A stretch of DNA of 64,000 nucleotides. It comes from Ignavibacteriota bacterium. GTDB lineage: Bacteria; Bacteroidota; Ignavibacteria; UBA10030; SZUA-254. The translations under genes were made by a program, and so were the position numbers. Positions within the stretch are counted from its first letter, which is position 1, and every line of letters starts with the position of its first letter. Below are positions 1 to 64,000 of the stretch, piece after piece. The notes under the pieces were generated by a model. The model ran no database searches. It saw only the letters and a program-made list of their open reading frames with translations, and was not told the origin of the DNA. The stretch covers positions 421 through 64,420 of the forward strand of contig JACQVI010000079.1 of the NCBI GenBank assembly GCA_016209795.1, in the 5' to 3' direction.

Positions 1-140
1 TTACCGAGATGTGCGATACTATTACATCTTGGAAAAAGGAGAACTTTAGAGAAAAATTGTTTACACCAGTGAAATAAAAAAATACAACATCAAGATGGCA
101 ATTAATTGAAAGAATTTTAACAACAGCGAGGAATAAAGCT

Positions 141-635
141 ATGGAAATCTACATTGTACGGCACGCAGTCGCAGTCCCCCGTGGGACAGAAGGATATCCA
201 AATGATGATCGACCCCTTACAGAAGAGGGTATTCAAAAAATGAAGGCTACAGCGAGAGGGATTGCTGAAATCATTGGAAAAGTCGATGTGATCATTAGCA
301 GTCCACTCATCCGGGCACACGACACAGCGAAAATCGTTGCCAAGGCACTGAAGTACAAAAGTAAAATTGACCTGAGCAAAGAATTCCTTCCCGGGAATTC
401 TCAAAATAGTGTTCTCGACTTCCTAGTAAAATTCAAAAATAAGAAAAATATCATGCTTGTCGGTCATGAACCTGATGTAGGTGTGCTGGCTTCAACATTG
501 TTAGGTTCAAATAGACCTCTTATCGCAATGAAGAAAGGTGCAGTGTGTCGAATTGATGTGGCTGAACTGCCGCTTAAAGAACCGGGAAAACTCATTTGGC
601 ACCTCACGCCAAAACAACTGAGAGCGTTGGCATAA
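141..635 (+). CDS. SixA-like phosphohistidine phosphatase (histidine phosphatase superfamily)
   Basis: The N-terminal IVRHAVA (RHG-type catalytic motif) and overall similarity to E. coli SixA are read directly from the ORF translation. Length is 164 aa. Confidence 0.7.
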   Translation: MEIYIVRHAVAVPRGTEGYPNDDRPLTEEGIQKMKATARGIAEIIGKVDVIISSPLIRAHDTAKIVAKALKYKSKIDLSKEFLPGNSQNSVLDFLVKFKNKKNIMLVGHEPDVGVLASTLLGSNRPLIAMKKGAVCRIDVAELPLKEPGKLIWHLTPKQLRALA

Positions 636-679
636 GAAAAATAATGAGAAATTCTTTTTGCAGACTTTAAGGATGCACA

Positions 680-1888
680 ATGGTAAGCAACAGTGAAATT
701 ATTCGTAAAGCTTCAGAGTATGTTTTTACTCTGTTCAAAGAAAACAAATCCGATTGTTCTGTGTACCACAACTACAATCATACGATAGAAACCGTTGCGG
801 CATGTGAAGAGATTGGGGATGAATCGAACTTAAGTAAATCGGAACAGGAGATTGTCGCAGTCGCTGCATGGTTCCACGACACCGGCTATACGGAGGATTG
901 TGAGAATCATGAAGAGAAGAGCGTCGAGATTGCCACGCGCTTTTTACAGCAGAATAATTACCCGCAGGAAAAGATTGCTCAGGTAGCAAGCTGTATCAGA
1001 GCAACGAAAGTCCCACAGGACCCGAAGAATCTCTTGGAAGAAGTAATCTGCGATGCTGATATTCTCCATTTCGGAAAGAAAAAATTCTTCCAAAAGAGCG
1101 ATTTGATGCGGATGGAACTTGAGCGCAGAGCGGATCGACCGTTCTCAGATCTCGAATGGCTGCAGAAAAGTGTGGACTTCGTTACGCAGCATAATTTCCA
1201 TACACGCTACGCACAGTTAGACTTCAATAAACAACGAACCAAAAACCTTATCAAACTCCAGGAGCTTTTGCGTGAAGCCCAAAGCGATCACGAAGAAACG
1301 CTTTCTGATCGAAAACTCAAAGAAGAAAAGTTTACAGGCAAGCTTGAAAAAGAGAAGATTCCAGTGCGCGGTATTGAAACGATGTTTCGACTCACTTCCG
1401 GCAACCACATCGACCTCAGCTCCATTGCAGACCACAAAGCCAACATGATGATCAGCAGCAATTCTCTCATTTTAACACTTGTCGTGACTCTATTTGGACG
1501 AGACATTATCAGCAACACTAATTCAATCCTCATTATTCCGATTTTGATCTTACTTATCGTCTGCGTAACGACAATTATCTTTGCAATCCTTGCAACGAGA
1601 CCGAAGATCACCGAAGGTATATTTACGAAGGAGGATATTGAACAAAAACGTGCTAACCTTCTTTTCTTTGGGAACTTCTACAATATGAGGCTTGAGGATT
1701 ACGAATGGGGCGTTAAAGAAATGATGAACGATCGGGAGTACCTGTATGGCAACATGATAAGAGATATTTACTTCTTAGGAAAGGTACTGGCACGTAAGTA
1801 TCGCTATCTCAGGATCTGCTACAACGTCTTCATGTACGGTCTGATTGTTGCTGTCATTGCGTTTGCAGTCGCCTTCCTAATTCGTTAA
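680..1888 (+). CDS. HD-domain phosphohydrolase fused to a C-terminal two-TM domain resembling the Pycsar effector (DUF5706/PycTM) family
   Basis: The HD motifs are H..H (YHNYNHT), HD (WFHDTGY) and D (CDADILHFG). A central coiled/charged linker follows. The C-terminal ~150 aa holds two strongly hydrophobic helices (LILTLVVTLFG, IIPILILLIVCVTTIIFAIL; C-terminal GLIVAVIAFAVAFLI). The Pycsar-effector family assignment is from memory of family architecture, not a search. Confidence 0.6.
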   Translation: MVSNSEIIRKASEYVFTLFKENKSDCSVYHNYNHTIETVAACEEIGDESNLSKSEQEIVAVAAWFHDTGYTEDCENHEEKSVEIATRFLQQNNYPQEKIAQVASCIRATKVPQDPKNLLEEVICDADILHFGKKKFFQKSDLMRMELERRADRPFSDLEWLQKSVDFVTQHNFHTRYAQLDFNKQRTKNLIKLQELLREAQSDHEETLSDRKLKEEKFTGKLEKEKIPVRGIETMFRLTSGNHIDLSSIADHKANMMISSNSLILTLVVTLFGRDIISNTNSILIIPILILLIVCVTTIIFAILATRPKITEGIFTKEDIEQKRANLLFFGNFYNMRLEDYEWGVKEMMNDREYLYGNMIRDIYFLGKVLARKYRYLRICYNVFMYGLIVAVIAFAVAFLIR

Positions 1889-1948
1889 TAATTTCTCTTA
1901 TCGTTCCTGCAGAAACCTTTTCCAGCGTACAGACTTCTTGATCTTCCA

Positions 1949-2599
1949 CTACTCGAGTGGAGGAACAAGCCTGAGAAGAGGACTCAAGCTTACATACTTG
2001 TAGTGCACTGTCCCAAGGTGTTCGTAATCGATTGTTCCCTCTTTCACTTCCTCCCAATCAATAACAGACTTTAGATCCTGAATAGCTTGAGATCGAAGAT
2101 AATTCTCTGAGAGCAAGACGTATTCGTTTCCCTCTATGTTATTTTTCAGAAGCCGGTGAGCAAGAATAACATCGCTACCAAGGAGTTTCATGAAGTTTCT
2201 CACGGTGATCGTGCTGACGGTTCCATAGTGACAAATCAGCTTCAATGTAAGCCGAACAACCGAATCACATGCAGCACAATTGCATGTTCTTGTTTTATCG
2301 ATCACTTTCAGAAGATGATGGAACTTAAGAAACATCGTCTTTGATTGTTTGGCAACTTCTGGTAGAGATGGAGCACTCCCTATCTTATAAAATAGAACAG
2401 CATCTCCTTCGATCTCGGACACTGAAAGCCCAAGCTCATTTGATTCGAGAATAGCTTCCAGTAATTTCGATATTATCCCTTGACTGTGAGCGAGCTCGGT
2501 TTCATTCAAGAATTTCGTGAACCCACTAATGTCCGGGATGAAAATCAAAGCGGTATACGTACCAGTGGCTTGGCTTGGATGTGTGATTGTGGTCTCCAT
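1949..2599 (-). CDS. class III nucleotidyl cyclase homologue (DUF2652-type)
   Basis: The internal Met start (METTITHP...) gives ~216 aa. The track ORF extends further upstream but would collide with the divergent gene at 2685. Cyclase-like blocks: ALIFIPDISGFTKF (compare FxDIxGFT metal-binding Asp), EIEGDAVLF (second Asp), ICHYGTVSTITV and GSDVILAHRLLK (compare GdtVNlAsRlE). Confidence 0.55.
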   Translation of the reverse strand: METTITHPSQATGTYTALIFIPDISGFTKFLNETELAHSQGIISKLLEAILESNELGLSVSEIEGDAVLFYKIGSAPSLPEVAKQSKTMFLKFHHLLKVIDKTRTCNCAACDSVVRLTLKLICHYGTVSTITVRNFMKLLGSDVILAHRLLKNNIEGNEYVLLSENYLRSQAIQDLKSVIDWEEVKEGTIDYEHLGTVHYKYVSLSPLLRLVPPLE

Positions 2600-2684
2600 A
2601 TTGATATTTAGCGGAAAATTTCTTAATATAGCATGATTCCTTCGTCCCCTTCGGTAATCCAATAATACTGATTTTTTCATCAAA

Positions 2685-3182
2685 ATGAAAACACTATTGT
2701 TAGTACGGCATGCAAAATCGAGCTGGAAAAACCCAGAGCTTTCTGATCGTGAGCGACCCCTCAACAATCGAGGGAAAAGAGATGCCCCGTTTATGGGAAA
2801 ACTACTCTCGGAACGAGGCGTGAAACCCGATTTGCTCATTACCAGTCCAACAAACAGAGCAATGACCACCGCACGTTATGTGGCTCATGAACTTCAGTAT
2901 CGAATCTCTGAGATCGTCACTGATGAATCACTCTATGGACAAACGATGGATCACATTCTCCATGTTATCCAGGGTTTTGAAAATTCAATAAACACGGTAA
3001 TGATCATTGGACACAATCCAGAAATCACTCTGTGTGCAAATTACATCACAGCGAATACCATTGAAAATATCCCAACCTGTGGCATCGTCTGTGTGGACTT
3101 TTCTATTGAACTTTGGAACGAGATAGCAAGAGGAAACGGTGCGCTTCGGTACTTTGAATATCCTAAAAAATACTTCAAATAG
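2685..3182 (+). CDS. SixA-like histidine phosphatase
   Basis: LLLVRHAKSSW with the RHA catalytic motif and histidine phosphatase fold signature. Length 165 aa. It ends 6 nt before ppk1. Confidence 0.7.
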   Translation: MKTLLLVRHAKSSWKNPELSDRERPLNNRGKRDAPFMGKLLSERGVKPDLLITSPTNRAMTTARYVAHELQYRISEIVTDESLYGQTMDHILHVIQGFENSINTVMIIGHNPEITLCANYITANTIENIPTCGIVCVDFSIELWNEIARGNGALRYFEYPKKYFK

Positions 3183-3188
3183 AAGAAG

Positions 3189-5279
3189 ATGAAGAGAAAA
3201 GATTATCAATACTTCAACCGAGAGTTGAGCTGGCTCTCGTTTAGCTACAGGGTTCTACAGGAAGCAAAAGATCCCCGTGTCCCTTTGTATGAGAGGATAA
3301 AATTCCTTGCAATCTTCTCATCGAACCTTGATGAGTTCTTCCGTGTACGCGTTGCTTCCCTCAAAGGACTCCTGAACCTTAAGAAAAAAGCCAAGAAGAA
3401 ATTGGAAATCCACCCCGCTGACTTACTTAAGGAAATCAAAAAAACAGTTCATCGGCAGCAAGAAGAATTTGGCTCCATTTTTCGGAAACAAATCCTTAGC
3501 AAATTGAATGAACATGGTATTTACCTGATCAACGAAACGGAGTTGAATGAAGAACAGCGAGAGTTTGCACAGAGCTATTTTAGACAGTGCATTGAACCAA
3601 TTATTGCACCAATGTTCATCTCCAAAAATAAAGAAGCGCCATTCCTCCAGAACCAATCTCTCTACCTTGCAACAAAGCTATTACCCAAACGCATTATAGG
3701 CAATCCTGATATTCAAGCTGACGAAGATGTAGAGTACCGATACGCTATTGTTGAAATACCAAGTCAACAGCTGCCACGCTTTGTCACTCTTCCAAAGATC
3801 GACGGCAACAATTACATTATGTTTCTGGATGATATTGTACGGCTATCTCTCCCTGAGATATTTCCGAACCATGAGATTGTAACTGCGTATGCAATCAAAT
3901 TAACTCGTGATGCGGAGTTGTATATCGAGGATGAATTTACAGGCGATTTGTTGGAGAAAATTAAGATCGGTTTAGGTAAACGTAAGACTGGAATAGCATC
4001 TCGTTTCCTCTATGATACAGCAATGCCAAAAAACTTTCTCAAGCTCCTGCGAAAGACATTTTCATTCACAAAAGGAGATCTCGTCCCGGGTGCACGTTAC
4101 CACAACTTTAATGATTTCTTCAGCTTCCCGGATCCAAAATTTCCAGGACTGATGTTTGAACCACTGCCTCCTCTCCGTCATCGAGTGTTGGATGCACATA
4201 ACTCGATGTTCGATGCGATCCGAGCACGAGACTTCATGTTGTATTACCCCTACCATTCGTTTGACCATGTCCTAGAGTTTTTACAGGAGGCAGCGGACGA
4301 TCCCAATGTTACATCTATGAAGATCACCCTGTACCGGGTTGCAAATAACTCACTCATTGTTAAGCCACTTACTGATGCTGCTCTTCGAGGGAAAGCGGTC
4401 ACAGCGTTCGTCGAAGTGAAAGCGCGCTTTGATGAGGAGTCAAACCTCCGTTGGGCTGAAGAGTTGGAGAAAGCAGGGGTAAAAGTTTTATATAGCCTGC
4501 CGGGTTTGAAAGTTCACGCTAAGATGTGCCTCGTTTCTCGGAATGAAGGAAACCATGTGTACAATTACCTTTACCTGAGCACGGGAAACTTCAACGAAAA
4601 AACAGCACAAGTATACTGCGATTTGGGATTTTTCACAGCGGATCAAAGATTAACAAAAGATGCCGAACGTATTTTCGATTTCATTTCTGGCAATGGCAAA
4701 AACGTTGATGGTGATCATGTGATCGTCGCTCCCTTTACAATGCGTGAAACTTTTCTCGATCTCATTGACAATGAGATCAACCATGCTCGCCACAATAACG
4801 GTGGATATATGATATTGAAAATGAACAGTCTCGAAGATCGAGAAATCATGGAAAAACTGTACGATGCGAACAACGTTGGTGTAAAAATATGGCTCATCGT
4901 GAGAGGAATCTGCTGCCTGGTTCCAGGTGTAGAAGGAATGAGTGAGAATATCAAAGTGGTAAGCATTGTTGATCGCTTCCTTGAACATGCCCGAATTTAT
5001 ATTTTTCACAACGGAGGTGATGAAAAATACTTTCTTGCTTCAGCAGATTTGATGACGCGGAATCTCAGTCGAAGAATTGAAGTGGCATTCCCTGTTTTCA
5101 ACGAAGCGCTGAAGCACGAACTGAAGAAAATCATCGATCTCCAGCTTCAGGATGATGTCAAAGCAAGAATCATCGATAAAAAACAGTCTAACAAGTATAA
5201 GCGATCCAAATCCGACAATTGCATTAGCTCTCAAGTTGCAACATATGAATATCTAAGAGAAACGACAGGAACTCCTTAA
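3189..5279 (+). CDS. ppk: polyphosphate kinase 1
   Basis: 696 aa with a typical PPK1 N-terminus (FNRELSWLSFSYRVLQEA, IKFLAIFSSNLDEFF) and PLD-like C-terminal domains. Confidence 0.9.
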   Translation: MKRKDYQYFNRELSWLSFSYRVLQEAKDPRVPLYERIKFLAIFSSNLDEFFRVRVASLKGLLNLKKKAKKKLEIHPADLLKEIKKTVHRQQEEFGSIFRKQILSKLNEHGIYLINETELNEEQREFAQSYFRQCIEPIIAPMFISKNKEAPFLQNQSLYLATKLLPKRIIGNPDIQADEDVEYRYAIVEIPSQQLPRFVTLPKIDGNNYIMFLDDIVRLSLPEIFPNHEIVTAYAIKLTRDAELYIEDEFTGDLLEKIKIGLGKRKTGIASRFLYDTAMPKNFLKLLRKTFSFTKGDLVPGARYHNFNDFFSFPDPKFPGLMFEPLPPLRHRVLDAHNSMFDAIRARDFMLYYPYHSFDHVLEFLQEAADDPNVTSMKITLYRVANNSLIVKPLTDAALRGKAVTAFVEVKARFDEESNLRWAEELEKAGVKVLYSLPGLKVHAKMCLVSRNEGNHVYNYLYLSTGNFNEKTAQVYCDLGFFTADQRLTKDAERIFDFISGNGKNVDGDHVIVAPFTMRETFLDLIDNEINHARHNNGGYMILKMNSLEDREIMEKLYDANNVGVKIWLIVRGICCLVPGVEGMSENIKVVSIVDRFLEHARIYIFHNGGDEKYFLASADLMTRNLSRRIEVAFPVFNEALKHELKKIIDLQLQDDVKARIIDKKQSNKYKRSKSDNCISSQVATYEYLRETTGTP

Positions 5280-5378
5280 CACCTGCCTCCTGATTTCCAG
5301 TAAACACTTTAAGAGGCAACGTAAGAGAGCTCAGTTCAGAACTCTCCCTTCACAAAATAATTCATTGTTATATATCTC

Positions 5379-7979
5379 TTAAAACATGAACCCACCCGTA
5401 ACATAAACGCCTGTTAATTCAATTGACCGAGCTACTGAAATGCTCAAAGTATATCTTGGCTTGTACACAGAAATCCATATTCCAGCACCTATAGAACTGT
5501 GCCAAAGACTCGAAGTTTCACCTCTTAATAATACTCTACCTGCTTCACCAAGAAATGATAACCCATACCATCCAGGAAAAAGAAATGAAAATCTTCCCAG
5601 ACGCAACCGTAGCTCTCCATTCCCAAAGAATGATGCATCGCCCGCAAAGCGTTGAAATGCATATCCACGAAGTGTTCGGGAGCCGCCCAAGAACGAAGAT
5701 TCGAAGAAAGGAAAATCACCAAAAGTTTTCTCTCCTGCAGTCCTTAATGCTAACGTTACAAAGGATTCCTGAGCTGGAGATAAATATGTTCTTACTTCAC
5801 CTCGAAGTTTTCCAAACTGCCGTTTGTTATTGAATATAACAGGAAAGTAAGAGCCTCGTACATCAACCATCAATCCAGCAGTAGTAGCCGATGATTGATT
5901 TCGAGTATCTAGATGAATTCCCCCATGTAAACCACCAAGCGTTCGTTTTCTGTCATCCTCTGACGGTTGCGTCAGTTTGAGAAAGCTACCATCATCCAGA
6001 TCGCTTTCAACATATTTGATTGTGCCACCAACTGTCATTGTGATTGTATAATTTGTATCGCGATGAATGAAAAAATCAATCGATGGCTCAAACGAAAATT
6101 GTTCTAGCCGAACATTATAAAACCCGTTCCGGTGGAGATCGGCATCGAAAGGAGTTTCATTCCCAAAACCAAAAAACTTTAAATGATCGAGTTGAGAAAC
6201 TCTTGCATGTAACAACACATGAGCACCTTTAATAAGTGAATTGAACTCTCCGGTGTAGTCGACTCTGAACTTCCGTGCTGTAGTAGCATACCCTCCAACA
6301 AGCTGCATACGAAACATATAGGGTGCGACACGGAAACCATAATCGTACAAGATAGGTCCTCCACCTAAGAATAAACCATCGTCTGGATTAAATCCATACC
6401 AAGGAGTAAACCGCCACAGATGCCCGTAGTCTCGTACAACTGGTTCATACCGAAGAGAATCATCCTTTGGTACCGGATATTTTTCGTGATCGAGTGATGA
6501 ACTTGATCCAAGCATGTATTTTGTATTTTCACCACTATCATAGAATTGAGTTTCAACCCGAGAATTGTCAATAAATTCATCCTGACCTTCACCACCAATG
6601 ACACGTAGAGTTATGCCCGGATCATAATCACCATCGACCACAACTTTATCATCTCCATCGAGTAGAGAGAGACGTATATCTTTTGTATACTTTTCATTGA
6701 AAGTTCTCACATAATACGGCTCTCCTTTTTTCTCGCCCGATTGCTTATCACGCCGATACAGTGCAATCATGATTTGTGTATCATTAAGGCAACGAATCTC
6801 AGCGTAATCATCTTTATTTGTGCCATGGAGGTCTGGAAATCGAGCTGAGACTCTGTAATATTCATCCGAAACTTCACTCAATTTTTCTTTCCTTGCTTTC
6901 AATGTTCGCTTCATTTCCTCACCTTCCATAGCATACATTTCAGGAGGAAAGCGATGAACAGAGTAGTCGATGACAGAATCAGTTATCTTCTCCAGGATAA
7001 AATTTGTCACAGAATCCCATGCTGGTTTATCGAGAGATACGAGTGAGCGTCGGTCGACATATCGCGCATCCCATGTAAGTTCTTCCATTCCTGGATATAC
7101 TCGACCGAAACCCTTAAGCTGAGGACGCATCATAGTAACAATCCATGGAACGAACCCCTGGAATCGAGTAAATGCCCAATCCCTATCCAGAGGTATAGGT
7201 TTCCAGAGCCACTTGCCATTCTGCTTGAAGCCTGCCCAGCGCCACTGGTCTTTGTGGCGATCCCAATCACCCAAATAAACATCCATCAATCGTGCTTTGA
7301 GATATTCTCTTGCATCCACCTGTTCATCAGGATCATTTTCTAAACGTTCATACAGTTTAAATGTTTTTATCACCTGATCAGCACCTGCATATCCAGGTTC
7401 CTCATCAGTTCCACCGCTCGGATTTTCTTGTAACGTTCCCAACATACCTCCAAATTCCTTTTGGAATGGTCCAAGCCGCTGATCGTTTGGTAGGACAACA
7501 AGCAATGGTTCTGGACTGAGGACGCCGACAGCGTTGAGAAAAGGTGCAACTATAATTGGGGCGAGAGGATTCGAGGAACTGATTTGATCTTGCAAAAAAT
7601 CTCCAGCGATAGATTCCTGCAATGCTTGTGGAAGAAAGCGCTTTGCATCTTTATCGGTTGATCGAAATTTGTATTCTTTCCCATCCTTACCACGAAACTT
7701 GAGCCCTTTTGTTTGTTTACGCCCAGCGCTTTCAAACGGAGTAAGACCACCCGCAAAGTGATCGAGATCGAGTATTTTCACTTTGATAGGTGTAGTCCAA
7801 AGATTGCGCCAATTCGATCCCGTAAAAATTGTCTGCATCCACGATGCACCATACCGTTCGCCAGGTATGATAAGCGTATCTTTTGTTGTGTTTGGATTCA
7901 ATGGGTTTTCCAGTTGAACGGAAAACACACTTGAATAAACTATCAAAGTAAATCCTATGAGATGAGTTAGATATTTCAT
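5379..7979 (-). CDS. Omp85/BamA-TamA family outer-membrane protein with a large uncharacterised N-terminal domain
   Basis: Signal peptide MKYLTHLIGFTLIVYSSVFSVQ. The C-terminal beta-barrel region carries a surface-antigen motif (GGSRTLRGYAFQRFAGDASFFGNGELRL). No clear POTRA repeats were recognised by eye. Confidence 0.5.
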   Translation of the reverse strand: MKYLTHLIGFTLIVYSSVFSVQLENPLNPNTTKDTLIIPGERYGASWMQTIFTGSNWRNLWTTPIKVKILDLDHFAGGLTPFESAGRKQTKGLKFRGKDGKEYKFRSTDKDAKRFLPQALQESIAGDFLQDQISSSNPLAPIIVAPFLNAVGVLSPEPLLVVLPNDQRLGPFQKEFGGMLGTLQENPSGGTDEEPGYAGADQVIKTFKLYERLENDPDEQVDAREYLKARLMDVYLGDWDRHKDQWRWAGFKQNGKWLWKPIPLDRDWAFTRFQGFVPWIVTMMRPQLKGFGRVYPGMEELTWDARYVDRRSLVSLDKPAWDSVTNFILEKITDSVIDYSVHRFPPEMYAMEGEEMKRTLKARKEKLSEVSDEYYRVSARFPDLHGTNKDDYAEIRCLNDTQIMIALYRRDKQSGEKKGEPYYVRTFNEKYTKDIRLSLLDGDDKVVVDGDYDPGITLRVIGGEGQDEFIDNSRVETQFYDSGENTKYMLGSSSSLDHEKYPVPKDDSLRYEPVVRDYGHLWRFTPWYGFNPDDGLFLGGGPILYDYGFRVAPYMFRMQLVGGYATTARKFRVDYTGEFNSLIKGAHVLLHARVSQLDHLKFFGFGNETPFDADLHRNGFYNVRLEQFSFEPSIDFFIHRDTNYTITMTVGGTIKYVESDLDDGSFLKLTQPSEDDRKRTLGGLHGGIHLDTRNQSSATTAGLMVDVRGSYFPVIFNNKRQFGKLRGEVRTYLSPAQESFVTLALRTAGEKTFGDFPFFESSFLGGSRTLRGYAFQRFAGDASFFGNGELRLRLGRFSFLFPGWYGLSFLGEAGRVLLRGETSSLWHSSIGAGIWISVYKPRYTLSISVARSIELTGVYVTGGFMF

Positions 7980-8011
7980 AAGATACTCTCCTTGGAATTG
8001 TTGTATGATTG

Positions 8012-9226
8012 TTATTGTCTAATCCACATTGAAAACACCTCTTCGCTCTTCTCACCTTCACTTCTCGGTTCAATAACCCCTAAGCGTACCCTCTGATCAA
8101 TTAAGATATCTATTCGCATAAAACCAGTATGTCTATGTGCAAAAAGTGTATGGTCTGCATGTGTTAGAGAAGGATCATGTTTAGAAGTCCCATATCCACT
8201 GACAAGAATCAAATATTCATCATCACTTTCAAGTACCTCAAGGGTGTGCTCATGACCTGCTGCATATACTAACGGAGGATGTTGAGAAAACACATTTTCA
8301 AATGCGTGTTTCATTTCCTCATATTTCGAACCTGACATATCTTGGTTTGATATTCCAAGATTTCGTATTAGAGGATACATGGAGCCTACTACGGGAAGAG
8401 GTATCAGCAACCATGATTCTATTTCACGAAGTGGAAAAATATGATCTCTCCAATCAAAAAATCCACTGTGTGTCCCATGGGATTCTAAGGGATGATGACC
8501 AACAACAATCACGTAGCGATTACCAGCGCTCTTAAGCACTTTTTCCAAAGAATCTGTAATAGCTTTTTTTGTTTCATTCTCATCATGAGTATTTGGATAT
8601 AATGGTTTTGGATTACCATGCAACCACCATTCAGTATCCAGAACTACCAACCTGACATGGGCACCAATATCTATTATATCCGGTCCTGGAGTTCCCCCTT
8701 GAGGTGACATGCGAATTCTTGTATTTTTCTTTGCTTCAAGAAATTCATTCTGTCGCTTTACACTTTCTAAACCATCATCACTCCACTCACCCCAGTCGTG
8801 ATTCCCAGGAATAAAAATTCCCGTTGCACCACTCTGTTCTACAACGGAAACTAACTCATTCAGTCGTCGCTCCATAAAGGGTCGTTCATCATGCGATTCT
8901 TTTGGCATCCCTTTAGGGTAGACGTTATCTCCTAAGAAAACTATAACACCTCTTTCGCGATACTTCGACGCTTCTCTCTCAAGTGCTGCAAGCACTGGTT
9001 CTTTCTTTTCCAATGACGGTTTACCAGCGTCTCCGATAAGAAACACACTCTGTACGATATCATCCTTGTCGACGTTTTCGACATGAGAAGTAGCAAGCTT
9101 GTCATTTACAAAAACACCTTGGATGCTACATGAATTAAGAAATAGAAGAGATGCTAAAAAAGTGAAAAGAAAGATCACACGATGTCTATGTTCAAACTGA
9201 TGTAAAGGCATTAAAGTTTTTGTCAC
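8012..9226 (-). CDS. secreted calcineurin-like metallophosphoesterase
   Basis: Signal peptide present. Metallophosphatase motifs are GDAG, GDNVY, GNHDW, GHHP and GHEH. Confidence 0.75.
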   Translation of the reverse strand: MTKTLMPLHQFEHRHRVIFLFTFLASLLFLNSCSIQGVFVNDKLATSHVENVDKDDIVQSVFLIGDAGKPSLEKKEPVLAALEREASKYRERGVIVFLGDNVYPKGMPKESHDERPFMERRLNELVSVVEQSGATGIFIPGNHDWGEWSDDGLESVKRQNEFLEAKKNTRIRMSPQGGTPGPDIIDIGAHVRLVVLDTEWWLHGNPKPLYPNTHDENETKKAITDSLEKVLKSAGNRYVIVVGHHPLESHGTHSGFFDWRDHIFPLREIESWLLIPLPVVGSMYPLIRNLGISNQDMSGSKYEEMKHAFENVFSQHPPLVYAAGHEHTLEVLESDDEYLILVSGYGTSKHDPSLTHADHTLFAHRHTGFMRIDILIDQRVRLGVIEPRSEGEKSEEVFSMWIRQ

Positions 9227-9265
9227 AATGTTGGGAAACGATGTTATTCTTTCTGTTATCTATAC

Positions 9266-10126
9266 TTATTTCTTCAAGGGATATTTTACTACAAAACCGT
9301 GTCTGTGTCCTTCATTACTGATCAACAATGTCCCATCGGGAGAAAATGCAATACCCTCGGGTTGCCTATGGATCTCTGTAGGCAACCTAACACATCCCAA
9401 TATTTCTCCGGTTGAGGAAAGTTCTAAAATCGATGATTCGTTTGAAGAAAGAAGAAAGAACGTTCCAGTCATTGGATTGCGAGTAATACCCGTTGGCTGA
9501 AATTTTTTAATTCCAAATTTGTCTCGTAACTCTCTAAGCAACAAAACAAACCTTGGTTTTTTTTCAAGCTTTAAGTTCTTCAAGGAAAACGAATAGACAG
9601 CCCTTGCATTACCGAAACCTTTGCCTGGATATCCTTTACATGCTAAAAGAAGAGACTGCGAATCAGGATCAAAACACAATCCCTCAACTTCATATCGTGC
9701 TGAAAGTCCTGTTTCAAACAATTCAAACTTCACATGACTATTGTTTTCGCCCTCTGTAAATCGGTAGATTTTCCCGTCACTTGAAACAAGAAAAAACTGA
9801 TCCACGGCGACTGCAATGTCTTCAAAATCATCCTGGTTGCGTTTTTTCCCCAGCGAAAAATATTTTTCAATGGATCCAGTATGAAGATCAACCTGATAAA
9901 CGACTCCCAATTCATCATTATGTGCAAACAGTCGTTCTTCATCAATCACTACGATACCGGAAATCTCCCTCAATTCTTTAGGTAATTCGAGCACCACAGG
10001 TTTTTTATTCCAAAGATCGTACGATGACAATGAGGAAGAAGACAAGATTGCGGGTTGTTCATCCCTAACACAGCCACAAAAAAATATAACATAGGCTAAT
10101 GATTTTAACAATGAGATGAACTTCAT
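9266..10126 (-). CDS. lipoprotein with SdiA-regulated/phytase-like beta-propeller features
   Basis: Lipobox (IFFCGC). Repeated EGIAF/EGLCF-type blades. The family call is by resemblance only. Confidence 0.4.
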   Translation of the reverse strand: MKFISLLKSLAYVIFFCGCVRDEQPAILSSSSLSSYDLWNKKPVVLELPKELREISGIVVIDEERLFAHNDELGVVYQVDLHTGSIEKYFSLGKKRNQDDFEDIAVAVDQFFLVSSDGKIYRFTEGENNSHVKFELFETGLSARYEVEGLCFDPDSQSLLLACKGYPGKGFGNARAVYSFSLKNLKLEKKPRFVLLLRELRDKFGIKKFQPTGITRNPMTGTFFLLSSNESSILELSSTGEILGCVRLPTEIHRQPEGIAFSPDGTLLISNEGHRHGFVVKYPLKK

Positions 10127-10366
10127 GTAAGGTTATATTTTTTTAGCTACTGAACTTCTGCATTCATAAGGTACCCCCGAATAATCTGGGTACATTATAT
10201 GGAAAAAAATCCTAACAAAAAAGGAAATAATAATGAAGGAGTGAAACCCGGGTATTTCTTTTACTACTGAGCAATAAACAGAAAACACAAAAATCAATGT
10301 TTTTTGGACATTTTTGATGGGATGGTGAAATGTAAGACGACCTTGAAACTGTTATAGATTTCACGT

Positions 10367-10573
10367 ATGTTGAAATTAACCAAAAGTCAGTTTAATCTGT
10401 TAGCAGATGCGGCTAGTGAAGCGAGTGCCATTGTCTTTGGCGCATTACTCGTGAGTGGCGTTTTCTCTCAAGAGCCAGTAAGAGGGCATATCATTGTCAT
10501 CGGTATTATTCTTTACATTCTCTGTGTGAGTTTGGCATTATTTTTCAAAAAGAAAGGAAACTCAGATGACTAA
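10367..10573 (+). CDS. small two-TM membrane protein (hypothetical)
   Basis: 68-aa ORF with two hydrophobic helices. No homology recognised. Confidence 0.25.
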   Translation: MLKLTKSQFNLLADAASEASAIVFGALLVSGVFSQEPVRGHIIVIGIILYILCVSLALFFKKKGNSDD

Positions 10574-11056
10574 CGTTGTGATTATCAGTGCACTTGTAGT
10601 CTCATTTTTTGCTATCATAGCACTTTGGACGCGGGTTGCTCTTGTGCAAACTGTGACTGTCTGCACGTGTGACCTGATAGTCGAACGAAGGGCGCTGATC
10701 AAGCGTTCTTTCCTCCGCTCCCCTACCATGCCACACCTGCGGAGCGCATGCTTGCTGTACATTTTCTTAATCATTGTTTAACTGTTCTTGGAGGAGTTAT
10801 GAAACCACTGTATTCAACCGAGAGACGTGACACGGAGTTACCATACTCGCATACTGAGAAGTGCGGTTGGTTACAAGATTGGCTTTGAGCGCACGACCCA
10901 TCTTGCCTTCTCCAGGAACTTCATGGAAGTTCTACTTCAACGTTTATTTTCAGTAGCTTTCTCTAAACCGCATTCACCCCCAATCGAAATCAATCCACCA
11001 ACTATCAATATGCACCACCGAATTCACCAATCCCAACGACCAGAAAGGAGTTTTGT

Positions 11057-12390
11057 ATGAAAACAACAAATCTGTTTTTCATGCTTTTGCTGCTGAGCAT
11101 TATTAGCCTTGCTCAGGTACCGCAAATCATAACTCACCAAGGGTTTCTCACGCGTGCCAATGGTGAGCCGTACGATACCACAATTGCGATGACGTTCCGC
11201 TTGTTTACTGACCCGACTGGCGGAAGCCAAGTCAGCACAGACCAGACGTTCTCAAGCGTGACAGTAACCCGTGGTGTCTTTAACGTATCACTTTCTCTTA
11301 GCGGCGTTGCGTTCGATAAACAATACTGGCTTGAGGTTGTAGCAGGCGGACAAACGCTTAGCCCGCGCCGACTGTTGCTGCCGTCATTGAAAGCCTCAAG
11401 GGTGGAATAACGGCGAAGTTCGGCGATCTGTACGGAACCGCAATCGGCACCGCGCAACATGAAGTTACCAAACGGTATGACGTGCATCTTCCACTGCGTG
11501 ACACGCCCATCGGAAATCTTGTTACCGATGCATTCCGTGCAAAGACCGGAACGGATCTTGCCATCACTGCGCTTGGATTGATTTCGGAAAAAATATATAA
11601 AGGTCCCATTACGGGTGCGGATGTCTTTCGTGCAATGAGTTACGGGTTCGACGAAGCAACGGGGCTTGGCTTCCAACTCGCGACGCTTGACATTCTCGGT
11701 TCGGAATTGCTGAAGGGTCTCGAGATCGGACTCTCCCAGATCGAGGTGAGCGACGACTTCTTCCTGCAGGTTTCCGGGGCACGCTTCATCTACGATCCGG
11801 CTCAGCCAGTCGGTCGGCGAGTCAATGTGAAGTCGATTCGGCTCGAGAACGGAAAACGGTTCTCGCTCACCGACACCTACAGCGTCACGGTGAACACGGG
11901 CATCGTCGTACTCCTCGGCAGGCTCGGCATCGCAGTTGAAAACATCCGCGTGCTTCCGGACTTTGAGTATACGGTCATGCGTGATCACATTGTTGCGCTC
12001 GGGAGGATCAACTACCAATCGCAGGGTCGGCTGCGCGAACAGCCGAGGCGTCCAACAAAGGGGATGAACGTTTCTCTCAGATACGATGAGGGACAATCAA
12101 GAGAAGTGTTCGTGGAGAATTACCCAAATCCGTTCAATCCAACAACGAATTTCAGTTTTCGAGTTTCGGATTTCGGCTTTGTCAGCCTTAAAGTCTACGA
12201 TGTGCTGGGACGAGAAGTAGCAACGATTGTCAATGAGGAATTACAACCGGGTGAGTACACCAGAACGTGGGATGCGATCGGGTTGCCGAGCGGAGTGTCC
12301 TCCAAAGGCGGATACGCCTCTGGCGTATATATCTATCGGCTAATGGCTGGCGGTACGATTGAGACAAAGAAAGCCATTATAATGAGATAA
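11057..12390 (+). pseudogene. fragmented T9SS-sorted 5'-nucleotidase-like gene (signal peptide fragment, then 5'-nucleotidase C-terminal domain plus Por/T9SS sorting domain)
   Basis: ORF 11057-11410 (signal peptide, frame 2) and ORF 11482-12390 (frame 1, GTG-initiated) overlap in different frames around 11360-11410. The downstream part matches the 5'-nucleotidase C-domain ([18 protein letters not shown]..., [12 protein letters not shown]) and ends with a T9SS C-terminal sorting domain ([28 protein letters not shown]...GVYIYRL). The N-terminal metallophosphatase domain is absent. Confidence 0.4.
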
Positions 12391-12526
12391 TATCATCATA
12401 GGGAGAAGCCTTGCAACTCTCTCCGTTTTGTGGTATATTTTCAGTGCAAATCCCGCTTCATGAGCGGGATTGTTGTATTTATCAAAGGATTTACACTGAT
12501 CTAGCACTTGAAATAGCTACATCTCA

Positions 12527-14323
12527 ATGGATCATATCAGAAACTTCTGCATCATCGCTCACATCGATCACGGCAAATCGACCATTGCTGATCGACTGCT
12601 TGAGCGTACTGGCACAATCACCGAGCGTGAGATGAAGTTCAATCAGGTGCTCGATGACATGGAGCTTGAGCAAGAAAGAGGTATTACAATCAAGCTCCAC
12701 GCAATCCAGATGAAGTATCATGCGAAGGACGGTAAAACATACACGTTGAATCTCATCGATACGCCCGGTCATGTGGATTTCTCATACGAAGTTTCTCGTT
12801 CTCTTGCTGCCTGTGAAGGTGCTATTCTTGTTGTCGATGCATCTCAGGGAGTTGAAGCACAGACAATTAGCAATCTCTATTTAGCTATCGATGCAGGATT
12901 GGAGATCATTCCGGTCATCAATAAAATTGATTTGCCGAGTGCAATGATTGACACGGTAAAACACCAGATTATGGATTTGATTGGATGTAGAGAGCAAGAG
13001 ATTATCCTCGCAAGCGCCAAGATGAAGATTGGTGTCGATGAGGTGCTTGAAGCCGTTGTGAATCGTATCCCACCTCCAACGGGTGACCCGAGAGCGCCGC
13101 TGAAAGCCCTGATCTTTGATTCAATTTTTGATGGCTATCGTGGTTCGGTTGTCTATATTCGCGTCTTTGAAGGCACACTCAAAGAGAAAGACAAAATAAA
13201 GTTCTTTGCCACAAACAAAATCTTCGATGCAGAAGAAATAGGCATCCTCGAAATGCAGCGAGTACGAACTGGAATGTTATCAGCAGGTGATGTTGGGTAT
13301 CTCATTGCTGGTGCTAAGGATGTCCACGATACAAAAGTCGGTGACACCATCACTCACGCCGAACGACCTGCTGATGCCCCACTGCCTGGGTATAAAGAAG
13401 CTAAACCAATGGTGTTCGCTGGATTGTATCCGGTGAATGCCGATAACTTTACGGAGTTGAGAGATTCGCTTGAGAAACTGCGGATGAACGACGCCTCCCT
13501 GACATTTGAACCTGAAACTTCTGTCGCACTTGGATTTGGCTTTCGAGCGGGGTTTCTTGGGTTGCTTCATATGGAGATTGTTCAGGAGCGACTTGAGCGT
13601 GAGTACAAGCAGGAACTCATCACTACCGTCCCGAACGTAGAATATCGTGTTCTTACGCGTAGCAGCAACGTTGTCATGGTTGATAACCCTGCGTTGATGC
13701 CCCCACTTGGCGAGATCGAGTCTATCAAGGAGCCGTACGTGCGAGCACAAATCATCACACCATCAGAGTACATCGGCAATATCATGAAGTTGTGCACGGA
13801 ACGAAGAGGACTCTACAACAATACCACGTACCTTGACCCTACACGTGCCGATTTGCGGTATGAACTACCTTTGTCAGAGATCATTTTTGATTTCTATGAT
13901 AAGCTGAAGTCGACGTCCCGTGGGTATGCTTCGTTGGATTACGAATTTCTGGAATACCGAGATTCTGACTTAGTAAAGCTCGATATTTTACTGAATGGTG
14001 AGCCTGTCGATGCACTCTCGACGATTGTCCATCGAGAGAAAGCGTACGAATGGGGTAAGAAACTGTGCGCAAGATTACGCAAACTTATTCCTAGGCAGAT
14101 GTTTGAAGTTGTCATTCAGGCAGCAATCGGAAGTAAAGTCATCGCACGTGATTCTATCGCCCCACTGAGAAAAAATGTGTTGGCAAAATGCTATGGTGGC
14201 GACATCACCCGAAAACGAAAACTCCTCGAGAAACAAAAGGAAGGAAAGAAGCGTATGAAACAAGTTGGAAGAGTCGAGATACCGCAAGAGGCATTTCTTG
14301 CAGTGCTCGCCATGGAAGATTAA
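12527..14323 (+). CDS. lepA: elongation factor 4 (LepA)
   Basis: G-domain motif AHIDHGKST and full-length similarity. Length 598 aa. Confidence 0.95.
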
Positions 14324-14376
14324 CGTTGGAAAGATTCACCTAACTCATTAATCTTTTTCTATAGAGAGATAAAGAC

Positions 14377-15297
14377 ATGTCAAAAGTTTTTAAAACAGAG
14401 GGCAAAGGTATTCTGGAAAAAAAGAAAACTGGTTTTATAGCCTGGCTTAAAGAAATGGGTATCATTTTCGGGGCATTTCTTGTCTTGAATAGTTTTGTCC
14501 TTGCCTCATTCGAGGTACCGACTGGTTCAATGGAAGACGAGATCATGACGGGAGATTTCCTTCTTGTTAACAAGTTCATTTTTGGAGGGACAACGCCAAG
14601 GACGATACCATTCACAAGCACCAAAATTCCTTCATTCAAACTTCCCGCATTGTGGGATGTCGAAAGGGGAGACATCATTGTCTTTAACTTTCCCGGTTAT
14701 AGAGATGAAGTCGAACCAGCAGAGTTTGCATACTATTTGAAGCGGTGCATGGCACTTGCCGGAGATACCTTGCAGATTATCAACCGTGTGGTGTACGTCA
14801 ATGGTACAGCTGCACATGTGCCTCGGAACATGAAATTCAATTCAGCAATAGTCAAGCCTGCTGGATGGGCAGATCCAAGAATCTTTCCTGAAGGTGCAGT
14901 GTTCAATGAAGATAATTACGGACCGACTGTCGTCCCGAAAAAAGGTGATATGATTGAACTTTCTCCATCTAACTTTGAGCAATGGGAAATCTTCATCAAG
15001 CGCGAAGGTCATAGAATGGAACTGCTCAACGGTAAGGTTTATATTGATGGTGGTGAGAAAACAGCTTACACCGTCGAACGTGATTATGTGTTCGGGATGG
15101 GAGATAACAGGGACAATAGTCTGGATAGTCGGTTTTGGGGATTTATTCCGAAAGACGCCATCATTGGAACACCGGTGATTGTTTATTGGTCGTGGGATCC
15201 GGATCTTCCTCTACTTATTGGTGAGTTTCCATTCCTGAATATTGCACGGAAGCTTACCACGGTTCGATGGAGTCGGTTTGGAACACTGGTAAAATGA
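14377..15297 (+). CDS. lepB: signal peptidase I
   Basis: N-terminal TM helix. Catalytic Ser box GSMEDEI and Lys box GDNRDNSLDSRFWGFIP. Confidence 0.85.
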   Translation: MSKVFKTEGKGILEKKKTGFIAWLKEMGIIFGAFLVLNSFVLASFEVPTGSMEDEIMTGDFLLVNKFIFGGTTPRTIPFTSTKIPSFKLPALWDVERGDIIVFNFPGYRDEVEPAEFAYYLKRCMALAGDTLQIINRVVYVNGTAAHVPRNMKFNSAIVKPAGWADPRIFPEGAVFNEDNYGPTVVPKKGDMIELSPSNFEQWEIFIKREGHRMELLNGKVYIDGGEKTAYTVERDYVFGMGDNRDNSLDSRFWGFIPKDAIIGTPVIVYWSWDPDLPLLIGEFPFLNIARKLTTVRWSRFGTLVK

Positions 15298-15304
15298 CGA
15301 GAAA

Positions 15305-16123
15305 ATGAAAAGACATCAAGTGGAAACACAAGGACGACGACAGTTAGGGCGTCACAGACTGCGGGGTTCCATCCAAATTTTTGTAGTAGTGATTGTTCTT
15401 GCGACGATGTTGAAAATGTTTGTCGTTGACGCAGTGCACATTCCATCTCGCTCAATGGAGAACACGCTTCTTGCGGGGGATTTTGTGTTAGTCAGTAAAT
15501 TAGTTAGCGGTATGAGGATTCCCGCGCAGTATTCGTTTGCACGAACTGGATTCCCATTGTTCAGCTTACCAGGTGTGCAGGGAGTTGAACGTGGAGACAT
15601 TGTTGTCTTTACACTTCCTCTTGATGAATCAGAGCAAAAGTCAGTATATTTTGTAAAGCGCTGTGTTGCACTTGCTGGAGATATGGTTCATATTCAAGAT
15701 GGCTATCTCTATGTCAATGGTCAGTTGGTCAGAAACTATCGGAATCAAGAGACTGATTTTGGACCTATCACGGCTCCTAAGCAAGGTGATATCGTTCGGT
15801 TGAATGAAACAATGTATGCTGAGTTATCAACCTTTATCCATCGGGAAGGTCATACCATTCACCGAACTATCTCCTCTGGATTTCTCATTGATGGAAAACC
15901 AGCAACACATTACAGGGTTGAAAAAGATTATTGCTTTGTCCTTGGTGATAATCTTAGCGAAAGTTATGACAGCCGGTCGTGGGGTTTCCTTCCTGTCGAA
16001 TATGTCATAGGTAAAGCAATCATTGTCTATTGGTCAATGGATCCTTCGCTTGAAAAGGGAATCAGCACTATACCTTCGTCCATCCGCTGGGATCGTATTG
16101 GCACACTGCTAATTTCTCAGTAA
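15305..16123 (+). CDS. lepB: signal peptidase I (second tandem paralogue)
   Basis: SRSMENTL serine box and GDNLSESYDSRSWGFLP box. Confidence 0.85.
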   Translation: MKRHQVETQGRRQLGRHRLRGSIQIFVVVIVLATMLKMFVVDAVHIPSRSMENTLLAGDFVLVSKLVSGMRIPAQYSFARTGFPLFSLPGVQGVERGDIVVFTLPLDESEQKSVYFVKRCVALAGDMVHIQDGYLYVNGQLVRNYRNQETDFGPITAPKQGDIVRLNETMYAELSTFIHREGHTIHRTISSGFLIDGKPATHYRVEKDYCFVLGDNLSESYDSRSWGFLPVEYVIGKAIIVYWSMDPSLEKGISTIPSSIRWDRIGTLLISQ

Positions 16124-16134
16124 TTTTCTTTACG

Positions 16135-16908
16135 ATGAAAATTTCCACCAAACAGAAGTGGGAAACTCTCTGGCAGAAAAGAGAAAACGTCCATGATTAC
16201 TATTCTAATGGCGATAGAGTCCTGCGTCAGCTTGCCAGTGTTACCGATGTGCGAGGCAAGAGAGTCTTGGAGGTAGGTGCGGGAACTGGACGGGATAGCA
16301 TTGGTCTCGCAAGGCAGGGTGCCGATGTCTTTCAACTTGACTATGCAACCAATGCCTTAAAGTTAATGAGACAAGTTGCGGAAGAGAATGGTGTGAACGT
16401 TCATATTGTTGGCGGAGATGCATTTCACTTACCCTTTCCCAATGCTATCTTTGATATCATCTTCCACCAAGGCTTGTTGGAACATTTTCGAAAGCCTCAA
16501 GCAACACATCTCTTGAAAGAAAACATCCGTATTCTCAAGCCGGGAGGTTTACTCTTAGTCGATGTGCCTCAGCGGTACCATCTCTATACTGTGATGAAGC
16601 ATATTCTCATTGCACTGAATGCATGGTTCGCTGGATGGGAACGAGAGTTTAGCGTTGGGGAGTTAGAACAAAAGCTTCGAGGTTTAGGATTGACCCTAGT
16701 TCGATCCTACGGAGAATGGATGTATCCAAGCCTCTTCTACCGCCTTTTTCGTGAAGCAATGATGAAAATAGGAATCAAACTGCCACTCTACCCAAAACTG
16801 TTTTCACCATTAACTCACTTGCGAAGGAGGATTCGTGATACATTGCTGCAACTCAGGATTTCATTGTACACTTCGATCTCTATCGGAGTCATTGCCCAAA
16901 AACCATAA
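16135..16908 (+). CDS. class I SAM-dependent methyltransferase
   Basis: Motif I VLEVGAGTGRD. Confidence 0.7.
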   Translation: MKISTKQKWETLWQKRENVHDYYSNGDRVLRQLASVTDVRGKRVLEVGAGTGRDSIGLARQGADVFQLDYATNALKLMRQVAEENGVNVHIVGGDAFHLPFPNAIFDIIFHQGLLEHFRKPQATHLLKENIRILKPGGLLLVDVPQRYHLYTVMKHILIALNAWFAGWEREFSVGELEQKLRGLGLTLVRSYGEWMYPSLFYRLFREAMMKIGIKLPLYPKLFSPLTHLRRRIRDTLLQLRISLYTSISIGVIAQKP

Positions 16909-18086
16909 TGGCAAGCTTATATCTCCATATTCCCTTCTGCGAGCACAAGTGCATCTATTGTGACTTCTACTCGGTTGAGTCACTTGATTCGATGGACCGA
17001 TTTCTCTCTGCATTAAAGCAAGAAATCGAACTGTATGCTGATTACAGCATCAAGGAAGAGTTTGAGACGATCTTTTTTGGTGGTGGGACTCCATCACTCC
17101 TTAAACCGAAAACACTCCACGAGATCCTTGATCGGTTGTCTACAACGTTCACGATACGGAGAGATGCAGAAGTGACGGTAGAAGCAAATCCCGGAACAGT
17201 TGACAGAGCAAAGCTGAGATCATACCGTGAGGCTGGTGTGAACCGTTTGAGTTTTGGCGTACAGTCGTTTCACGATGATGAGCTGAAGTTTTTGACACGT
17301 ATCCATTCTTCGGAACAAGCTAAAGTATCTGTGCTCATGGCAAAAGACGTTGGCTTTAATAATGTCAATATCGATCTCATTTTTTCTCTACCGAATCAAA
17401 CGCTCCAGCGATGGGAAGAGAACCTGCGCCAGGCAGTTGAATTGGAGCCACAACATATCTCGGCATATAGTTTAATAGTGGAGAAAGGAACCCCCCTTGC
17501 CGACATGGTCGCTGCAAAGCTTGTCTCTCCACTGCCCGTTGAGACAGAAGCCGAGATGTATGAATTCACTATGGCGTATTTACGGAGTGCAGGTTTTCAG
17601 CACTATGAAGTTTCCAATTATGCAAAGCCAGGCTTTCGCTCAAGGCACAATAGTAATTATTGGAATCACTCGAACTACCTTGGCTTCGGTCCCTCTGCTC
17701 ACTCGTTTTGGTCTGCGACCCCGTTGGGGGACAGGAGGCGATGGTGGAACGTTCGAAGCATTGATGGGTATTGTGAGAAGATTCTCAATCGACAACTTCC
17801 TCTCGCTGGTCAAGAAGTGTTGACAGAAGAGCAACTGGTTGAAGAAGCGATAATGTTGGGCTTGAGAAGCGATGGCATTGACCTGTATAGACTGAGCAGT
17901 GAGTTTGGTGTTGATCTTCTCACCGCTGCGCGTTCAACGATTGAGCAATTGACTGCAGAACATCTTACCACTCTCAATGATCACACACTCCGACTGACTG
18001 ATAAAGGATACTTGCTGTGCGATGAGATAAGTGAGGTGATGATCTCGAGTATCTCACTTGCACACACTTCTTGCGAATCTGTCTAA
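16908..18086 (+). CDS. hemW: radical SAM family haem chaperone HemW (coproporphyrinogen oxidase-like)
   Basis: LYLHIPFCEHKCIYCDF CxxxCxxC motif and a HemN-like C-terminal domain. Confidence 0.85.
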   Translation: MASLYLHIPFCEHKCIYCDFYSVESLDSMDRFLSALKQEIELYADYSIKEEFETIFFGGGTPSLLKPKTLHEILDRLSTTFTIRRDAEVTVEANPGTVDRAKLRSYREAGVNRLSFGVQSFHDDELKFLTRIHSSEQAKVSVLMAKDVGFNNVNIDLIFSLPNQTLQRWEENLRQAVELEPQHISAYSLIVEKGTPLADMVAAKLVSPLPVETEAEMYEFTMAYLRSAGFQHYEVSNYAKPGFRSRHNSNYWNHSNYLGFGPSAHSFWSATPLGDRRRWWNVRSIDGYCEKILNRQLPLAGQEVLTEEQLVEEAIMLGLRSDGIDLYRLSSEFGVDLLTAARSTIEQLTAEHLTTLNDHTLRLTDKGYLLCDEISEVMISSISLAHTSCESV

Positions 18087-18167
18087 TTTCTTCTATATTA
18101 AAGCCGCATTAGCTCATTTTTGACTTTCTGCAATTGATGTACTGTTACAATTAACTCTGAGGATTGA

Positions 18168-20915
18168 ATGACTGAGCGAAAGATTAATCGCATCGTCGTA
18201 CTTGGTGTCTTTTTCGTCTCACTCGTTGTGTACGTTATGACGCTTCCCGTAACCGTTGTTTTCTGGGATGTGGGCGAATTCTGTGCCTCTGCATGGCTGC
18301 TGCAAGTTCCGCATCCGCCCGGCTCGCCGTTATTCATCTTGATTGCCCGTGTTGTTGCCATGGTGCCATTCCTTCCTGATATTGCGGCTCGGATGCACGC
18401 CATCTCGGCTGTAGCTTCGGCGCTTGGGGTTACTTTCCTGTACCTTGTCGCTGTGAAAATCATCGGCAGGTTTCGAGGATCGCCTCAAACGTTCTTTGAT
18501 AGATTTATTGTTTATGGCTCATCAGTTGTTGGAGCTTTTGCCTTAGCACTCTCCCCGTCGTATTGGGATAATGCAACAGAAGCTGAGGTGTATGCCCTGA
18601 GCATGTTATTCGTGTCCTTTGTCCTCTGGCTTGCCTTCCGATGGTGGGAGCGTGCAGATGAACCGCACAATGAGAAGTATATGCTGCTCATCGCATATCT
18701 CATCGGTCTTTCAGTCGGCATTCACCTGCTTGCCTTGCTGGCGCTGTTTTCTATTCTCATGCTCGTGTACTTCCGCCGGTACGAAGTGAATCGTCGAAAC
18801 ACGATCCGTCTTGCTCTTATTTCTGTTGTTGTGTTTTTTGTTATCTATCCCGGTGTCGTTCAGTATCTCCCCTCGATGCTCGATGGTGAGTTTAAGGGGA
18901 TGAAAAGTGGTTTACTGACACTAATTCCCCCGCTTATCTTAATGGTTGCGGGATATGGTGCCTATCGGACGAGCAAAACCAGACAGAAGATGCTCCATAT
19001 CGCATGTCTCTCATTTTTACTCATTGTCATCGGCTACACGACGTATATTGTCGTGCTGATGCGTTCCAACGTTGATAATCTCCCGATGAATGAAAATAAT
19101 CCCAACAACCTTGCTCGTTTGACAAGCTATCTCGGTCGTGAACAATATGGTGAGGCACCATTGCTGAAAGGACCAAGCTGGGATAACGAGCTTCAGGGTT
19201 ATCGAGAGAAGCTCTTCCCCAGGAGACGCTCAGAAGAAGCAATGCATGATCCGACGCGTGTGAATTATACAAGTGACACCGATTTTTTCCTGAGGTATCA
19301 AATGTACCACATGTTCATCCGCTATCTGCTCCAAAATTTCGTCGGCGCAGAAGGTGATTGGCAAGATGCTGGATGGAGCGGGAAAGAGACGTTTGGCATT
19401 CCCTTGCTTATTGGACTCATAGGATTGTATTACCATACCCGTCGAGATGTCAAGAACTCTCTTGTGATTATAGTGTTGTTTGTGGTGATGGGTCCGGCGT
19501 TCATGTTCTATGCAAACATGCAAGAACCGCAGCCCCGTGAGCGTGATTATTTTTATGTCGGCGCATTCTATGCTTTTTGTATCTGGATTGCTATTGGGGT
19601 TGTGGCAATTCTTGATTTTTTAAAAATGAAACTGAAACAGGAAGGAGCGTATAAAGTTGCAGCATTTACTGCCTTATCAATCTGTACAGCAGTTATTCCA
19701 ATCAACTTAGCACGAACTAATTGGTTTGAGCATGATCGCAGCCAACTTTATATCGCGTGGGATTACTCATATAACCTTTTGCAAAGCTGTAAGCCAAACT
19801 CTATTCTTTTTACAAATGGTGATAATGATACATTTCCACTCTGGTATTTACAAGATGTCGAAGGAGTGCGAAGGGACATTCGTATCGCCAATCTTAGTCT
19901 CATCAATACGAACTGGTATATCCTTCAATTGAAAAACCAGACGCCCCATGAGGCCCAAAAAGTTCCAATCTCGCTTACTAATCAGCAGATTGAGCGAATT
20001 CAACCAGTTCGGTGGACACAGCGTGACATGGAACTCCCTGTGCCAAAAGATGTTTATGAGCGGTTTGGTATTACGGACACAGGCGTTATTAATAAAGGGA
20101 AAATCACGTGGACAATGACTGGAAGACAGTTCTCTCAAGATGTACGTTTTTTGCAAGTACAAGACATCATGGTCAGAGACATCGTCTTAACGAATAAATG
20201 GGAGAGACCAATTTACTTTGCGACCACGGTCTCACCCGATGCAAAGATTGGTCTTGATAATTATCTCTGGATGCAAGGATTAGCGTGGGAACTGAAGCCT
20301 ATTAAAGTGCCATCTGTAGAAGCTGGTGTTGATCCAGAGATCATGGAAGCAAATGTCATGGCTCAAAACGTCGTGCCATCAAAGGAACTTCAGTACGGTT
20401 TCCTCTATCGCAATCTTGACAATCCGAATGTGTATTACGATGAGAACGCTCGCCGAACGATGATGATGAATTATCGAGCAACATTTATGCGGGTAGCGTT
20501 CTATGCCATGAAGGTTGAGAATAACATGGAAAAAGCCAGGAAGGCAATGGCGAGGATGGAAGAGGTTATGCCGATCAATATTGTCCCGATTCAAGATTGG
20601 CGTTTGACTGCTGACATTATGCGGATTTACCACCAGGTCGGTGATACGGCACGATTCGAGATTTATGCGAACATTGTCGAAAAAGCTTGTCTTGATTTGC
20701 TCTATTCAGGCAACTTCGATCCCACAGGAAGTTTCAGTCCATACGGCTATCTCTTGGATATCTACGATACCCGTAAAGATTACGTCAAAGCTCTCGACAT
20801 TTTAAAACGGGCGAGCGTTCAGTTCCCAAACGATCCGACAGTAAAGTCTCGCATCCAATTTTATGAACAACAATTGAAGGGAAGTTCTCCAGGGGACACA
20901 ACGACATCTCAATGA
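18168..20915 (+). CDS. DUF2723-type large polytopic membrane protein (PMT-like glycosyltransferase fold) with C-terminal TPR-like region
   Basis: 915 aa with about 11 N-terminal TM helices and a long soluble C-terminal domain. The family call is by resemblance to FCB-group DUF2723 proteins. Confidence 0.55.
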   Translation: MTERKINRIVVLGVFFVSLVVYVMTLPVTVVFWDVGEFCASAWLLQVPHPPGSPLFILIARVVAMVPFLPDIAARMHAISAVASALGVTFLYLVAVKIIGRFRGSPQTFFDRFIVYGSSVVGAFALALSPSYWDNATEAEVYALSMLFVSFVLWLAFRWWERADEPHNEKYMLLIAYLIGLSVGIHLLALLALFSILMLVYFRRYEVNRRNTIRLALISVVVFFVIYPGVVQYLPSMLDGEFKGMKSGLLTLIPPLILMVAGYGAYRTSKTRQKMLHIACLSFLLIVIGYTTYIVVLMRSNVDNLPMNENNPNNLARLTSYLGREQYGEAPLLKGPSWDNELQGYREKLFPRRRSEEAMHDPTRVNYTSDTDFFLRYQMYHMFIRYLLQNFVGAEGDWQDAGWSGKETFGIPLLIGLIGLYYHTRRDVKNSLVIIVLFVVMGPAFMFYANMQEPQPRERDYFYVGAFYAFCIWIAIGVVAILDFLKMKLKQEGAYKVAAFTALSICTAVIPINLARTNWFEHDRSQLYIAWDYSYNLLQSCKPNSILFTNGDNDTFPLWYLQDVEGVRRDIRIANLSLINTNWYILQLKNQTPHEAQKVPISLTNQQIERIQPVRWTQRDMELPVPKDVYERFGITDTGVINKGKITWTMTGRQFSQDVRFLQVQDIMVRDIVLTNKWERPIYFATTVSPDAKIGLDNYLWMQGLAWELKPIKVPSVEAGVDPEIMEANVMAQNVVPSKELQYGFLYRNLDNPNVYYDENARRTMMMNYRATFMRVAFYAMKVENNMEKARKAMARMEEVMPINIVPIQDWRLTADIMRIYHQVGDTARFEIYANIVEKACLDLLYSGNFDPTGSFSPYGYLLDIYDTRKDYVKALDILKRASVQFPNDPTVKSRIQFYEQQLKGSSPGDTTTSQ

Positions 20916-20951
20916 GTTCCTCATGCAAATGAACAACATCCAACACATTGT

Positions 20952-21932
20952 ATGAAAGAGTCTAATGCAGTGAAGCGAGCGTTGATCACGGGAATTACTG
21001 GACAAGATGGTTCATATCTTGCTGAGTTTCTTCTTCGGAAGGGATATGAAGTGTATGGCATGGTGCGTCGTGCCAGTACAGAGAACTTTGAACGTATCGA
21101 ACATATCCGCCACAAAATTCAGCTTCACCAAGCGGATTTGTTGGATCAGCTTTCACTCATTGAACTCATCAAAGAGGTAAAGCCGCAAGAAGTGTATAAT
21201 TTAGCATCGCAGTCGTTTGTTCCCACGTCATGGATCCAGCCGGCACTGACAGGTGAATTCACAGCTCTTGGCGTGACGAAGATGCTCGAGGCAATTAAGC
21301 TTGTTGACCCTAAGATTAAATTCTATCAAGCCAGCAGCAGCGAGATGTTTGGTGATGTTCGTGAGACTCCACAGAATGAGAATACACCGTTTTATCCTCG
21401 CAGCCCCTACGGTGTCGCGAAAGTCTATGGCCACTTTATTACGATTAACTACCGTGAGAGTTACAAGATTTATTGTGTGTCGGGAATTCTGTTCAACCAT
21501 GAGTCTCCACGGCGTGGGAAGGAATTTGTTACGAGGAAGATTTCTGATGGTGTTGCTCGCATCAAACTGAAGCGTTCAAAAGAATTGCGGCTTGGCAACC
21601 TTGACGCACAGCGCGATTGGGGATATGCCGGCGATTACGTGAAAGCAATGTGGATGATGCTCCAAAACAACCAGGCAGAAGACTACGTTATTGCAACAGG
21701 GGAATCTCACAGTGTACGGGAATTTGTCGAACTCGCCTTTAAGCATGTCGGCTTAGACTGGAGGAAATATGTCGTTGTCGATAAATCTCTCTATCGTCCA
21801 GCAGAAGTTAACCATCTTCGTGGAGATTCTTCAAAGGCGAGAAAACAACTTGGCTGGAAACCTGAGGTCTCCTTTAAAGAACTCGTCATCATGATGGTTG
21901 ACGCCGATATAGAGCGACTCCACAACGAATGA
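20952..21932 (+). CDS. gmd: GDP-mannose 4,6-dehydratase
   Basis: ALITGITGQDGSYLAEFLL Rossmann motif and SDR catalytic region typical of Gmd. Confidence 0.85.
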   Translation: MKESNAVKRALITGITGQDGSYLAEFLLRKGYEVYGMVRRASTENFERIEHIRHKIQLHQADLLDQLSLIELIKEVKPQEVYNLASQSFVPTSWIQPALTGEFTALGVTKMLEAIKLVDPKIKFYQASSSEMFGDVRETPQNENTPFYPRSPYGVAKVYGHFITINYRESYKIYCVSGILFNHESPRRGKEFVTRKISDGVARIKLKRSKELRLGNLDAQRDWGYAGDYVKAMWMMLQNNQAEDYVIATGESHSVREFVELAFKHVGLDWRKYVVVDKSLYRPAEVNHLRGDSSKARKQLGWKPEVSFKELVIMMVDADIERLHNE

Positions 21933-21948
21933 CCCCCCTCTGTCATCT

Positions 21949-22917
21949 ATGAATGTTCTAGTGACGGGTATCGATGGATTTGTTGGTAGCCACCTTGCTG
22001 AAGCCCTCCTGAAGCTCCCTGCGGTACAACTGTTCGGCATAGTTCGTGACCAGTCTTCTCTTGGACATATCGAGCATATCAAAGAGAAGATAACCTGTAT
22101 CGAATGCGATATTACAAGTAGTCGTCAAGTTGAACAAACGATTGCTTCCGTCAGACCAAGCAAAATCTTTCACCTGGCGGGTCAAGCATTTGTTCCATTT
22201 TCAAAGGAGCACCCTTACGAAACATTCCAGGTGAACATCATGGGTGTCGTTAATATTCTTGAAGCGGTACATCATTTGTCATCCAGTGACCGTGCATCGT
22301 GTTCCGTGCTCGTCGTTGGTAGCGCTGAAGTCTATGGTGCAGTTCCAGTTGATCGATTACCGATAGAGGAAACAATGCCTTTGAATCCTGCAAATCCGTA
22401 TGCTGCCAGTAAAGCCTGTGCTGATTTACTTGCGCAGCAGTATCGCACTGCATTTAATCTTGATGTTGTCGTTGTTCGACCCTTCAATCATCTTGGTCCA
22501 CGGCAGAGCGAACTCTTTGTAGGCTCTGCCTTAGCAAAACAAATTGCAGAGATTAAAATTGGAAAAAGCCCACCCACATTGCTTGTTGGGAACATAGATC
22601 CAGAGAGAGATTTCACTGACGTCAGAGATGTTGTGCAAGCGTATATTATGCTTCTTAATGCTCAGCGCTCTCATGCGGTCTATAACGTTTCTTCCCAAAA
22701 AGCAATCTCAATACGAGAACTCATTCATTCACTCTGTGAGACTGGCGGAGTCAACGTAAACATTGTGTTGGATAAGAATCGCCAGCGAGCTAATGACATA
22801 CCAAAAATTCTTGGTAGTGCACAGAGGCTCAGGTTAGAAACCGGGTGGAGACCGCAGATTTCTCTACAGGAGACACTTCGGGATCTTCTGCGCTATTGGG
22901 AGGAGCGGGTCGGTTAA
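21949..22917 (+). CDS. NAD-dependent epimerase/dehydratase, probably GDP-4-keto-6-deoxy-D-mannose reductase (Rmd-like) or GDP-fucose synthase
   Basis: VLVTGIDGFVGSHL Rossmann motif. It lies directly downstream of gmd. Confidence 0.6.
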   Translation: MNVLVTGIDGFVGSHLAEALLKLPAVQLFGIVRDQSSLGHIEHIKEKITCIECDITSSRQVEQTIASVRPSKIFHLAGQAFVPFSKEHPYETFQVNIMGVVNILEAVHHLSSSDRASCSVLVVGSAEVYGAVPVDRLPIEETMPLNPANPYAASKACADLLAQQYRTAFNLDVVVVRPFNHLGPRQSELFVGSALAKQIAEIKIGKSPPTLLVGNIDPERDFTDVRDVVQAYIMLLNAQRSHAVYNVSSQKAISIRELIHSLCETGGVNVNIVLDKNRQRANDIPKILGSAQRLRLETGWRPQISLQETLRDLLRYWEERVG

Positions 22918-22977
22918 CCATCATGAGTAATCCATCTTATCCGTTATAAGAATACCGTTATCCTCACTAGTCAGAAG

Positions 22978-23961
22978 ATGAAATCTGATATTACAATAGC
23001 GTTCATCTCGGCATTTCATACTCCATTCATTCAGGACGATCTGGAGATATTGGAAAAACATTTCCATGTTCGTAAACTGATCGGCAGTGGTATTCTTCAT
23101 GTGTTCAGAATCATTTTAGGCGTTCTGCGGTCTGATGTCGTTTTTTGCTGGTTTGCATCGGTCTATGCATTTATGGGTGTTGTAGCTGGAAAGGTCTTTG
23201 GTGTGAAGTCAATCGTTATCGTTGGAGGTGTCGATGCAGCGAAAGACAAAGAGTTAGACTATGGTATCTGGTTAAGCCCATGGAGAGCGGTTTTAGTGCG
23301 GTATGTTTTTAGAAACGCAGAAAAAGTTCTTGTCGTTGATCCATGTCTGAGGGATGAAGCAATACGTCTTGCTTCATACGATGGGAACAATATTATGTAT
23401 GTCCCCACTGGGTATGATAGTAATTTTTGGAAGTTTATTGGAGAGAAACAGCCGTTTGTGTTGACGGTTGCTGTCGTGCGTGACAACAGAAACATTCTTC
23501 GGAAGGGGATTGATCTTTTGATAGAAGCAGCGCGTCAACTTCAGCAAATTCAGTTTACCGTCATTGGTGTAGAACCTAACATTGTACTTCCCTTACGCCC
23601 CCCATTGAATGTAACCTTTCACGCTCTCATGCCGCGCAGTGATCTGTTGCCTTTTTACCAACAGGCGAAAGTGTATTGTCAGCCTTCACGGCGAGAAGGG
23701 TTACCCAATTCGCTTTGTGAGGCAATGTTATGTGGCTGCATTCCTGTTGCAACTAATGTGAGTGGTAATCCCACTGCAATCGGTGATGCCGGTATTCTTA
23801 TCTCATCAGGTGATATTCAAGCTCTTGTCAGTGCTCTTCAGTTTGCGATGACTTTAGATGATAGTATTGCAACTAAAGCACGAATGCGTGCGGTCTCTCT
23901 TTTTTCCCAACAGAAGCGTGTCAATGAATTGCTTCGACTCGTTAAGGAATTAACTCGGTGA
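22978..23961 (+). CDS. glycosyltransferase family 4 (GT-B)
   Basis: C-terminal EGLPNSLCEAMLCGCIPVAT E-x7-E-like motif. Confidence 0.7.
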   Translation: MKSDITIAFISAFHTPFIQDDLEILEKHFHVRKLIGSGILHVFRIILGVLRSDVVFCWFASVYAFMGVVAGKVFGVKSIVIVGGVDAAKDKELDYGIWLSPWRAVLVRYVFRNAEKVLVVDPCLRDEAIRLASYDGNNIMYVPTGYDSNFWKFIGEKQPFVLTVAVVRDNRNILRKGIDLLIEAARQLQQIQFTVIGVEPNIVLPLRPPLNVTFHALMPRSDLLPFYQQAKVYCQPSRREGLPNSLCEAMLCGCIPVATNVSGNPTAIGDAGILISSGDIQALVSALQFAMTLDDSIATKARMRAVSLFSQQKRVNELLRLVKELTR

Positions 23962-25352
23962 AACGCTTTTCTCAGAATTTTCTTTCCATCATCTCCAGTG
24001 ACATTGGTCGGCGATTGTTAGGCTTTCTCGCCGTCACGTATCTTGCTCGCACAGTAGGAACTGCGAATTTTGGCGCAATCAATGTTGGATTTACTGTTCT
24101 TTCGTATGCCCTGATGGCAAGCTCTGGAGGGCTGAATTCTTTCGGAACCCGTTCAGTAGCTCAAGGTGCGCTACCAACAATCGTTAATGATATTCTTAGT
24201 GTCCGCCTCATTACCTCAAGTCTATCCTTTGGAATTGTTGCATTCATTGCTTTTTACTTTGTTCCGAATAAGCTCACTGCAACGTTAATCGTTCTCTTCA
24301 ATGTGTCACTTTTTGTTCAGGCAGTTCTTTTAGAATGGTACTTTCAAGGTCGAGAAGAGATGACGATGATAGGATTTAGCAGAGTAGCCTCTGCAGTTCT
24401 CTATCTTTTCCTCCTTCTGCTTGTTGTCCAATCTGCAGAAAACCTTTTGTGGGTCGCACTTGCATCTGTTGCCGGTGATACGCTTGCGGCTGCTATCTTG
24501 TATTTTACCTTCAAACGAAAGCAGTCTGATTTTCATTTTATCTTCAACCTTTCACGTTGGAAATCGTTATTCATAGAAGCTTTTCCAATTGGACTTGGAT
24601 CGATGATGGCACATTTCAGTGTAAACTTGGCGCCGCTTGCGTTAGGGATCCTCATGACAAATTCAGATGTTGGAATCTACAGTGCAGCCTCTAAATTAAT
24701 CTTTTTCCTCTTGATGTTTGATCGAGTGCTGTCAACGCTGCTTTTGCCAGCATCATCACGGCTTCACATCTATTCACCAGATCAACTCTCACGGGTGCTG
24801 AGCACAGCAATGAAATGGATTATCCTGATTGCATTGCCCGTGTGTATTGGTGGAACTCTCCTTGCGGATACCATAGTTCCGTTGGTCTACGGCCGACAAT
24901 ATCTCCCCGCAGTTGATATCTTTCGCATCCTTATTTGGTACCTCTTGTTCACAATGCTCCACACAATGTACAGTATTGGACTTTTAGCCATTGGAAAAGA
25001 AAAAATTTACAGTAAGGTAATGGTCATAAGCATGATGCTGTACGGAGGGACAATCATCTTGGGTATCATGTTTTTCGGTGTTGCAGGTGCTGCTCTTGGT
25101 GTGATGGTGTCTGAGTTTGTTACACTCTGCTTGATGCGTCTTGAGTTTGAACGCTTAGTAACGCTGTCGCTGCCTGAAGGTACTGCCAATGTAGTCGCAG
25201 CGACATTGCTAATGGGTGTTGTGCTTCTTGTTTTACCTTCAATTCACATCGTTCTCTCGATACTGATCGGCAGTACGATTTACTTCGTTACATTATTTGC
25301 AACGCGAGCTATCACGTTTGAGGAGATTACTACTCTACTAAGGCGTGTCTGA
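23958..25352 (+). CDS. wzx: polysaccharide/O-unit flippase (Wzx, MOP superfamily)
   Basis: 464 aa with about 12 TM helices. GTG start overlaps the upstream stop. Confidence 0.6.
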   Translation: MKRFSQNFLSIISSDIGRRLLGFLAVTYLARTVGTANFGAINVGFTVLSYALMASSGGLNSFGTRSVAQGALPTIVNDILSVRLITSSLSFGIVAFIAFYFVPNKLTATLIVLFNVSLFVQAVLLEWYFQGREEMTMIGFSRVASAVLYLFLLLLVVQSAENLLWVALASVAGDTLAAAILYFTFKRKQSDFHFIFNLSRWKSLFIEAFPIGLGSMMAHFSVNLAPLALGILMTNSDVGIYSAASKLIFFLLMFDRVLSTLLLPASSRLHIYSPDQLSRVLSTAMKWIILIALPVCIGGTLLADTIVPLVYGRQYLPAVDIFRILIWYLLFTMLHTMYSIGLLAIGKEKIYSKVMVISMMLYGGTIILGIMFFGVAGAALGVMVSEFVTLCLMRLEFERLVTLSLPEGTANVVAATLLMGVVLLVLPSIHIVLSILIGSTIYFVTLFATRAITFEEITTLLRRV

Positions 25353-26908
25353 TGGTTCTGAAGGTTGGTATTATGGGGAACGGCAAAGGTTGGGAACTGC
25401 TCCTGCAGCAGGAGGGAATTCCGTATGAGCGTATCGTCGATTTCCCGTTGTCCCGAGAGACGTTCAGTGTTATTGTTGTAGGTGATCAAATTACACCAAG
25501 CTCACTGGAGGCGGTTCGAAGGTATTTGACAGGGGGTGGTGCGATATTGTGCTCAGGTAGAGTATATGCTCTCTTATGCAACGAGCGTTCTACCGAAACG
25601 TTCGTGAGGTATCTCTGCGAAGAGCCTCATTCTCATTTTCAGGGTGTTGGGTTGGTAAATCTCCAAAAAGTCTGTCATCTTCCTTGGAATGGAAGTGACC
25701 TGCGAACAGACGCTGGAGCGTTTTCGGCATTCATCGGCACATATGGAGAGGGTGCGATCATTGCTCTACCGTTTGATGCTGCTGAATTCATTGTTGACCG
25801 GCGGACTGCGATGAAATCGTTTTATGCACACTCAAAACGGCTCCCGTTTGAAAAAGTTTCCCTGGTGCCTAAGCGCGGCATCAGGAGGCTTGTGAGACGC
25901 TCGCTCGAAATTCTTCACCATCGCCGAGGTCTTCCTTATGTCCACAAATGGTTTTATCCGGACGATCAACGAACAATTTTTGTTTTCCGTATCGACACTG
26001 ATTGTGCTACCCGAGAGGAAACGGCGGAACTGTACAAACTCTCTCGAACATACAACATACCCTGCACGTGGTTTGTGGATGTCAAAAGTCAGGAACACCA
26101 TCTTTCAGTTTACCGTGAAATGGAAGGTCAAGAAATTGGCATCCACTGTTTTGATCACCACCTCGCCAACGATGCAAAAAGCTACAACCAGGATATCCGG
26201 ACAGCGATAGAGATCTTTCATTCTAGGAATTTGAAAGCCATGGGATACGCTGCTCCATATGGTTTTTGGAGTGAGAGCCTTGCAAACGTCATTGAGACGT
26301 TCGGTTTTGATTATTCCTCAGAATTTTCTTATGACTATGATAATGTTCCATCATATCCAATTGTTAACAACGAGTTCTTGCAGACATTGCAAATCCCGGT
26401 GCATCCAATTAGTATCGGGAGCCTTCGTCGTCAAAGCTTTACCGAGCAAGAGATGGTAACTTACTTTCACGAGCACCTGCACGCAGCAATCAGTGCACGA
26501 GAACCGCTCATTATCTATCATCATCCTAAGAATAATTACCTTCGAGTCGTGGAATCCATCTTCAAGTATATCCAGGAACATCACATCCGTTCCATGAGGA
26601 TGATTGATTTTGCTCTCTGGTGGAAACAGAGAAATGGCTCCCAATTGCATGTTGAAGCAGAAAATGCAAGCCTCCATATTAATGCGGACACACCTTGTGA
26701 CAATATTGCACTGCGGATAACAAGAGGAGACGGAACAGAAGCCTTTACATCAATTTGCTCAACGATTCACCTCGAAAACCTGATCTGGCAACCGATTCCA
26801 AAGCCTCTGCCAGTTCCAGACGATGTGGTGAGAGTAACAAAATTCAATCCCTGGATTCTGGTAAACCACTTTGAAGATTTTATCTTCAAACTTCTAAGAT
26901 CGAGGTAG
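25352..26908 (+). CDS. polysaccharide deacetylase (CE4/NodB-like) family protein
   Basis: NodB-like motifs FRIDTD, IHCFDHH and AAPYGFW. Confidence 0.5.
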   Translation: MVLKVGIMGNGKGWELLLQQEGIPYERIVDFPLSRETFSVIVVGDQITPSSLEAVRRYLTGGGAILCSGRVYALLCNERSTETFVRYLCEEPHSHFQGVGLVNLQKVCHLPWNGSDLRTDAGAFSAFIGTYGEGAIIALPFDAAEFIVDRRTAMKSFYAHSKRLPFEKVSLVPKRGIRRLVRRSLEILHHRRGLPYVHKWFYPDDQRTIFVFRIDTDCATREETAELYKLSRTYNIPCTWFVDVKSQEHHLSVYREMEGQEIGIHCFDHHLANDAKSYNQDIRTAIEIFHSRNLKAMGYAAPYGFWSESLANVIETFGFDYSSEFSYDYDNVPSYPIVNNEFLQTLQIPVHPISIGSLRRQSFTEQEMVTYFHEHLHAAISAREPLIIYHHPKNNYLRVVESIFKYIQEHHIRSMRMIDFALWWKQRNGSQLHVEAENASLHINADTPCDNIALRITRGDGTEAFTSICSTIHLENLIWQPIPKPLPVPDDVVRVTKFNPWILVNHFEDFIFKLLRSR

Positions 26909-26917
26909 TTAATCGTC

Positions 26918-27793
26918 ATGGAAGTCTTAGCACATTGTCCCATCTGCAATTCCGAGCGACAGAAACCTTTTCTTACATGTATTGATCATCTTGTCTCCAA
27001 AAAGGAGTTTCCTATTGTTCAATGTGTTGAGTGCGGTTTTAGATTTACCAATCCAAGACCGAGTAGGAACGAAATAGGTGAGTACTATAGATCAGAAAAA
27101 TACATTCCACATTCAACCATGAAAAAAGGATTCCTGACCTACGCTTATCACCTTGTACGAAGATATACCCGCACTAAAAAGCTTCGATTGATTTCTACCT
27201 ATTACAAACAAGGAAACCTTCTTGATATTGGATGTGGCACGGGAGAGTTCCTTGATCGTTGTCGGAAAGCAGGCTTTACAACCGTAGGAATAGAACCCAA
27301 TCTTGAAGCGCGAAATTACGCGATGAAGGTTTATAAACTGGATGTTCGTGACGAAGGAGCTCTCAACGACCTCAACAACTCTTCGTTTGAGGTCATTACA
27401 ATGTGGCACGCCTTGGAACACATGCACAAGCTGAATGAAATGGTCATCGAGATCTGTCGGCTACTCAAACCTAACGGAACGCTCTTTATTGCCGTACCGA
27501 ATTGCACCTCAATGGATGCAGCAATTTACAAAACATATTGGGCAGCCTACGATGTACCGAGGCATCTGTATCACTTCACTCCAGCGGACATCACGAAGTT
27601 ATTCGAAAAACATTCCATGAGGATTGAGTCAATTCTTCCAATGTGGTTCGATAGCTTCTACGTCTCCATGATGAGCGAAAAATATAAGAAGGGCATGATG
27701 ATACGAGCATTGTGGAATGGGTTTCGTTCCAATCTGGCAGCTCTCAGAACACGCCAGACGTTTTCAAGCCAGCTGTATGTGATAAAGAAATGA
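26918..27793 (+). CDS. class I SAM-dependent methyltransferase with N-terminal zinc ribbon
   Basis: CPICNS...CVECGF zinc ribbon. LLDIGCGTGEF motif I. Confidence 0.7.
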   Translation: MEVLAHCPICNSERQKPFLTCIDHLVSKKEFPIVQCVECGFRFTNPRPSRNEIGEYYRSEKYIPHSTMKKGFLTYAYHLVRRYTRTKKLRLISTYYKQGNLLDIGCGTGEFLDRCRKAGFTTVGIEPNLEARNYAMKVYKLDVRDEGALNDLNNSSFEVITMWHALEHMHKLNEMVIEICRLLKPNGTLFIAVPNCTSMDAAIYKTYWAAYDVPRHLYHFTPADITKLFEKHSMRIESILPMWFDSFYVSMMSEKYKKGMMIRALWNGFRSNLAALRTRQTFSSQLYVIKK

Positions 27794-28808
27794 ACGCCTT
27801 GATTTCTGAAAATGTTTTCTTTCTTCGAACATAGTACAAAAGAACAATATTTTTTTGAAGTACTCCTGTGATATTAGGAGTTCTCACCTTATGGATAATC
27901 TCTTTCCTTTTTTTGAATGTGTGCCTCAGGTGAACAACGACATAAGCGTAAGCTTTCATGACACTAACATAATCAGCGAAATGACCCTCGAACGCAAACT
28001 TCAACCCTGCTAAGCTGTCCAACAGTATTCTTGAAGCGATGACAAACATCAAGCGGTATGCGGGGACATTCTTCAAAAGCAGTGTTATGCTGTTTCTGAA
28101 GTTGAGATATGTCTTTTGTGGATTGGTCTTAGAAAGCGTTCCTCCGCCGATATGGTACACAGTAGAACGAGGGCAGACCATGATCTTATATCCCATGTTT
28201 TTCCAGCGCCAACACAAATCGATTTCCTCCATGTGTGCAAAGAAATCGTTATCAAACCCCCCCGACTCGTTGAATACATTTGCTCGTATAACCATGCAAG
28301 CACCACTTGCCCAAAAGACTTCCTTAGAATCATCGTACTGCCCTTTATCTTCTTCGACAGTGTTAAATATTCTGCCCCTGCAAAAAGGATAACCATATTT
28401 GTCAATGTACCCACCCGAAGCACCTGCATATTCGAATTTTTCTCTATGGGTATACGATTTGATTTTTGGTTGACAAGCAGCTACTGTAGGATCATTATCC
28501 AAAAGCTCAATGAGTGGCTCAATCCATTCTGGTGTGACTTCGACATCAGAATTGAGCAATACGTAGTATTCGTAGTCGAGTTGTTGTAAGGCATCGTTGT
28601 ATCCCTGAGCAAAGCCAAGATTTTCAGGAAATCTTATAATCTTCACTTCTTTGAAATTTGTTTGAATGAAACTGACGGAATCATCATGGGAACCATTATC
28701 CACGACGACGATATCTGCAATGCGGTGACTGTGAGTGATGACGGAAGGAAGGAATTGCTTGAGATATTCCTTTCCATTCCAGTTTAGAATGACGACTGCA
28801 ACTCTCAT
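27744..28808 (-). CDS. glycosyltransferase family 2
   Basis: VVILNWNGKEYL and DNGSHDDS (GT-A DXD region). Confidence 0.8.
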   Translation of the reverse strand: MRVAVVILNWNGKEYLKQFLPSVITHSHRIADIVVVDNGSHDDSVSFIQTNFKEVKIIRFPENLGFAQGYNDALQQLDYEYYVLLNSDVEVTPEWIEPLIELLDNDPTVAACQPKIKSYTHREKFEYAGASGGYIDKYGYPFCRGRIFNTVEEDKGQYDDSKEVFWASGACMVIRANVFNESGGFDNDFFAHMEEIDLCWRWKNMGYKIMVCPRSTVYHIGGGTLSKTNPQKTYLNFRNSITLLLKNVPAYRLMFVIASRILLDSLAGLKFAFEGHFADYVSVMKAYAYVVVHLRHTFKKRKEIIHKVRTPNITGVLQKNIVLLYYVRRKKTFSEIKAFISLSHTAGLKTSGVF

Positions 28809-28996
28809 TGAATGTTAGCCCAATATAACGAGAGGTGCTACAATTTGCAACACTATGATATTGGTAGAATGATTGGTAATTTTTATCTTATGTCACTATA
28901 TTCATGACAACATGGTGACTCTATAAAAGGTAACAACGATGAGCTTATTTATTGTCTATTCAAATCTAAAATCCCAAATCGCAAATCAAAAATAGA

Positions 28997-30034
28997 GTGA
29001 ACATCTGTCTTGCTACATACCAATCTGCCGTTTTGCTCAAAGGAGGACCTCGTACACAAATTTTTCAGACGAAGCGTTGTCTGGAAGAGCTTGGTGTCAA
29101 CGTTACACTCTTCGAGTCCTGGCAAGAATTTCGTGCGGATAAGGTTGACTTGATTCATTTGTTCGGTGCTAACATCGGTACGTACCATTTGGCACGTGAA
29201 ATACACAAGCTCGGTGTTCCGATGGCAGTGACGCCGATTTTTTTTAGTAGGCATGCTGTGCCATTTCTTCGAGTTGTTACTGGCATTGATGGACTTGTAC
29301 GACGATTTGTAAGAGGCACCTGGATAGATTATGGTCTAGTTGCTGATATCTGTTCGTGGGCAAGAGTGGTACTTCCGAACACGAAGCGGGAAGCTTATCT
29401 TCTGGAGAAGGGACTCGGTGTTGATAAGGATAAGATTACTGTTATTCCTAACGGTGTGGAAGAGCGATTTTACTATGGCGATCCAGCACTTTTCAAACAA
29501 CAGTATGAAGTTGATAATTTTGTTCTCAATGTAGGGCATATTGGTCCGGGAAGAAAAAATGTACTCCGCTTGATCCGCGCATTAGAAAAAATCAATGTAT
29601 CCGCTGTCATCATCGGGAGGATTGAACATAATGAGTATGGTCGCCGGTGTTGTGAAGAAGCAAAGAAAAACCCACGTGTGCTCATCTTGGATACCATTCC
29701 CAATGAATCCGATCTTCTTCCATCAGCCTATGCTGCCTGTGATGTGTTTGTTCTGCCTTCGCTGTTTGAAACCCCCGGAATTGCAGCACTCGAAGCAGCC
29801 CTAGCCGGTGCTAAAATCGTGATCTCAAAACATGGTGGAACGGAGGAATACTTCGGTTCACACGCAGAGTATGTTGAACCGACATCAGTTGAGCTGATTC
29901 ATCATGGCATTGTTACAGCACTTAACAAGAAAAGGGACGGCACTCTTCGCGAACGTATGAGAAAAGAATTTCTATGGGAGCGAGTAGCCGCACAAACAAG
30001 GGATGTGTATGAAAACGTTCTTACTTCCAGATAA
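28997..30034 (+). CDS. glycosyltransferase family 4
   Basis: C-terminal FVLPSLFETPGIAALEAALAGAKIV motif. Confidence 0.7.
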   Translation: MNICLATYQSAVLLKGGPRTQIFQTKRCLEELGVNVTLFESWQEFRADKVDLIHLFGANIGTYHLAREIHKLGVPMAVTPIFFSRHAVPFLRVVTGIDGLVRRFVRGTWIDYGLVADICSWARVVLPNTKREAYLLEKGLGVDKDKITVIPNGVEERFYYGDPALFKQQYEVDNFVLNVGHIGPGRKNVLRLIRALEKINVSAVIIGRIEHNEYGRRCCEEAKKNPRVLILDTIPNESDLLPSAYAACDVFVLPSLFETPGIAALEAALAGAKIVISKHGGTEEYFGSHAEYVEPTSVELIHHGIVTALNKKRDGTLRERMRKEFLWERVAAQTRDVYENVLTSR

Positions 30035-30818
30035 TCGACACCGGAGAAAGTTTGTCGTCTTCATTTCGACGCTGTTGATAGCCGGATGTGGGTCTTCGCC
30101 GCTCTCACGCTATCCAGATTTTCCTGAGCGGAAAAAGAGTATACAAATAGCTACTGTTATGATAGATTGCAGCATCGTGGAAGCGATCCTTGGGGATACA
30201 GATAAAGTAGATCTTCCGAGGAATCGAGAGATTGGAACGATGTGCCTAAATTTATTTGCAGGAATGCTCAACCAAAAGGACTATCATGTAGAAAAAACAT
30301 TCCTCTCTTCAATAGGCATGCTTATGAAACCCGACCGCGTCAGCAGAGTCGTGCGAACTCAAGAAGATCAACACCTTGATAATGAATTACTCCCGATCAG
30401 TTCTCCTCCGTTCTATATACATGAAGCGTATGGCAAAGATTCCCTTGGTAAACGTGCTCTTGCGGCGGTATATATATCATTGATAGGGACAATGAAGCAG
30501 GAAGGGGAAGCCAATCCCATTATTCCTGAAGCCACTCTTTTTCAGAATGAAGCAGGGGACGGTGTGCTGTTCATCGTGATGGTTGGAGGCATTGAGGTAC
30601 CAGCAAGCAAACAATTTGGTGAGAGAACTGTTTCCAGGAGCCAAACAGAACCTGCAGTAGCGATCCAGCCGATCACGCAAGTTTCGGTGTTCTTGTTTGT
30701 TATTGATACAAAAAATGGTGAAGTCATATGGGATGACCATATCTTCAAGAAGGGCGGTACAATTTATCCGGAAAAGATTCTCAAAATGGCGGGTCATCTT
30801 ATTGAAAATTTACCTTGA
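30003..30818 (+). CDS. hypothetical lipoprotein
   Basis: Lipobox LLIAGCGSS. No homology recognised. Confidence 0.4.
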   Translation: MCMKTFLLPDNRHRRKFVVFISTLLIAGCGSSPLSRYPDFPERKKSIQIATVMIDCSIVEAILGDTDKVDLPRNREIGTMCLNLFAGMLNQKDYHVEKTFLSSIGMLMKPDRVSRVVRTQEDQHLDNELLPISSPPFYIHEAYGKDSLGKRALAAVYISLIGTMKQEGEANPIIPEATLFQNEAGDGVLFIVMVGGIEVPASKQFGERTVSRSQTEPAVAIQPITQVSVFLFVIDTKNGEVIWDDHIFKKGGTIYPEKILKMAGHLIENLP

Positions 30819-30950
30819 CCCGATGTTGTAATGGTTTAATGTTGTATTGATATTGATGTTCTTCATTTGTATATTGCAATTCAGCTATTCACTATCATTT
30901 TAATATAATCCATGATATGTTAAACCAATCCATAAGGAAAGGAGAGTATT

Positions 30951-31409
30951 ATGGAAAACAATCGGACACAGTCAGCGTCAAAGAGTAGACCTACAACAAG
31001 GACTACCTCCACCAAAACAAAAACAATCAAACAGAAAGAATACATTGCCGCTCCACCTCAGGAAATTTATGATGCCCTCCTCGATGAAGAAAAACACTCA
31101 GCGTTTACTGGTGCACGAGCAACCTGTGATCGACGTGTCGGTGGAAAGTTCACTGCATGGGATGGCTATATTTTTGGAACCAACATGGTCCTTGAACATG
31201 GTCATCGTATTGTCCAGGAGTGGAAGACGACTGAGTGGCCCAACGGATACGGACCATCTATCATAGAATTTACGTTCAAGCCAAAAGTTAATGGTACGGA
31301 GATTCGCATTGTGCAGACAAACGTCCCCGCTTCTCAAGCTGCGTTATACAAACAAGGGTGGGCCGAACATTACTGGACACCGTTGAAAAAGTATTTTACA
31401 CGAAAGTAA
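30951..31409 (+). CDS. SRPBCC/AHSA1 (Aha1-like) domain protein
   Basis: Low-complexity N-terminus then an AHSA1-like fold (FTAWDGYIFGTNMVLEHGHRIVQEW). Confidence 0.55.
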   Translation: MENNRTQSASKSRPTTRTTSTKTKTIKQKEYIAAPPQEIYDALLDEEKHSAFTGARATCDRRVGGKFTAWDGYIFGTNMVLEHGHRIVQEWKTTEWPNGYGPSIIEFTFKPKVNGTEIRIVQTNVPASQAALYKQGWAEHYWTPLKKYFTRK

Positions 31410-31482
31410 ATCGAAAGAAAAAATTTTTATTTGCTATAGCTTGAGTTGGTAAGGAAGGCACTTAGTAACTTTTAGGTGTTGC

Positions 31483-32643
31483 ATGAATAGCGAGGGAAGT
31501 TTCACACCCGGAGGCTCCTATGATGTCGTTGTGGTTGGGAGCGGACCTGCTGGTTCATCAGCGGCGCTCATATTAGCACAGAATGGTGTGAGCGTTATTC
31601 TCGTTGAGAAGGCTTCACTGCCTCGTTACAAAACATGTGGTGGCGGCATTGTTGGAAGAGCACTGAAATTACTTCCATTCAGTGTGTCACAAGCCATCAA
31701 GCACTATTGCTACACTGCTCATCTTAATCTTGTGGATGCAAATCTCAGTTTCTCCTCATCGAGACAAGAGCCAATTGTTGCAATGACAATGCGTGACAAT
31801 TTTGATTCACTTCTTCTTTTTGCGACACGAGATGCGGGAGCTATCGTTAAATCGGAATGCGAGGTAGTAGATATCCAGCAACAACCTGGTTCTGTGAAGT
31901 TGGTCACTACGCTTGGAACTATTCAAGCAAAATTTATCATCGCTGGGGATGGTGCGTTAAGTACAGTCGCTCGAAAAGCTGGTTGGCGAGAAACACGTAA
32001 GCTCATGCCAGCAGTGGAGTACGAGGTTTTTGTACAAGAGAACGAGTTACGGCGATGTCATCATACAGCAAGGTTTGATTTTGGAATTGTGCCACATGGC
32101 TATGCTTGGATGTTTCCCAAAAAAGAGCATCTCTCCATCGGTGTTTTAACCACGAGGAAGAACTCTGCTAACCTCCATCATGTCGTGAAGAACTACCTTA
32201 AGCTACTGGGCATCGTAAGAATTCCGAGAATTGAAAAACATGGTTTTGTGATTCCGATGGGTCTGAGAAAAGATGGGTTTGCAAGAAATAGAGTACTATT
32301 AGTGGGGGATGCTGCAGGATTTGTTGACCCAGTTACAGGTGAAGGGATTACCTTTGCAATCCTCAGTGGACAGCTTGCTGCGAGAGCAGTTATTGAAGGA
32401 AATTTTGATGAACAAAGCGTTAGACAGAATTACCTGACAACATTACAAGAGCGTATTCTTCCTGAACTAAGGATAGCTTCGTTTCTTTCAAACTTTCTTT
32501 ATCATCCGCAATCTCGGAATTGGTTATTTCGCAGGTATGGACGGAAATTTGCCGACGCTGTTACTGATGTGATGATGGGTGAAAAAACATATAAACATAT
32601 TGTTAGTACACCGCGGAGTTATCTACAACTGATCGGGGTTTAA
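31483..32643 (+). CDS. geranylgeranyl reductase family FAD-dependent oxidoreductase
   Basis: YDVVVVGSGPAGSSAA dinucleotide-binding motif. GDAAGFVDPVTGEGI. Confidence 0.75.
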   Translation: MNSEGSFTPGGSYDVVVVGSGPAGSSAALILAQNGVSVILVEKASLPRYKTCGGGIVGRALKLLPFSVSQAIKHYCYTAHLNLVDANLSFSSSRQEPIVAMTMRDNFDSLLLFATRDAGAIVKSECEVVDIQQQPGSVKLVTTLGTIQAKFIIAGDGALSTVARKAGWRETRKLMPAVEYEVFVQENELRRCHHTARFDFGIVPHGYAWMFPKKEHLSIGVLTTRKNSANLHHVVKNYLKLLGIVRIPRIEKHGFVIPMGLRKDGFARNRVLLVGDAAGFVDPVTGEGITFAILSGQLAARAVIEGNFDEQSVRQNYLTTLQERILPELRIASFLSNFLYHPQSRNWLFRRYGRKFADAVTDVMMGEKTYKHIVSTPRSYLQLIGV

Positions 32644-32725
32644 TGAATAAACAGCGACAGAGGTTGTTATCCATACCAAAAGTATGTATCTTAGATTGAA
32701 AACTTTTTGACCTAGTGGGGTAAGG

Positions 32726-33124
32726 ATGGTCATGATAGAAAAGGACCGGGAGATCAGGGTTGCTCGAGAATTTGCAATCTCTCTCGCCATGCCCGTTTTT
32801 ATTGTTGATCCAGAAGGCTCGCTGCTTTTTTACAATAAGGCTGTGGAGAAAATTCTCGGGCGACGTTTTGAAGAAACGGGTACGATGGGAGCCAGTGTCT
32901 GGTCGCGACTGTTTTATCCGACTGACGCAGATGGTGCTCCAATCTTTCCTGAAAAGTTACCACTTATGATTGCGCTTCATGAGCATCGCCCGGCTCACGA
33001 TCAATTCTGGATTCGTGGATTAGATAACGTTGCACGCGAAATTGAGGTGACAGCATTTCCACTTATCACTCAGAACAATGAATTCGTCGGAGCCATTGCG
33101 ATCTTCTGGGATGTCAAGCATTGA
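32726..33124 (+). CDS. PAS-domain protein
   Basis: 132 aa with PAS-like fold features. Weak call. Confidence 0.45.
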   Translation: MVMIEKDREIRVAREFAISLAMPVFIVDPEGSLLFYNKAVEKILGRRFEETGTMGASVWSRLFYPTDADGAPIFPEKLPLMIALHEHRPAHDQFWIRGLDNVAREIEVTAFPLITQNNEFVGAIAIFWDVKH

Positions 33125-33572
33125 AACCAACTCCACTGTGAACAAAAACACCATTGTTTCCCGTGTCTTGCTTGTTGATGGTATTCTGCTGCTCATCCTG
33201 GCGTTCATTCATCTCTTTTCAACTCCGCTTATCAGTAAGTGGCTTTCGCGAGAACTCACTGCCGAATCACTGAGCAATATCTCACCTCCATTCTTGTTGA
33301 ACCATTTAGTTGTCGGAGTTCTTCTTATTCCGTTTGGCATTAGCACGATGTATAGTGCATCCGGCGTACGTGCAGGTCATCCATGGGCTCGAGGCATTGC
33401 GATCACAAATGCCCTTGCTGTTCTGATCTTACCGTTGATCGTGGTTGTGTTGATGGGGCCGGAGTATTTTAATTCAAAACCATTTCTTGCAGCAACGGTG
33501 TTGATTACGGTGATAGGGTTGTCAATGTTTCTCACGCTCATCTGGTTAGCAGGAAAATCAAAAAATACATGA
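33111..33572 (+). CDS. hypothetical polytopic membrane protein
   Basis: Four predicted TM helices. Start chosen at an internal Met to limit overlap with the upstream gene. Confidence 0.35.
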   Translation: MSSIETNSTVNKNTIVSRVLLVDGILLLILAFIHLFSTPLISKWLSRELTAESLSNISPPFLLNHLVVGVLLIPFGISTMYSASGVRAGHPWARGIAITNALAVLILPLIVVVLMGPEYFNSKPFLAATVLITVIGLSMFLTLIWLAGKSKNT

Positions 33573-33630
33573 AGTAGATGATAAGATGTTTATCATCCTT
33601 TCAACAAACCTTATCAAGAAAGGACATACT

Positions 33631-34215
33631 ATGAACAAATCTTTCATTTTCGTCTTGATGAGTGTTCTGGTAACACTCCTCAGTCTGTCTCAGGAGAAAG
33701 GAAAAGAGGCGAATGCCAAAATGCCCTCTGGTTTCCGGGGAGAATTTCTCTATCAGCTCGATGATGTTTCAAAGAAAATCGTCGATCTGGCAGAGGCGGT
33801 GCCGACAGAAAAGTATACATGGCGCCCAATGGAAGGCGTGCGTTCGATTAGTGAAGTCTACATGCATATTGCCGGTGCGAATTACTTGCTCCCCTCGTTT
33901 GTAGGCTTCAAACCTCCGGCAGGAATGAATCGTGACATGGAAAAAACGGTAACTGAAAAAGCGAACGTTGTCAAGTTTCTGAAGCAATCCTTCGAGTTCA
34001 TTCGAAAGGCAATTATGGAAACATCGGATAGTGATCTCGATAAACCTGCGAAGATATTCGGCCGTGAAACGACGATGAGAGGAGTATTCTTTGAAATTGC
34101 CAATCACATGCACGAGCATCTTGGGCAATCGATTGCGTATGCGAGGATGAACAAAATTGTTCCACCGTGGACTGCCGCCGAGCAAGCCCAGCAGAAGCAA
34201 AATTCTAAAAAGTAA
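33631..34215 (+). CDS. DinB/YfiT-like (DinB_2) metal-dependent hydrolase family protein with signal peptide
   Basis: Start chosen at the Met preceded by AAGGA. His-triad region YMHIAGANYL...HMHEHLGQ. Confidence 0.6.
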   Translation: MNKSFIFVLMSVLVTLLSLSQEKGKEANAKMPSGFRGEFLYQLDDVSKKIVDLAEAVPTEKYTWRPMEGVRSISEVYMHIAGANYLLPSFVGFKPPAGMNRDMEKTVTEKANVVKFLKQSFEFIRKAIMETSDSDLDKPAKIFGRETTMRGVFFEIANHMHEHLGQSIAYARMNKIVPPWTAAEQAQQKQNSKK

Positions 34216-34237
34216 TTTCTTTATGGATGCTTTTATG

Positions 34238-34441
34238 GCCCCACGATTCATCGTGGGGGAAAATAAAAACCCATCAACGAACAGGGCTTTAGCCCTTGAA
34301 TAGGGTTTGCGGATTAAGGATTCCCCAAAGTGAAGAGGCTGTGTGAAAACGCCTAACTCACCCTGAATCCCTCTCTTGAAAAGAGAGGGACTCGTCGAAT
34401 TTGCTGCAGATGTTCCCCTTCTCTTTTTAAGAGAAGGGGCG
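34238..34441. repeat. cluster of short GA/CT-rich palindromic hairpins in the intergenic region
   Basis: Four hairpins: ccccacga-ttca-tcgtgggg (34240-34259), agggc-ttt-agccct, ccctctct-tgaaa-agagaggg (34369-34390) and ccccttctc-tttttaa-gagaagggg (34415-34440). Confidence 0.35.
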
Positions 34442-34531
34442 CGGGGATGAGTTCCGACAATAATCACACAAGCTCTGAAGTTTGGGCTAGGAAAGAACAA
34501 TAAACAATTTGTCTCACGTCAGTTAGTAGAC

Positions 34532-35365
34532 ATGACCCCAAATGTACGTCGTAACGAATATGACGTTCACGATTTTGAAACAGAAGTCATCAAGCGAAGT
34601 TTTGACATTCCGGTGCTCGTCGATTTTTGGGCTGAGTGGTGTGCACCATGTCGAATACTCAGTCCAATTTTAGAACGATTAGCCGAACAGAATAAAGACA
34701 AATGGGTTCTTGCAAAAGTTAACACGGAAGAGCATCAGGATGTAGCTGTACAATATGGAGTTCAGGGAATTCCGAATGTCAAGCTGTTCTTTGAAGGGAA
34801 AATCATCGGCGAGTTTGTTGGTGCGCTGCCGGAGTATGTCGTTGTCCAGTGGCTTCGTGAGAACGTTCCCAGCAGACATCGAACGAAAATCGAGCTTGCG
34901 AAAACATTGATTGCAGACCAACGGTTATCCGATGCTCAGCAGCTTCTGGAAAATATACTCACGGTAGAAGTGGAGAATCAGGAAGTCAAAGTTCTCCTCG
35001 CCCGAGTGCATCTGTTTACTGATCCGACCAAAGCAGCAGACTTGCTCAGGGACGTGGATGATCCACGACATGCCGAGCTTTCTGAGGCTCTCAGGACGTT
35101 GACTCGACTGTTTGATCTTCATAATCGCCTGGACGAGCTGCCTGAAGGGCTTTCCAAACAGACATATCTCAATGCTATTGCCGATATCCGTGCCCAAAAG
35201 TTTGACGCAGCGCTGGAGAAGCTCATCGAGATCATCCGCACTGACCGGTACTACGATGACGATGGGTCGCGCAAAGCGTGTATTGCGATTTTTAAGTTGT
35301 TGGGGGAAGAGCATCCCACGACACAAAAGTACAGAAGAGATTTCAGCAGCGCGCTCTACGTGTGA
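34532..35365 (+). CDS. thioredoxin-TPR protein (YbbN/CnoX-like)
   Basis: WAEWCAPC active site followed by a TPR-like C-terminal half. Confidence 0.8.
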   Translation: MTPNVRRNEYDVHDFETEVIKRSFDIPVLVDFWAEWCAPCRILSPILERLAEQNKDKWVLAKVNTEEHQDVAVQYGVQGIPNVKLFFEGKIIGEFVGALPEYVVVQWLRENVPSRHRTKIELAKTLIADQRLSDAQQLLENILTVEVENQEVKVLLARVHLFTDPTKAADLLRDVDDPRHAELSEALRTLTRLFDLHNRLDELPEGLSKQTYLNAIADIRAQKFDAALEKLIEIIRTDRYYDDDGSRKACIAIFKLLGEEHPTTQKYRRDFSSALYV

Positions 35366-35570
35366 GTTGACATTCATTCCACAAGCGAGTATATTTCTAA
35401 CAGTAAAGTAAGACCAATGAGAGCTGTGAATGGTCGGTTTGTATCTTGCCTCTATAAAAGAAATAAACGCAATAGCTCGTTAACACAATAGTTAGAAGGC
35501 GGCATTTTGCTCCAGCACAGAAGATTCGACACCAGATGATCAATCAATTACAAGCGTAAATCAAGCATTC

Positions 35571-37205
35571 ATGATGACACAGACATATATTCCGAGAGCG
35601 AACGGATGGAGGCAAACGTTACTGATATTTTGGTTTGTTTCTATCTTTCTTGAGTCCGAAGGAGCCCGTTCTCAGGACATCATCGTTGAAGAACACCCGA
35701 ATCATTACATACTTCTTGTAGATGCTTCCGGTTCAATGCTGTCCACAAAGGCGAAGGCTAATGCGCTTCGAAATATTTTGTTTGATACACTAAGCAATCG
35801 ACTTTTTCGTTTGGGTTTCGGCGAGAATATACCGCCTCTTGATCTCAATCGAGATTTCATCACCATGCATACTTTCGGAATCGTGGAGAAGGACTCTTCG
35901 CCAGCATATTTGCGACTCAAGGGTTATGATTTCCAGAAAGACTTTGTTCATACCATCATCTTGAGGGAGAGGTTAGTATCACCCCAGTACTTAACAGCAC
36001 GATTGTATCCGAATCGTTTTTTCGAATTGACAGTTCTTGGCTGGGCGAAGCAGTTAGGATTATCGGCATCCCGACCAGATTCACTAAATACGACCGCAAA
36101 CCGTACGTTCCTCATATTCATTCACGATGCAGAAACCAACGAAAGCTCTCTTGCTGAGGAGCTAATAATGGCCGAACGATGGTCCAACTCAGCAAGTTTT
36201 GAGCAAGCAAAGAGAATTGTCCGTGATATTGACCGCGACTACGGGTTTTATGATGCACAGGGGGAAAGACGGTGGGCTTGGCAACTGAGGTATCATTTGC
36301 CCAATCAACCAAGTCAAACCATATATCTCGAAGCGTACGAAGTTATTGCAGCTAATCTCCTGAAACTTCAAGGCGAGTCAAGATCAATACGTCCCTTCGC
36401 CGATATGAGGGTCAGATGGGTCAACGAGAAAAAAACGAATTCAGAAGGGATATTGAGCTACTCATTTGAAGAAACTTTTTTGACTTGGATTAACTCATTT
36501 CATCCGACCGAGATGACTGTTCACTTCAATTTCACGCGCAATACGACCTCATCTGTACAGCCATTTATCCCCTCAGCTGAGACTCCCTTTAAGTATTCTG
36601 ACACTCTCTCCTGTGATACGAGGGAGGTTAATATCGCATTCCAGGTTCCACTGCATCAATTGGACGCGTTGCTGGGAACGAGAAATATGCAGTTCGTCGT
36701 TGACCATTCACTCACGTTGCCTAAGCCTTTCCGATGCACGATAGAGTTCTTCCTGTTCACGTTGTCCACTGCCACAATTTCAATACTGCTGTTGACCACC
36801 ATAATTTATACAATCTACTTCAGATTCTTCGCAACCCATGTATTTCTTGAACTCCCTGGACTTGTGAAACCAATTCGAATTCGACGGAATACAGTCCTGA
36901 CCCAGGCAATCACCATTGCACCACAAACAAACTTAGAAGTCTTCTCCGTGCTCTTACCTCCCCAATTGATACAGAGACTTTTCTACCGACATGCTTCGTT
37001 ACTTATAAAGACCACCAATCAAGGTCTCTGCAAATGGCAAGATGAGGGAAGCGATTCAACAGTGATTAGACTACCACATAATAAGAAGCGAGTTAATGCT
37101 CTCTGGACTAATCTACCAAGCGGGCCAACAGTTGTTGCTTTGCTTTTTCGGCAGGCCCATTCTGAGTCACAACTCCACGTCGAATATCCAAAAGGAACTA
37201 ATTGA
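35571..37205 (+). CDS. membrane-anchored vWA-like domain protein
   Basis: N-terminal signal/anchor. MIDAS-like YILLVDASGSM (DxSxS). One strong TM helix (FFLFTLSTATISILLLTTIIYTIYF) before a ~130-aa C-terminal tail. Confidence 0.45.
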   Translation: MMTQTYIPRANGWRQTLLIFWFVSIFLESEGARSQDIIVEEHPNHYILLVDASGSMLSTKAKANALRNILFDTLSNRLFRLGFGENIPPLDLNRDFITMHTFGIVEKDSSPAYLRLKGYDFQKDFVHTIILRERLVSPQYLTARLYPNRFFELTVLGWAKQLGLSASRPDSLNTTANRTFLIFIHDAETNESSLAEELIMAERWSNSASFEQAKRIVRDIDRDYGFYDAQGERRWAWQLRYHLPNQPSQTIYLEAYEVIAANLLKLQGESRSIRPFADMRVRWVNEKKTNSEGILSYSFEETFLTWINSFHPTEMTVHFNFTRNTTSSVQPFIPSAETPFKYSDTLSCDTREVNIAFQVPLHQLDALLGTRNMQFVVDHSLTLPKPFRCTIEFFLFTLSTATISILLLTTIIYTIYFRFFATHVFLELPGLVKPIRIRRNTVLTQAITIAPQTNLEVFSVLLPPQLIQRLFYRHASLLIKTTNQGLCKWQDEGSDSTVIRLPHNKKRVNALWTNLPSGPTVVALLFRQAHSESQLHVEYPKGTN

Positions 37206-37220
37206 CATTAGAGGGATTAT

Positions 37221-39278
37221 ATGCAGGAAGCCAATTCAGACAAAACGGAAAAGCAAAGGACAAACGAAATCTCCTACTATGTAGCGCTCGATTTGGGGTC
37301 TGAGTCAATGTCTGCTTACTTTGAAGAGAAGGACTATTCTAAGTTCGATATGGTGGACTTGCAAGCACATGCAAAGACCTTGCTCGGACAAGATCCTGAA
37401 TACCTGATGGAAGAAGTTGAGAATCTTCAGAAGAAAAGTCCACGCCTGAGAACACGGATATTCATTCGCGACAGGAAACAGCCTTCAAGCCTATCGCTCA
37501 ATCATGCAAAATTAGATTTCATCCATAAGAACGGAACGAAACTCCCTGGTTACGATGAATCGCTCTTTGGTCTTTTCGCTGCACCGAACACATGGGTACT
37601 TGGAGGAATGATGCCCAATCCTAAAATCCCATTCCAATATGGTGCCCAAGAAATCATCCCGGAAGTGGAACCACAAGGCGGTGGAATAAAGGTGAAGCAT
37701 AACCCCGAGGTACTGATACAGCATCTCACTGCGCAGATTGTGCGTAATCTTGTGCTGTTGTCTCCCGAATTGCAAAACGTCGACCCTTCAAGCATTGAGC
37801 TTTTGCTGACAGTTCCGAATGTATATAGCTTACCTCATGTGGAAAGCCTCTGCTCATTCCTGCAAACGAACAGTGGCGTGAAAACCGTAAGGGCAGTAAG
37901 CGAGTCAGATGCTGCTGTGTACTTCGTGCTTGACCTTCCTCGAAATACCGATCTCACGGAGGTCAGCGAATTCAAAGGCAGAATCAGGAACAGGAAGGAC
38001 AAGGATTACTTGAGAATTGTTTCTATTGACATTGGACGTGGCACTACCGACTTGAGTGCTATTGAAGTGAAGCCACCACTCAACTCTCAAAGCCCACAAA
38101 ATCTGGTACGCTTGGCAGTCGTTGGCAAGAGTGATGGAGGAAATCGACTGAGTTACATTTTAGCTGAATACTTCAACAAACAGTTTATACATTTTCGACC
38201 AAGGATCGAATCGACCCTGGGAAAGAGTGTGCGATTCTCATTCCTTGAAAAGGAGCCGACCATTCCGACACCTTGGTCCGAGGCCATAGTAGCCTTAGAA
38301 ACCCTGATAGAAAGAATCAAGCGTTCTATCACAGAAAAACATTATGTGGGTTTGCAATCTGACCAGACAATTACAAACAGAATTCTCTCCAAGATCTGTC
38401 AACTAACTGATCCGAATTGGCAAGACAATAACGCTGACAAGTTCCAGGCACTTTTGGATGAGCTAACTGACCAAGGTTTTCTATCTCTGCCAGATTATTT
38501 ACCGCGGGGACTGCGCAGATGGTGGTGGCAAATTTTTTACAAGTCAAATAGGCTGAAACAGATACAATGTGACCTATCTATTGCAATTGAGAAATATGTG
38601 CAAGAAAATGTCTCAGAACTTCTTTCGCAATTAGTTCAAATGTACGCGGCTCGAGATGCTCGCTATACTTCCAAGGTTAGGTCTGCAGGCAAGGACCTCT
38701 TCGATCATAGGTGCACATTCGTAGTTATCTTGGGACAAGCAGCTCAGCTCGCTCCTATCCGATCGGCGATTCGCAGTAAGTTGTCTGAATTTGACTTCCC
38801 ATGGGAAACGAACATGCTTTGCTTGGACGGTCCGATTGCCAAGGAGGCTTGTTGTAAGGGTGCAGTTAGCTACGCCCGTTCGAAAGCAAAACTGACCAAT
38901 GATGACGAACTGATGGGTACATTTGGTATGCTTTCCCGTGTCACTCCGTTTGGGTCTGAGCAAAGTTTCAAAATGTTCAACATGTCAGAAATAAATAGCG
39001 CTAGATCAAGCAGTCAGGTAAGTTTCCCCGCTAAGTCCGAGGCCCTTCTATTCTATTCGTCACGTTTGTATACCAACGGTGAATCGCCAGGCCTGTTTGA
39101 TGGCTATACGGCGATCATCAAGACATTTGAAGGCAGCGAGTTTACATTCAGATATGACCGGCCAAATCGGAAGATTTATGTGAACGATATTCTCGTGGAT
39201 AAGCTTGCAACATACGGAGACATTCAAGAGTCAATCTACTATAAGGTCTGGCCGGAAGTGTTAAAACCGATGCAGTAG
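37221..39278 (+). CDS. Hsp70/actin-fold (ASKHA) ATPase, cytoplasmic, divergent
   Basis: Phosphate-1-like VALDLGSESMSAYF, connect-1-like VSESDAAVYFVLD and phosphate-2-like IVSIDIGRGTTDLSAIEV. No TM segments. Confidence 0.55.
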   Translation: MQEANSDKTEKQRTNEISYYVALDLGSESMSAYFEEKDYSKFDMVDLQAHAKTLLGQDPEYLMEEVENLQKKSPRLRTRIFIRDRKQPSSLSLNHAKLDFIHKNGTKLPGYDESLFGLFAAPNTWVLGGMMPNPKIPFQYGAQEIIPEVEPQGGGIKVKHNPEVLIQHLTAQIVRNLVLLSPELQNVDPSSIELLLTVPNVYSLPHVESLCSFLQTNSGVKTVRAVSESDAAVYFVLDLPRNTDLTEVSEFKGRIRNRKDKDYLRIVSIDIGRGTTDLSAIEVKPPLNSQSPQNLVRLAVVGKSDGGNRLSYILAEYFNKQFIHFRPRIESTLGKSVRFSFLEKEPTIPTPWSEAIVALETLIERIKRSITEKHYVGLQSDQTITNRILSKICQLTDPNWQDNNADKFQALLDELTDQGFLSLPDYLPRGLRRWWWQIFYKSNRLKQIQCDLSIAIEKYVQENVSELLSQLVQMYAARDARYTSKVRSAGKDLFDHRCTFVVILGQAAQLAPIRSAIRSKLSEFDFPWETNMLCLDGPIAKEACCKGAVSYARSKAKLTNDDELMGTFGMLSRVTPFGSEQSFKMFNMSEINSARSSSQVSFPAKSEALLFYSSRLYTNGESPGLFDGYTAIIKTFEGSEFTFRYDRPNRKIYVNDILVDKLATYGDIQESIYYKVWPEVLKPMQ

Positions 39279-39294
39279 CAGAAAGGAGTTCGAG

Positions 39295-41220
39295 ATGCAA
39301 ATCACCAAGCTGGTAGTATTAATTCTATTCTTGGCTATCGGGAACGTTTGTAGAGCGAGTCAAGACGAAGGCAGCCCCATCCTCTACAATTTTATGAGCG
39401 AGACCAATGTTTATCTCTGGGTCTCTCGAGCTGACCAACAACCAACAATCGCAACCATAAACAACGGGAAGTGGGACATCCCGAATACAGCACTGAATAA
39501 TCCTCGATGGAAGCAGCTGATTTCTTCGATTGTAAGCGGCGATTTTTCCTACCAAGATAAGTGGGCAAAATTCCTTGAGAAACTGCGCCTTGAGTATCCT
39601 GACACTACGTGGGCTAAACCGAGATTCCCGAACATTGAGATGTATGTTCGCATTCGTAGTAAGGATTCTGTTGCTGTTCAGATTCTGATGAGGCCTGACT
39701 TCTATGCCGAGTATGCTTTTGTCAAGAAGGAGACATGGGCAAAATCTGCAGATATCCCGACAGACAAAATATTGAACCTTCCGTACCGAGATCCGAATCT
39801 AACGAACATCTTCAACAAGGAAGCAACCGCACACAAGTGGGTGGATTCATGGCACAAATGGATAGAGTCCCGGATCGAGGAGCAAGACTCTATTCGTTCC
39901 ATAATGTATGCGGATAAAGATGGTAAATCCCTTTGGATCATCCAGGAACGGGTCACAGAAAGCAACTGGGTCTCCCGCTCAATGCGAAAGATGCCACCTA
40001 AACCAATTCTCATTGAAAAAACAGACGTTGTTGAAGTGAAGAAGACGGATGTTCTCATGTTACTTATTGTTGCTGCGTTTTCATTACTCTTAGGATTCGT
40101 TTCGCCGTGGCGCCTTTCTTTTATCCAACGTCTCATACCACTCCTATATCGAAGGAAGAAGCCCCAGATTCCAAACGTCGATGATGTCTCTTCGGGGCAT
40201 TTTGAGCAGCGTCTCACTGGGGTAAACAGGACTCGTCCAATTGTCGCAGAGAACAAGATTCAGAAGATCATATCCTCACAAGCTAACATAGAAAAGCTTT
40301 ACCAAATTTTCACAACGTATGAGAAACGCCAAGAGACCTTTTTGATTAATCTCCACGAGCAATTGGAGTCATTGTTCACCGAACTCCACACTAACACCTT
40401 GGAAGAATATGGTGTAGATGGACTTCAGTCTGATGAAGCTAAGCTGCTTCTAAGCTTAGGAACCTCCGCCAAAGAATGTCTTAGGAAATTGGATAGCTTT
40501 ATTGCCCAGGATCGTTTCCCAGCCAATCTGTTTTCGAATGATGCACATGCAACCTGGCTAAACGAGATTCCAGTGGTGTTGGTTTCGCTTAACGATCAAT
40601 TATCTAAAGCAAAACATCAATCCTCAGCGACCAGAGACAAGTTATTAGCGACTTCAGAAGAACTGAACCAAACGAAGAACCAGCTGCGAGAATTACAGGA
40701 TGTGAATAACCAGCTCGTTACTAAAGTCAGTAAGCTCGAACAGGAATATGGTAACATTCGCCGCCAACAGGAAGAATTGAATAGCCGCATGGAAGACCTA
40801 CACAAGGTAGAAAGCCTTGCTGTCTATTTAGAACAAGGCGAAGGGTATGTGCTCGCCCAGACGGATAACCCTGAGCAAGCTGCTATCGTCAGCTTTCTCT
40901 CCACGTACGCACTATTTCATCTTTGGGGGGCTACACTTAACAAACATTCAGAGAAAAGAGAAGTCATGCTTGCTAACATCTACTCTATTGCAGATAAGCT
41001 CAGATCATATCGTGGTTTTGATGTTGTTCTCAATGAGGTTGATACGACTGCACGAGCAGTGAATGAACTAGAGACATTACTGGGGAAGTCCCAAGAGAAA
41101 CATCATATTGCGCATCTGTTCCAAGTCTTACTGAGACGGCTAAGAGATATCAGTTCAGTTGACTTAGCTCCATATTACATAGGTCTTGATAAGTATGGGA
41201 AGTTATTCAAAGTAGCATGA
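39295..41220 (+). CDS. bitopic membrane protein with periplasmic N-domain and long cytoplasmic coiled-coil
   Basis: Signal peptide. Single TM (VLMLLIVAAFSLLLGFVSPW). Heptad-rich segment KAKHQSSATRDKLLATSEELNQTKNQLRELQDVNNQLVTKVSKLEQEYGNIRRQQEELNSRMEDL. Confidence 0.45.
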   Translation: MQITKLVVLILFLAIGNVCRASQDEGSPILYNFMSETNVYLWVSRADQQPTIATINNGKWDIPNTALNNPRWKQLISSIVSGDFSYQDKWAKFLEKLRLEYPDTTWAKPRFPNIEMYVRIRSKDSVAVQILMRPDFYAEYAFVKKETWAKSADIPTDKILNLPYRDPNLTNIFNKEATAHKWVDSWHKWIESRIEEQDSIRSIMYADKDGKSLWIIQERVTESNWVSRSMRKMPPKPILIEKTDVVEVKKTDVLMLLIVAAFSLLLGFVSPWRLSFIQRLIPLLYRRKKPQIPNVDDVSSGHFEQRLTGVNRTRPIVAENKIQKIISSQANIEKLYQIFTTYEKRQETFLINLHEQLESLFTELHTNTLEEYGVDGLQSDEAKLLLSLGTSAKECLRKLDSFIAQDRFPANLFSNDAHATWLNEIPVVLVSLNDQLSKAKHQSSATRDKLLATSEELNQTKNQLRELQDVNNQLVTKVSKLEQEYGNIRRQQEELNSRMEDLHKVESLAVYLEQGEGYVLAQTDNPEQAAIVSFLSTYALFHLWGATLNKHSEKREVMLANIYSIADKLRSYRGFDVVLNEVDTTARAVNELETLLGKSQEKHHIAHLFQVLLRRLRDISSVDLAPYYIGLDKYGKLFKVA

Positions 41221-41252
41221 TAATAGTTTATTAGATTTAACAAGAACTGGGA

Positions 41253-44200
41253 ATGGAATTCTTCATCATACCTCAGCTTACTTTGACTTTTGCGTTAGCT
41301 CTTCTGATATCGAGAAGTAGCCAAGAGACATTAGTCGGAGTATCAAAGTACTTCTTCATAGCATATTCTTGGTTCACGTGCGGATTACTCGTTTGGATGA
41401 TAACTTATTTCATTGGATTGGGCGACAACGGGACACCAAGGTTGTCGCTGGAGGAGCAACGACGAATTGTACACTTGGGTTACTATGTAGATCCGGATAG
41501 TTCAATTACTTTCAGTGGAGAGGGTTTTGAGAATTCCTTTCCTCACCAAGTCCTAAGTAACAACGATCGGATAAGACTAACACCTCTCTTTGGCCCTAGT
41601 ACTCTCAGAGCGACGAAATGGTTGGTTGAACATGAGATTCGCAGCCAACCCTTGAGACTCGATGATTCATGCGTAAACATCTCTCAACAAATGTGGCTGG
41701 CTCCAGGAGATACCTTCTCTGCTTATATCTACAGGGAGAGCGGCCCGCTTTTTTTCCGTCTCAGATGGGTAGTTGACACAACGTGGTGGGGTAGAGTCCA
41801 AAACAAATACTATTATACACAAGGTGTCTTCAGAAATGGGCTGGCAAATTACGAAATACGTGATACGGTGTTTTCAAAAAGCGCGCTGAGAGAAGGCCGC
41901 AAGCTGAGCGTAATGATGAGTTTGTGGGCTCAAAGAGAAAAAGAAGTATCTCAGCGTATTAACTCAACTTTATGGAATATCTTTCGAGGCATTACTTTCG
42001 TACGCGAGAAAAGAAATGACATTCTATCCAGGATAGGCCTGCTCATTGCTGATTCTTTGCTAGAAGAGTCCAATATTACGTTATACAAGAACTCTTCACG
42101 CCTTACCCGAGAAAGTGCCAACAGGGTAATAGAAATTCCTTTTTCTACCCATGTCGAGTGTGGGCTTGGGGCAAGCGATAAGCTCTCCCTTGTTCTTACA
42201 GATACGTTATCAAACGATAGCTACTTGGGCAATGTCCTCGAAGTCCGGTTTGAAAAACCCTATCGCTGGCCGCTGCCTCCAAAGCCTGACCAATATTTTA
42301 TCACAACCACCACCGATGATTTCATCCCTAGAGATGGCTATCGGATAAGCCTCGGACAATCAACAAATCCACTGTACGCGAAGTGTGTTCTGAATCGGGC
42401 AAGAGACACCATCGAAATAACTGATGGCAGGAGTGTCAGAGCTTTTCCATTGGGCGGTGTTATTAGGCTAGGGGACTTCCAACGTGGAGCAATCCTCTCT
42501 CTAGGGTCTGTAAACACTTTCGCAACTCTCCCATTGATTAGTAGCCAGCTGTACAATATTGGAGTTACAGCAACCTTGTTTCTTTTGATTTTGACTCTAT
42601 TAGTTACTTGGCTTCATTTTACAGAGAAGTACTCCCGTCCGAGGCTCGATGTTGGTTGGGTCGTGGTTTGGGGAGTAATGCTCACGATACTTACAGTGCG
42701 CCTTGTCTTATCGTATCGGGCAAGCTTATTGGCTCCAGAAGATGCGACACCGCGTGAGGTATTGGAAGTCTTTAGAAAGAGCCTCGATCTGAGCCTACTT
42801 GGCCTGCTCTTGATCCCATTATTGTTCATAGTCACACGTTGGTGTTGCCGAGATCACATAGAAGGTTTGTTTAGCAAAACCATTGCCGTTCTCAGGAAAC
42901 ATAAAACCATTGTATTACTGACATCGGCCATTGGGGCAGTTGCAATCTTCTCATGGCACATCCATTTCCAAAAACTCATTCAGGAAGCCTCTGAAGTCGA
43001 ATGGTTTCATTGGATCATGATTGGGGTATTACTTTTCGTCTGCAGTCTAGTTTGGATTCTGATGCGCAAGTGGAGAATCTACCTTGGGTGGGCCGCTGTT
43101 ATCCTTGCGTGGGTCCTTGTCGCCCATTTTTTTGGTATTGGTGAATCATTCTTCGGCCGCGTGAATATCGCAACGCACGTCTTCATGATAGTAGCCCTTC
43201 TCTCAGTGTCCAAACGAATCGTCGCTAATGCCAGCGTTATCGATTATACCATGGGCTTTTTGATTATCGTCGTTGGAATAGTGGCGGTCGTGGTTATCAT
43301 AGGTGATCGGGGGTTCATAATCTATACTCCGTCTTTGGTAACATTCCCGTTGTTGTGTCTTTTCTGGAATCGCCAATCAATCAACAACATCGTCTCTGAC
43401 GGACGTATCTACATCAGTTCACGATTACCTTTGGTTTTAGCTGGAATCATCAGTTTCGTTCTGCTCGTGGCGCTTCTCTCACAACTCGAGTGGAGGAGCC
43501 AAGTAATAAATCCTCGTAATCTTGAATCGCTCCATTACCGTTTAGCGAGCTTCACTGACACAGAAGAGTCTATTCTTCTCGCTCGTGAGGAAGATAGAAA
43601 CTTCAATCTGGATATGCTGCTCAGAAACTCGCATCAAGATTGGCAGATGAAGTTGTATGCGTCCGAAGGTGCTGATAGCGCGAGAGGATACGGAAAAGCG
43701 CCTCCGTCTGACATAGGAATGACTTATGCGACCTCATCTTCAGATTGCGTTTTCTCAACTTACTTGCTTGCAGAACACGGCTCCTTTGCGGCGCTGTCAG
43801 TTGTATTGTTGTATTTAACCCTAGCTATTGTTGTTTGCTTTGCTGCCTTGCATTTTCCAATCGACTACCAGCATCGTCTACTAACGTTGATCGCAATTGC
43901 ATCTTTCTTCGTGGCTAATTGTTTGTACATGGCAAGTACCAATGTTGGCTTGGCTCCCTTCACGGGTCAAAACATACCGTTACTTTCACTTCACTCTGGA
44001 TCAGATCTTGTGCAAGGATGTTTGCTTTTGCTTCTTCTCTCAGTTCTTCTATCCAAAGGGGTACATACGAGCACAGGTGTTGCACTTCCGGGGAACCCCA
44101 TCGTACGCAAGGTCGTTTTCTTTGTGATCATCCTGATCATTTTCTGGTTTGTGGCTCTCACCTTCTCTATCATTAATGTTGCTGCTAAAGACGATTATAG

Positions 44201-46466
44201 AAAAGACCATGACTTCCGCAGCACCTACCCCGGCCTTAAAGAATCTCTGCCTGACATTGATAACCCGGAGCGTGCCACACGCTGGAAATTGGTCGGTGAG
44301 AATTTGTTGCGACGCGCGGGCAGCTTCGCCATTCCGGGAATCGATGCTCTCATTGCGCAATTTAACGAAAAAGCCAACAAGTACGATGCTAACAATAACC
44401 TGATTTATCTCGCAGTCCACCCGACGAAAGGAGATACGGTCGTCGCAGTCAACCGAAATTATTTTAGACTTCGTTCTCCGTTCAGAATCGATTCGATCTG
44501 GACCGGAATAATCCTTTCGAGGTCGGATCCTGCCGCACCTACTATCAGTGGATTGGGGGGATCGTTCAGAATCAGTCTCCGCGATAGAGGACATGCTGAG
44601 AAGATTTCTTTGGGCGAGTCACCACCATTAATTACGACAAGGGCAGTGCAGATCACTGATCCAGGACGTAACGATGCATTCTTTGAGTTGATCCGCAGAG
44701 GTGAGGAGCTATTCCTTGAACGAAAAATAGGAGACTGGGAGATTTCGGTTAACGGGTCTAGGGTGACCTCACCGGTGAGGTTAAATCCATTCGATATTAT
44801 TTCCTTGGCAAGAAAGCAAAGACCATCCCACCAAGTACAATCTCGTTATAGGCTGACCACATTTTACTACTTAGGAATACAACATCCCATCTTCGCTTTT
44901 ACACAATGGAGAAATGGCAGGACCCGTCGGCTGTTTCCAGAAGGCGAAGTGTTCCCGCTCTCGTACGCTTTGGCGAAAAGCATGGACGAACTCCCACACC
45001 GACCTGATACCTTGGCTATTTCGCTCAACTTGTCACTACACACTTCTCTACAAAATGAGATAGCTGCGTTTGCAAGCAGATATCCACAGTACTCAGATAA
45101 TGAACCTCTCTCCACTCGCAAGCTCGCAGTGACATTAATCGATGCTTTTTCAGGCAAATTGCTTGCCATTCCATCGTGGCCCTTCATTAGTCCAAACCAA
45201 TTCGATTTTGAGGAAAAACTAGTACGGGCAACACCTACTGAGCAAATGCGGCTGGTCAACAATCATAATTTCACGAATCATCCCATTGGTTCAACTATCA
45301 AACCGCTCGTGTTGGCTTCATTAGCAACGATGTTGTGGCCAGAGGTTGACGTGTCGAGGATCTCTGTTTCAAATATTGCGGATAATACCACAGGTCACGA
45401 AACTGGAAACCGTGAGTACCGACATCCTCATGTGCGAGTTGGAAGTCATGAGCTAGAAGCGATTTGGGATTGCAATAGTGAACAGTCCTCGATCAACGCC
45501 CATGATTTTATCATCCATTCGAGAGACTATTACATAGGCATGATAGGGGTCCTCGGAATGCTCACGGATAGGAGTGACTGGACCAGAGTACTCAACCAGG
45601 AAGGAACAGGAAACAGGATAATATATGGTAACAGAACATACTCAATCAATATGTACAACGCCCGCATGTCGCCCTTTGTTTGGGACGGTACTCGAATTAC
45701 TGGTCTCCGTACTCAATCGAGCATGGACAGTACCTTCCTTTTTAAGGGGCTTTCTTCCGCCTTCGGGGCAGGTCTCTCAACCAGTTACAAATTAATGTTG
45801 AATCGATCTGTTGCTGACTTCTTCCCTTCCTTGCATAGGATGAATCTGCCCGTCATTGATAGCTTAGAGTCAATGTATCTAGATAACGTCGTTCCCGAGC
45901 CAGTATTACTTCACTTTGGAGAAACTTCCCAACTTCTGCGTCGCGATTTGATTACTTTCTTACTCGGGGCAGGCCAGTGCCGATGGAACAACGTAATCAT
46001 GGCCCAATCTGCTGCCCGTGTTGCGACTGGTAGAGCAGTAACTGCAACCTTGGAGTTAGATAATGTGGAAGAAAATCCGCGCGCGTTTCCTCTCTTACAC
46101 CCACCAATGGATAATAGACAATGGCGCTATGACAACCTGATCACACCTATGAGGCTTGTTGGAGTGCGAGGTACAGCTGATTCATTGAGGAATCTAGTTC
46201 AATCACCATTCGTTGCCATTTACAAAACTGGCACAATTGAAGAGAGGGAACGTGGACCGGAAAGCGAGTGGCTTCTTTTTGTAGTCGGTAGATTACAGAA
46301 TGACAGTTTCGTTCCTGGTGAAACAGTAGCGGGCTTCTTCTATATGCAGGAGTCAAAAGACCGATACGGGCCTATGAAGAAGTTCGAACTTGCACGCCCG
46401 ATTATCACTCGTGTCGTTGATTATCTTAAGCGCGTTTCAACAGTGTCACAACATTACGATGAATGA
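41253..46466 (+). CDS. giant (1737 aa) SEDS (FtsW/RodA/SpoVE-like) glycosyltransferase fused to a class B penicillin-binding protein transpeptidase, with a ~420-aa N-terminal extracytoplasmic extension and extra TM helices
   Basis: SEDS blocks: SSSDCVFSTYLLAEHGSFAALSVVLLYL (compare SDFIFsvigEELGfiG; D831 at nt 43743) and GLAPFTGQNIPLLSLHSGSDL (compare GllPvTGvPLPFiSYGGSS). Transpeptidase motifs: SxxK = STIKP (S1347, nt 45291), SxN = SIN and KTG = KTGT (K1658, nt 46224). Confidence 0.7.
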   Translation: MEFFIIPQLTLTFALALLISRSSQETLVGVSKYFFIAYSWFTCGLLVWMITYFIGLGDNGTPRLSLEEQRRIVHLGYYVDPDSSITFSGEGFENSFPHQVLSNNDRIRLTPLFGPSTLRATKWLVEHEIRSQPLRLDDSCVNISQQMWLAPGDTFSAYIYRESGPLFFRLRWVVDTTWWGRVQNKYYYTQGVFRNGLANYEIRDTVFSKSALREGRKLSVMMSLWAQREKEVSQRINSTLWNIFRGITFVREKRNDILSRIGLLIADSLLEESNITLYKNSSRLTRESANRVIEIPFSTHVECGLGASDKLSLVLTDTLSNDSYLGNVLEVRFEKPYRWPLPPKPDQYFITTTTDDFIPRDGYRISLGQSTNPLYAKCVLNRARDTIEITDGRSVRAFPLGGVIRLGDFQRGAILSLGSVNTFATLPLISSQLYNIGVTATLFLLILTLLVTWLHFTEKYSRPRLDVGWVVVWGVMLTILTVRLVLSYRASLLAPEDATPREVLEVFRKSLDLSLLGLLLIPLLFIVTRWCCRDHIEGLFSKTIAVLRKHKTIVLLTSAIGAVAIFSWHIHFQKLIQEASEVEWFHWIMIGVLLFVCSLVWILMRKWRIYLGWAAVILAWVLVAHFFGIGESFFGRVNIATHVFMIVALLSVSKRIVANASVIDYTMGFLIIVVGIVAVVVIIGDRGFIIYTPSLVTFPLLCLFWNRQSINNIVSDGRIYISSRLPLVLAGIISFVLLVALLSQLEWRSQVINPRNLESLHYRLASFTDTEESILLAREEDRNFNLDMLLRNSHQDWQMKLYASEGADSARGYGKAPPSDIGMTYATSSSDCVFSTYLLAEHGSFAALSVVLLYLTLAIVVCFAALHFPIDYQHRLLTLIAIASFFVANCLYMASTNVGLAPFTGQNIPLLSLHSGSDLVQGCLLLLLLSVLLSKGVHTSTGVALPGNPIVRKVVFFVIILIIFWFVALTFSIINVAAKDDYRKDHDFRSTYPGLKESLPDIDNPERATRWKLVGENLLRRAGSFAIPGIDALIAQFNEKANKYDANNNLIYLAVHPTKGDTVVAVNRNYFRLRSPFRIDSIWTGIILSRSDPAAPTISGLGGSFRISLRDRGHAEKISLGESPPLITTRAVQITDPGRNDAFFELIRRGEELFLERKIGDWEISVNGSRVTSPVRLNPFDIISLARKQRPSHQVQSRYRLTTFYYLGIQHPIFAFTQWRNGRTRRLFPEGEVFPLSYALAKSMDELPHRPDTLAISLNLSLHTSLQNEIAAFASRYPQYSDNEPLSTRKLAVTLIDAFSGKLLAIPSWPFISPNQFDFEEKLVRATPTEQMRLVNNHNFTNHPIGSTIKPLVLASLATMLWPEVDVSRISVSNIADNTTGHETGNREYRHPHVRVGSHELEAIWDCNSEQSSINAHDFIIHSRDYYIGMIGVLGMLTDRSDWTRVLNQEGTGNRIIYGNRTYSINMYNARMSPFVWDGTRITGLRTQSSMDSTFLFKGLSSAFGAGLSTSYKLMLNRSVADFFPSLHRMNLPVIDSLESMYLDNVVPEPVLLHFGETSQLLRRDLITFLLGAGQCRWNNVIMAQSAARVATGRAVTATLELDNVEENPRAFPLLHPPMDNRQWRYDNLITPMRLVGVRGTADSLRNLVQSPFVAIYKTGTIEERERGPESEWLLFVVGRLQNDSFVPGETVAGFFYMQESKDRYGPMKKFELARPIITRVVDYLKRVSTVSQHYDE

Positions 46467-48017
46467 ACTACTAAGCAAAACGCCGCCTAACAACAGCAAA
46501 AAACGATTCGGGCAAAAAGCGCCCTCACCCAAATTGCGGCACTCTCGCAATCTTCCCACTCCCCACAGAATCAAACTAACCGCCAATCCCGGATACATCG
46601 GCTCAATCCCAAGGGGATAATTTCCTGTTGCTCCATTCACATGTCCAGCAATAAGCCACCCCAGAGATGTTAGCCAGCCGAGCAGCATCGAGAGAAATGC
46701 ATAGCGTGCCGAGATTTTCAATCGCTCAAAGTAACTTGCCATTAACGGCACAAGCAAGCCTGGAATCACAACCGTCCCAATCGTGTACCAGAGTTTGATG
46801 ACGCTGGGGATGGCAAGTCCGAGAAGAGCAGAAAATACGAAAGAGACAATCAAACCGAGTTGCGTATACTTTGTTAAAGACTGGTTTGAGTTTGCAGGTT
46901 CGAGATGTGAGTAACCCTCTCCCCTCTTGTTCCCCTCTCCCAAATTTGGGAGAGGGGATGCAGGGGTGAGGGTATTACTCAATCCTCTAACCTCTAACCG
47001 CATCGCTACATCTCTTCCCAACGTTTGTGCTGAGACAAATGCTAAAGTGTTCAACGTCGACATAATCGTTGCGAGCATGCCGACGTAAAACAATCCTTTG
47101 GCAACGGGTGGAAGAATGGTTTCCGCAAGCATTGGGTATGCTGCGATTGGATTCTGAAGATTTGGAAGTGCGGCACGAGCATACAGTCCTGCCGTTGCTG
47201 TCATACAATCAAAGATGAACCAGAAGATAATTGAAACGAGAATCCCCTTTTGCGCCGTCGTGCCGTCCTTTGCTGCGTAGCACCGTTGATGAAATGCAGG
47301 ATCGACTAACGTCCAGAGTGCTATGAAAAACCAGACAAGGATGTACTGGATGGAATGCCCGCCATGCCATGCCAAGTGCAGCGGTGGGAGGCTCGATTGC
47401 AGATACTCAAATCCTCCGTAACTCGTAATGCAAAAAGGAATAATGATAAGAAAGCCAAGGAACATCAGGATGAATTCAAGAACATCAGTCTGGACATCGG
47501 AACGAAATCCACCAAAATACAAGTAGGGAAGTATTACAATCGCAGTTACTATGACGCTCAGGAGCATACTCCATCCAAAAAGCATTTGGAGAAAAACGCT
47601 GAGCATCAGAATATATGGTGCCGGCGTCATCAGAATGAACGTGAGAACTGAGCCAAGCAGTGCTGTTTTGTTGTCGTAGGCGTGTGCGAGTTTATCCGGG
47701 ATCGAGTACAGGTTTGTTGCTCGGATTTTCTTTGCAAGGAAGAATGCGAAGACTGCAGCGAAAACATAATAAGGCAGCCCCTGCACAACCCAATTTGAGA
47801 TACCATGCCGGTATGAAAACTCTCCCACACCTAAAATACCGCCATACCATGTTGAGACCAGCGTCATCACAAACACAGGAAGCGTCAGCGAGCGTCCCGC
47901 TAAGAGATAATCTTCTTCGGACCTGGTGGTTTTCCTTGCTGATCGAAAGCCGATATAGAGAACTGCCGCAAAGTAAAAGAGAATAATGAAGATGTCGATG
48001 AAGGAGAGATTAATCAT
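46446..48017 (-). CDS. sodium:solute symporter (SSS family) transporter, probable vitamin (thiamine-related) uptake
   Basis: 523 aa with about 13 TM helices and SSS-type N-terminal helices. It is the last gene of the riboswitch-TonB-receptor-TPK operon. It contains an in-frame palindromic insertion (see repeat feature). Confidence 0.75.
   Translation of the reverse strand: MINLSFIDIFIILFYFAAVLYIGFRSARKTTRSEEDYLLAGRSLTLPVFVMTLVSTWYGGILGVGEFSYRHGISNWVVQGLPYYVFAAVFAFFLAKKIRATNLYSIPDKLAHAYDNKTALLGSVLTFILMTPAPYILMLSVFLQMLFGWSMLLSVIVTAIVILPYLYFGGFRSDVQTDVLEFILMFLGFLIIIPFCITSYGGFEYLQSSLPPLHLAWHGGHSIQYILVWFFIALWTLVDPAFHQRCYAAKDGTTAQKGILVSIIFWFIFDCMTATAGLYARAALPNLQNPIAAYPMLAETILPPVAKGLFYVGMLATIMSTLNTLAFVSAQTLGRDVAMRLEVRGLSNTLTPASPLPNLGEGNKRGEGYSHLEPANSNQSLTKYTQLGLIVSFVFSALLGLAIPSVIKLWYTIGTVVIPGLLVPLMASYFERLKISARYAFLSMLLGWLTSLGWLIAGHVNGATGNYPLGIEPMYPGLAVSLILWGVGRLRECRNLGEGAFCPNRFLLLLGGVLLSSSFIVML
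46915..46990. repeat. nested GA/CT-rich palindromic element inserted in-frame in the SSS transporter CDS
   Basis: Perfect 10-bp stem cccctctccc-aaattt-gggagagggg, flanked by an outer imperfect stem gagtaaccctc...gagggtattactc. It translates to the loop insertion NLGEGNKRGEGYSHLEP. Confidence 0.4.
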
Positions 48018-48071
48018 TGGTTCTGAGTTGTGAGTAGTTACTGGTTAGTAGTTAGTATCCAGCATCGTGGA

Positions 48072-48692
48072 TCACTGATTAATTCGATAGAGCAGGAGCG
48101 TTCCTTTTTTCACTGTAATGGTAACCATCGATGCTGTTGCTTCATTACTAATTCCCTCTCGCACGCCAAGCTCAAGCGTTTCGTTCTGCAAGCCATATTT
48201 TAAGTTCTTTGTTGTAACGCCGCTGCATCGCTCTAAGGGAATCAAGGAAAGCCGCTCACCTTTTCTCGTTTTGAAGCGGCTCCGTTTTTGAATCAAGGTT
48301 ACTTCTCCAACGGAATCCACTAAGCGCAGTCTTACGTTGCTTCCATATTTTTTGAAACAGCCAAGACTCCCAGTTGTGTGATCAATCCGATCGCCCGACC
48401 AGCCGATGACATCAATGGATGCTGCTTTTCGCTGGATACAGAATTCAATCGCTTTCTCCAGATCGGTGCTGTTCTCGTCTTCGATGAACAACTGTGGGAT
48501 GGATTTGAAAAAAGCTTTTGTGGGAGATGTGACTGAATCCATGTCGCCAAGGATGACGTCCGGCTTGATTTTCAGCCTTCGGGCATGGTTTGCTCCTCCA
48601 TCTGCACACACGATCAAGTCGGCATGCTTAAGAAGCTTACGAACAAGTTGAGGAGAAGGGGATCTTCCATTCGCTATGATGAGGGCGTGCAT
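48072..48692 (-). CDS. thiamine pyrophosphokinase
   Basis: CADGGANH and ILGDMDSV motifs typical of TPK. Length 206 aa. Confidence 0.8.
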   Translation of the reverse strand: MHALIIANGRSPSPQLVRKLLKHADLIVCADGGANHARRLKIKPDVILGDMDSVTSPTKAFFKSIPQLFIEDENSTDLEKAIEFCIQRKAASIDVIGWSGDRIDHTTGSLGCFKKYGSNVRLRLVDSVGEVTLIQKRSRFKTRKGERLSLIPLERCSGVTTKNLKYGLQNETLELGVREGISNEATASMVTITVKKGTLLLYRINQ

Positions 48693-48697
48693 GGGTC

Positions 48698-51043
48698 TTA
48701 CAAGTTTGCGGTTATGCCAACGAGATAATTCCGTTCCGCTGCAGGGAAGAATGCATTCCCTTCACCGCTCATAAAGTAGAGGTTGTTAAAGATATTCCGA
48801 ACTTCTCCACGTAGTGTGAAGGTCGTTCCAGCTATCTCGGGTGTTTGATAGATGATCTCAGCGTTTAACACTGTGTAGGCATCGTTTTTGTTGTCTTCAT
48901 TTTTGAAATTATCAGTATAGAAAGCTCCAACATATTTTGCAAGCACGGAAAGCGTTATTGGATGTTGACGATACGTTACCCGCACATTGCCAAGTGCATT
49001 TGGAAAACCTGCAATCGGATTGCCATCCAGGCTGGTAGGGACAACAATTGTGTTTCCAGCGGAGTCTGCTGATTCCAAGTATACACGATGCTTGACGAGT
49101 TCATTCTGAGAAAGCGAAAAATTACCGCTGAGTGTCAATGCTTCGACGATGTTGAAAGATCCATCAAGCTCTACACCGATGTGTCGAGTCCGTTCTGCAT
49201 TGCCAGTCACTGGCTGTCCAAAGATATCCACTTGACCGCTTTTTACCAGTTCATCAGTAAATTCCATCCAAAACACATTTGCAGAAAGACGAGCGATGGA
49301 ATTACGGAAGCCAGCACCGGCTTCGAGATCAAGCAGATGCTCTGGCTTGGCAAGCGGCTCACCAAAGTCGTATTTCACTACTCCACCTGTCGTGTCAGCT
49401 TTGAACTGTGGCGTTGCTCCGAAGTACGAATCTTCAGCAGCATATAAGTTGCGAAGTCGTGGCTCCCGTGATGTATACGCAAGGGAGAGATAAGCATTCC
49501 ATTCGTCCGTAATGTTATAGTTCAAGCCAACTCTTGGGTTGACGAAGATATATGGCAGGCTGAATGTGTTGTTCAGATATTTTTCATTCTTGATTCCATA
49601 GCGATTTCTCACAAGCTGTAAGTCAGCCATCAATGTGGTGTTCTCTGCCAGTCGATAAAGCTCGTGAGCATAGGCAGAAAGAATATCCTTCTCACCGTTG
49701 TATTCATAGAAGTGATAATCAGGATCAAAATTGGTCGGAAGTCCTTCGGCAAATTGGATTTTACCCCAATGGGTTGATCGGTGGATGCGCAGCTCAGCAC
49801 CCAATGTGAGGCTGCCATCGCCATGATCATATTCTATTCTCGGCAGCCATCCCCATTGCTTGTTGCCGACAAAAGCACGTACCAGCGTGTTGGTTGGATT
49901 CTGAGAGGTTGGAATTCCATAAGCATAACCGATTCTTAGTAGTGATGTATCTGCCCATGAGGCATCATAATCAAAGAAGCCATCGCCGGTATAGTAAAAT
50001 ATCGTGTTATGGAGAGTAGTTGTAGGGGAAAGCTGCCACTCATTCAAGAGCTCGTAGTGAGGCTGTGAGAAGTTTTCGATCTCTTGTGTTCTTCGCGCCT
50101 GGGTGTAGCCATATCCTTTGCCAGTCGAATCAACTTCCCAGTAGACGAGGTTTTGTCGGCGAAAAGTTTTATTATCGTTAACAAACTTTGGAAGACCATA
50201 GTATGCGAGGCCATCTGCGATAGGACCGCCGAAAATATGAATGCGTGTCATCATCTCTTTATCAAAACGGACTGCACCAAGGAAATACGAGTTGAAATCC
50301 ACCCAGGAATTTTCACGGTATCCGTTGCTCAGAATTTTTCCGAGTCTCCCATACACCATGTATTGCTGTTCGATCAATCCTGAGTTAATGGTTGCCGTAT
50401 ACTTTCTTGTGTTGAGTGAAAGCGTTCTTTCATCATCTCCAAACTCCTGAAATCCAAGCATCGTTTCCAGCGTGATTCCCGGCTTACGGCTGAAGGGGTT
50501 CGTGGTTAGATTAATCGAGCCGCCGATTGCTGGAGGTCCGTAGAATGCACTTCCGGCACCACGTTGCACTTGAACGATGCCAGTGCTTGCAATAAGATCG
50601 GGGAAATCTATCCAATACACATTATGATCTTCCGGATCGTTTTGAGGAACACCGTTGATCATTACCGAAAGCCGACGCTGATCAAATCCACGCAGGTTGA
50701 TGTAATTGTAGCCGATGCCGTTGCCGTTCTCCGAGTAGTATGTGATTGAAGGAAGCTCTGAGAGTAGGACCGGTATATCTTGAGTAGAGTATCGCTCCGA
50801 GAGTTCTTGCTGAGTAAGATTGGAAAATGTCACAGGCGATTCGCGCTCGGTTGCTTGAGTGGCTGTGATGATTACAGGTGATAAATAGTACGTTGTCGTA
50901 TCGGCAGGACTATCTTGGTTTTGTTGAGCAACGGATAAATGTACACTACAAATCAGATAGAGTGAAATCAATGTTAGAATCGTTTTCATTGCAAATCCTT
51001 TCATAAAAGTCTCTAAAATACAAACGCCGCTTTCCTGATCCAT
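48698..51043 (-). CDS. TonB-dependent outer-membrane receptor (probable thiamine transporter)
   Basis: Signal peptide, plug domain with TonB-box-like region and 22-strand barrel length (781 aa). TPP riboswitch immediately upstream. Confidence 0.85.
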   Translation of the reverse strand: MDQESGVCILETFMKGFAMKTILTLISLYLICSVHLSVAQQNQDSPADTTTYYLSPVIITATQATERESPVTFSNLTQQELSERYSTQDIPVLLSELPSITYYSENGNGIGYNYINLRGFDQRRLSVMINGVPQNDPEDHNVYWIDFPDLIASTGIVQVQRGAGSAFYGPPAIGGSINLTTNPFSRKPGITLETMLGFQEFGDDERTLSLNTRKYTATINSGLIEQQYMVYGRLGKILSNGYRENSWVDFNSYFLGAVRFDKEMMTRIHIFGGPIADGLAYYGLPKFVNDNKTFRRQNLVYWEVDSTGKGYGYTQARRTQEIENFSQPHYELLNEWQLSPTTTLHNTIFYYTGDGFFDYDASWADTSLLRIGYAYGIPTSQNPTNTLVRAFVGNKQWGWLPRIEYDHGDGSLTLGAELRIHRSTHWGKIQFAEGLPTNFDPDYHFYEYNGEKDILSAYAHELYRLAENTTLMADLQLVRNRYGIKNEKYLNNTFSLPYIFVNPRVGLNYNITDEWNAYLSLAYTSREPRLRNLYAAEDSYFGATPQFKADTTGGVVKYDFGEPLAKPEHLLDLEAGAGFRNSIARLSANVFWMEFTDELVKSGQVDIFGQPVTGNAERTRHIGVELDGSFNIVEALTLSGNFSLSQNELVKHRVYLESADSAGNTIVVPTSLDGNPIAGFPNALGNVRVTYRQHPITLSVLAKYVGAFYTDNFKNEDNKNDAYTVLNAEIIYQTPEIAGTTFTLRGEVRNIFNNLYFMSGEGNAFFPAAERNYLVGITANL

Positions 51044-51084
51044 CCAGCGTAGAAGAATCAGAAAAACGGCGTTCGAGAAGTTGT

Positions 51085-51175
51085 TACTCCGTTTCCCTAC
51101 GCTGGTATGATCCAGATCAGGTTCCCAGGGTATTCTCTCAGTCCAGCCTGAGGCGGGACACCCCTAACGGATTTC
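51085..51175 (-). promoter_or_regulatory. TPP (thiamine pyrophosphate) riboswitch, THI-box
   Basis: The minus-strand RNA reads ccguuaGGGGUGucCcgccucaGGCUGAGAGaauACCCUgGGAACCUGAUCUGGAUcAUaCCAGCGUAGGGAAacgg. The P1 stem is ccguu/aacgg. The conserved CUGAGA, ACCCU..GAACCUGAUCUGGAUAAUGCCAGCGUAGGGAA core matches almost base-for-base. Confidence 0.8.
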
Positions 51176-51402
51176 ACACTCAATATAATACCCCAAGCTC
51201 AAGAAAGCAAATCGATGATTGGTCTATGGAAAGCTCAATACTCCTGTTGGTGTTATGGGTGATTTTCTGATTATTCTCTGGATAGTTTTTTTGTTTTCAA
51301 AGAAAAAGCTGCTAAGCACCTGTAACTTCTGGTTGCTCATCTCATGGATTTTACTTATATTGGTGGTGCATTTTTCAATTCTTTTGGAAGGAACTCAATA
51401 CA

Positions 51403-51657
51403 ATGGCTCAACACCTCTCGGCAGAACGACAAGCACGAAAGGCGCTTCGCCATCGCGAGCGCAATCGACGCTATCTGTCTATGATGAAAACTGCAATCAA
51501 GCGGGTTCGTGAAGCGAAGGAAAAAGATAAAGCGGCGATTGCTCTGAAGCGAGCGATGAAGTTATTGGATCAAATGGCGGCGAAAGGAATTATCCACCGC
51601 AACAACGCTGCCAATAAAAAGTCTAGCCTGGCAAAATTTATCGCTGCATTGAAATAA
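51403..51657 (+). CDS. rpsT: 30S ribosomal protein S20
   Basis: 84 aa, MAQHLSAERQARKALRHRERNRRY..., typical of S20. Confidence 0.9.
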   Translation: MAQHLSAERQARKALRHRERNRRYLSMMKTAIKRVREAKEKDKAAIALKRAMKLLDQMAAKGIIHRNNAANKKSSLAKFIAALK

Positions 51658-51695
51658 GCTTTTCTTTGTTAGACCAAAACATATAAAGAGAAGAT

Positions 51696-51737
51696 GGCTC
51701 CATAACGACTACCGTACCATGGAGCTTTTTTATTTTT
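51696..51737. terminator. bidirectional rho-independent terminator between rpsT (+) and the convergent TPR gene (-)
   Basis: Stem ggctccat...atggagc followed by tttttt on the + strand. On the - strand the same stem is followed by a U-rich stretch. Confidence 0.45.
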
Positions 51738-52842
51738 GATCTTCTTGAAGAGGTTTTGACTGAAGCTTAAGCTGTAATTCTTGAATACGTTGGTCGTATT
51801 CATCTGCGTTGTGAGGTTGTTGGTGTTTCAATAGTTGGTACGTTAATATTGCCTCGTTGTATGCACCCTGCATAGCGTAAATTTCAGCAAGTGTTTTACT
51901 AACGATCCTGCTATCGTCACTCAAATCCACAGATTGATCATAGTGGGGTTGAGGTTCTTGGGGTGGTGTAGTACTCGTCTCACTTACTGAACCGATCACA
52001 GGTTCATCCAGAGAGAGATTTTCTACGTTCTCACCTGGTGTTTCCAATGAATGTTGTGATATTTCCTGTACCGGCGCAGAAACTGTCGTAACATCAACGG
52101 GACTTGCCAATTCAGGCTCGGTAGGAGCGATGGTTTCAGAACTTGCATGCAGTATTTCTGAAGAATCTTGTTCTAACTCCTGCACTGACGCAACGGATGT
52201 CTCGAGTTCAGTTGTGTCCACGATCTCAGGTTCTGTCGGATAAGCTATCGCAAAATCCTCGGCAGTCTTCTCAGATGAATCCTGCGCAATCTCTTCTATT
52301 GTCGAAGGAGTAATCTCTGCTTCGATACCTTCTTGGTCGGTGTCCGCAGCGATTTTAGGTTCGGTTAAAGAAATTGTCTCTAAGCCCTCAACAGACTCTT
52401 CAGGTGCATCTTGTGTTATTTCCTGCTCAGTCGAAGGAATCGTCTTTGCCTCAAACGTTTTATGTTCAGTCTCCTCAATAACTTCATGCAATGTCTCAAC
52501 ATCTTCAAAGGGATCGGTTGGTGAGGATTCATTTCTGCGGAGTTGTTGTAGCGCAAAGTTCTCCCAGTCTGCGCGTAGTGCTTTAAGTGTTTGGGCGTCA
52601 GGATTATAATGAAGTGTTTGATGAAGATGTAATAGCGCTGAAATGTAATCCTTTTCTGCTTGAAAGCATCGTGCGAGTATCAGGTGTGCTGTCGGATATG
52701 ATGGATGTTCTTCCAAGCCAGCACGACATAGTTCTTTTGCTTGATCGATTCTGCCTAAACTAAGATATTCGCTAGCAAGTCGTACAGATAAAGGAGATCG
52801 TGGGAAAGAGGAAAGTTTAGATTCAAGCTGAACTAAATCCAT
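51730..52842 (-). CDS. TPR-domain protein with acidic tandem-repeat linker
   Basis: N-terminal and C-terminal TPR-like helices. The central ~180 aa is E/T/P/S-rich with ~33-aa tandem repeats (..PSTEQEITQDAPEES.., ..PSTIEEIAQDSSEKT.., ..SVQELEQDSSEIL.., ..APVQEISQHSLETP..). Confidence 0.55.
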   Translation of the reverse strand: MDLVQLESKLSSFPRSPLSVRLASEYLSLGRIDQAKELCRAGLEEHPSYPTAHLILARCFQAEKDYISALLHLHQTLHYNPDAQTLKALRADWENFALQQLRRNESSPTDPFEDVETLHEVIEETEHKTFEAKTIPSTEQEITQDAPEESVEGLETISLTEPKIAADTDQEGIEAEITPSTIEEIAQDSSEKTAEDFAIAYPTEPEIVDTTELETSVASVQELEQDSSEILHASSETIAPTEPELASPVDVTTVSAPVQEISQHSLETPGENVENLSLDEPVIGSVSETSTTPPQEPQPHYDQSVDLSDDSRIVSKTLAEIYAMQGAYNEAILTYQLLKHQQPHNADEYDQRIQELQLKLQSKPLQEDQK

Positions 52843-54395
52843 TAGGGAACCTCAATCAATGACTGATGCTCTAGTTTCTTTTGGAATGAAACATGAAGTG
52901 GTTGTTTTCTTGATGAAATACTCCTTCGCGTGAGTGCTACCTTTCTGGCGAGCCAGGCATGTTTAACCGAAAGCCATCCTACTAATCCAAAGCCCATCGA
53001 GAAAAGAAGCTGGAATGGGACAGCTGCGAGTTCCACGTAATAGAGTGAAGCTGCGACTCCAAAGAGACAGTAAATTGCCAGAACTACCTCGATGATGACG
53101 GTGTAGTTCACTTTGATCATTGCGTACTTCTTATCGAGCCAGTTATCTTTTCTACTGATAACGGAGTACTTGGGTGTGCGCACGAACTCAGATTTTTTCT
53201 TGATTAACCCCTCAACGACTGCTCTTGTGTTATTAACCGCTAATCCCATACTCCCTGCCAAGAACAATGGAAACAGTAACATCCGTTTCTGCCAGTCAGG
53301 ATAAACATCTTTCTGTGAATAGAGATAAAAGAGAAATGACCCGATGAAAGCAAAAACAAATCCCGCCATGATCGTAAAGTACGATTCATAGCCACCCTGA
53401 TGTTTGATGAAGATCAGTGGTACATTTAAAATACCCGCTATCAAGATAAAGGGAAAAACAATATTGCCAGAAAGGTGGAAGGTCGCATTGATCTTTTTCT
53501 CCAATGGAAGATCGGACTTCCACACCTTTGGAAGAATTTTACGCGCAGTTTCAATAGCGCCTTTTGTCCATCGGAATTGTTGAGACTTGAGAGCGTTTAT
53601 TTCTGAGGGTAGCTCTGCCGGTGAGGTGACATCGTTTAAGAATTTAAACTTCCACCCACGTAATTGCGCCCTGTAGCTTAAGTCTAAATCCTCTGTGAGT
53701 GTATCAGATTCCCAGTTGCCCGCATCAATGATGCATGCCTTCCTCCAGATACCACCTGTGCCATTAAAGTTGATGAAAAAGCCAGCTTTGTTCCGAACAC
53801 TTTGTTCGATAACGAAGTGCCCATCTAATGCCATTGCCTGAACCCGTGTTAAGAATGAATAATCACTGTTCAAATGTTCCCAACGAGTTTGAATGAGGCC
53901 TATTTTTTCATCGAGGAAGAAATACGGCAGCGTCTGATAGAGGAACTCGCGTTTTGGGATGAAATCTGCATCGAACATAGCAATGAACTCGCCGTGAGCT
54001 GTCATTAAGCCTTCTCTGAGAGCACCGGCTTTAAAACCCTGACGTGATCCTCTTCGAATATGTTCAATATCAAAACCTTGCTCACGGTAGTGTGCGACCC
54101 GTTCAGCGATAATCTCGGTTGTTTCATCAGTGGAATCATCCAAAACCTGGATTCCCAACTTGTCTATGGGATAGTCAATCTGACATGCAGCATCAATCAG
54201 TCGTCCAACGACGTAGTACTCATTGTAAACAGGCAATTGGATTGTCACGAGAGGAAATTGTGTAAGCTCCCCAGCTTTCTCGATTTTCTTATCACGATGC
54301 TTCATGTAATAATAAATCATGATGAAGCCACTTGATCCAAAGAAGAAAAGAATTGTTAACGAAGTGAAATATGTGCCGATGATGAGATCTTGCAT
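52842..54395 (-). CDS. processive family-2 glycosyltransferase (cellulose/chitin/PNAG-synthase-like)
   Basis: D,D,D,QxxRW signature: VLDDSTDE, FDADFIP, TEDLDLSYR and QQFRWTKG. N- and C-terminal TM helices. Confidence 0.75.
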   Translation of the reverse strand: MQDLIIGTYFTSLTILFFFGSSGFIMIYYYMKHRDKKIEKAGELTQFPLVTIQLPVYNEYYVVGRLIDAACQIDYPIDKLGIQVLDDSTDETTEIIAERVAHYREQGFDIEHIRRGSRQGFKAGALREGLMTAHGEFIAMFDADFIPKREFLYQTLPYFFLDEKIGLIQTRWEHLNSDYSFLTRVQAMALDGHFVIEQSVRNKAGFFINFNGTGGIWRKACIIDAGNWESDTLTEDLDLSYRAQLRGWKFKFLNDVTSPAELPSEINALKSQQFRWTKGAIETARKILPKVWKSDLPLEKKINATFHLSGNIVFPFILIAGILNVPLIFIKHQGGYESYFTIMAGFVFAFIGSFLFYLYSQKDVYPDWQKRMLLFPLFLAGSMGLAVNNTRAVVEGLIKKKSEFVRTPKYSVISRKDNWLDKKYAMIKVNYTVIIEVVLAIYCLFGVAASLYYVELAAVPFQLLFSMGFGLVGWLSVKHAWLARKVALTRRSISSRKQPLHVSFQKKLEHQSLIEVP

Positions 54396-54435
54396 GTATG
54401 TTCTATCGATTAATTCGTTCTATCACAATTGCTTC

Positions 54436-54936
54436 TTACCACCCTGATACGGTCTCAATCAAAATATCCTCAGTTAATTTTTCGATTGCTGCATCGATAC
54501 CCGTCTGGCGTTGAAGTGCACCGCCGCTGATTTCATAATCTCCCCAGTTAGAAAACTGCTTTTCATAAACCCTCTTTTTTAGTTTCATATCCTGATACGT
54601 TACTTTTACTGTAAGTGTAATGCGCCGTTTAGTAACTGTTTCTCCTTGGGCAACAACCAACGGCTCGTCAGGCATGGAAACAATAACACCTTCGAGGATT
54701 GAATCCGCGTTTGATCGATCTGCTACTCCAAGGCTATTGTCGCGGCGGAAGCGATCAATAAGTTTGTTTGTCAAATTTTCCCGAAGTCCCGGTTCACCTG
54801 ATCCGCTCTGGTCGTCAAAGAGTGGGATTGCTATCGTCTTGAGATGAGGAGGAACCGAAGAACCTGTAAACGTATAACAGCCTGCAAAGATCAGGATCAA
54901 AACAAACAGAAGTAGGCGACAGGTCGCCTTTATCAT
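54436..54936 (-). CDS. LptE-like lipoprotein
   Basis: Start chosen at MIKATCRLLLFVLILIFAGC (lipobox). The track ORF extends to 54990. Resemblance to LptE is weak. Confidence 0.4.
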   Translation of the reverse strand: MIKATCRLLLFVLILIFAGCYTFTGSSVPPHLKTIAIPLFDDQSGSGEPGLRENLTNKLIDRFRRDNSLGVADRSNADSILEGVIVSMPDEPLVVAQGETVTKRRITLTVKVTYQDMKLKKRVYEKQFSNWGDYEISGGALQRQTGIDAAIEKLTEDILIETVSGW

Positions 54937-54943
54937 GGACCTT

Positions 54944-56110
54944 TTAGTCCAGGGCATATTCTTTAATTTTCCGATAGAGCGTTCGTTCACTAATATTCAA
55001 AGCTTTGGAAGCAAGTCGGCGATTGCCATTGAATCGTTCCAGTGCACTGATAATCATTCGGCGCTCCATCTCATCCAATGGAATGAACCGTTCTCCAGTC
55101 TCGTGGTCTGCTGTATCAACGTTTGCTTCAACGTAATGTGGTGCGACAGTCTCAGCGGGTACTTGTCGCTGGGTCAATATGGTTTTGAGCTCCATGATGT
55201 CACTCTTCATCTCGAGCAGTGCACGATAGATCAGTTCACGTTCAGCCTGTTCGGGTGTCTTGTGGGTATAGACTGGTAAATTCCGATGATTATCTTGGAA
55301 CTCTCGAAGGTATTTCTGGATACTGTTTGCATCGATCCGTTTACCCCGCTCGATGATGAGCATGCTCTCGACCACATTGCGCAACTCACGCACGTTGCCG
55401 GGCCAGAAGTAATTCTTCAACATTTCCATTGCCTCGTCGGTGATGCCTCCGAATGTGATGTTGTTTTTCTCGGAGATTTGCCGTGTAAATTCATGGACGA
55501 AGAGAGGGATATCCTCACGACGTTCACGGAGCGGAGGAACGCGGATGTTCACGGAACGGAGCCGGAAGAACAAATCAGTTCGAAAGTTTCCATTGCGCAC
55601 TTCAGACTCTAAATCTTTATTCGTAGCTGCAATGACCCGTACATTGACTTTTTTTGGAACTGCAGAACCGACACGCATAAATTCACCGCTCTCCAGTACT
55701 CGTAAAAACTTCACTTGAGTACCAATGGGCAACTCTCCAATTTCATCGAGAAAGATCGTGCCGCCATCGGCGAGCTCGAAGTAACCCTTGCGTGTCTCAC
55801 TAGCACCAGTGAAAGCACCCTTTTCATGGCCAAACAATTCACTCTCAATAATGCCTTCCGGAATAGCGCCTGCATTCACTGAGATCATAGGCTTATGAGT
55901 GCGTTGGCTCGCATGATGAATTGCTTTGGCGACGACTTCCTTTCCAACACCGCTCTCGCCAGTAATCAGGACTGTGATGTCGGTCGGTGCAATTTGTTGA
56001 ATGACCTCAACAATCTCTTTGATTTCTACTGATTCACCAATAATATCGTGTTGTTGTTGAAATTGATCTTGATCCATCGTCTCAATACCTCTCAACCACA
56101 ATTGAATCAA
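54944..56110 (-). CDS. sigma-54-dependent transcriptional activator (bEBP) lacking an N-terminal sensor/receiver domain
   Basis: AAA+ Walker A GESGVGKE, GAFTGA loop and C-terminal Fis-type HTH. Only ~20 aa precede the AAA+ core. Confidence 0.85.
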   Translation of the reverse strand: MIQLWLRGIETMDQDQFQQQHDIIGESVEIKEIVEVIQQIAPTDITVLITGESGVGKEVVAKAIHHASQRTHKPMISVNAGAIPEGIIESELFGHEKGAFTGASETRKGYFELADGGTIFLDEIGELPIGTQVKFLRVLESGEFMRVGSAVPKKVNVRVIAATNKDLESEVRNGNFRTDLFFRLRSVNIRVPPLRERREDIPLFVHEFTRQISEKNNITFGGITDEAMEMLKNYFWPGNVRELRNVVESMLIIERGKRIDANSIQKYLREFQDNHRNLPVYTHKTPEQAERELIYRALLEMKSDIMELKTILTQRQVPAETVAPHYVEANVDTADHETGERFIPLDEMERRMIISALERFNGNRRLASKALNISERTLYRKIKEYALD

Positions 56111-56861
56111 TGTTGTACTTTATCCTCACCTCGTTACCAAACTCTCGTGCCCTGTCTGCTGTCTTAAAATTTCCAACCCACACCAGGAATAAACTCCGCC
56201 CGCCACGGACTTTGTTAGTGATTTCCACAGCGTAGCCCAAATCTTCAAAGAAACTTTTCTGTTTCTCAGCATTTGCAACAGTCGAAAACGCACCAACTTG
56301 TAAGGTGTAAGGCTCGTTTGTGGGGGCAGGGTTTGTTTCCTCGGACTGTGATGTATCGACAGGAAGCGGACTTTCTTTCGGTGGGAGATTAACAACTGCT
56401 TCATCTTTCTCCGGGAACTTGACAACAGGCTTTCCCGTAACGTAGGGAGAGTTTGGGTATTCTTTTTTCAACTGCTGAAGCTTTAAGTCTGCTGTTCGAT
56501 AAAGCCCGAGTGCATAGTAGTATTGGTGGATGCGGTATAATGCGTCGTCCGCCCAGTCGCTTTTGGGAAAATTATCGACAACGCTCTGGTAGAATTTTAC
56601 AGCTTCGATACCATCCGTTGCTAATCGTCCTTGCAGGTAAAGAATCCCAGGATCGTTCTGATATTTTGCGACTAAGTCGGGGAGTGCTTTTTTGACTTCT
56701 TCTGTTTGGCCACTCTCCAATTTTTCGATGTAGGCTTGCAGCTCACCCGTTTGCGTGTAGAGGCGTGAGTTAACAACGAAGACAAAAGCGAGGACAATCA
56801 TTACTTTTCGCCACACCCTCCAATCGCAAATCGCCAACCGTAAATCTACAATCACTTTCAT
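56082..56861 (-). CDS. membrane-anchored TPR protein with C-terminal SPOR (peptidoglycan-binding) domain
   Basis: N-terminal TM helix and TPR-like helices. The C-terminal YTLQVGAFSTVANAEKQKSFFEDLGYAVEI...LFLVWVGNFKTADRAREF is a typical SPOR domain. Confidence 0.65.
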   Translation of the reverse strand: MKVIVDLRLAICDWRVWRKVMIVLAFVFVVNSRLYTQTGELQAYIEKLESGQTEEVKKALPDLVAKYQNDPGILYLQGRLATDGIEAVKFYQSVVDNFPKSDWADDALYRIHQYYYALGLYRTADLKLQQLKKEYPNSPYVTGKPVVKFPEKDEAVVNLPPKESPLPVDTSQSEETNPAPTNEPYTLQVGAFSTVANAEKQKSFFEDLGYAVEITNKVRGGRSLFLVWVGNFKTADRAREFGNEVRIKYNIDSIVVERY

Positions 56862-58234
56862 GCCGCAACCTCAATAGGCAGTTCTACATCGACGTTCTTA
56901 GGAATATTCTCCTCCGCCATCCCAAATAATGTCGCTGAATTCGCACGCTGGATCGTTACGTTGATGTAATCACCAATCGTAAAGTTTCTACGAGGGAAGA
57001 TGACGGTTTTATTACCGTCCGTCCGTCCATGCCACTCACTTGATGACTTCTTGCTTTCACCTTCGACAAGTACCTGAACGGTTTCGCCAACATGTTGCTG
57101 ATTTTTTTTGTACGAGATTCTATTCTGAAGCTGTATGATCTCATTGATGCGACGAGTTTTCACTTCATCAGAGATACCATCATGCATTTTGTAAGCAGGG
57201 GTATGTTCTCGTGGTGAATATTTGAACATGAATGCACCATCATATTGAACTTCTTGCATCAACTCTAATGTTCGCTCATGATCTTCTTCTGTCTCTGTTG
57301 GAAAACCAACAATGATATCGGTTGATAAACAAACATCCGGTATCGCTCTCCTGATTTTTTCTACAAGTAGAAGATAGTGAGCACTGTCGTATGTCCTGTT
57401 CATTAGTTCAAGGATGCGATCCGATCCCGACTGCACGGGCAAGTGGATGTACTTGCAAAGATTTGGATATGTTGCAATAGTTTCAATGAGTTTATCCGAC
57501 ATATCCTGTGGATGAGATGTTGTAAATCGAACACGGATCGATCGATCGATCTCAGCAACTGCTTTTAGCAAATCAGCAAAATCATATTCACCATCTCGAT
57601 ATGAGTTAACGTTCTGTCCAAGCAGTGTCACTTCTTTGAATCCGCGAGACGATAGAACCGCCACTTCTTTCACAATGCTTTCAAGCGAGCGGCTTCGTTC
57701 TCGCCCACGGGTAAAAGGCACAACGCAGAACGTGCAGAACTTGTCGCACCCTCGCATCACAGAAATCCATGCGCTAATACCGTCTGTGCGCAGTGGAGTA
57801 ATATCATCGTACGTTTCCACTCTTGAAAGTTGTACTGCGATACCTTTTTCCCCCTGCCATGCCTTGGTAACAAGCTCTGGCACTTTGCGGTATTCATCTG
57901 GTCCCACAATGAGATCGACAATCTGACCGACGCCATTTGCTTTTTCTCCCATCAGTTTTGTGCGTAATCGCTCAGCCATGCAGCCCAAAACGCCAATGAT
58001 GACTTCGGGTTTCTTTTTTTTCAAATGCTTAAACGCTCCAAGCCTACCGTAGACTCGCCGCTCAGCGTTTTCACGCACGCTGCAAGTATTGACCAGAACG
58101 ATGTCTGCTTCAGTAATACGGTTGGTGACTTCGTAGCCTTGATTCGTCAACAGTGCAAGGACTACCTCTGAGTCAGCGACGTTCATCCGGCAGCCGTATG
58201 TTTCGATGTAAACCTGTTTTTTCTGCTCAAACAT
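56858..58234 (-). CDS. miaB: tRNA-2-methylthio-N6-isopentenyladenosine synthase
   Basis: UPF0004 N-domain (YIETYGCRMNVADSE), radical SAM CDKFCTFC and C-terminal TRAM domain. Confidence 0.9.
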   Translation of the reverse strand: MFEQKKQVYIETYGCRMNVADSEVVLALLTNQGYEVTNRITEADIVLVNTCSVRENAERRVYGRLGAFKHLKKKKPEVIIGVLGCMAERLRTKLMGEKANGVGQIVDLIVGPDEYRKVPELVTKAWQGEKGIAVQLSRVETYDDITPLRTDGISAWISVMRGCDKFCTFCVVPFTRGRERSRSLESIVKEVAVLSSRGFKEVTLLGQNVNSYRDGEYDFADLLKAVAEIDRSIRVRFTTSHPQDMSDKLIETIATYPNLCKYIHLPVQSGSDRILELMNRTYDSAHYLLLVEKIRRAIPDVCLSTDIIVGFPTETEEDHERTLELMQEVQYDGAFMFKYSPREHTPAYKMHDGISDEVKTRRINEIIQLQNRISYKKNQQHVGETVQVLVEGESKKSSSEWHGRTDGNKTVIFPRRNFTIGDYINVTIQRANSATLFGMAEENIPKNVDVELPIEVAA

Positions 58235-58468
58235 AAAAATGATATGAAAAAGTCAATTCTTTCTGAAAAGTTTGACTAAAGATACCTAAAAGCTGACAAA
58301 TAGTCAAGGAAAGCAAATGTTATTCAGAAATTTAGTTAAGAAATAAAGAGTTGGGGACACCATAATGATTATATCAATTTGACAAGAAGGCAGAGCGTTA
58401 AACATCTGGTACAAAGATAACGGTACTTTTTATCCACGTTAACTTCTTGCCGCGTGTGATAAAGATTC

Positions 58469-58924
58469 TTGCTTTTCTCTCAAAAAAAAGCGAATTTGCA
58501 ACTGCATTATTCTTCACACTGTTCAAAGGAATACATAATGGATCACCTTCAAACAAAGCAAAAAGATGATAAGCTTTTACTATTAACATCGGAGAATTCT
58601 ATGCAACCAAATATTTGGATGTACCTCTTCTTCTCGCTCCTTATTATTTCTGTGATCGTGATAGCTTACCAGGATATGCGCCGTGCTGATGAGCCGTTGA
58701 TTTACTACAAAGAGAAATATGAGGAGTTGGAGCGTTCCTACATCGAATTGGCAAAATCACATTCCTACGTTCTCGAGACCATCATGAACAACGATATCGA
58801 CCTCCAACCGTATTGGCACGAGTTTGCCAACAAACCGAAAGAACAATACATCGAATATCTCCGTCGTCGTATTGTTGCCATGCAGGTCGAGATTGAACGA
58901 CTCGATCGTGAACACCGGAAGTAG
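58469..58924 (+). CDS. hypothetical single-TM protein with C-terminal coiled-coil
   Basis: One TM helix. Charged helical C-terminus. No homology recognised. Confidence 0.35.
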   Translation: MLFSQKKANLQLHYSSHCSKEYIMDHLQTKQKDDKLLLLTSENSMQPNIWMYLFFSLLIISVIVIAYQDMRRADEPLIYYKEKYEELERSYIELAKSHSYVLETIMNNDIDLQPYWHEFANKPKEQYIEYLRRRIVAMQVEIERLDREHRK

Positions 58925-58927
58925 TCC

Positions 58928-59911
58928 ATGGTTCCTTCTCAACTCCTCACGCATCTCAAAGAACAAGCGAGACGATTAAAGCGGACAGTCGTTTTGCCCG
59001 ACGCTCTGGATGAGCGAATGCTCAAGGCGTCTCGTATCGTCGCTGACGAAAATATTGCACATCCAATGTTGATAGGCGATGAACAACACATTCGGACCAA
59101 AGCTCAGTCTCTGCAGCTACAGTTGAATGGGCTGCGGGTTGTTGATCCAAGAACATCGGACAAGCTCAGTGATTTTTCCCATATCTTCTTTAACCTTCGC
59201 AAGAGTAAGGGCATCGAATTCACAGAAGCCCAAAAGGCAATGACAAATCCGCTTTACTTTGGAGCAATGATGGTGCGAGAAGGCTTGGCTGACGGGAGTG
59301 TTGCTGGATCGCTCTCCACAACCGCTGATGTTCTTCGTGCAGGTATTCAAGTGATCGGATTGAAAGAGGGCATCGGTGTCGTGTCGAGTTTCTTCCTGAT
59401 GGTATTTCCCCATAAGGTGTTCTCCTTTGCCGATGGTGCAGTCATCCCCGATCCGACTGTCGAGCAGCTTGCCGATATTGCTCTTACGACGGCGGAGAGT
59501 CACAGGAAGCTTACTGGCGAAGAACCACGTGTGGCACTGCTGTCATTTTCCACCAAGGGTAGCGCCAGTCATCCATTTGTTGAAAAAGTACAGCAAGCCA
59601 CGGAGATTGTAAGACGGAAAGCACCGAACCTTGTAGTCGATGGAGAGTTGCAAGTCGATGCAGCGATTGTGCCGAGTGTTGCTCGCTCGAAAGCGCCGGG
59701 AAGTCCACCTGAAGGCAATGCGAACGTTTTGATTTTTCCAGACCTCAATGCTGGCAACATTGGCTACAAATTGGCTGAACGACTTGGAGGAGCGCAGGCA
59801 CTGGGACCGATTGTCCAGGGACTTCGCAAGCCCGCCTTCGATCTCTCTCGTGGCTGCAGTGTGAACGATATCGTAAACACGGTGGCAATCAATTGTGTCC
59901 TTGGCGCCTAA
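58928..59911 (+). CDS. pta: phosphate acetyltransferase
   Basis: Collinear with B. subtilis Pta ([43 protein letters not shown]). Confidence 0.9.
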
Positions 59912-61094
59912 TGCTGGTGCACAGCCTCCAGTGACAAGTGGAGTCACGGCTCTTCCAAAGCAGCGATATCTTTTCATAGACCTTTACCGCAGCGCTGTTA
60001 TTTTCTTCATGTTGGAAGGACATGTTCTGCGCGCTGTCCTGACAAGTGAGATTCAACAAACACCGATCTTTCAGCTCCATGAGCTATTCCATGGTTTGAG
60101 TGCGCCTGCTTTCTTGTTTGGAGCCGGATTAACCTTTGTCATCTCAACGCGGAAACGGTGGGGGGATTACCATCATTGGGGTCCACCACTCGCTCGACGA
60201 ATTCGCCGATTGCTCTTTGTCATATTGCTTGGACTTTTTCTTAATCTCCCATTTTTTTCGATTCGAAAGATCATTATCGAGGGAACAACCGATACCTCCC
60301 TTCAGCTTTTTCAGTGCGAAGTCCTAACATGCATCGGGATTGGATTGCTTGCTCTTCACGGGCTTGTCTTTTTTTTCAAAACGGAAGCGCGCTTTTATGG
60401 TGTAGTGATCGCACTAACAGCTGCTGTTTGTTTCCTTACCCCGATTGTCTGGGATATTGATTTTCTCAGTTACACGCCTTCATTCATTGCGCAGTTATTC
60501 AATAGTACACACGGTTCGCCGTTTCCGTTGTTCCCGTTTGTAGGATTTCTCTTTGCCGGAGTTCTTGTTTCGTGGGAGTTTCTCGTTGCAATGGAGAAGC
60601 AGCAAGCGCATCGCTTCATACGAAATCTTACTTTGTTTGGAGTGATCTTTATAGCTAGTGGCATCATGTTCGATGCACTACCTATTCGTATTTACCGTAC
60701 TTATGACTTCTGGTATACGAGTCCGAATTATTTCTTGATTAGGTTAGGAGCATTGATGTTGTTGACTGGTGGAGCCTGGTATATGGCTCGTAAACGAACT
60801 CGCGTCAATCCTCTTTTGACTGTTTTTGGGAAGGAATCATTGTTTGTCTATGTGCTGCACCTCGTTGTTTTATATGGTTCTGCTGCCAATCCTGAAATGA
60901 ATGTTCAGACAGTGCTCGGGATTAATCTTCCTTTGTTGCAATCCATTGGACTATTCGTTCTGTTCACATTGGTTATGCTATTGGCGACACTCGTTTGGAA
61001 TTACCTCAAGGAGAAACGCTTCCATTGGTATCGATTAATCCAGCTTACCGGGAGTGCAGTTTTTCTCTACTACTTTTTTACAAGAGATTATTAG
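59895..61094 (+). CDS. polytopic membrane protein (possible acyltransferase-3/HGSNAT-like family)
   Basis: About 10 TM helices. The family call is by weak resemblance only. Confidence 0.45.
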
Positions 61095-61103
61095 CTTTGG
61101 AGT

Positions 61104-62285
61104 TCACGGCAAGCACATCACACCGAGAGGTGTTAGTCTACGAGCGCCAGTTGCGCCGGTGACGTTTCCCGGATGTCCCGCAACCGTTTCATTTGCCAGC
61201 AGGGCAAAACAGAGTGCTTCCTTTGCATCCGCTGAAAGGTTCTTTTGATCGGTAGTGAGAATTTTCACGCGATGAAAGTATCGCTGAAGTGCACCCATGA
61301 TGTAACGGTTATGGACACCTCCGCCACTCACAATGAGTTCACCGAATGTTGTTTTTTTTCGGATGAACCTCACATACTGTTGGTAGATGCTTAATGCTGT
61401 AAACTCCGATGCTGTTGTGATGATGCCCTCCTTGTTGCTTTTTCCTGCTTTTTGAAGAACGTTCTTAATGAACTCCTCTCCAAACATTTCTCGTCCTGTC
61501 GATTTTGGTGGAGGGATTTTGAAATAAGGATGCTTATACATCCACCTCAAGAGAGACGGAATGATCCTTCCACGTTGAGCAACCATCCCATCTTTATCGT
61601 AAGGCTTATTGAATAGCGCCAGCATGAGTTGATCGATAACCATGTTACCCGGACCAGTATCGAAAGCCACCACATCGTGAAGCGAGCACTGTTTTGGTAG
61701 TATGGTGATATTCGCAATCCCACCAATGTTCAAAACACCGCGGTTCACATGATCGGAGCGAAATGTGAGGTAATCGAACAGCGGTACAAGCGGAGCGCCA
61801 GAGCCGCCAACAGCTATATCCCCCAGACGGAAGTCTCCAATAGTGACTACTCCTGTAAGTTTTGCTATCACGGATGGACTGCCAAGTTGTAACGTAGCTC
61901 TAACGCTTTTGCCAAACATCTTCTTCCACTCTGGAAGATGGTATATTGTCTGACCATGCGATCCAATGAGATCAATCTCACTCATTCGCTTTCCAGCCTT
62001 TCGAGCAACTCGCTGAGCAGCATCGGCGAAGAACATTGCAATGAGGACATTGAGTCGTGTAATATCATCGAGTCGAGCGGTTGTTACATTAGAATTTTTG
62101 AACAACAATTCCTTAAAGCCAGCAGGATAAGGATATGTTTGAAAAGCGAGCTGACGGAAGGATGTGCTCAATCCAGAACCTTTCACTTCAACAAGCAAGG
62201 CATCAATTCCATCTACTGAAGTGCCAGACATCAGTCCAACGATCAACTTTTTCTTTTTTCTGAATAGCTTTTCTACAATTTCCAT
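61104..62285 (-). CDS. anmK: anhydro-N-acetylmuramic acid kinase
   Basis: N-terminal LIVGLMSGTSVDGIDALLVEV typical of AnmK. Confidence 0.85.
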   Translation of the reverse strand: MEIVEKLFRKKKKLIVGLMSGTSVDGIDALLVEVKGSGLSTSFRQLAFQTYPYPAGFKELLFKNSNVTTARLDDITRLNVLIAMFFADAAQRVARKAGKRMSEIDLIGSHGQTIYHLPEWKKMFGKSVRATLQLGSPSVIAKLTGVVTIGDFRLGDIAVGGSGAPLVPLFDYLTFRSDHVNRGVLNIGGIANITILPKQCSLHDVVAFDTGPGNMVIDQLMLALFNKPYDKDGMVAQRGRIIPSLLRWMYKHPYFKIPPPKSTGREMFGEEFIKNVLQKAGKSNKEGIITTASEFTALSIYQQYVRFIRKKTTFGELIVSGGGVHNRYIMGALQRYFHRVKILTTDQKNLSADAKEALCFALLANETVAGHPGNVTGATGARRLTPLGVMCLP

Positions 62286-62325
62286 TCTTTGCTCTTGATT
62301 CCAATCTTTTTATATTCAATGACGC

Positions 62326-63225
62326 ATGAAACACAATCTCAAAACCCATCCCGACAAGGTCGGGACGAACTCCGAACCTCTGATCGGCGCCCATGAGTCC
62401 ATCGCCGGCGGCATCCACAAAGCATTCGAGCGAGCGGAGAGTGTTGGTTGTCGAGTGCTTCAAGTCTTCACCAAGAACTCAAACCAGTGGAGTGCCAAGC
62501 CGCTGACCGACGAAGACATCGCAAACTACAAAACTACTGCATCGAAGTCAAGCATTAAACATGTCATCGCTCATGATAGCTATCTCATCAATTTGTGTGC
62601 AAAAGACAGAAGTATTCTCCGTAAATCTCGTGAGGCTCTCCTTGATGAGCTGAATCGATGCGAAATGCTTGGTATCAAGTATTTGAACTTTCATCCCGGT
62701 TCACACATGGGTGCGGGAGAAAAGGAGGGAATTCGAATGATCGTCGACTCATTGAGCTGGGTGCACCAGCAAGCAAATGGATATCAGGTAAAGAGTGTAC
62801 TTGAAACAACAGCAGGTCAGGGATCTGCTGTTGGACACCGATTTGAGCATCTCAGAGAAATCATCGATGGTGTTGATGAGCCAGAACGAATGGCGGTCTG
62901 TATCGATACGTGCCATATCTTTGCAGCGGGATATGACATCAGAACTGAAGAGGTATATGAACGAACAATGAAGGAGTTTGATGACATCGTTGGTTTAGAG
63001 AGACTTGTTGCATTTCATGTCAACGACTCGAAGAAGCCGTTAGGCTCTCGTGTGGATCGGCATGAGCATATTGGCAATGGAGCCATCGGTGAAATAGGAT
63101 TCAGATGCTTGATGCTTGATACTCGAGTACAGGAGATTCCGAAAATCCTTGAAACACCAAAAGGGAAAGATCTCAAAGAGGACAGAATGAATTTGAGAAT
63201 CCTGGAGAAACTGGCAAAGACGTAG
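62326..63225 (+). CDS. nfo: endonuclease IV (AP endonuclease, Nfo)
   Basis: Collinear with E. coli Nfo (GAHES.AGG, HDSYLINL, NFHPGSH, ETTAGQGS, CIDTCHIFAAGYD, HVNDSK). The true start may lie ~50 nt downstream at a non-ATG codon. Confidence 0.9.
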   Translation: MKHNLKTHPDKVGTNSEPLIGAHESIAGGIHKAFERAESVGCRVLQVFTKNSNQWSAKPLTDEDIANYKTTASKSSIKHVIAHDSYLINLCAKDRSILRKSREALLDELNRCEMLGIKYLNFHPGSHMGAGEKEGIRMIVDSLSWVHQQANGYQVKSVLETTAGQGSAVGHRFEHLREIIDGVDEPERMAVCIDTCHIFAAGYDIRTEEVYERTMKEFDDIVGLERLVAFHVNDSKKPLGSRVDRHEHIGNGAIGEIGFRCLMLDTRVQEIPKILETPKGKDLKEDRMNLRILEKLAKT

Positions 63226-63237
63226 AATCGAAAATCT

Positions 63238-63267
63238 AAAATCAAAAAACCTGTGGTGAGCACGGGC
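63238..63267 (-). terminator. rho-independent terminator downstream of the small zinc-ribbon ORF
   Basis: Minus-strand cccgug-cucac-cacagg hairpin followed by uuuuuugauuuu. Confidence 0.4.
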
Positions 63268-63294
63268 GAACCATCGCAAATCGAAAGCACGAGA

Positions 63295-63450
63295 TCACTC
63301 TCCTGCTCCCGTCTCACACTCACAGATAATCTTGCCGCAAATGGGGCACTTGACGAGGTCTTTTTCCTCCTTACACCGTTCACAGAATTCCTCTTCCGGC
63401 TCGATTTCAACACCACACAGAGCACAATGATTCATGATTGTCTTTTCCAT
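63295..63450 (-). CDS. small zinc-ribbon protein (51 aa, below the ORF-track size cutoff)
   Basis: Hand translation: MEKTIMNHCALCGVEIEPEEEFCERCKEEKDLVKCPICGKIICECETGAGE. Two CxxC pairs plus CxC. A terminator hairpin follows. Confidence 0.4.
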   Translation of the reverse strand: MEKTIMNHCALCGVEIEPEEEFCERCKEEKDLVKCPICGKIICECETGAGE

Positions 63451-63617
63451 AGCTACGTCTGCTTAGTCAGAATTGATCCCTTCGGGAGAAGCATATGTAA
63501 TGTAAGATAGTTAGAGGAAAAAGACAAACGTTGAACCTTTGTAACCTTCGCAAGGGTTACAAATTTGACATCCTCATAATTTGGTTTATATTATATATAG
63601 TAAAGTAAAGGTCTTCC

Positions 63618-64000
63618 ATGCCAGAAACGCAAGTTTTAACCTTAAAAGAGCTTCTTGCCCAACACACCAAAGAAGGTAAGCTCTACCGTGAGCTTCCGGA
63701 CGGAAAGTTAGAATGCTTTGCTTGTGGGCATCGGTGTGTTATCGGTGAAGGTCGGGATGGCATCTGCCGTGTCCGATTCAATCTCGGAGGCAAGCTCTAT
63801 GTGCCCTGGGGATACTTCGGCTCTCTCCAGCTTGATCCTGTTGAAAAGAAACCTTTCTTCCATGCACTACCCGGTAGTCTTGCCATGAGTTTCGGCATGC
63901 TCGGCTGTGATTATCATTGCTCATACTGTCAGAATTGGGTCACATCGCAAGCTCTCCGCGATCCTAATGCCATTACACCGCCTGACCTTCTTACGCCCGA
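63618..64000 (+). CDS. AmmeMemoRadiSam-system radical SAM enzyme (AmrS-like), 5' partial (runs off the window end)
   Basis: Hand translation from ATG 63618: MPETQVLTLKELLAQHTKEG...CFACGHRC (zinc ribbon)...GCDYHCSYCQNW (radical SAM Cx3Cx2C). Confidence 0.7.
   Translation, partial: MPETQVLTLKELLAQHTKEGKLYRELPDGKLECFACGHRCVIGEGRDGICRVRFNLGGKLYVPWGYFGSLQLDPVEKKPFFHALPGSLAMSFGMLGCDYHCSYCQNWVTSQALRDPNAITPPDLLTP

Follow-up and report, generated by a model that had tools for sequence, protein, structure and literature searches.

The analysed stretch of DNA (the window, 64,000 nt of contig JACQVI010000079.1 from an Ignavibacteriota bacterium) carries near its left end the four open reading frames listed in the initial annotation, all of which exist. 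SixA1 (141..635, plus strand) encodes a SixA-type phosphohistidine phosphatase and lies 44 nt upstream of the HD-PycTM gene (680..1888, plus strand), whose 402-aa product joins a cytoplasmic HD phosphohydrolase to a membrane module assigned to the PycTM type by Pfam and PADLOC. A 60-nt spacer (1889..1948) separates the stop codon of HD-PycTM from that of the convergent DUF2652 gene (1949..2599, minus strand), which encodes a 216-aa, short-form class III cyclase-like protein. DUF2652 is thus tail-to-tail with HD-PycTM and head-to-head with the SixA2-PPK1 operon, from which it is separated by a divergent intergenic region of 85 nt (2600..2684). The operon consists of the SixA-like histidine phosphatase gene SixA2 (2685..3182, plus strand) and, after a 6-nt gap, the polyphosphate kinase 1 gene PPK1 (3189..5279, plus strand). 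The same divergent layout of DUF2652 and SixA2-PPK1 was found in five other loci (L164, L170, L001, L002 and L011). RNA folding revealed no terminator-like hairpin in the spacer 1889..1948 (fold z-scores +1.08 and +0.33), and neither this spacer nor 2600..2684 folded better than shuffled controls. Promoter-like hexamers were found on both strands of 2600..2684, at chance frequency only.

Downstream of PPK1, a domain scan revealed a set of outer-membrane and phosphoesterase genes. These encode an Omp85-like outer-membrane protein (5379..7979, minus strand; PF01103), a calcineurin-like metallophosphatase (8012..9226, minus strand; PF00149), a phytase-like/SdiA-regulated beta-propeller protein (9266..10126, minus strand; PF13449 and PF06977), and a 5'-nucleotidase C-terminal domain with a T9SS sorting tail (11482..12390, plus strand; PF02872 and PF18962), and are followed by genes for LepA and signal peptidases. 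The metallophosphatase corresponds to the split-off N-terminal half of a fusion protein of Bacteroidota. The domain scan of the neighbours found no defence or mobile genes in the window, and the GC content is uniform across it; a recent horizontal insertion of the locus was rejected on these two grounds.

The two phosphatase genes had been described as SixA-like brackets around the cyclase and HD-PycTM genes. Both products are histidine phosphatases matching PF00300. SixA1 passes the TIGR00249 equivalog model (89 bits, cut-off 74.5), whereas SixA2 remains below it (57 bits) and, with its match to PF00300 (His_Phos_1), can be called SixA-like only. The two proteins share 29% identity. The symmetry of the brackets did not survive, because SixA2 begins the SixA2-PPK1 operon, whose kinase gene had gone unmentioned. 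PPK1 itself passes the TIGR03705 equivalog model (792.5 bits, cut-off 465.85) and contains four PP_kinase Pfam domains. An orthologue of SixA1 occupies the same position in L164 and L168, and orthologues of SixA2 lie directly 5' of PPK1 in many loci.

The product of 680..1888 had been read as an intact HD domain joined to a Pycsar-type membrane module, and the profile searches bear this out. The HD catalytic domain (residues 32-130; 773..1069, plus strand) matched PF01966 with an E value of 3.8e-8, and residues 281-387 matched PF18967 (PycTM) with an E value of 4.3e-36. The PADLOC models for PycTM and for the CBASS '2TM effector' cover residues ~247-398, with a best E value of 7.6e-18 (PycTM PDLC02364). 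The HD motif consists of H30, H66-D67 and D125; among 39 homologues, H30, D67 and D125 never vary, and H66 is retained in at least 90%. For residues ~1-200, the best matches in both sequence and fold are stand-alone HD proteins of the YpgQ/YedJ/BH2835 type (PDB sequence matches 2pq7, YedJ 3gw7 and BH2835 3dto; fold matches 2pjq, 2pq7 and YpgQ 5dqw). YpgQ is a homodimeric, Mn-dependent NTP/dNTP pyrophosphohydrolase (PMC8177086). The same H...HD...D metal site is found in these proteins and in HD-PycTM, but the former are soluble and of ~200 aa, whereas in HD-PycTM a long helix connects the HD domain with a membrane module that is itself conserved.

In the AF2 model of HD-PycTM (pLDDT 85.7), this linker is a continuous helix of ~50 residues (176-226; 1205..1357, plus strand), which may dimerise the protein. 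The PycTM module that follows (residues 228-402; 1361..1885, plus strand) was delimited using Pfam, PADLOC, conservation and the AF2 model. It comprises, in order, a conserved cytosolic helix with the pattern RGIETMFR...ADxKA, a TM hairpin (~258-306), a cytosolic insert with NLLFFGNF, and a C-terminal TM helix (~376-401). The two TM helices of the initial annotation correspond to two strongly hydrophobic helices; a third, weaker one brings the count to 2-3. On its cytosolic face, the module carries many invariant polar residues (R230, E233, T234, H243, D251, K253, N326, N332, D351, D362 and K373), suggesting that the module binds a ligand rather than serving as a mere anchor. No canonical cNMP-binding domain was found in HD-PycTM. 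The family is large, with more than 7,000 homologue clusters at 90% identity, nearly all of the same architecture, and its tree looks vertical. The membrane module alone as a query retrieved 1,106 clusters at 50% identity (E<=1e-10), mostly proteins of ~400 aa. PGAP names the homologues 'Pycsar system effector family protein'.

The assignment of the minus-strand gene to DUF2652-type class III cyclase homologues was likewise upheld. The protein matched PF10851 with an E value of 2.5e-42 (144 bits, gathering cut-off 22.1), and the motifs quoted earlier were located at residues 19-28 (IFIPDISGFT), 62-68 (EIEGDAV) and 143-151 (DVILAHRLL). Among the profiles proposed for checking the two proteins, PF10851, PF01966 and PF18967 matched, whereas the PF00211 profile gave no match to DUF2652 at E<=0.1. 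An hhalign comparison with four PF00211 cyclases recovered the expected register with a probability of only 6.9%, which is weak and not proof. Searching the sequences of PDB chains with the DUF2652 profile returned nothing meaningful, and only the fold search worked. With the AF2 model (pLDDT 92.1), Foldseek matched structures of CyaC, guanylyl cyclase and Cya2 (E values 5e-10 to 1e-8, probability 1.00), including CyaC 1wc4 (4.9e-10), guanylyl cyclase 3et6 and Cya2 2w01; the Pycsar cUMP synthase 7r65 ranked 49th. As modelled, the protein has the class III cyclase fold.

Most of the catalytic residues expected of an active cyclase are in place. D23 (PDISGFT), E62, D66 (EGD), K138 and H148 are identical in all of 38 sequences, and R149 is kept in at least 90% of them. 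D23 and D66 are the predicted metal aspartates, in a register that agrees with PF00211 members and with the DUF2652 analysis of Ramakrishnan et al. 2016 (PMC4886424), and the base-specifying positions E62/K138 are guanylyl-cyclase-like. The transition-state Asn is the exception, its position being occupied by Ile145; active cyclases that lack this Asn are cited in the part of PMC4886424 available to us. In that part, DUF2652 proteins are predicted to be class III cyclases, guanylate-cyclase-like in Bacteroidetes, and the window protein belongs to the same family with the same residue pattern (D,D / E,K / H,R). It differs in being short, since it lacks the SRPBCC domain found at the C terminus of most relatives, and neither an HD-PycTM nor a PPK1 neighbourhood is among the findings reported in the same part. 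A CxCxxC motif was noticed at residues 106-111.

Gene neighbourhoods were counted in 88 independent loci anchored on HD-PycTM; relatives at 41-54% identity are over-represented in the sample of 80 metagenome loci. SixA was found within 600 nt of HD-PycTM in 23 of the 88 loci, and PPK1 within 3 kb also in 23. The commonest neighbour elsewhere is the Omp85-like protein, a homologue of which was present within 3 kb in 37 of the 88 loci and in 17 of the 20 loci with flanks of at least 8 kb. In Bacteroidota it is fused to the metallophosphatase, as in L011 and L165. The phytase-like propeller family adjoins HD-PycTM in 12 loci. Where at least 2.5 kb was available on both sides, 32 of 40 loci contained at least one of SixA, PPK1 and the Omp85-like gene. 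In L168, a relative at ~58-60% identity, two CHAD genes precede the SixA1 orthologue, HD-PycTM, the SixA2 orthologue and PPK1 on one strand, which is the window order minus the cyclase. HD-PycTM, SixA and PPK1 also follow one another in L081 (gaps of 12 and 63 nt) and in L169, where HD-PycTM and SixA overlap by 4 nt and convergent Omp85 genes come after PPK1; in L167, PPK1 precedes HD-PycTM. DUF2652 was found within 3 kb of HD-PycTM in none of the 88 loci. The initial annotation had proposed the cyclase and the HD-TM protein as a functional unit, a proposal these counts do not support, since SixA-like, PPK1, CHAD and Omp85-like/metallophosphatase genes recur instead.

We therefore favour, with a probability of roughly 55%, the reading that the locus is a chromosomal, vertically inherited polyphosphate/phosphate-economy cluster of an Ignavibacteriae bacterium and not a defence module, and that the cyclase is accessory. 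Against this reading, no more than roughly one quarter to one third of the HD-PycTM loci have PPK1 or SixA adjacent, and the commonest neighbour is the Omp85-like protein, so that the polyphosphate link is drawn from gene neighbourhood; the invariant polar residues of the PycTM module, which hint at ligand binding, also count against it. The conserved unit would be SixA1>HD-PycTM>[ ]>SixA2>PPK1, with DUF2652 filling the gap in reverse orientation in the lineage of the window, and it would adjoin the outer-membrane and secreted phosphoesterase genes (Omp85-like, metallophosphatase, phytase-like propeller and 5'-nucleotidase). The analysis establishes the domains and folds, the conserved residues, the neighbourhood counts and the lack of a mobile or defence signature; all biochemical activities at the locus, the substrate and any cNMP coupling we infer. 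HD-PycTM would be anchored in the inner membrane and probably dimeric, a metal-dependent phosphohydrolase of nucleotides or polyphosphate akin to YpgQ and YedJ, working together with PPK1 and the SixA-like phosphatases. Its PycTM module would correspond, in a housekeeping role, to the small TM effectors that Pycsar and CBASS use and may stay ligand-regulated, while DUF2652 would be an active class III-type cyclase that provides an optional cNMP input in some lineages. The SixA genes, earlier suggested to regulate a cNMP module, are better explained as members of the polyphosphate operon. The PPK1 operon context, together with the CHAD genes upstream in L168, resembles the bacterial polyphosphate clusters in which ppk1 is accompanied by ppx and CHAD. 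The partners in the window differ, being SixA-like phosphatases and HD-PycTM, and no ppx was identified beside ppk1. For polyphosphate biology in Bacteroidota, Ignavibacteriota and Calditrichota, HD-PycTM may be a membrane-bound partner of PPK1 that has not attracted study so far.

The cyclase gene is not randomly placed. Of the 21 members of one DUF2652 subfamily, 19 lie tail-to-tail with HD-PycTM, with spacers of at most 170 nt, across three phyla (Ignavibacteriota, Calditrichota and Bacteroidota); the adjacency is real and gives one subfamily of these still uncharacterised cyclases a concrete genomic partner. The co-localisation that the initial annotation proposed to check holds for this subfamily but not for the 88 HD-PycTM-anchored loci. 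The locus is kept in 14 of 15 sampled Hymenobacteraceae species, and in this family DUF2652 stays beside HD-PycTM although PPK1 is 7 kb away. On the strength of this layout, a tie of DUF2652 to sixA2-ppk1 instead of HD-PycTM was rejected. The genes point in the same direction in Gemmatimonadota (PycTM>DUF2652 in L067, DUF2652>HD-only in L036). PF00211 cyclases, unrelated to DUF2652, occupy the same locus in three cases, beside HD-PycTM in L156 and L165 and before PPK1 in L100. Because DUF2652 is tail-to-tail in 19 of 21 members and PF00211 cyclases occur in three loci, an optional cNMP input to the polyphosphate locus is plausible, and with neighbouring cyclases of two families, cNMP control could be more central than we credit it here.

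These arrangements, together with the conserved catalytic residues of DUF2652 and the homology of the module to cNMP-activated PycTM effectors, suggest a second reading, a dedicated housekeeping cNMP pair. A cNMP made by DUF2652, probably cGMP-like, would bind the cytosolic face of PycTM and gate a membrane conductance or HD activity, the HD domain would degrade the signal and make it self-limiting, and the polyphosphate genes would be regulated neighbours. We regard this as possible but clearly short of even odds. Any detectable cyclase was found near HD-PycTM in only 2-3 of the 88 loci, about the chance level for cyclase-rich genomes. From the other side, an HD-PycTM homologue is missing within 10 kb in 60 of 80 DUF2652 loci, and the adjacent convergent layout is absent from 63 of the 80. 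The two genes converge and are not co-transcribed, a canonical cNMP-binding domain is absent, and the closest HD relatives are NTP pyrophosphohydrolases, not phosphodiesterases.

A further reading is that the two genes have no functional link and that DUF2652 is an unrelated signalling gene at a permissive site 3' of HD-PycTM. The 3' side of HD-PycTM is indeed variable (a 794-aa protein, SixA-PPK1, a 235-aa protein or a cyclase), DUF2652 is missing in close relatives at 58-60% identity, and other DUF2652 subfamilies adjoin PAS histidine kinases and LuxR-type response regulators or lie in unrelated contexts. However, immediate convergent adjacency in lineages of three phyla, within one DUF2652 subfamily, is far beyond chance for a single-copy partner, and it survives rearrangement of the remaining neighbourhood, which makes the absence of any link unlikely.

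The initial annotation suggested a cyclic-nucleotide signalling or abortive-infection-type module. In a Pycsar/Pucsar-like abortive-infection system, phage would activate the cyclase, a cNMP would open a PycTM pore and the cell would die. The C-terminal ~175 residues of HD-PycTM are homologous to PycTM and match the PycTM and CBASS-2TM models, the homologues carry the PGAP name given above, and the class III fold of DUF2652 is also used by PycC, with 7r65 among its Foldseek matches. Unlike Pycsar effectors, however, the window protein carries an extra N-terminal HD hydrolase, and the window cyclase is a DUF2652 protein not recognised by PycC models, a PADLOC scan giving no family at E<=0.1. 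Cyclase and effector genes of a Pycsar system would be expected in one co-directional operon, whereas the window and 19 related loci have them in convergent orientation; the initial annotation had itself conceded that convergence weakens the defence case. Most HD-PycTM genes have no cyclase partner. Among the neighbours scanned in the window there is no CD-NTase, the gene expected beside the effector in CBASS of the 2TM effector type. A Pycsar system would be expected to have a patchy, mobile or defence-island distribution, whereas this locus is non-mobile and keeps core synteny with ppk1 within and across genera and across phyla, among housekeeping neighbours. No relatives of HD-PycTM or DUF2652 were found in 2.9 M viral contigs, and plasmid matches of the two families amounted to 7 and 2 of 72,556 records, all large non-mobilizable replicons. 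Defence and mobile genes are likewise absent from the surroundings, and GC is uniform; we consider abortive infection highly improbable.

Under the polyphosphate reading, a defence effector module has a housekeeping relative in HD-PycTM, a case open to testing. A bolder and rather doubtful extension sees in HD-PycTM the housekeeping prototype of the small TM effectors that Pycsar and CBASS employ. It would sit in the inner membrane, be gated by a nucleotide and, with PPK1, SixA and CHAD, link polyphosphate/phosphate homeostasis to a cGMP-like signal whose source is DUF2652 or, in other lineages, a PF00211 cyclase. The fused HD domain would act as a built-in signal terminator, and defence systems would have recruited the module by dropping this 'off switch'. 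No prior description of HD-PycTM (DUF5706), or of a link between Pycsar and polyphosphate, was found in the literature searched. The conserved context of this large, automatically named family is polyphosphate/phosphate metabolism and not defence, so its current name calls for caution in defence-system censuses.

A cGMP-producing offshoot of Pycsar with TIR or TM effectors, Pucsar, is described in a preprint available to us in part (bioRxiv 10.64898/2026.08.12.744502), and its TM effectors lend the abortive-infection reading some support. As described there, a purine (cGMP) cyclase, PucC, compared here by description only, is paired with TM effectors, which recalls the guanylyl-cyclase-like specificity residues of the Bacteroidota-type DUF2652 beside HD-PycTM; the context in the window differs in being housekeeping rather than defence.

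Five genes are tightly packed at 141-5279 of the window. SixA1 (141-635, +) matches PF00300 and scores 89 bits against the TIGR00249 SixA model, above the cut-off of 74.5. It is followed after 44 nt by the gene for the 402-aa HD-PycTM protein (680-1888, +), in which an HD phosphohydrolase domain (PF01966, E 3.8e-8) is fused to a C-terminal membrane module. This module belongs to the PycTM family (PF18967, E 4.3e-36), and residues ~247-398 are also matched by the PADLOC PycTM and CBASS "2TM effector" models. The 216-aa DUF2652 protein (1949-2599, -; PF10851, E 2.5e-42) is encoded on the opposite strand with its stop codon 60 nt from that of HD-PycTM, and its start lies 85 nt from SixA2 (2685-3182, +; PF00300; TIGR00249 57 bits, below 74.5). 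The gene for the 696-aa polyphosphate kinase PPK1 (3189-5279, +; TIGR03705, 792 bits) begins 6 nt after SixA2. A search of the DUF2652 and SixA genes with PADLOC models returned zero matches. The profile and PADLOC matches therefore bear out every domain call of the initial annotation, including the TM family of the 680-1888 product. Its description of a SixA-like pair placed around the cyclase and HD-TM genes holds as to family, but it overlooked that SixA2 heads the ppk1 operon.

All aligned HD-PycTM homologues share H30, D67 and D125, and conservation at H66 is at least 90%. Among solved structures, its closest relatives are soluble HD hydrolases of small size, namely 2pq7, E. coli YedJ (3gw7) and BH2835 (3dto) by sequence, and 2pjq, 2pq7, B. 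subtilis YpgQ (5dqw) and 3dto by fold. The YpgQ protein forms a homodimer and acts as a Mn-dependent NTP/dNTP pyrophosphohydrolase (PMC8177086). In the AF2 model (pLDDT 85.7), the HD bundle comes first, followed by one unbroken helix over residues 176-226, a further helix with the conserved sequence RGIETMFR...ADxKA that enters a TM hairpin (~258-306), a cytosolic insert of ~70 residues with an invariant NLLFFGNF, and a C-terminal TM helix (~376-401). In the fold search, the membrane module had no match among solved structures. As the sole sequence query, the module retrieved 1,734 clusters at 50% identity with E<=1e-3 and 1,106 with E<=1e-10; the best 150 clusters are mostly ~400 aa, corresponding to the HD-fused form.

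The neighbourhoods of HD-PycTM were compared in 88 loci, comprising 80 metagenome loci (41-54% identity), six exact-protein contigs and two Bacteroidota chromid loci. A SixA-like gene was found within 600 nt in 23 loci, PPK1 within 3 kb in 23, and an Omp85-like gene within 3 kb in 37; of the 20 loci with flanks of 8 kb or more on each side, 17 had the Omp85-like protein at this distance. When the flanking genes were clustered and scanned with Pfam, the recurrent neighbours were a ~1,230-aa Metallophos+Omp85 fusion (23 loci), a ~794-aa protein without a Pfam match encoded convergently downstream (20), SixA-like proteins (19), PPK1 (13), an SdiA-regulated/phytase-like propeller (12) and NUDIX proteins (3), together with housekeeping genes such as Der and ParAB. 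No neighbour of HD-PycTM is more constant than this fusion, which is similar to a type-Vd-like surface phosphoesterase. In Bacteroidota it is a single protein, as in a Chitinophagales MAG (L011, 2211-5963) and in Fulvitalea axinellae pFA2 (L165, 1916-5596); in the window, its two halves are the Omp85-like gene downstream of PPK1 (5379-7979, -) and the metallophosphatase gene behind it (8012-9226, -), and a phytase-like/SdiA-regulated propeller is encoded at 9266-10126 (-).

Individual HD-PycTM layouts are operon-like. The order is HD-PycTM>SixA>PPK1 in L081 (gaps of 12 and 63 nt) and PPK1>HD-PycTM in L167, and in L169 there is a 4-nt overlap between HD-PycTM and SixA, after which come PPK1 and then convergent Omp85 genes. 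L168 (~58-60% identical) carries, on one strand, a SixA1 orthologue, HD-PycTM, a SixA2 orthologue and PPK1 in exactly the window order, minus DUF2652. Two CHAD-domain genes, of a polyphosphate-granule-associated family, immediately precede this row on the same strand (the stretch spans L168 5477-10907). This part of the window looks like a polyphosphate operon that has taken up DUF2652 in the opposite orientation, or else DUF2652 is ancestral at the locus and most relatives have lost it. In L167, an Ion_trans + cNMP_binding channel gene (11301-12566) lies 3 kb downstream of HD-PycTM, a single case that may be a coincidence.

The best-supported reading, to which we assign a probability of roughly 0.55, is a housekeeping polyphosphate/phosphate locus. 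HD-PycTM would be a YpgQ/YedJ-like phosphohydrolase tethered to the inner membrane as a partner of PPK1 and the SixA-like phosphatases, and DUF2652 would be a lineage-specific, accessory signalling input. Because PPK1 uses a phosphohistidine intermediate, a phosphohistidine phosphatase would be its natural partner. On this reading, PPK1 would have a membrane-bound partner that has not been studied before, and HD-PycTM may be a housekeeping relative of defence TM effectors.

A scan with one genome per species gave 80 DUF2652 loci, which were then searched with HMMs built from homologue sets; in 70 of them the sequence continued downstream for 1.3 kb or more. HD-PycTM lay directly downstream and convergent, with a spacer of -20 to 163 nt, in 17 of the 80: two from Calditrichia (L001, L002), the Chitinophagales MAG L011 and 14 Hymenobacteraceae species (Hymenobacter, Rufibacter, Nibribacter and Adhaeribacter). 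The window gene order is kept in its two closest relatives, L164 (69% / 63% identity) and L170 (DUF2652 62%). In Gemmatimonadota, DUF2652 is co-directional with PycTM or HD genes, as PPK1>Omp85-like>PycTM>DUF2652 in L067, whose PycTM protein has a disordered N-terminus without an HD domain, and as DUF2652>HD-only in L036. In a neighbour-joining tree, the DUF2652 genes adjoining HD-PycTM form one subfamily (window with L164, Hymenobacteraceae, Calditrichia), and 19 of its 21 members adjoin HD-PycTM, the exceptions being L013 and L037. Within the subfamily, the adjacency is genuine and exceeds chance by far. The co-localisation expected by the initial annotation therefore holds within this subfamily, but not from the HD-PycTM side, where DUF2652 occurs within 3 kb in 0 of 88 loci and within 10 kb in one (L094). 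We consider it improbable that DUF2652 and HD-PycTM have no functional link.

Other cyclases also occur at HD-PycTM loci. A membrane PF00211 cyclase follows HD-PycTM on the same strand in F. axinellae, another is convergent to it in L156, and in L100 one lies ahead of PPK1 within an operon that converges with HD-PycTM. In genomes rich in cyclases, three cases among ~88 loci do not clearly exceed chance. Taken with the DUF2652 subfamily, they nevertheless keep a cNMP input to the HD-PycTM locus plausible; a dedicated cNMP pair of housekeeping type, in which the HD domain terminates the signal, is possible but less likely than the main reading.

Across 38 DUF2652 homologues, D23 (PDISGFT), E62, G65-D66 (EGD), K120, H124, K138, G141 and H148 are invariant, and conservation reaches at least 90% at R149 and in a CxCxxC motif (C106, C108, C111). 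D23 and D66 are the metal-binding aspartates, and Ile145 stands at the position of the catalytic Asn. The AF2 model (pLDDT 92.1) matches class III cyclases (CyaC 1wc4, E 4.9e-10), with further matches to eukaryotic and cyanobacterial guanylyl cyclases and, at rank 49, the Pycsar cUMP synthase 7r65. Sequence-only methods are weak for this link: the PF00211 profile did not match DUF2652, a sequence search against the PDB gave no match, and hhalign against PF00211 cyclases reached a probability of only 6.9%, in the expected register. The relationship is already published and not new; Ramakrishnan et al. (2016, PMC4886424) predict DUF2652 proteins as class III cyclases, and the residue pattern that they give for Bacteroidetes members, D,D / E,K / H,R, is classed there as guanylate-cyclase-like. 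At ~365 aa, most relatives also carry an SRPBCC/polyketide-cyclase-like domain at the C-terminus, and the window protein is a short form. The near-invariant CxCxxC is an insertion at residues 106-111 (window 2267-2284, -) and may parallel the Zn finger of a clade D Pycsar cyclase, AnPycC (C221/C223/C260/H263; PMC11224242). A terminator-like match at 2267-2287 is spurious, caused by the palindromic Cys codons of this motif. Members of other DUF2652 subfamilies have genes for PAS histidine kinases and for LuxR/NarL-type response regulators at their sides (L014, L016, L021, L022, L027, L028, L044, L045, L047, L054 and others), suggesting a general signalling role for the family; some lie elsewhere, apart from such genes.

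The initial annotation had suggested a cyclic-nucleotide signalling or abortive-infection-type module. The window locus shares only the effector module with Pycsar, from which it differs in cyclase type, operon structure and distribution, and a Pycsar-like abortive infection function is very unlikely. No defence, integrase or transposase genes were found among the genes scanned around the locus, and GC is flat (0.39-0.47) across the first 10 kb. HD-PycTM and DUF2652 had no relatives in 2.9 million viral contigs, and 72,556 plasmid records gave seven and two matches, respectively, every one of them on a large replicon that is non-mobilizable. In shape, the HD-PycTM tree is what vertical descent would predict. 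RefSeq/PGAP names the homologues in F. axinellae and Chondrinema litorale (L166) "Pycsar system effector family protein", although their neighbours are not defence genes and include a metallophosphoesterase. The family name has probably been over-transferred, and the present reading would correct it for a very large protein family. The HD+PF18967 architecture is already visible in databases. Our literature search found no description of HD-PycTM, its polyphosphate context or the DUF2652-subfamily link; a 2026 preprint, beyond the reach of that search, has as its stated subject cGMP-based "Pucsar" systems with TM effectors.

Further along the window, all that the ORF at 11482-12390 (+) encodes is the C-terminal domain of a 5'-nucleotidase and a T9SS tail; upstream there is no N-terminal metallophosphatase half, and this gene may be truncated or rearranged. 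Local GC reaches 0.50-0.55 within 10100-12400, where an antisense ORF of 320 aa is also present. LepA and signal peptidases come after the 5'-nucleotidase gene. Four large ORFs (544, 685, 641 and 1,737 aa) stand in a row at 35571-46466 (+), with no Pfam match at E<=1e-5. Genes for a TonB-dependent receptor, thiamin pyrophosphokinase and an SSF symporter (46446-51043, -) lie directly downstream of a TPP riboswitch (RF00059, 74 bits; 51077-51175, -), and 46446-51175 (-) is predicted to be a thiamine salvage operon under riboswitch control.

What the first reader, a model, noticed from the sequence alone, without database searches (positions are those of the whole stretch)
35571..46466. Four-gene operon resembling an orphan divisome/elongasome: vWA membrane protein, Hsp70/actin-fold ATPase, coiled-coil bitopic protein and a giant SEDS-bPBP fusion
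All four genes are on the same strand with 16-33 bp gaps and a 205-bp promoter-sized gap upstream. The last gene combines a SEDS peptidoglycan glycosyltransferase core with a class B PBP transpeptidase domain that retains all three catalytic motifs. The upstream cytoplasmic protein has the Hsp70/actin phosphate-binding loops. Two bitopic proteins with cytoplasmic tails, one vWA and one coiled-coil, sit between them. This parallels FtsA + FtsQLB/N + FtsW-FtsI and MreB + MreC/D + RodA-PBP2, but built from non-orthologous, highly divergent parts. That suggests a third, specialised PG-synthesis machine (compare SpoVE/SpoVD) not described for this architecture.
Basis: partly seen in the sequence, partly recalled or inferred. 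Interest (0 to 1): 0.88.

Follow-up and report, generated by a model that had tools for sequence, protein, structure and literature searches.

The report
Hsp70-controlled giant cell-wall synthase operon
A four-gene operon encodes a very large, highly divergent fusion of the two enzymes that build bacterial cell wall (a SEDS polymerase and a class-B penicillin-binding transpeptidase), always found with a membrane-tethered Hsp70-like ATPase and a coiled-coil partner; this combination has not been described and points to a new way of controlling wall synthesis.

Summary
**Observation.** It is confirmed. Four co-directional ORFs (35571-46466) are separated by gaps of 15, 16 and 32 bp. A 205-bp upstream gap holds a near-consensus promoter.

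**Domain calls.**
- **g2.** It is a full Hsp70-like protein (top 50 PDB fold hits are all Hsp70s), not FtsA- or MreB-like.
- **g1.** The vWA call rests only on a MIDAS-like motif; every profile test failed.

**Family and linkage.** The g4 family is large (1123 cluster representatives). In 8 of 8 independently seeded loci, g2 and/or g3 lie directly upstream.

**Variable partners.** The g1-tail/g2/g3 core also occurs without g4. There it is fused to, or sits next to, TIR, protein kinase, HEAT plus NACHT, or polysaccharide deacetylase. It often lies in mobile or defence-island contexts.

**Best reading.** This is an accessory cell-wall synthase gated by an Hsp70-type switch spanning the inner membrane. 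It is probably not a third housekeeping divisome or elongasome.

**Novelty.** New variant of a known kind, with a possibly new regulatory class.

The parts
35367..35395 (+). sigma-70-like promoter candidate (TTGACA-17-TATATT) in the 205-bp gap upstream of g1
   Evidence: 11/12 match, the best in 35200-46700. The total count of promoter-like sites is not above the shuffle expectation, so this is only suggestive. Sequence read.
35571..37205 (+). g1: bitopic membrane protein. It has an N-terminal signal/anchor (aa 14-30), a periplasmic domain of about 360 aa (aa 31-393) with a MIDAS-like DASGS motif (aa 51-55, nt 35721-35735), a TM segment (aa 394-421, nt 36750-36833), and a conserved cytoplasmic tail (aa 422-544, nt 36834-37202).
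   Evidence: ORF. D51, S53, S55, T98 and D186 are conserved in family alignments A5 and A9. TM segment and K/R-rich flank. In about a quarter of g2 relatives g1 is fused to the N-terminus of g2, which places the tail in the cytoplasm. The tail occurs alone as a 167-aa protein in L030. There is no VWA profile hit.
37221..39278 (+). [quoted passage not shown] Motifs: DLGSES (aa 24-29), PNPK (132-135), TVPNVYS (197-203), ESDA (228-231), DIGRGTTDLS (270-279), GQAAQLAP (505-512), KEACCKG (541-547).
   Evidence: AlphaFold model pLDDT 90.4, pTM 0.91. In Foldseek against the PDB, the top 50 hits are all Hsp70, Hsp110, BiP or DnaK, E about 1e-13, with about 700 aligned columns. The motifs are invariant in 47 relatives. 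The DnaK block aligns with the profile. Pfam HSP70 reaches only E=1e-3 in 2 of 4 orthologues.
39295..41220 (+). g3: bitopic protein. It has a signal/anchor (aa 1-21), a periplasmic domain (aa 22-247), a TM segment (aa 248-271, nt 40036-40107), a cytoplasmic coiled coil (about aa 425-510), and a conserved C-terminal helical domain (aa 511-641, nt 40825-41217).
   Evidence: TM segments. Only generic coiled-coil matches. The C-terminal domain is conserved in 19 g3-like proteins (A8). g3-like proteins in g4-less loci keep only the cytoplasmic part.
41253..46466 (+). g4: 1737-aa polytopic fusion protein (SEDS glycosyltransferase core plus class-B-PBP-like transpeptidase) with an extra N-terminal periplasmic domain.
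   Evidence: See the sub-features below.
41412..42557 (+). g4 N-terminal beta-rich domain (aa 54-435) after two TM helices (aa 2-53). It is predicted to be periplasmic and contains an FHA-type beta-sandwich.
42558..44054 (+). g4 SEDS-fold membrane core (aa 436-934). Includes the GD685 loop (nt 43302-43316), the ECL4-like loop (aa 745-832), the catalytic-Asp motif SSSD831CVF (nt 43734-43754), E841-H-G, and FTGQNIPL (aa 903-910).
44097..44186 (+). g4 TM helix (aa 949-978) that corresponds to the N-terminal membrane anchor of a class B PBP.
   Evidence: AlphaFold helix 949-978, hydrophobicity, and topology parity.
44187..45122 (+). g4 periplasmic linker or 'pedestal' region (aa 979-1290). It has an FHA-like sequence pattern (aa ~1100-1190) and a class-B-PBP-type W-R-N-G...R-R-L-F-P-E-G motif (aa 1219-1232, nt 44907-44948).
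   Evidence: W1219, N1221 and G1222 are about 90% conserved; R1226 and P1229 are 17/27. This region was not modelled. PBP_dimer (PF03717) was not detected.
45123..46463 (+). g4 transpeptidase-like domain (aa ~1291-1737). Motifs: S1347-T-I-K1350 (nt 45291-45302), S1423-R-D (nt 45519-45527), K1658-T-G-T (nt 46224-46235).
   Evidence: S1347, K1350, S1423 and KTGT are 27/27. Position 1425 is N in 24/27, and D in the window. TIGR03423 pbp2_mrdA gives E 1.6e-4 on the window protein. The top 7 profile-versus-PDB hits are all class B PBPs, E 0.2-1. PF00905 hits in 11 of 27 relatives (best 2e-6), and two of them map to window aa 1561-1672.

Best explanation
The operon encodes a self-contained, accessory peptidoglycan synthase under the control of an Hsp70-type ATPase switch that spans the inner membrane.

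**Shown**
- g4 joins a SEDS-fold glycan polymerase core to a class-B-PBP-like transpeptidase in one polypeptide. Both catalytic centres are conserved across a large, divergent family.
- g4 carries an extra N-terminal beta-rich (FHA-like) domain.
- g2 is a full Hsp70-like protein with intact ATP-binding and hydrolysis motifs.
- g1 and g3 are bitopic membrane proteins. Their cytoplasmic parts (the g1 tail, and the g3 coiled coil plus C-terminal domain) always accompany g2.
- g1 is frequently fused to g2.
- The order g(1)-g2-g3-g4 is conserved across phyla.

**Inferred**
- g4 has almost no cytoplasmic mass. The cytoplasmic ATPase therefore probably reaches it through the TM and periplasmic parts of g1 and g3.
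- ATP-driven conformational cycling of g2, scaffolded by the g3 coiled coil and tethered by the g1 tail, would switch g4 polymerase and transpeptidase activity on or off. The large periplasmic domains of g1, g3 and the g4 N-domain would act as the sensing or contact surfaces.
- The same g1-tail/g2/g3 core is wired elsewhere to TIR, Ser/Thr kinase, NACHT+HEAT or polysaccharide-deacetylase domains. The loci are patchily distributed and often in mobile or defence islands. The most likely role is therefore conditional envelope reinforcement, repair or remodelling in response to a cue such as stress or attack, not routine growth or division.
For: - **Catalytic residues:** SEDS Asp/Glu and the PBP SxxK, SxN and KTGT motifs are conserved in 27 of 27 or 24 of 27 relatives.
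- **Bridging Pfam hits:** PF00905 in 11 of 27 relatives and PF01098 in 4 of 27. Weak direct hits on the window protein go to FtsW and PBP2.
- **Hsp70 fold of g2:**. Motifs invariant in 47 sequences.
- **Family size:** 1123 representatives at E<=1e-3, nearly all 1650-1950 aa.
- **Linkage:** 8 of 8 informative g4-seeded loci carry g2 and/or g3 upstream. Of g2-seeded loci, 9 have g4 and 4 do not.
- **g1-g2 fusions:**
- **Variant outputs:** TIR-g2; HEAT-g2 with NACHT and a g1-tail-only protein; Pkinase-g2; g2-deacetylase.
- **Topology:**
- **Island contexts:** integrase, IS elements, SmpB, DndB, ArdC, ParB, ParE.
Against: - No biochemical or expression data exist, and no complex was modelled, so contacts among g1, g2, g3 and g4 are inferred only from linkage and fusion.
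- In the window, the operon has the same GC content as its flanks and no mobile-element genes nearby. Here it looks like a resident chromosomal locus.
- The window protein has SxD instead of SxN.
- PADLOC finds nothing for g1, g2 or g4, and nothing is found on viral contigs.
- The FHA-like fold of the N-domain would usually suggest a cytoplasmic phosphothreonine reader. That conflicts with the predicted periplasmic location unless only the fold is shared.
- I could not check whether the host genomes also carry canonical RodA/FtsW pairs.
Confidence: 0.45

Rival explanations
1. The operon is a third, specialised morphogenetic machine, comparable to a divisome or elongasome, or to SpoVE/SpoVD. 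g2 plays the FtsA/MreB role, and g1 and g3 play the FtsQLB/FtsN or MreC/D role. It would build wall at a particular site or developmental stage.
For: The architecture is parallel: a cytoplasmic ASKHA ATPase, bitopic partners and a SEDS-bPBP pair. Gene order is strictly conserved. Catalytic residues are conserved. In the window the locus is chromosomal and matches its flanks in composition.
Against: g2 is a chaperone-type Hsp70 with a C-terminal beta domain, not an actin-like filament former. The g3 coiled coil is cytoplasmic. The g2/g3 core works with TIR, kinase and NACHT partners where g4 is absent. Distribution is patchy across Ignavibacteriota, Acidobacteriota, Aminicenantes, Armatimonadota, Rhodothermales and KSB1, and several loci are in mobile or defence islands. 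In one genome, g4 is broken into three ORFs (L006).
Confidence: 0.2
2. g1, g2 and g3 form a dedicated chaperone or assembly system. Its job would be to fold, insert or stabilise the giant 16-TM g4 protein, with no signalling role.
For: g2 is Hsp70-like with intact ATPase motifs. g4 is unusually large and polytopic. Operon linkage is tight.
Against: The same core occurs without g4, next to small soluble partners: a TIR fusion, a kinase fusion and NACHT. g1 and g3 carry large conserved periplasmic domains that a cytoplasmic folding helper would not need. No J-domain or GrpE-like partner was detected.
Confidence: 0.12
3. g4 is mainly a sensor rather than a synthase. Its SEDS and PBP-like domains would bind lipid II, muropeptides or beta-lactams, as the BlaR1 or PASTA sensors do. 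It would then report to the Hsp70 switch, whose real output lies elsewhere.
For: In the variant loci the recognisable output domains (TIR, kinase) are fused to g2 itself. PBP-like domains are used as sensors in BlaR1 and MecR1, which is established knowledge and is also mentioned in PMC12516126. g4 has extra periplasmic beta-sandwich domains.
Against: Both catalytic centres, including the SEDS Asp that a pure sensor would not need, are conserved across the whole family. The window operon contains no other candidate effector. g4 has almost no cytoplasmic surface from which to signal.
Confidence: 0.13

Closest known systems
RodA-PBP2 and FtsW-FtsI (SEDS-class B PBP peptidoglycan synthase pairs)
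   Different: The two enzymes are one polypeptide of 1737 aa, compared with about 370 plus about 600 aa. Identity is about 14-18%, and there are no Pfam or NCBIfam hits at threshold. There are five or six extra TM helices and a 380-aa N-terminal periplasmic beta-rich domain. PBP_dimer is not detectable. The partners are Hsp70-like and coiled-coil proteins, not MreBCD/RodZ or FtsA/QLB/N.
Chimeric SEDS-bPBP fusion proteins found through InterPro (e.g. the Rhodococcus jostii 947-aa GTase-pedestal-TPase protein; PMC12516126)
   Same: The domain order is the same: SEDS glycosyltransferase, then pedestal, then transpeptidase, in one protein. They are likewise proposed to be bifunctional class B synthases.
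   Different: Those 117 proteins are about 900-950 aa, are recognisable by Pfam and InterPro, and sit next to mreB or rlmH. The present family is about twice that size and invisible to Pfam. It has an added N-terminal domain and a conserved Hsp70-like/coiled-coil operon. The survey does not mention it.
Hsp70 chaperones (DnaK, HscC, YegD) and the Hsp70-like NBD/SBD modules of conflict systems (CoCoNuT CnuD, PMC11090510; GTPase-centric systems, PMC7159879)
   Same: g2 has a full Hsp70-like fold. As in CoCoNuT type III and related systems, the Hsp70-like unit is combined with coiled coils, HEAT repeats, kinases and putative vWA components.
   Different: g2 keeps strong ATPase motifs, whereas CnuD motifs are described as degenerate. 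It has no McrBC, GTPase or nuclease partner. It is tethered to the membrane through g1. Its commonest partner is a peptidoglycan synthase. Pfam HSP70 is not reached at threshold.
FtsA-FtsN/FtsQLB-FtsWI activation pathway of the divisome
   Same: The logic is the same: a cytoplasmic ASKHA ATPase communicates through bitopic proteins with a SEDS-bPBP synthase.
   Different: There is no orthology. The ATPase is of chaperone type. The coiled coil is on the cytoplasmic side. The system is accessory and has interchangeable outputs.

Membership tests
SEDS (FtsW/RodA/SpoVE, PF01098) | Ten-helix SEDS membrane fold | tested here: met
SEDS (FtsW/RodA/SpoVE, PF01098) | Match to the family profile at the curated threshold | tested here: not met
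   No PF01098 hit for the window protein or its three closest relatives. phmmer to FtsW gives E 0.036. Four of 27 distant relatives do hit PF01098, best E 9.4e-10, so homology is supported only transitively.
SEDS (FtsW/RodA/SpoVE, PF01098) | Essential acidic residue in the large extracytoplasmic loop just before TM8, and a conserved periplasmic D-x-G loop | tested here: met
   D831 aligns with the FtsW HTDFVF motif and is D in 24 and E in 3 of 27 relatives. D685 is 26/27. E841, G905 and S915 are 27/27.
SEDS (FtsW/RodA/SpoVE, PF01098) | Lipid II glycosyltransferase activity | not testable with these tools
   Requires biochemistry.
Class B penicillin-binding protein (PF00905 + PF03717) | SxxK, SxN and KTG active-site motifs in order | tested here: met
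   S1347-T-I-K, S1423-R-D and K1658-T-G-T. S, K, S and KTGT are 27/27. The third residue of SxN is N in 24/27 and D in the window.
Class B penicillin-binding protein (PF00905 + PF03717) | Match to the transpeptidase profile at the curated threshold | tested here: inconclusive
   The window protein has no PF00905 hit. TIGR03423 gives 20 bits against a cut-off of 455. Profile-versus-PDB hits are all bPBPs, but at E 0.2-1. Eleven of 27 relatives hit PF00905, best 2e-6. One reaches 21.9 bits against a cut-off of 22.1 and maps to window aa 1561-1672.
Class B penicillin-binding protein (PF00905 + PF03717) | N-terminal TM anchor followed by a non-catalytic pedestal (PBP_dimer) with the RxYPxG motif | tested here: inconclusive
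   The anchor helix 949-978 is present. An RRLFPEG motif lies 115 aa before SxxK and is conserved in 17/27. PF03717 was never detected, and this region was not modelled.
Hsp70 (PF00012) | Actin-like ATPase nucleotide-binding domain plus a C-terminal beta-rich domain, i.e. the Hsp70 fold | tested here: met
   The top 50 Foldseek hits in the PDB are all Hsp70, Hsp110, BiP or DnaK, E 1e-13 to 4e-10, with about 700 aligned columns. Model pLDDT 90.4.
Hsp70 (PF00012) | Match to the family profile at the curated threshold | tested here: not met
   No PF00012 hit for the window protein. E 1e-3 in 2 of 4 orthologues. DnaK fragments at E 0.13-0.4 with the 47-sequence profile.
Hsp70 (PF00012) | Catalytic and phosphate-binding residues (DnaK D8/K70/E171/D194/T199/D201 equivalents) | tested here: met
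   D24, K135, E228, D270, T275 and D277 are invariant in 47 sequences. The block DIGRGTTDLS...GKSxGGN aligns with DnaK DLGGGTFDIS...GDTHLGGE. The residue equivalences rest on motif alignment and my knowledge of DnaK.
Hsp70 (PF00012) | Cognate J-domain or nucleotide-exchange partner | tested here: not met
   No DnaJ, GrpE or BAG domain in g1, g3 or the neighbouring genes.
von Willebrand factor A domain (PF00092/PF13519) | Profile match or alpha/beta vWA fold | tested here: not met
   No VWA hit for g1 or for any of 20 family members. No hit to PDB sequences.
von Willebrand factor A domain (PF00092/PF13519) | MIDAS motif DxSxS...T...D | tested here: inconclusive
   D51 is invariant in A5, and S53 and S55 are at least 90% there (all three invariant in A9). 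T98 and D186 are invariant in A5. A short motif alone does not establish the domain.
Divisome/elongasome-type morphogenetic machine | Actin-like, membrane-associated polymerising ATPase (FtsA or MreB) | tested here: not met
   All of the top 50 structural matches of g2 are Hsp70-family chaperones, and no FtsA or MreB appears among them.
Divisome/elongasome-type morphogenetic machine | Broad vertical conservation and a housekeeping gene context (dcw or mre clusters) | tested here: not met
   Flanks are unrelated and differ in every locus. Several loci sit in mobile or defence islands.
Known anti-phage defence systems (PADLOC-DB v2) | Match of a component to a catalogued defence protein model | tested here: not met
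   No hits for g1, g2 or g4. g3 gives only coiled-coil-type weak matches (LmuB, JetC).
FHA domain | FHA beta-sandwich fold | tested here: met
FHA domain | Phosphothreonine-binding residues (G-R ... S-x-x-H ... N-G) and cytoplasmic location | tested here: not met
   No conserved S-x-x-H. The domain is predicted to be periplasmic. No Pfam FHA hit.

The most novel reading that the evidence does not exclude
The g1-tail/g2/g3 set may define a previously unrecognised class of signalling or immune systems. It would be centred on an Hsp70-type ATPase and span the cell envelope, with interchangeable outputs: a peptidoglycan synthase, a TIR NADase, a Ser/Thr kinase, a NACHT NTPase or a polysaccharide deacetylase. 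In its commonest form, de novo cell-wall synthesis by a giant SEDS-bPBP enzyme would be the inducible effector. That would make wall reinforcement or repair a programmed response to attack by phage, lytic enzymes or competitors.
Probability: 0.3. Interest if true: 0.9.

Novelty: new variant of a known kind. Interest (0 to 1): 0.74.

Why it matters
SEDS-bPBP synthases are the core wall-building machines of bacteria and are major antibiotic targets. How they are switched on is an active question, and so far it has been answered only for the FtsA/FtsN/FtsQLB and MreBCD/RodZ pathways.

This finding adds a large family (more than 1000 clusters at 50% identity) of fused, highly divergent synthases that standard annotation misses completely. 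These enzymes are invariably coupled to an Hsp70-like ATPase, which is a control principle not known for peptidoglycan synthesis.

The same ATPase core is also wired to TIR, kinase and NACHT domains. That links cell-wall synthesis to the modular logic of bacterial immune and conflict systems.

If the model holds, it offers three things:
- a single-polypeptide SEDS-bPBP enzyme for biochemistry;
- a new regulatory mechanism;
- possibly an inducible wall-repair or defence response.

Tried and rejected
- **Direct profile searches.** Pfam, NCBIfam and PADLOC on the four proteins gave nothing at threshold. phmmer and profiles against PDB sequences gave only weak, though directionally consistent, hits.
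- **First homolog search for g4.** It returned only 4 proteins, which I briefly read as extreme rarity. The exhaustive search found 1123, so the low count was an artefact of the word filter.
- **vWA call for g1.** Pfam on 20 family members, a profile against the PDB and a homolog search with the periplasmic domain gave no support. I could not model g1 or g3 because only two structure predictions are allowed.
- **g3 as an Hsp70 co-chaperone.** I looked for GrpE, J or BAG domains in the g3 C-terminal domain. Only generic coiled-coil matches appeared.
- **SrfB.** The hit for g2 (E 0.058, 24 residues) is only the shared phosphate-2 motif.
- **Phage carriage.** No relatives of g4 or g2 in viral contigs.
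- **Recent horizontal acquisition in this genome.** No tRNA, no compositional shift and housekeeping flanks.
- **One failed alignment.** The 63-sequence alignment failed and was replaced by a 32-sequence one.
Full report
**1. Observation**

The four ORFs are at exactly the stated coordinates on the + strand:

| Gene | Coordinates | Length |
|---|---|---|
| g1 | 35571-37205 | 544 aa |
| g2 | 37221-39278 | 685 aa |
| g3 | 39295-41220 | 641 aa |
| g4 | 41253-46466 | 1737 aa |

- The gaps between genes are 15, 16 and 32 bp, and the gap upstream of g1 is 205 bp.
- That upstream gap contains the best sigma-70-type match in the region, TTGACA-17-TATATT at 35367-35395. The total number of promoter-like matches in the region is not above chance.
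- The operon ends against a convergent symporter gene.
- The flanking genes are unrelated housekeeping genes: a thioredoxin-TPR protein, DinB, a PAS protein, a thiamine pyrophosphokinase and a TonB-dependent receptor.
- The window contains no tRNA, and the operon's GC content matches its flanks.
- The window comes from an Ignavibacteriae metagenome-assembled genome (locus tags HY707_04675 to HY707_04690).

**2.

- Pfam gives no hit at threshold for any of the four proteins. The only entries are a 24-residue SrfB match for g2 and generic coiled-coil matches for g3.
- NCBIfam gives 20 bits to pbp2_mrdA for g4 (cut-off 455) and 15 bits to an Hsp70-like 'molecular chaperone' model for g2.
- PADLOC gives nothing for g1, g2 or g4.
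- Against PDB sequences, the best g4 hit is FtsW at E 0.036. It aligns SSDCVF with the FtsW HTDFVF motif.

These hits point the right way, but they are not evidence on their own.

**3. Size of the families**

- A word-filtered search found only four g4 relatives.
- An exhaustive HMMER search with a profile of g4 residues 625-1737 found 1123 cluster representatives at E<=1e-3. Of these, 581 are at E<=1e-10 and 141 at E<=1e-30. Nearly all are 1650-1950 aa. The family is therefore large and simply unannotated.
- The g2 family has at least 88 members in the filtered search. About a quarter of them are proteins of about 1250 aa that turn out to be g1-g2 fusions.

**4. What g4 is**

*Model.* An AlphaFold model of residues 1-1000, built from 32 sequences, has pLDDT 83.5 and pTM 0.84. 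It shows two N-terminal TM helices, a beta-rich domain (aa 54-435), and then a helical membrane bundle.

*SEDS fold.*
- The only confident Foldseek hits are the same five SEDS chains.

*Conservation.* Counts are across 27 divergent relatives (16-23% identity to the window protein):

| Residue or motif | Conservation |
|---|---|
| SEDS Asp D831 | D in 24, E in 3 |
| E841, G905, S915 | 27/27 |
| Periplasmic loop D685 | 26/27 |
| S1347, K1350, S1423, K1658-T-G-T | 27/27 |
| Position 1425 (third residue of SxN) | N in 24/27; D in the window |

*Pedestal motif.* A class-B-PBP-type motif, W-R-N-G...R-R-L-F-P-E-G, lies about 115 residues before SxxK.

*Bridging to Pfam.* Eleven of these 27 relatives reach Pfam Transpeptidase (best E 2e-6) and four reach FTSW_RODA_SPOVE (best E 9.4e-10). 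Two of the Transpeptidase hits map to window residues 1561-1672.

*Profile against the PDB.* A four-sequence profile hits only class B PBPs, although weakly.

*Conclusion.* g4 is a true, highly divergent SEDS-bPBP fusion, and both active sites are under purifying selection.

*Topology.* Loop charges and SEDS helix parity agree. They place the ECL4-like loop, the FTGQNxPL loop, the PBP part and the N-terminal beta-rich domain in the periplasm. That leaves g4 with almost no cytoplasmic mass.

**5. What g2 is**

- The AlphaFold model (47 sequences) has pLDDT 90.4 and pTM 0.91.
- All of the top 50 PDB matches are Hsp70, Hsp110, BiP or DnaK, at E about 1e-13 and aligned over about 700 columns, so the match includes the C-terminal beta domain.
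- The phosphate-1, phosphate-2 and adenosine motifs, and the equivalents of DnaK K70, E171 and T199, are invariant across the family.
- The Hsp70-specific block DLGGGTFDxS...GDTHLGGxDFD aligns with DIGRGTTDLS...GKSxGGNxLSY.

g2 is therefore a chaperone-type Hsp70 relative that is probably an active ATPase. It is not an FtsA- or MreB-like cytoskeletal protein.

**6. What g1 and g3 are**

*g1.*
- It has an N-terminal anchor, a periplasmic domain of about 360 aa, one TM segment and a cytoplasmic tail of about 120 aa.
- The fusions to g2 confirm that the tail is cytoplasmic.
- The family conserves a D-x-S-x-S...T...D pattern.
- No VWA profile hit appears in g1 or in any of 20 relatives. No PDB sequence matches. 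The last homolog search was uninformative.
- The vWA call therefore remains an unverified motif-level suggestion.

*g3.*
- It has a periplasmic domain of about 225 aa, one TM segment, a cytoplasmic coiled coil and a conserved C-terminal helical domain (QGQRxFL...YSL...AMxxNL...LRD...PFYF).
- That C-terminal domain has no Pfam match.

**7. Neighbourhood conservation**

*Loci seeded with g4 from metagenomes.* Every locus with enough upstream sequence carries g2 and/or g3 directly upstream in the same order. That is 8 of 8: L012, L013, L014, L015, L018, L021, L024 and L028.

*Loci seeded with g2.*

| Outcome | Count | Loci |
|---|---|---|
| g4 present | 9 | L004, L005, L006, L009, L010, L029, L033, L034, L035 |
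| g4 absent | 4 | L007, L011, L030, L031 |
| Truncated contig | 2 | L008, L032 |

*Hosts.* They include Acidobacteriota, Aminicenantes, Armatimonadota (Fimbriimonas, Abditibacterium), Rhodothermales and KSB1.

**8. What changes the interpretation**

The cytoplasmic core (g1 tail, g2, and the g3 coiled coil with its C-domain) also occurs without g4 and with quite different partners:

| Locus | Arrangement |
|---|---|
| L032 | g1-like protein, then TIR-g2 fusion, then g3-like protein |
| L030 | NACHT NTPase, then HEAT-g2 fusion, then g3-like protein, then a 167-aa protein matching only the g1 TM and tail |
| L004 | A second g2 copy with an N-terminal Ser/Thr kinase domain (E 4e-48) |
| L031 | g2 fused C-terminally to a polysaccharide deacetylase (E 4e-34) |
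| L007 | g1, g2 and four tandem g3-like paralogues, with no g4 |

Several g4-containing loci lie in mobile or defence-island settings:
- IS1595 elements, an integrase and RadC next to smpB (L033);
- DndB, UvrD, ArdC and ParB (L034);
- ParE, a Y1 transposase and T6SS genes (L029).

Hsp70-like NBD/SBD units combined with HEAT repeats, coiled coils, vWA proteins and kinases are known from predicted conflict systems (CoCoNuT type III, PMC11090510; GTPase-centric systems, PMC7159879). Neither paper links them to SEDS or PBP enzymes.

**9. Mechanism**

*Shown.* A bifunctional SEDS-bPBP enzyme, an ATPase-competent Hsp70-like protein and two bitopic partners form a conserved unit, and the g1-g2 fusions tie g1 to g2.

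*Inferred.*
- g4 exposes almost nothing to the cytoplasm. The ATPase must therefore act through the TM and periplasmic parts of g1 and g3.
- The core recurs with TIR, kinase and NACHT outputs. It is therefore best viewed as a generic ATP-driven switch, with g4 as its commonest output.
- I favour a conditional, signal-gated wall synthase used for reinforcement, repair or remodelling (confidence about 0.45).

*Rivals.*
- A dedicated assembly chaperone for g4 (0.12).
- g4 acting as a sensor rather than a synthase (0.13).

**10. Comparison with what is known, and novelty**

- SEDS-bPBP pairs are textbook.
- Fused 'chimeric' SEDS-bPBP proteins of about 900-950 aa have been catalogued through InterPro (PMC12516126).
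- The present family is about twice that size and invisible to Pfam. It carries an added periplasmic FHA-like domain and a conserved Hsp70-like/coiled-coil/bitopic operon.
- I found no description of it in four literature searches.
- I rate it a new variant of a known kind. There is a real chance (about 0.3) that the Hsp70-centred switch with interchangeable outputs is a new class of system.

**11. Limits**

- There are no experimental data, and no multimer modelling was done.
- g1, g3 and g4 residues 1001-1737 were not modelled, because only two structure predictions are allowed.
- I could not check whether host genomes carry canonical SEDS-bPBP pairs.
- The neighbourhood census covers about 25 loci, not the whole family.

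Noticed in passing
window 41253-41396: The public annotation of g4 (HY707_04690, 1689 aa) starts 48 codons downstream of the ATG at 41253. The extra 48 residues form TM helix 1 and part of TM helix 2. They are conserved in homologues (M1 and L9 invariant in A1), so the longer ORF is probably correct.
   Followed up: partly
window 46446-46466: The 3' end of g4 overlaps the 3' end of the convergent sodium:solute symporter gene (46446-48017, minus strand) by 21 bp. Terminator-like hairpins lie just downstream, on the minus strand, at 46481-46534.
   Followed up: no
L003 10966-11760; L035 19346-21696: A PMT_2 (GT-C family) glycosyltransferase gene lies directly downstream of g4 in two unrelated loci. 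In L035 a PIG-L deacetylase follows it. These may be optional extra envelope-modifying partners.
   Followed up: no
L002 655-1419 and 15581-17602: A DUF4062 protein is encoded upstream of the system. A 2026 preprint describes DUF4062 as a TIR-like NADase of the 'Swarozyc' defence system. An SLT plus LysM lytic transglycosylase gene converges on, and overlaps, the end of g4.
   Followed up: no
L007 12376-18085: A Rhodothermales locus has g1, g2 and four tandem g3-like paralogues but no g4. One paralogue is bitopic and three are soluble. META-domain and BP74_N proteins follow.
   Followed up: partly
L004 3-12055: An Aminicenantes locus has two g2 copies flanking g3 and g4. The second copy is fused to an N-terminal Ser/Thr protein kinase domain (Pkinase, E 3.7e-48).
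   Followed up: partly
L006 14451-19725: In one Acidobacteriota genome, g4 is split into three consecutive ORFs of 260, 1026 and 476 aa. This is either a pseudogene or a set of assembly frameshifts.
   Followed up: no
L033 605-19468: The system sits in an apparent genomic island next to smpB, with IS1595 and DDE transposases, RadC, a PD-(D/E)xK protein and a phage-type integrase. The g4-like gene is divergently oriented here.
   Followed up: no
window g4 aa 1100-1190 (nt 44550-44822): A second FHA-like sequence pattern (...NG...L..GD...) lies in the periplasmic linker between the PBP anchor helix and the transpeptidase domain. G1168 is invariant among the closest relatives (A1, four sequences), and the same NG...L..GD pattern shows in the consensus of the 27-sequence alignment A6. 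This region was not modelled.
   Followed up: no
method note: For this long, TM-rich protein, the word-filtered homolog search returned 4 relatives while the exhaustive profile search returned 1123. Rarity estimates from the filtered tool can be badly misleading.
   Followed up: yes

Follow-up and report, generated by a model that had tools for sequence, protein, structure and literature searches.

What does a protein of the Hsp70 kind do in an operon that ends with a putative cell-wall synthase? Pairs of SEDS polymerases and class-B penicillin-binding proteins (bPBPs) are at the core of peptidoglycan synthesis and are important targets of antibiotics, and the well-studied pairs all operate, to our knowledge, under the actin-fold proteins FtsA or MreB via bitopic adaptors. 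The question is raised by a gene, here called B (37221..39278; all features given below lie on the + strand), in the analysed stretch of 64,000 nucleotides, hereafter the window. It codes for a predicted Hsp70-like ASKHA ATPase of 685 residues and is second in a tight operon, A-B-C-D, with intergenic gaps of 15, 16 and 32 nt. Gene A (35571..37205) codes for a bitopic protein of 544 residues with a predicted periplasmic vWA domain, gene C (39295..41220) for a bitopic coiled-coil protein of 641 residues, and gene D (41253..46466) for a giant polytopic protein of 1737 residues that putatively unites a SEDS-like polymerase and a class-B PBP transpeptidase in a single chain. B thus lies between two bitopic membrane proteins, as a preliminary description of the locus had reported.

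The B ORF opens with ATG, about 8 nt downstream of a ribosome-binding-like AGAGGGA. A sigma-70-like promoter match (35367..35395; TTGACA-17-TATATT, 11/12, a match to the consensus only) sits in the 205-bp gap 5' of gene A and likely marks the start of the four-gene operon, and no convincing terminator-like site was seen between the A, B, C and D genes. In the window the operon is surrounded by ordinary genes of the chromosome, and neither mobile nor defence genes occur within ~10 kb. Membership of a housekeeping divisome or Rod complex was rejected, since no dcw or mre genes were found near the operon, carriers of the module are very few, and one genome (L001) has it on an island.

B is a real, very divergent Hsp70-type ATPase. 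It conserves the ASKHA motif set, as read from an alignment of 46 homologues (26-45% identity). In phosphate-1 (37275..37310, residues 19-30, YYVALDLGSESM, with the string YYVALDLGSES at residues 19-29) D24, G26 and S27 are invariant. Connect-1 (37893..37937, residues 225-239, AVSESDAAVYFVLDL; the connect-1 string SESDAAVYFVLDL covers residues 227-239) has invariant E228 and S229, and D230 and A231 conserved at >=90%. Phosphate-2 follows (38016..38063, residues 266-281, IVSIDIGRGTTDLSAI, with SIDIGRGTTD at residues 268-277), where D270, G272, G274, T275, D277 and S279 are invariant, and then an adenosine-type motif (38715..38765, residues 499-515, FVVILGQAAQLAPIRSA) with invariant G505 and P512, Q506 at >=90%, and, in the structural model, a strand at 499-505 followed by a helix. 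K135 is also invariant. Because the nucleotide-site residues do not vary over the 46 homologues, the three motif strings first quoted for phosphate-1, connect-1 and phosphate-2 are, judged from sequence, more than chance resemblances, and B presumably hydrolyses ATP. The ORF also bears out the earlier picture of a soluble protein, with no hydrophobic segment found, and its C-terminus (...WPEVLKPMQ) indeed lacks an EEVD tail.

The divergence of B is evident from family searches. There was no Pfam or NCBIfam match at E<=0.01, HSP70 (PF00012) included, and phmmer against PDB returned nothing. A profile of B reached DnaK in PDB at a sub-threshold E=0.2. With hhalign, the phosphate-2 region aligned with E. 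coli DnaK 187-245 (probability 87%, E=3.9e-6, over 53 columns only), and the N-terminal third and the C-terminal domain of B gave no meaningful alignment to DnaK.

Structure prediction gave the two-lobed ASKHA fold that had been expected of B: in the model a nucleotide cleft lies between two RNase-H-like lobes. The closest fold in two fold searches is Hsp70/Hsp110, and the nucleotide-binding domain is nearer to Hsp70 than to other ASKHA branches. A long helical insertion of ~190 residues (residues ~307-495) is placed in lobe IIB, and the protein ends in a beta-rich domain (38886..39275, residues ~556-685). In the model this domain seems to sit where ATP-state Hsp70 has the docked beta part of its substrate-binding domain (SBD-beta); about 80 extra residues of B align with ATP-BiP in the fold search, and the TM-score is higher against docked full-length DnaK. 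The C-terminal domain has no sequence similarity to SBD-beta, and no helical lid is recognisable in B. As no sequence alignment to DnaK SBD-beta was obtained, it is therefore the fold-search statistics that carry this assignment. The preliminary description had found no recognisable substrate-binding domain; this holds at the sequence level, but the model shows a C-terminal domain that appears to resemble SBD-beta.

The product of gene A comprises an N-terminal hydrophobic helix, an ectodomain with a predicted Rossmann-like vWA fold, a beta-sandwich (residues ~275-382), a transmembrane segment (TM) at residues 387-419 and a cytoplasmic beta domain (residues 425-540). The MIDAS motif DxSxS...T...D is present (D51-A-S53-G-S55, T98, D186); in 20 sequences D51, S55 and D186 are conserved at >=90%, and S53 and T98 are more variable. 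A profile of A found no vWA match among PDB sequences. In 23 natural fusion proteins the C-terminus of A is joined to the N-terminus of B via a linker of ~20 residues; one of these fusions is 1159 residues long. The predicted topology, like that of the other module proteins, comes from the sequence, and it puts the vWA domain and the B-linked tail on opposite sides of the membrane. The product of gene C has a signal-like N-terminus, an extracytoplasmic domain (residues ~25-250), a TM (residues 253-271) and, on the cytoplasmic side, a coiled coil (residues ~430-510) and a conserved C-terminal domain (residues ~510-641). Its profile matched generic coiled coils among PDB sequences and nothing specific. 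C-like genes come after B at most loci.

The PBP identity of the C-terminal part of D (44118..46463, residues ~956-1737) is clear. A TM anchor (residues 956-974) leads into a pedestal-like region and then a transpeptidase domain, whose active-site motifs stand in order (S1347-T-I-K1350, S1423-R-D, K1658-T-G): SxxK, SxD and KTG are invariant, with S1347/K1350, S1423 and K1658-T1659-G1660 unchanged in 16 orthologues. In PDB the D profile matched Thermus thermophilus PBP2 (6pl5_B) at E=1.7e-7 and, between 1e-6 and 1e-4, MrdA and FtsI; the NCBIfam model pbp2_mrdA matched weakly, and the Pfam Transpeptidase model was found in only 2 of the 16 members (E~1e-3). An FHA-like stretch at residues ~1155-1180 was dropped, the region being part of the periplasmic pedestal and nothing supporting it.

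Two N-terminal TMs of D are followed by a soluble domain (41430..42557, residues ~60-435), probably cytoplasmic by topology reasoning, which is conserved among D orthologues and gave no match in the PDB profile search. The membrane domain behind it (42558..44063, residues ~436-937) is a divergent SEDS-like candidate, with weak to moderate alignment. It has ~10 TMs, after which come a 104-residue loop that ends at invariant D831 (SSSDCVFS...AEHG) and three further TMs, and FTGQNIPLLSLHSGS stands between the last two TMs. By hhalign, the full-length D profile aligned with a profile of 66 SEDS sequences at E=1.9e-5 (probability 77%, 231 columns, RodA 107-347) and a TM-only run at E=2.5e-4 (43%, reaching RodA 357); against RodA and FtsW alone the probability was 8%, which is too weak. 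In the alignment with RodA, D685 corresponds to the Asp of PDLGT, D831 to the Asp of HTDFIF, and FTGQN.PLL to VGVPLPLVSYGGS, so that residues of D stand in register with RodA D262/E270, D159 and G333/P336; RodA D262 is an essential residue. The SEDS hallmarks present are the long-loop Asp, the PDLGT Asp, the PLPxxSYGGS-type loop and the three TMs after the long loop; D831, E841 and F903/G905/Q906/P909 are invariant and D685 is conserved at >=90%. A tblastn search with FtsW reached the D gene of locus L006 at E=4e-4. The assignment is thus made on moderate profile-profile scores: PF01098 was not detected in D by Pfam, and the PDB profile search with the D family matched neither RodA nor FtsW. 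Of the SEDS-PBP that the preliminary description had placed downstream of B, the class-B PBP module stands clearly, and the SEDS identity of the membrane domain remains at weak to moderate alignment.

The module is conserved and has spread horizontally between phyla. The order B, bitopic protein, D was found at 11/13 closer species loci and at 3 distant Bacteroidia loci, and it occurs in Acidobacteriota, Aminicenantes, Armatimonadota and distant Bacteroidia. In one distant genome A, C and D are orthologous (31-37% identity), though D is inverted there. The Armatimonadota loci have no recognisable A. The distribution is rare and patchy: a pattern-limited scan of ~185,000 species genomes gave 16 carriers, and 1.84 billion representatives yielded 132 clusters at E<1e-30. 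The linkage to bitopic and SEDS-like/PBP proteins is thus kept across phyla, and B is not a stand-alone chaperone with different neighbours elsewhere.

Since an Hsp70-type B occurs in a conserved module with a SEDS-like/PBP giant, the module may represent an undescribed way of controlling cell-wall synthesis. With about even confidence, we propose that D is controlled by B acting as a nucleotide switch tethered to the membrane, analogous to FtsA or MreB though neither of these, within a self-contained, horizontally transferable trans-membrane module A-B-C-D. The catalytic output would be D, whose single chain would combine a divergent glycan polymerase of SEDS type with a class-B PBP transpeptidase and make cross-linked peptidoglycan. 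B would be the cytoplasmic ATPase subunit, composed of the nucleotide-binding domain and the docked beta domain and tethered through the cytoplasmic tail domain of A, and the vWA/MIDAS domain of A and the ectodomain of C would look into the periplasm. Cycling between ATP and ADP would alter the clamp of B on cytoplasmic parts of A, C and/or the N-terminal domain of D, and binding at the ectodomains would lead B to switch or position the synthase. The A-B fusions speak directly for contact between these two proteins; the other contacts, and the direction of signalling, are what such a mechanism would presumably entail. In favour of the proposal, one B homologue bears a C-terminal TM and a polysaccharide deacetylase, a type of enzyme that modifies envelope polysaccharides. 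Counting against it are the moderate SEDS scores, the indirect assignment of the C-terminal domain of B, the Armatimonadota loci with no recognisable A, and the loci and fusions described next in which B goes with other partners.

More tentatively, and as a possibility that we hold doubtful, the module could be a third kind of SEDS-bPBP machine, so far unrecognised and horizontally mobile, in which a single-chain polymerase/transpeptidase is under an Hsp70-type ATPase and a periplasmic vWA sensor with no actin homologue; its Hsp70-like core would be re-used with TIR, kinase and NACHT partners, and wall synthesis would serve as inducible envelope defence or repair. Besides the TIR domains found in at least 4 B homologues, one with an SxWCxxE-type motif, others carry a Ser/Thr kinase or HEAT repeats, and because of these fusions the B core would seem able to serve outputs besides wall synthesis. 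Some loci have B and C and no D: L028, ordered NACHT, HEAT-B, C-like, mini-A and transposase, and L011, where B occurs with four C paralogues.

These variants also bear on the strongest competing explanation, a system of conflict or immunity. Together with the tail domain of A, the B-C core would then be an NTP-dependent sensor or threshold device, in the manner of the chaperone-centred systems of Kaur et al. 2020, with D, TIR, kinase and NACHT as interchangeable effector or signalling parts; the periplasmic vWA domain would serve to recognise invaders or damage to the envelope, and D would be an emergency wall remodeller rather than a growth machine. We regard this as unlikely, if worth keeping in sight. 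Along with the TIR, kinase and HEAT fusions and the NACHT locus without D, it draws on L001, where an island carries the entire cluster, between IS elements and an integrase adjoining the tmRNA gene, on a caspase-like gene upstream at L005 and a restriction-modification pair near L027, and on the patchy distribution. Divergent Hsp70-like proteins are moreover known to accompany HEAT-repeat, coiled-coil and vWA proteins in accessory operons, including those of defence (PMC11090510, PMC7159879). However, PADLOC-DB v2 gave no match to A, B or D at E<=1, and for C weak coiled-coil-type matches to LmuB, PbeC and JetC (E>=1.8e-4); tblastn of B found no match in phage and plasmid collections; the window operon has the ordinary chromosomal surroundings described above; and the dominant partner at most loci is an enzyme of biosynthesis whose active sites are intact, untypical of an abortive-infection effector. 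Rarity and patchiness, the tmRNA-island site of one genome and the variants with TIR, kinase, HEAT or NACHT favour an accessory module, possibly one related to conflict, over a housekeeping cytoskeleton.

Much less probable is that B is an actin-like filament former, a cytoskeleton of FtsA/MreB type that polymerises on the membrane via A and C and guides or scaffolds D. The phosphate-2 GTTD of B resembles GGGTTE of MreB, the connect-1 region aligns with that of MreB, and the setting of a SEDS-like/bPBP protein with bitopic adaptors recalls both the divisome and the Rod complex. Against this, Hsp70 and Hsp110 rank higher in both fold searches, DnaK outscores MreB by profile, orthology-level similarity of B to MreB or FtsA was not found, and the large helical insertion and the beta domain docked on the nucleotide-binding domain in the model are Hsp70-like. 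The covalent fusion to a membrane protein in 23 homologues fits a stoichiometric subunit more easily than a free polymer, though it still allows one. The suggestion in the preliminary description of a cytoskeletal or organising role rather than a chaperone thus gains from the conserved linkage and the A-B fusions, but a domain like SBD-beta seems to be kept and the distribution is of accessory type. A dedicated Hsp70-type foldase that inserts or assembles D or A/C, with no regulatory role, is very improbable: it would suit the closest fold, the possible SBD-beta-like domain and the adjoining very large polytopic protein, but no DnaJ (J-domain) or GrpE domains occur in the operon, its flanks or the annotated neighbours of homologues, no helical lid is recognisable and the sequence shows no similarity to SBD-beta, fusions to a membrane partner tail, TIR, kinase or HEAT are unusual for a foldase, and B stands without D at some loci.

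If the reading of B as a switch for D is true, the control logic of wall synthases would have been built a further time, here with an ATPase of Hsp70 type, a protein with a vWA ectodomain and a synthase whose parts are covalently fused, in a compact operon that travels between phyla. The Hsp70-like branch of ASKHA proteins would gain a family that has no Pfam, NCBIfam or PADLOC model, and the variants with TIR, kinase or NACHT hint that wall synthesis is connected with immune-type signalling in bacteria. The A-B fusions and the single-chain D make the module unusually tractable for structural and biochemical work on crosstalk between a cytoplasmic ATPase and a periplasmic synthase.

No described system joining an Hsp70-like protein to a SEDS-PBP was found in the literature, and Kaur et al. 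2020 mention no FtsW or PBP partners (PMC7159879). Compared with Hsp70/Hsp110 (DnaK, BiP, Sse1), B is only ~12-15% identical and is not matched by Pfam HSP70; it differs by the lobe IIB insertion, the lack of a recognisable lid and of a DnaJ/GrpE partner, and its partners are membrane proteins, often fused to it. CnuD of type III CoCoNuTs and the HSP70 of GTPase-centric conflict systems (Kaur et al. 2020) are divergent Hsp70-like proteins associated with HEAT repeats, coiled-coil proteins and vWA proteins, and some B homologues carry HEAT or TIR domains or adjoin a NACHT gene, whereas the module is without McrBC, GTPase, tubulin or nuclease partners and has a wall synthase instead; the ATPase motifs of B are invariant, and those of CnuD, compared here by their published description, are degenerate (PMC11090510). 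From PilM-PilN and GspL the module differs in domain order, in having vWA as its periplasmic domain and in the absence of pilus or secretion genes from the conserved set. Its nearest analogues in logic would be FtsA-FtsN/FtsQLB-FtsWI and MreB-RodZ-RodA/PBP2, in which a cytoplasmic ASKHA protein likewise acts with bitopic adaptors and a SEDS polymerase/class-B PBP, the module presumably reaching the same arrangement via a different ASKHA branch.

The gene under study, B (37221..39278, + strand), comprises 685 codons from an ATG start, with a purine-rich AGAGGGA about 8 nt upstream. NCBI holds an identical protein from an Ignavibacteriae MAG, labelled hypothetical protein, and no match was found in Pfam, NCBIfam, PADLOC or PDB (phmmer). 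A word-indexed search returned 65 homologues; among 1.84 billion cluster representatives searched by profile, 132 scored E<1e-30 and 685 E<=1e-3. Across 46 aligned full-length members (26-45% identity), residues in phosphate 1 (D24, G26, S27), connect 1 (E228, S229) and phosphate 2 (D270, G272, G274, T275, D277) are invariant, as are K135 and G505, the latter in an adenosine-type motif whose Q506 reaches at least 90% conservation. Such conservation is as expected for a still-active ATPase, an activity predicted here from sequence, and K135 may be equated with the catalytic lysine of Hsp70. The protein contains all three motif strings quoted in the preliminary description of this DNA, which had also called it soluble and devoid of an EEVD tail; indeed, no hydrophobic segment was found, and the C-terminus reads WPEVLKPMQ.

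An AlphaFold2 model built on the same alignment was confident (pLDDT 90.5, pTM 0.91), and all of its top 50 Foldseek matches in the PDB belong to the Hsp70 family, including Hsc70, DnaK, BiP, Ssb, Sse1 and mortalin (E 6e-14 to 1e-10, probability 1.0, identity about 12%). At the profile level, B aligned to E. coli DnaK near phosphate 2 (probability 87%, E 3.9e-6), whereas the probability against MreB was only 14%. These results place B in the Hsp70-like branch of the ASKHA proteins, so divergent that no Hsp70 family model accepts it, and it represents a new family there; the structure search proposed in the preliminary description thus returned an Hsp70-like ASKHA fold. Beyond the nucleotide-binding domain, the model has a helical insertion of about 190 aa (aa ~307-495) and a C-terminal beta-rich domain (aa ~560-685). 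In the model, this last domain likely, if unproven, occupies the SBD-beta docking position of ATP-bound Hsp70; sequence support for an SBD-beta-like identity was not found.

B lies in a tight same-strand cluster with A (35571..37205, +), C (39295..41220, +) and D (41253..46466, +), in which successive genes are 15, 16 and 32 nt apart. The 205-bp gap that precedes A contains a strong sigma-70-like match (TTGACA-17-TATATT), no convincing terminator was found inside the cluster, and its GC content does not differ from that of the surroundings. Ordinary chromosomal genes flank the cluster (thioredoxin-TPR, DinB, FAD oxidoreductase, Na+/solute symporter, thiamine pyrophosphokinase, TonB receptor), and no mobile-element, dcw or mre genes were found among them within the window. 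Elsewhere in the window, a long polysaccharide-biosynthesis cluster (18168-30818) includes a TMEM260-like 915-aa protein, GDP-mannose 4,6-dehydratase, several GT1, GT2 and GT4 glycosyltransferases, a flippase, a deacetylase and a methyltransferase. Two ordinary peptidoglycan-related genes, coding for a SPOR-domain/TPR protein (56082-56861, -) and the anhydro-MurNAc kinase AnmK (61104-62285, -), do not adjoin the operon. A 399-aa ORF with no Pfam match at E<=1e-5 (59895-61094, +) directly follows a phosphotransacetylase gene, a position where acetate kinase might be expected. Far from the operon, a 402-aa protein (680-1888, +) combines an HD domain with PycTM, the transmembrane domain of Pycsar effectors, and may be a stand-alone defence-type effector.

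A carries a vWA domain with a mostly conserved MIDAS-like motif DxSxS...T...D (D51, S53, S55, T98, D186), followed by a beta-sandwich, one transmembrane segment (aa 387-419) and a beta domain of about 120 aa. Because B lacks a transmembrane segment, is predicted to need ATP and is fused elsewhere to the C-terminus of A, we infer that the A tail is cytoplasmic and the vWA domain extracytoplasmic. Homologue searches identified 23 such A-B fusions (~1150-1380 aa), joined at the exact gene boundary of the window through a linker of about 20 aa, and a more distant 1578-aa protein likewise has an A-like N-terminus. The 23 fusions are classical Rosetta-stone evidence that the A tail and B function as a single unit. 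C (641 aa) has a signal-like N-terminus, an ectodomain of about 230 aa, a transmembrane segment (aa 253-271), a coiled coil on the cytoplasmic side and, C-terminally, a conserved domain; sequence libraries gave only generic coiled-coil matches.

D (1737 aa) is very probably a single-chain SEDS-like polymerase and class-B PBP. The preliminary description had named it a SEDS-PBP, and its PBP half is confirmed by profile and motifs: S1347-x-x-K1350, S1423 and K1658-T-G are invariant in 16 orthologues, and class-B PBPs came up when the PDB was searched with the family profile. T. thermophilus PBP2 of the RodA-PBP2 complex scored best (E 1.7e-7), ahead of MrdA and FtsI. A transmembrane segment (aa 956-974) directly precedes the PBP part, as a class-B PBP anchor would. 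SEDS identity of the membrane half is probable. This domain (aa ~436-937), in which D831, E841, F903, G905, Q906 and P909 are invariant in the same orthologues, went unrecognised by Pfam and PDB profile searches. It was aligned by hhalign (E 1.9e-5, probability 77%, 231 columns) to a SEDS profile of 66 sequences (E. coli RodA, FtsW and 64 metagenomic RodA relatives), and three signatures fall in register. PDLGT pairs with (I)GD.G (D685, at least 90% conserved), HTDFIF..EELG pairs with SSDCVFS..AEHG (D831, E841), and PVVGVPLPLVSYGGS pairs with PFTGQNIPLLSLHSGS. The hydropathy also fits, with a 104-aa loop ending at D831, then three transmembrane segments with the last motif between the final two, and FtsW directly matched the membrane domain of a D orthologue by tblastn (E 4e-4). 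An extra N-terminal domain of about 375 aa is predicted to be cytoplasmic.

Linkage was surveyed at 16 loci from one-per-species genomes: 13 closer ones, from Acidobacteriota, Aminicenantes, Rhodothermales and Armatimonadota (Chthonomonas, Abditibacterium, Fimbriimonadales), and three from the more distant Bacteroidia. B, a bitopic protein and D (~1660-1820 aa) follow one another in 11 of the 13 closer loci and in all three Bacteroidia loci. At one exception the contig stops just past B; at the other, a Rhodothermales MAG (L011, 8161-18082), four C-like paralogues in tandem (627, 392, 457 and 326 aa) come after A and B, and no D lies within 10 kb. A distant genome (L001) has A, B, C and an inverted D at 31-39% identity. 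The Bacteroidia versions (L019-L021, including a B. thetaiotaomicron isolate bin) are very distant and ordered B-like (813-855 aa), membrane protein, D-like (~1730 aa) and small transmembrane protein; none of their upstream genes has a Pfam match, and an AAA+ ATPase adjoins the L021 cluster. In Chthonomonas (L012), a 1492-aa membrane protein upstream of B (3317-7792) bears a further Hsp70-like region at aa 1003-1109 (Pfam HSP70, E=2.8e-5), and a transglutaminase-like protein (18691-20001) comes after D.

Several signs mark the A-B-C-D module as accessory and modular. The B family is rare, both among the cluster representatives and in a pattern-limited species-genome scan, and no homologues were found in plasmid and phage collections. 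At least four B homologues carry an N-terminal TIR domain, others bear a Ser/Thr kinase domain or HEAT repeats, and one (P0065, L027 10001-13087) has a C-terminal transmembrane segment and a polysaccharide deacetylase domain (PF01522); its locus includes a restriction-modification pair about 5 kb upstream. In an Aminicenantes MAG (L006, 1-12052), a partial B, C and D are immediately followed by a second B copy (P0073, 1019 aa) with an N-terminal Ser/Thr protein kinase domain. Another locus (L028, 7059-13144) has no D; its genes encode, in order, a NACHT NTPase, a HEAT-repeat-B fusion, a C-like coiled-coil protein, a 167-aa "mini-A" consisting only of the transmembrane segment and cytoplasmic tail domain, and a transposase fragment. 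The whole D/A-B-C cluster of L001 (2916-19891) is island-borne and flanked by IS elements and a tyrosine integrase, with IS1595/DDE transposase genes on one side and RadC, PD-(D/E)xK, an excisionase-like HTH, the integrase (18599-19468) and a tmRNA gene (19544-19891) on the other. The integrase abuts the tmRNA gene, beside smpB, a classic integrated-island layout.

The best-supported reading, at about even confidence, makes B a membrane-tethered nucleotide switch that would govern the D synthase. In such a trans-membrane assembly, the vWA/MIDAS and beta-sandwich of A, the C ectodomain and the pedestal and transpeptidase of D would be periplasmic, and the A tail domain, B, the coiled coil and C-terminal domain of C and the N-terminal domain of D would form the cytoplasmic face. 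Depending on its ATP/ADP state, B would grip the cytoplasmic parts of its partners and so turn on, position or assemble the synthase in response to ectodomain ligands. It is rather unlikely that the module serves conflict or immunity, with outputs that vary between D, TIR and NACHT: the TIR, kinase and HEAT fusions, the island-borne L001 cluster and published precedents of Hsp70-like proteins in defence operons (PMC7159879, PMC11090510) speak for it, but there is no PADLOC match and D is biosynthetic in nature. The switch and immunity readings overlap, in that the module may serve as an inducible device for repair or defence of the wall. A true filament-forming cytoskeleton appears improbable; from the FtsA/MreB-like role put forward in the preliminary description, the fold and a conserved coupling to a wall synthase stand, and the Hsp70-like character is stronger than the cytoskeletal one. 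That B is a dedicated assembly chaperone, its Hsp70-like fold notwithstanding, is more doubtful still.

We found no description of the A-B-C-D module in the literature, and curated family models accept none of the four proteins: A and B drew no match, and C and D only sub-threshold ones. The combination of a vWA protein, an Hsp70-like ATPase, a coiled-coil protein and a single-chain SEDS-like/class-B PBP seems previously undescribed. The underlying theme of an ASKHA ATPase, bitopic adaptors and a SEDS-bPBP is already known, and the module is therefore not rated categorically new. FtsA-FtsN/FtsQLB-FtsWI and MreB-RodZ-RodA/PBP2 follow the same functional logic as the switch proposed here, although B is a member of neither the FtsA nor the MreB family.
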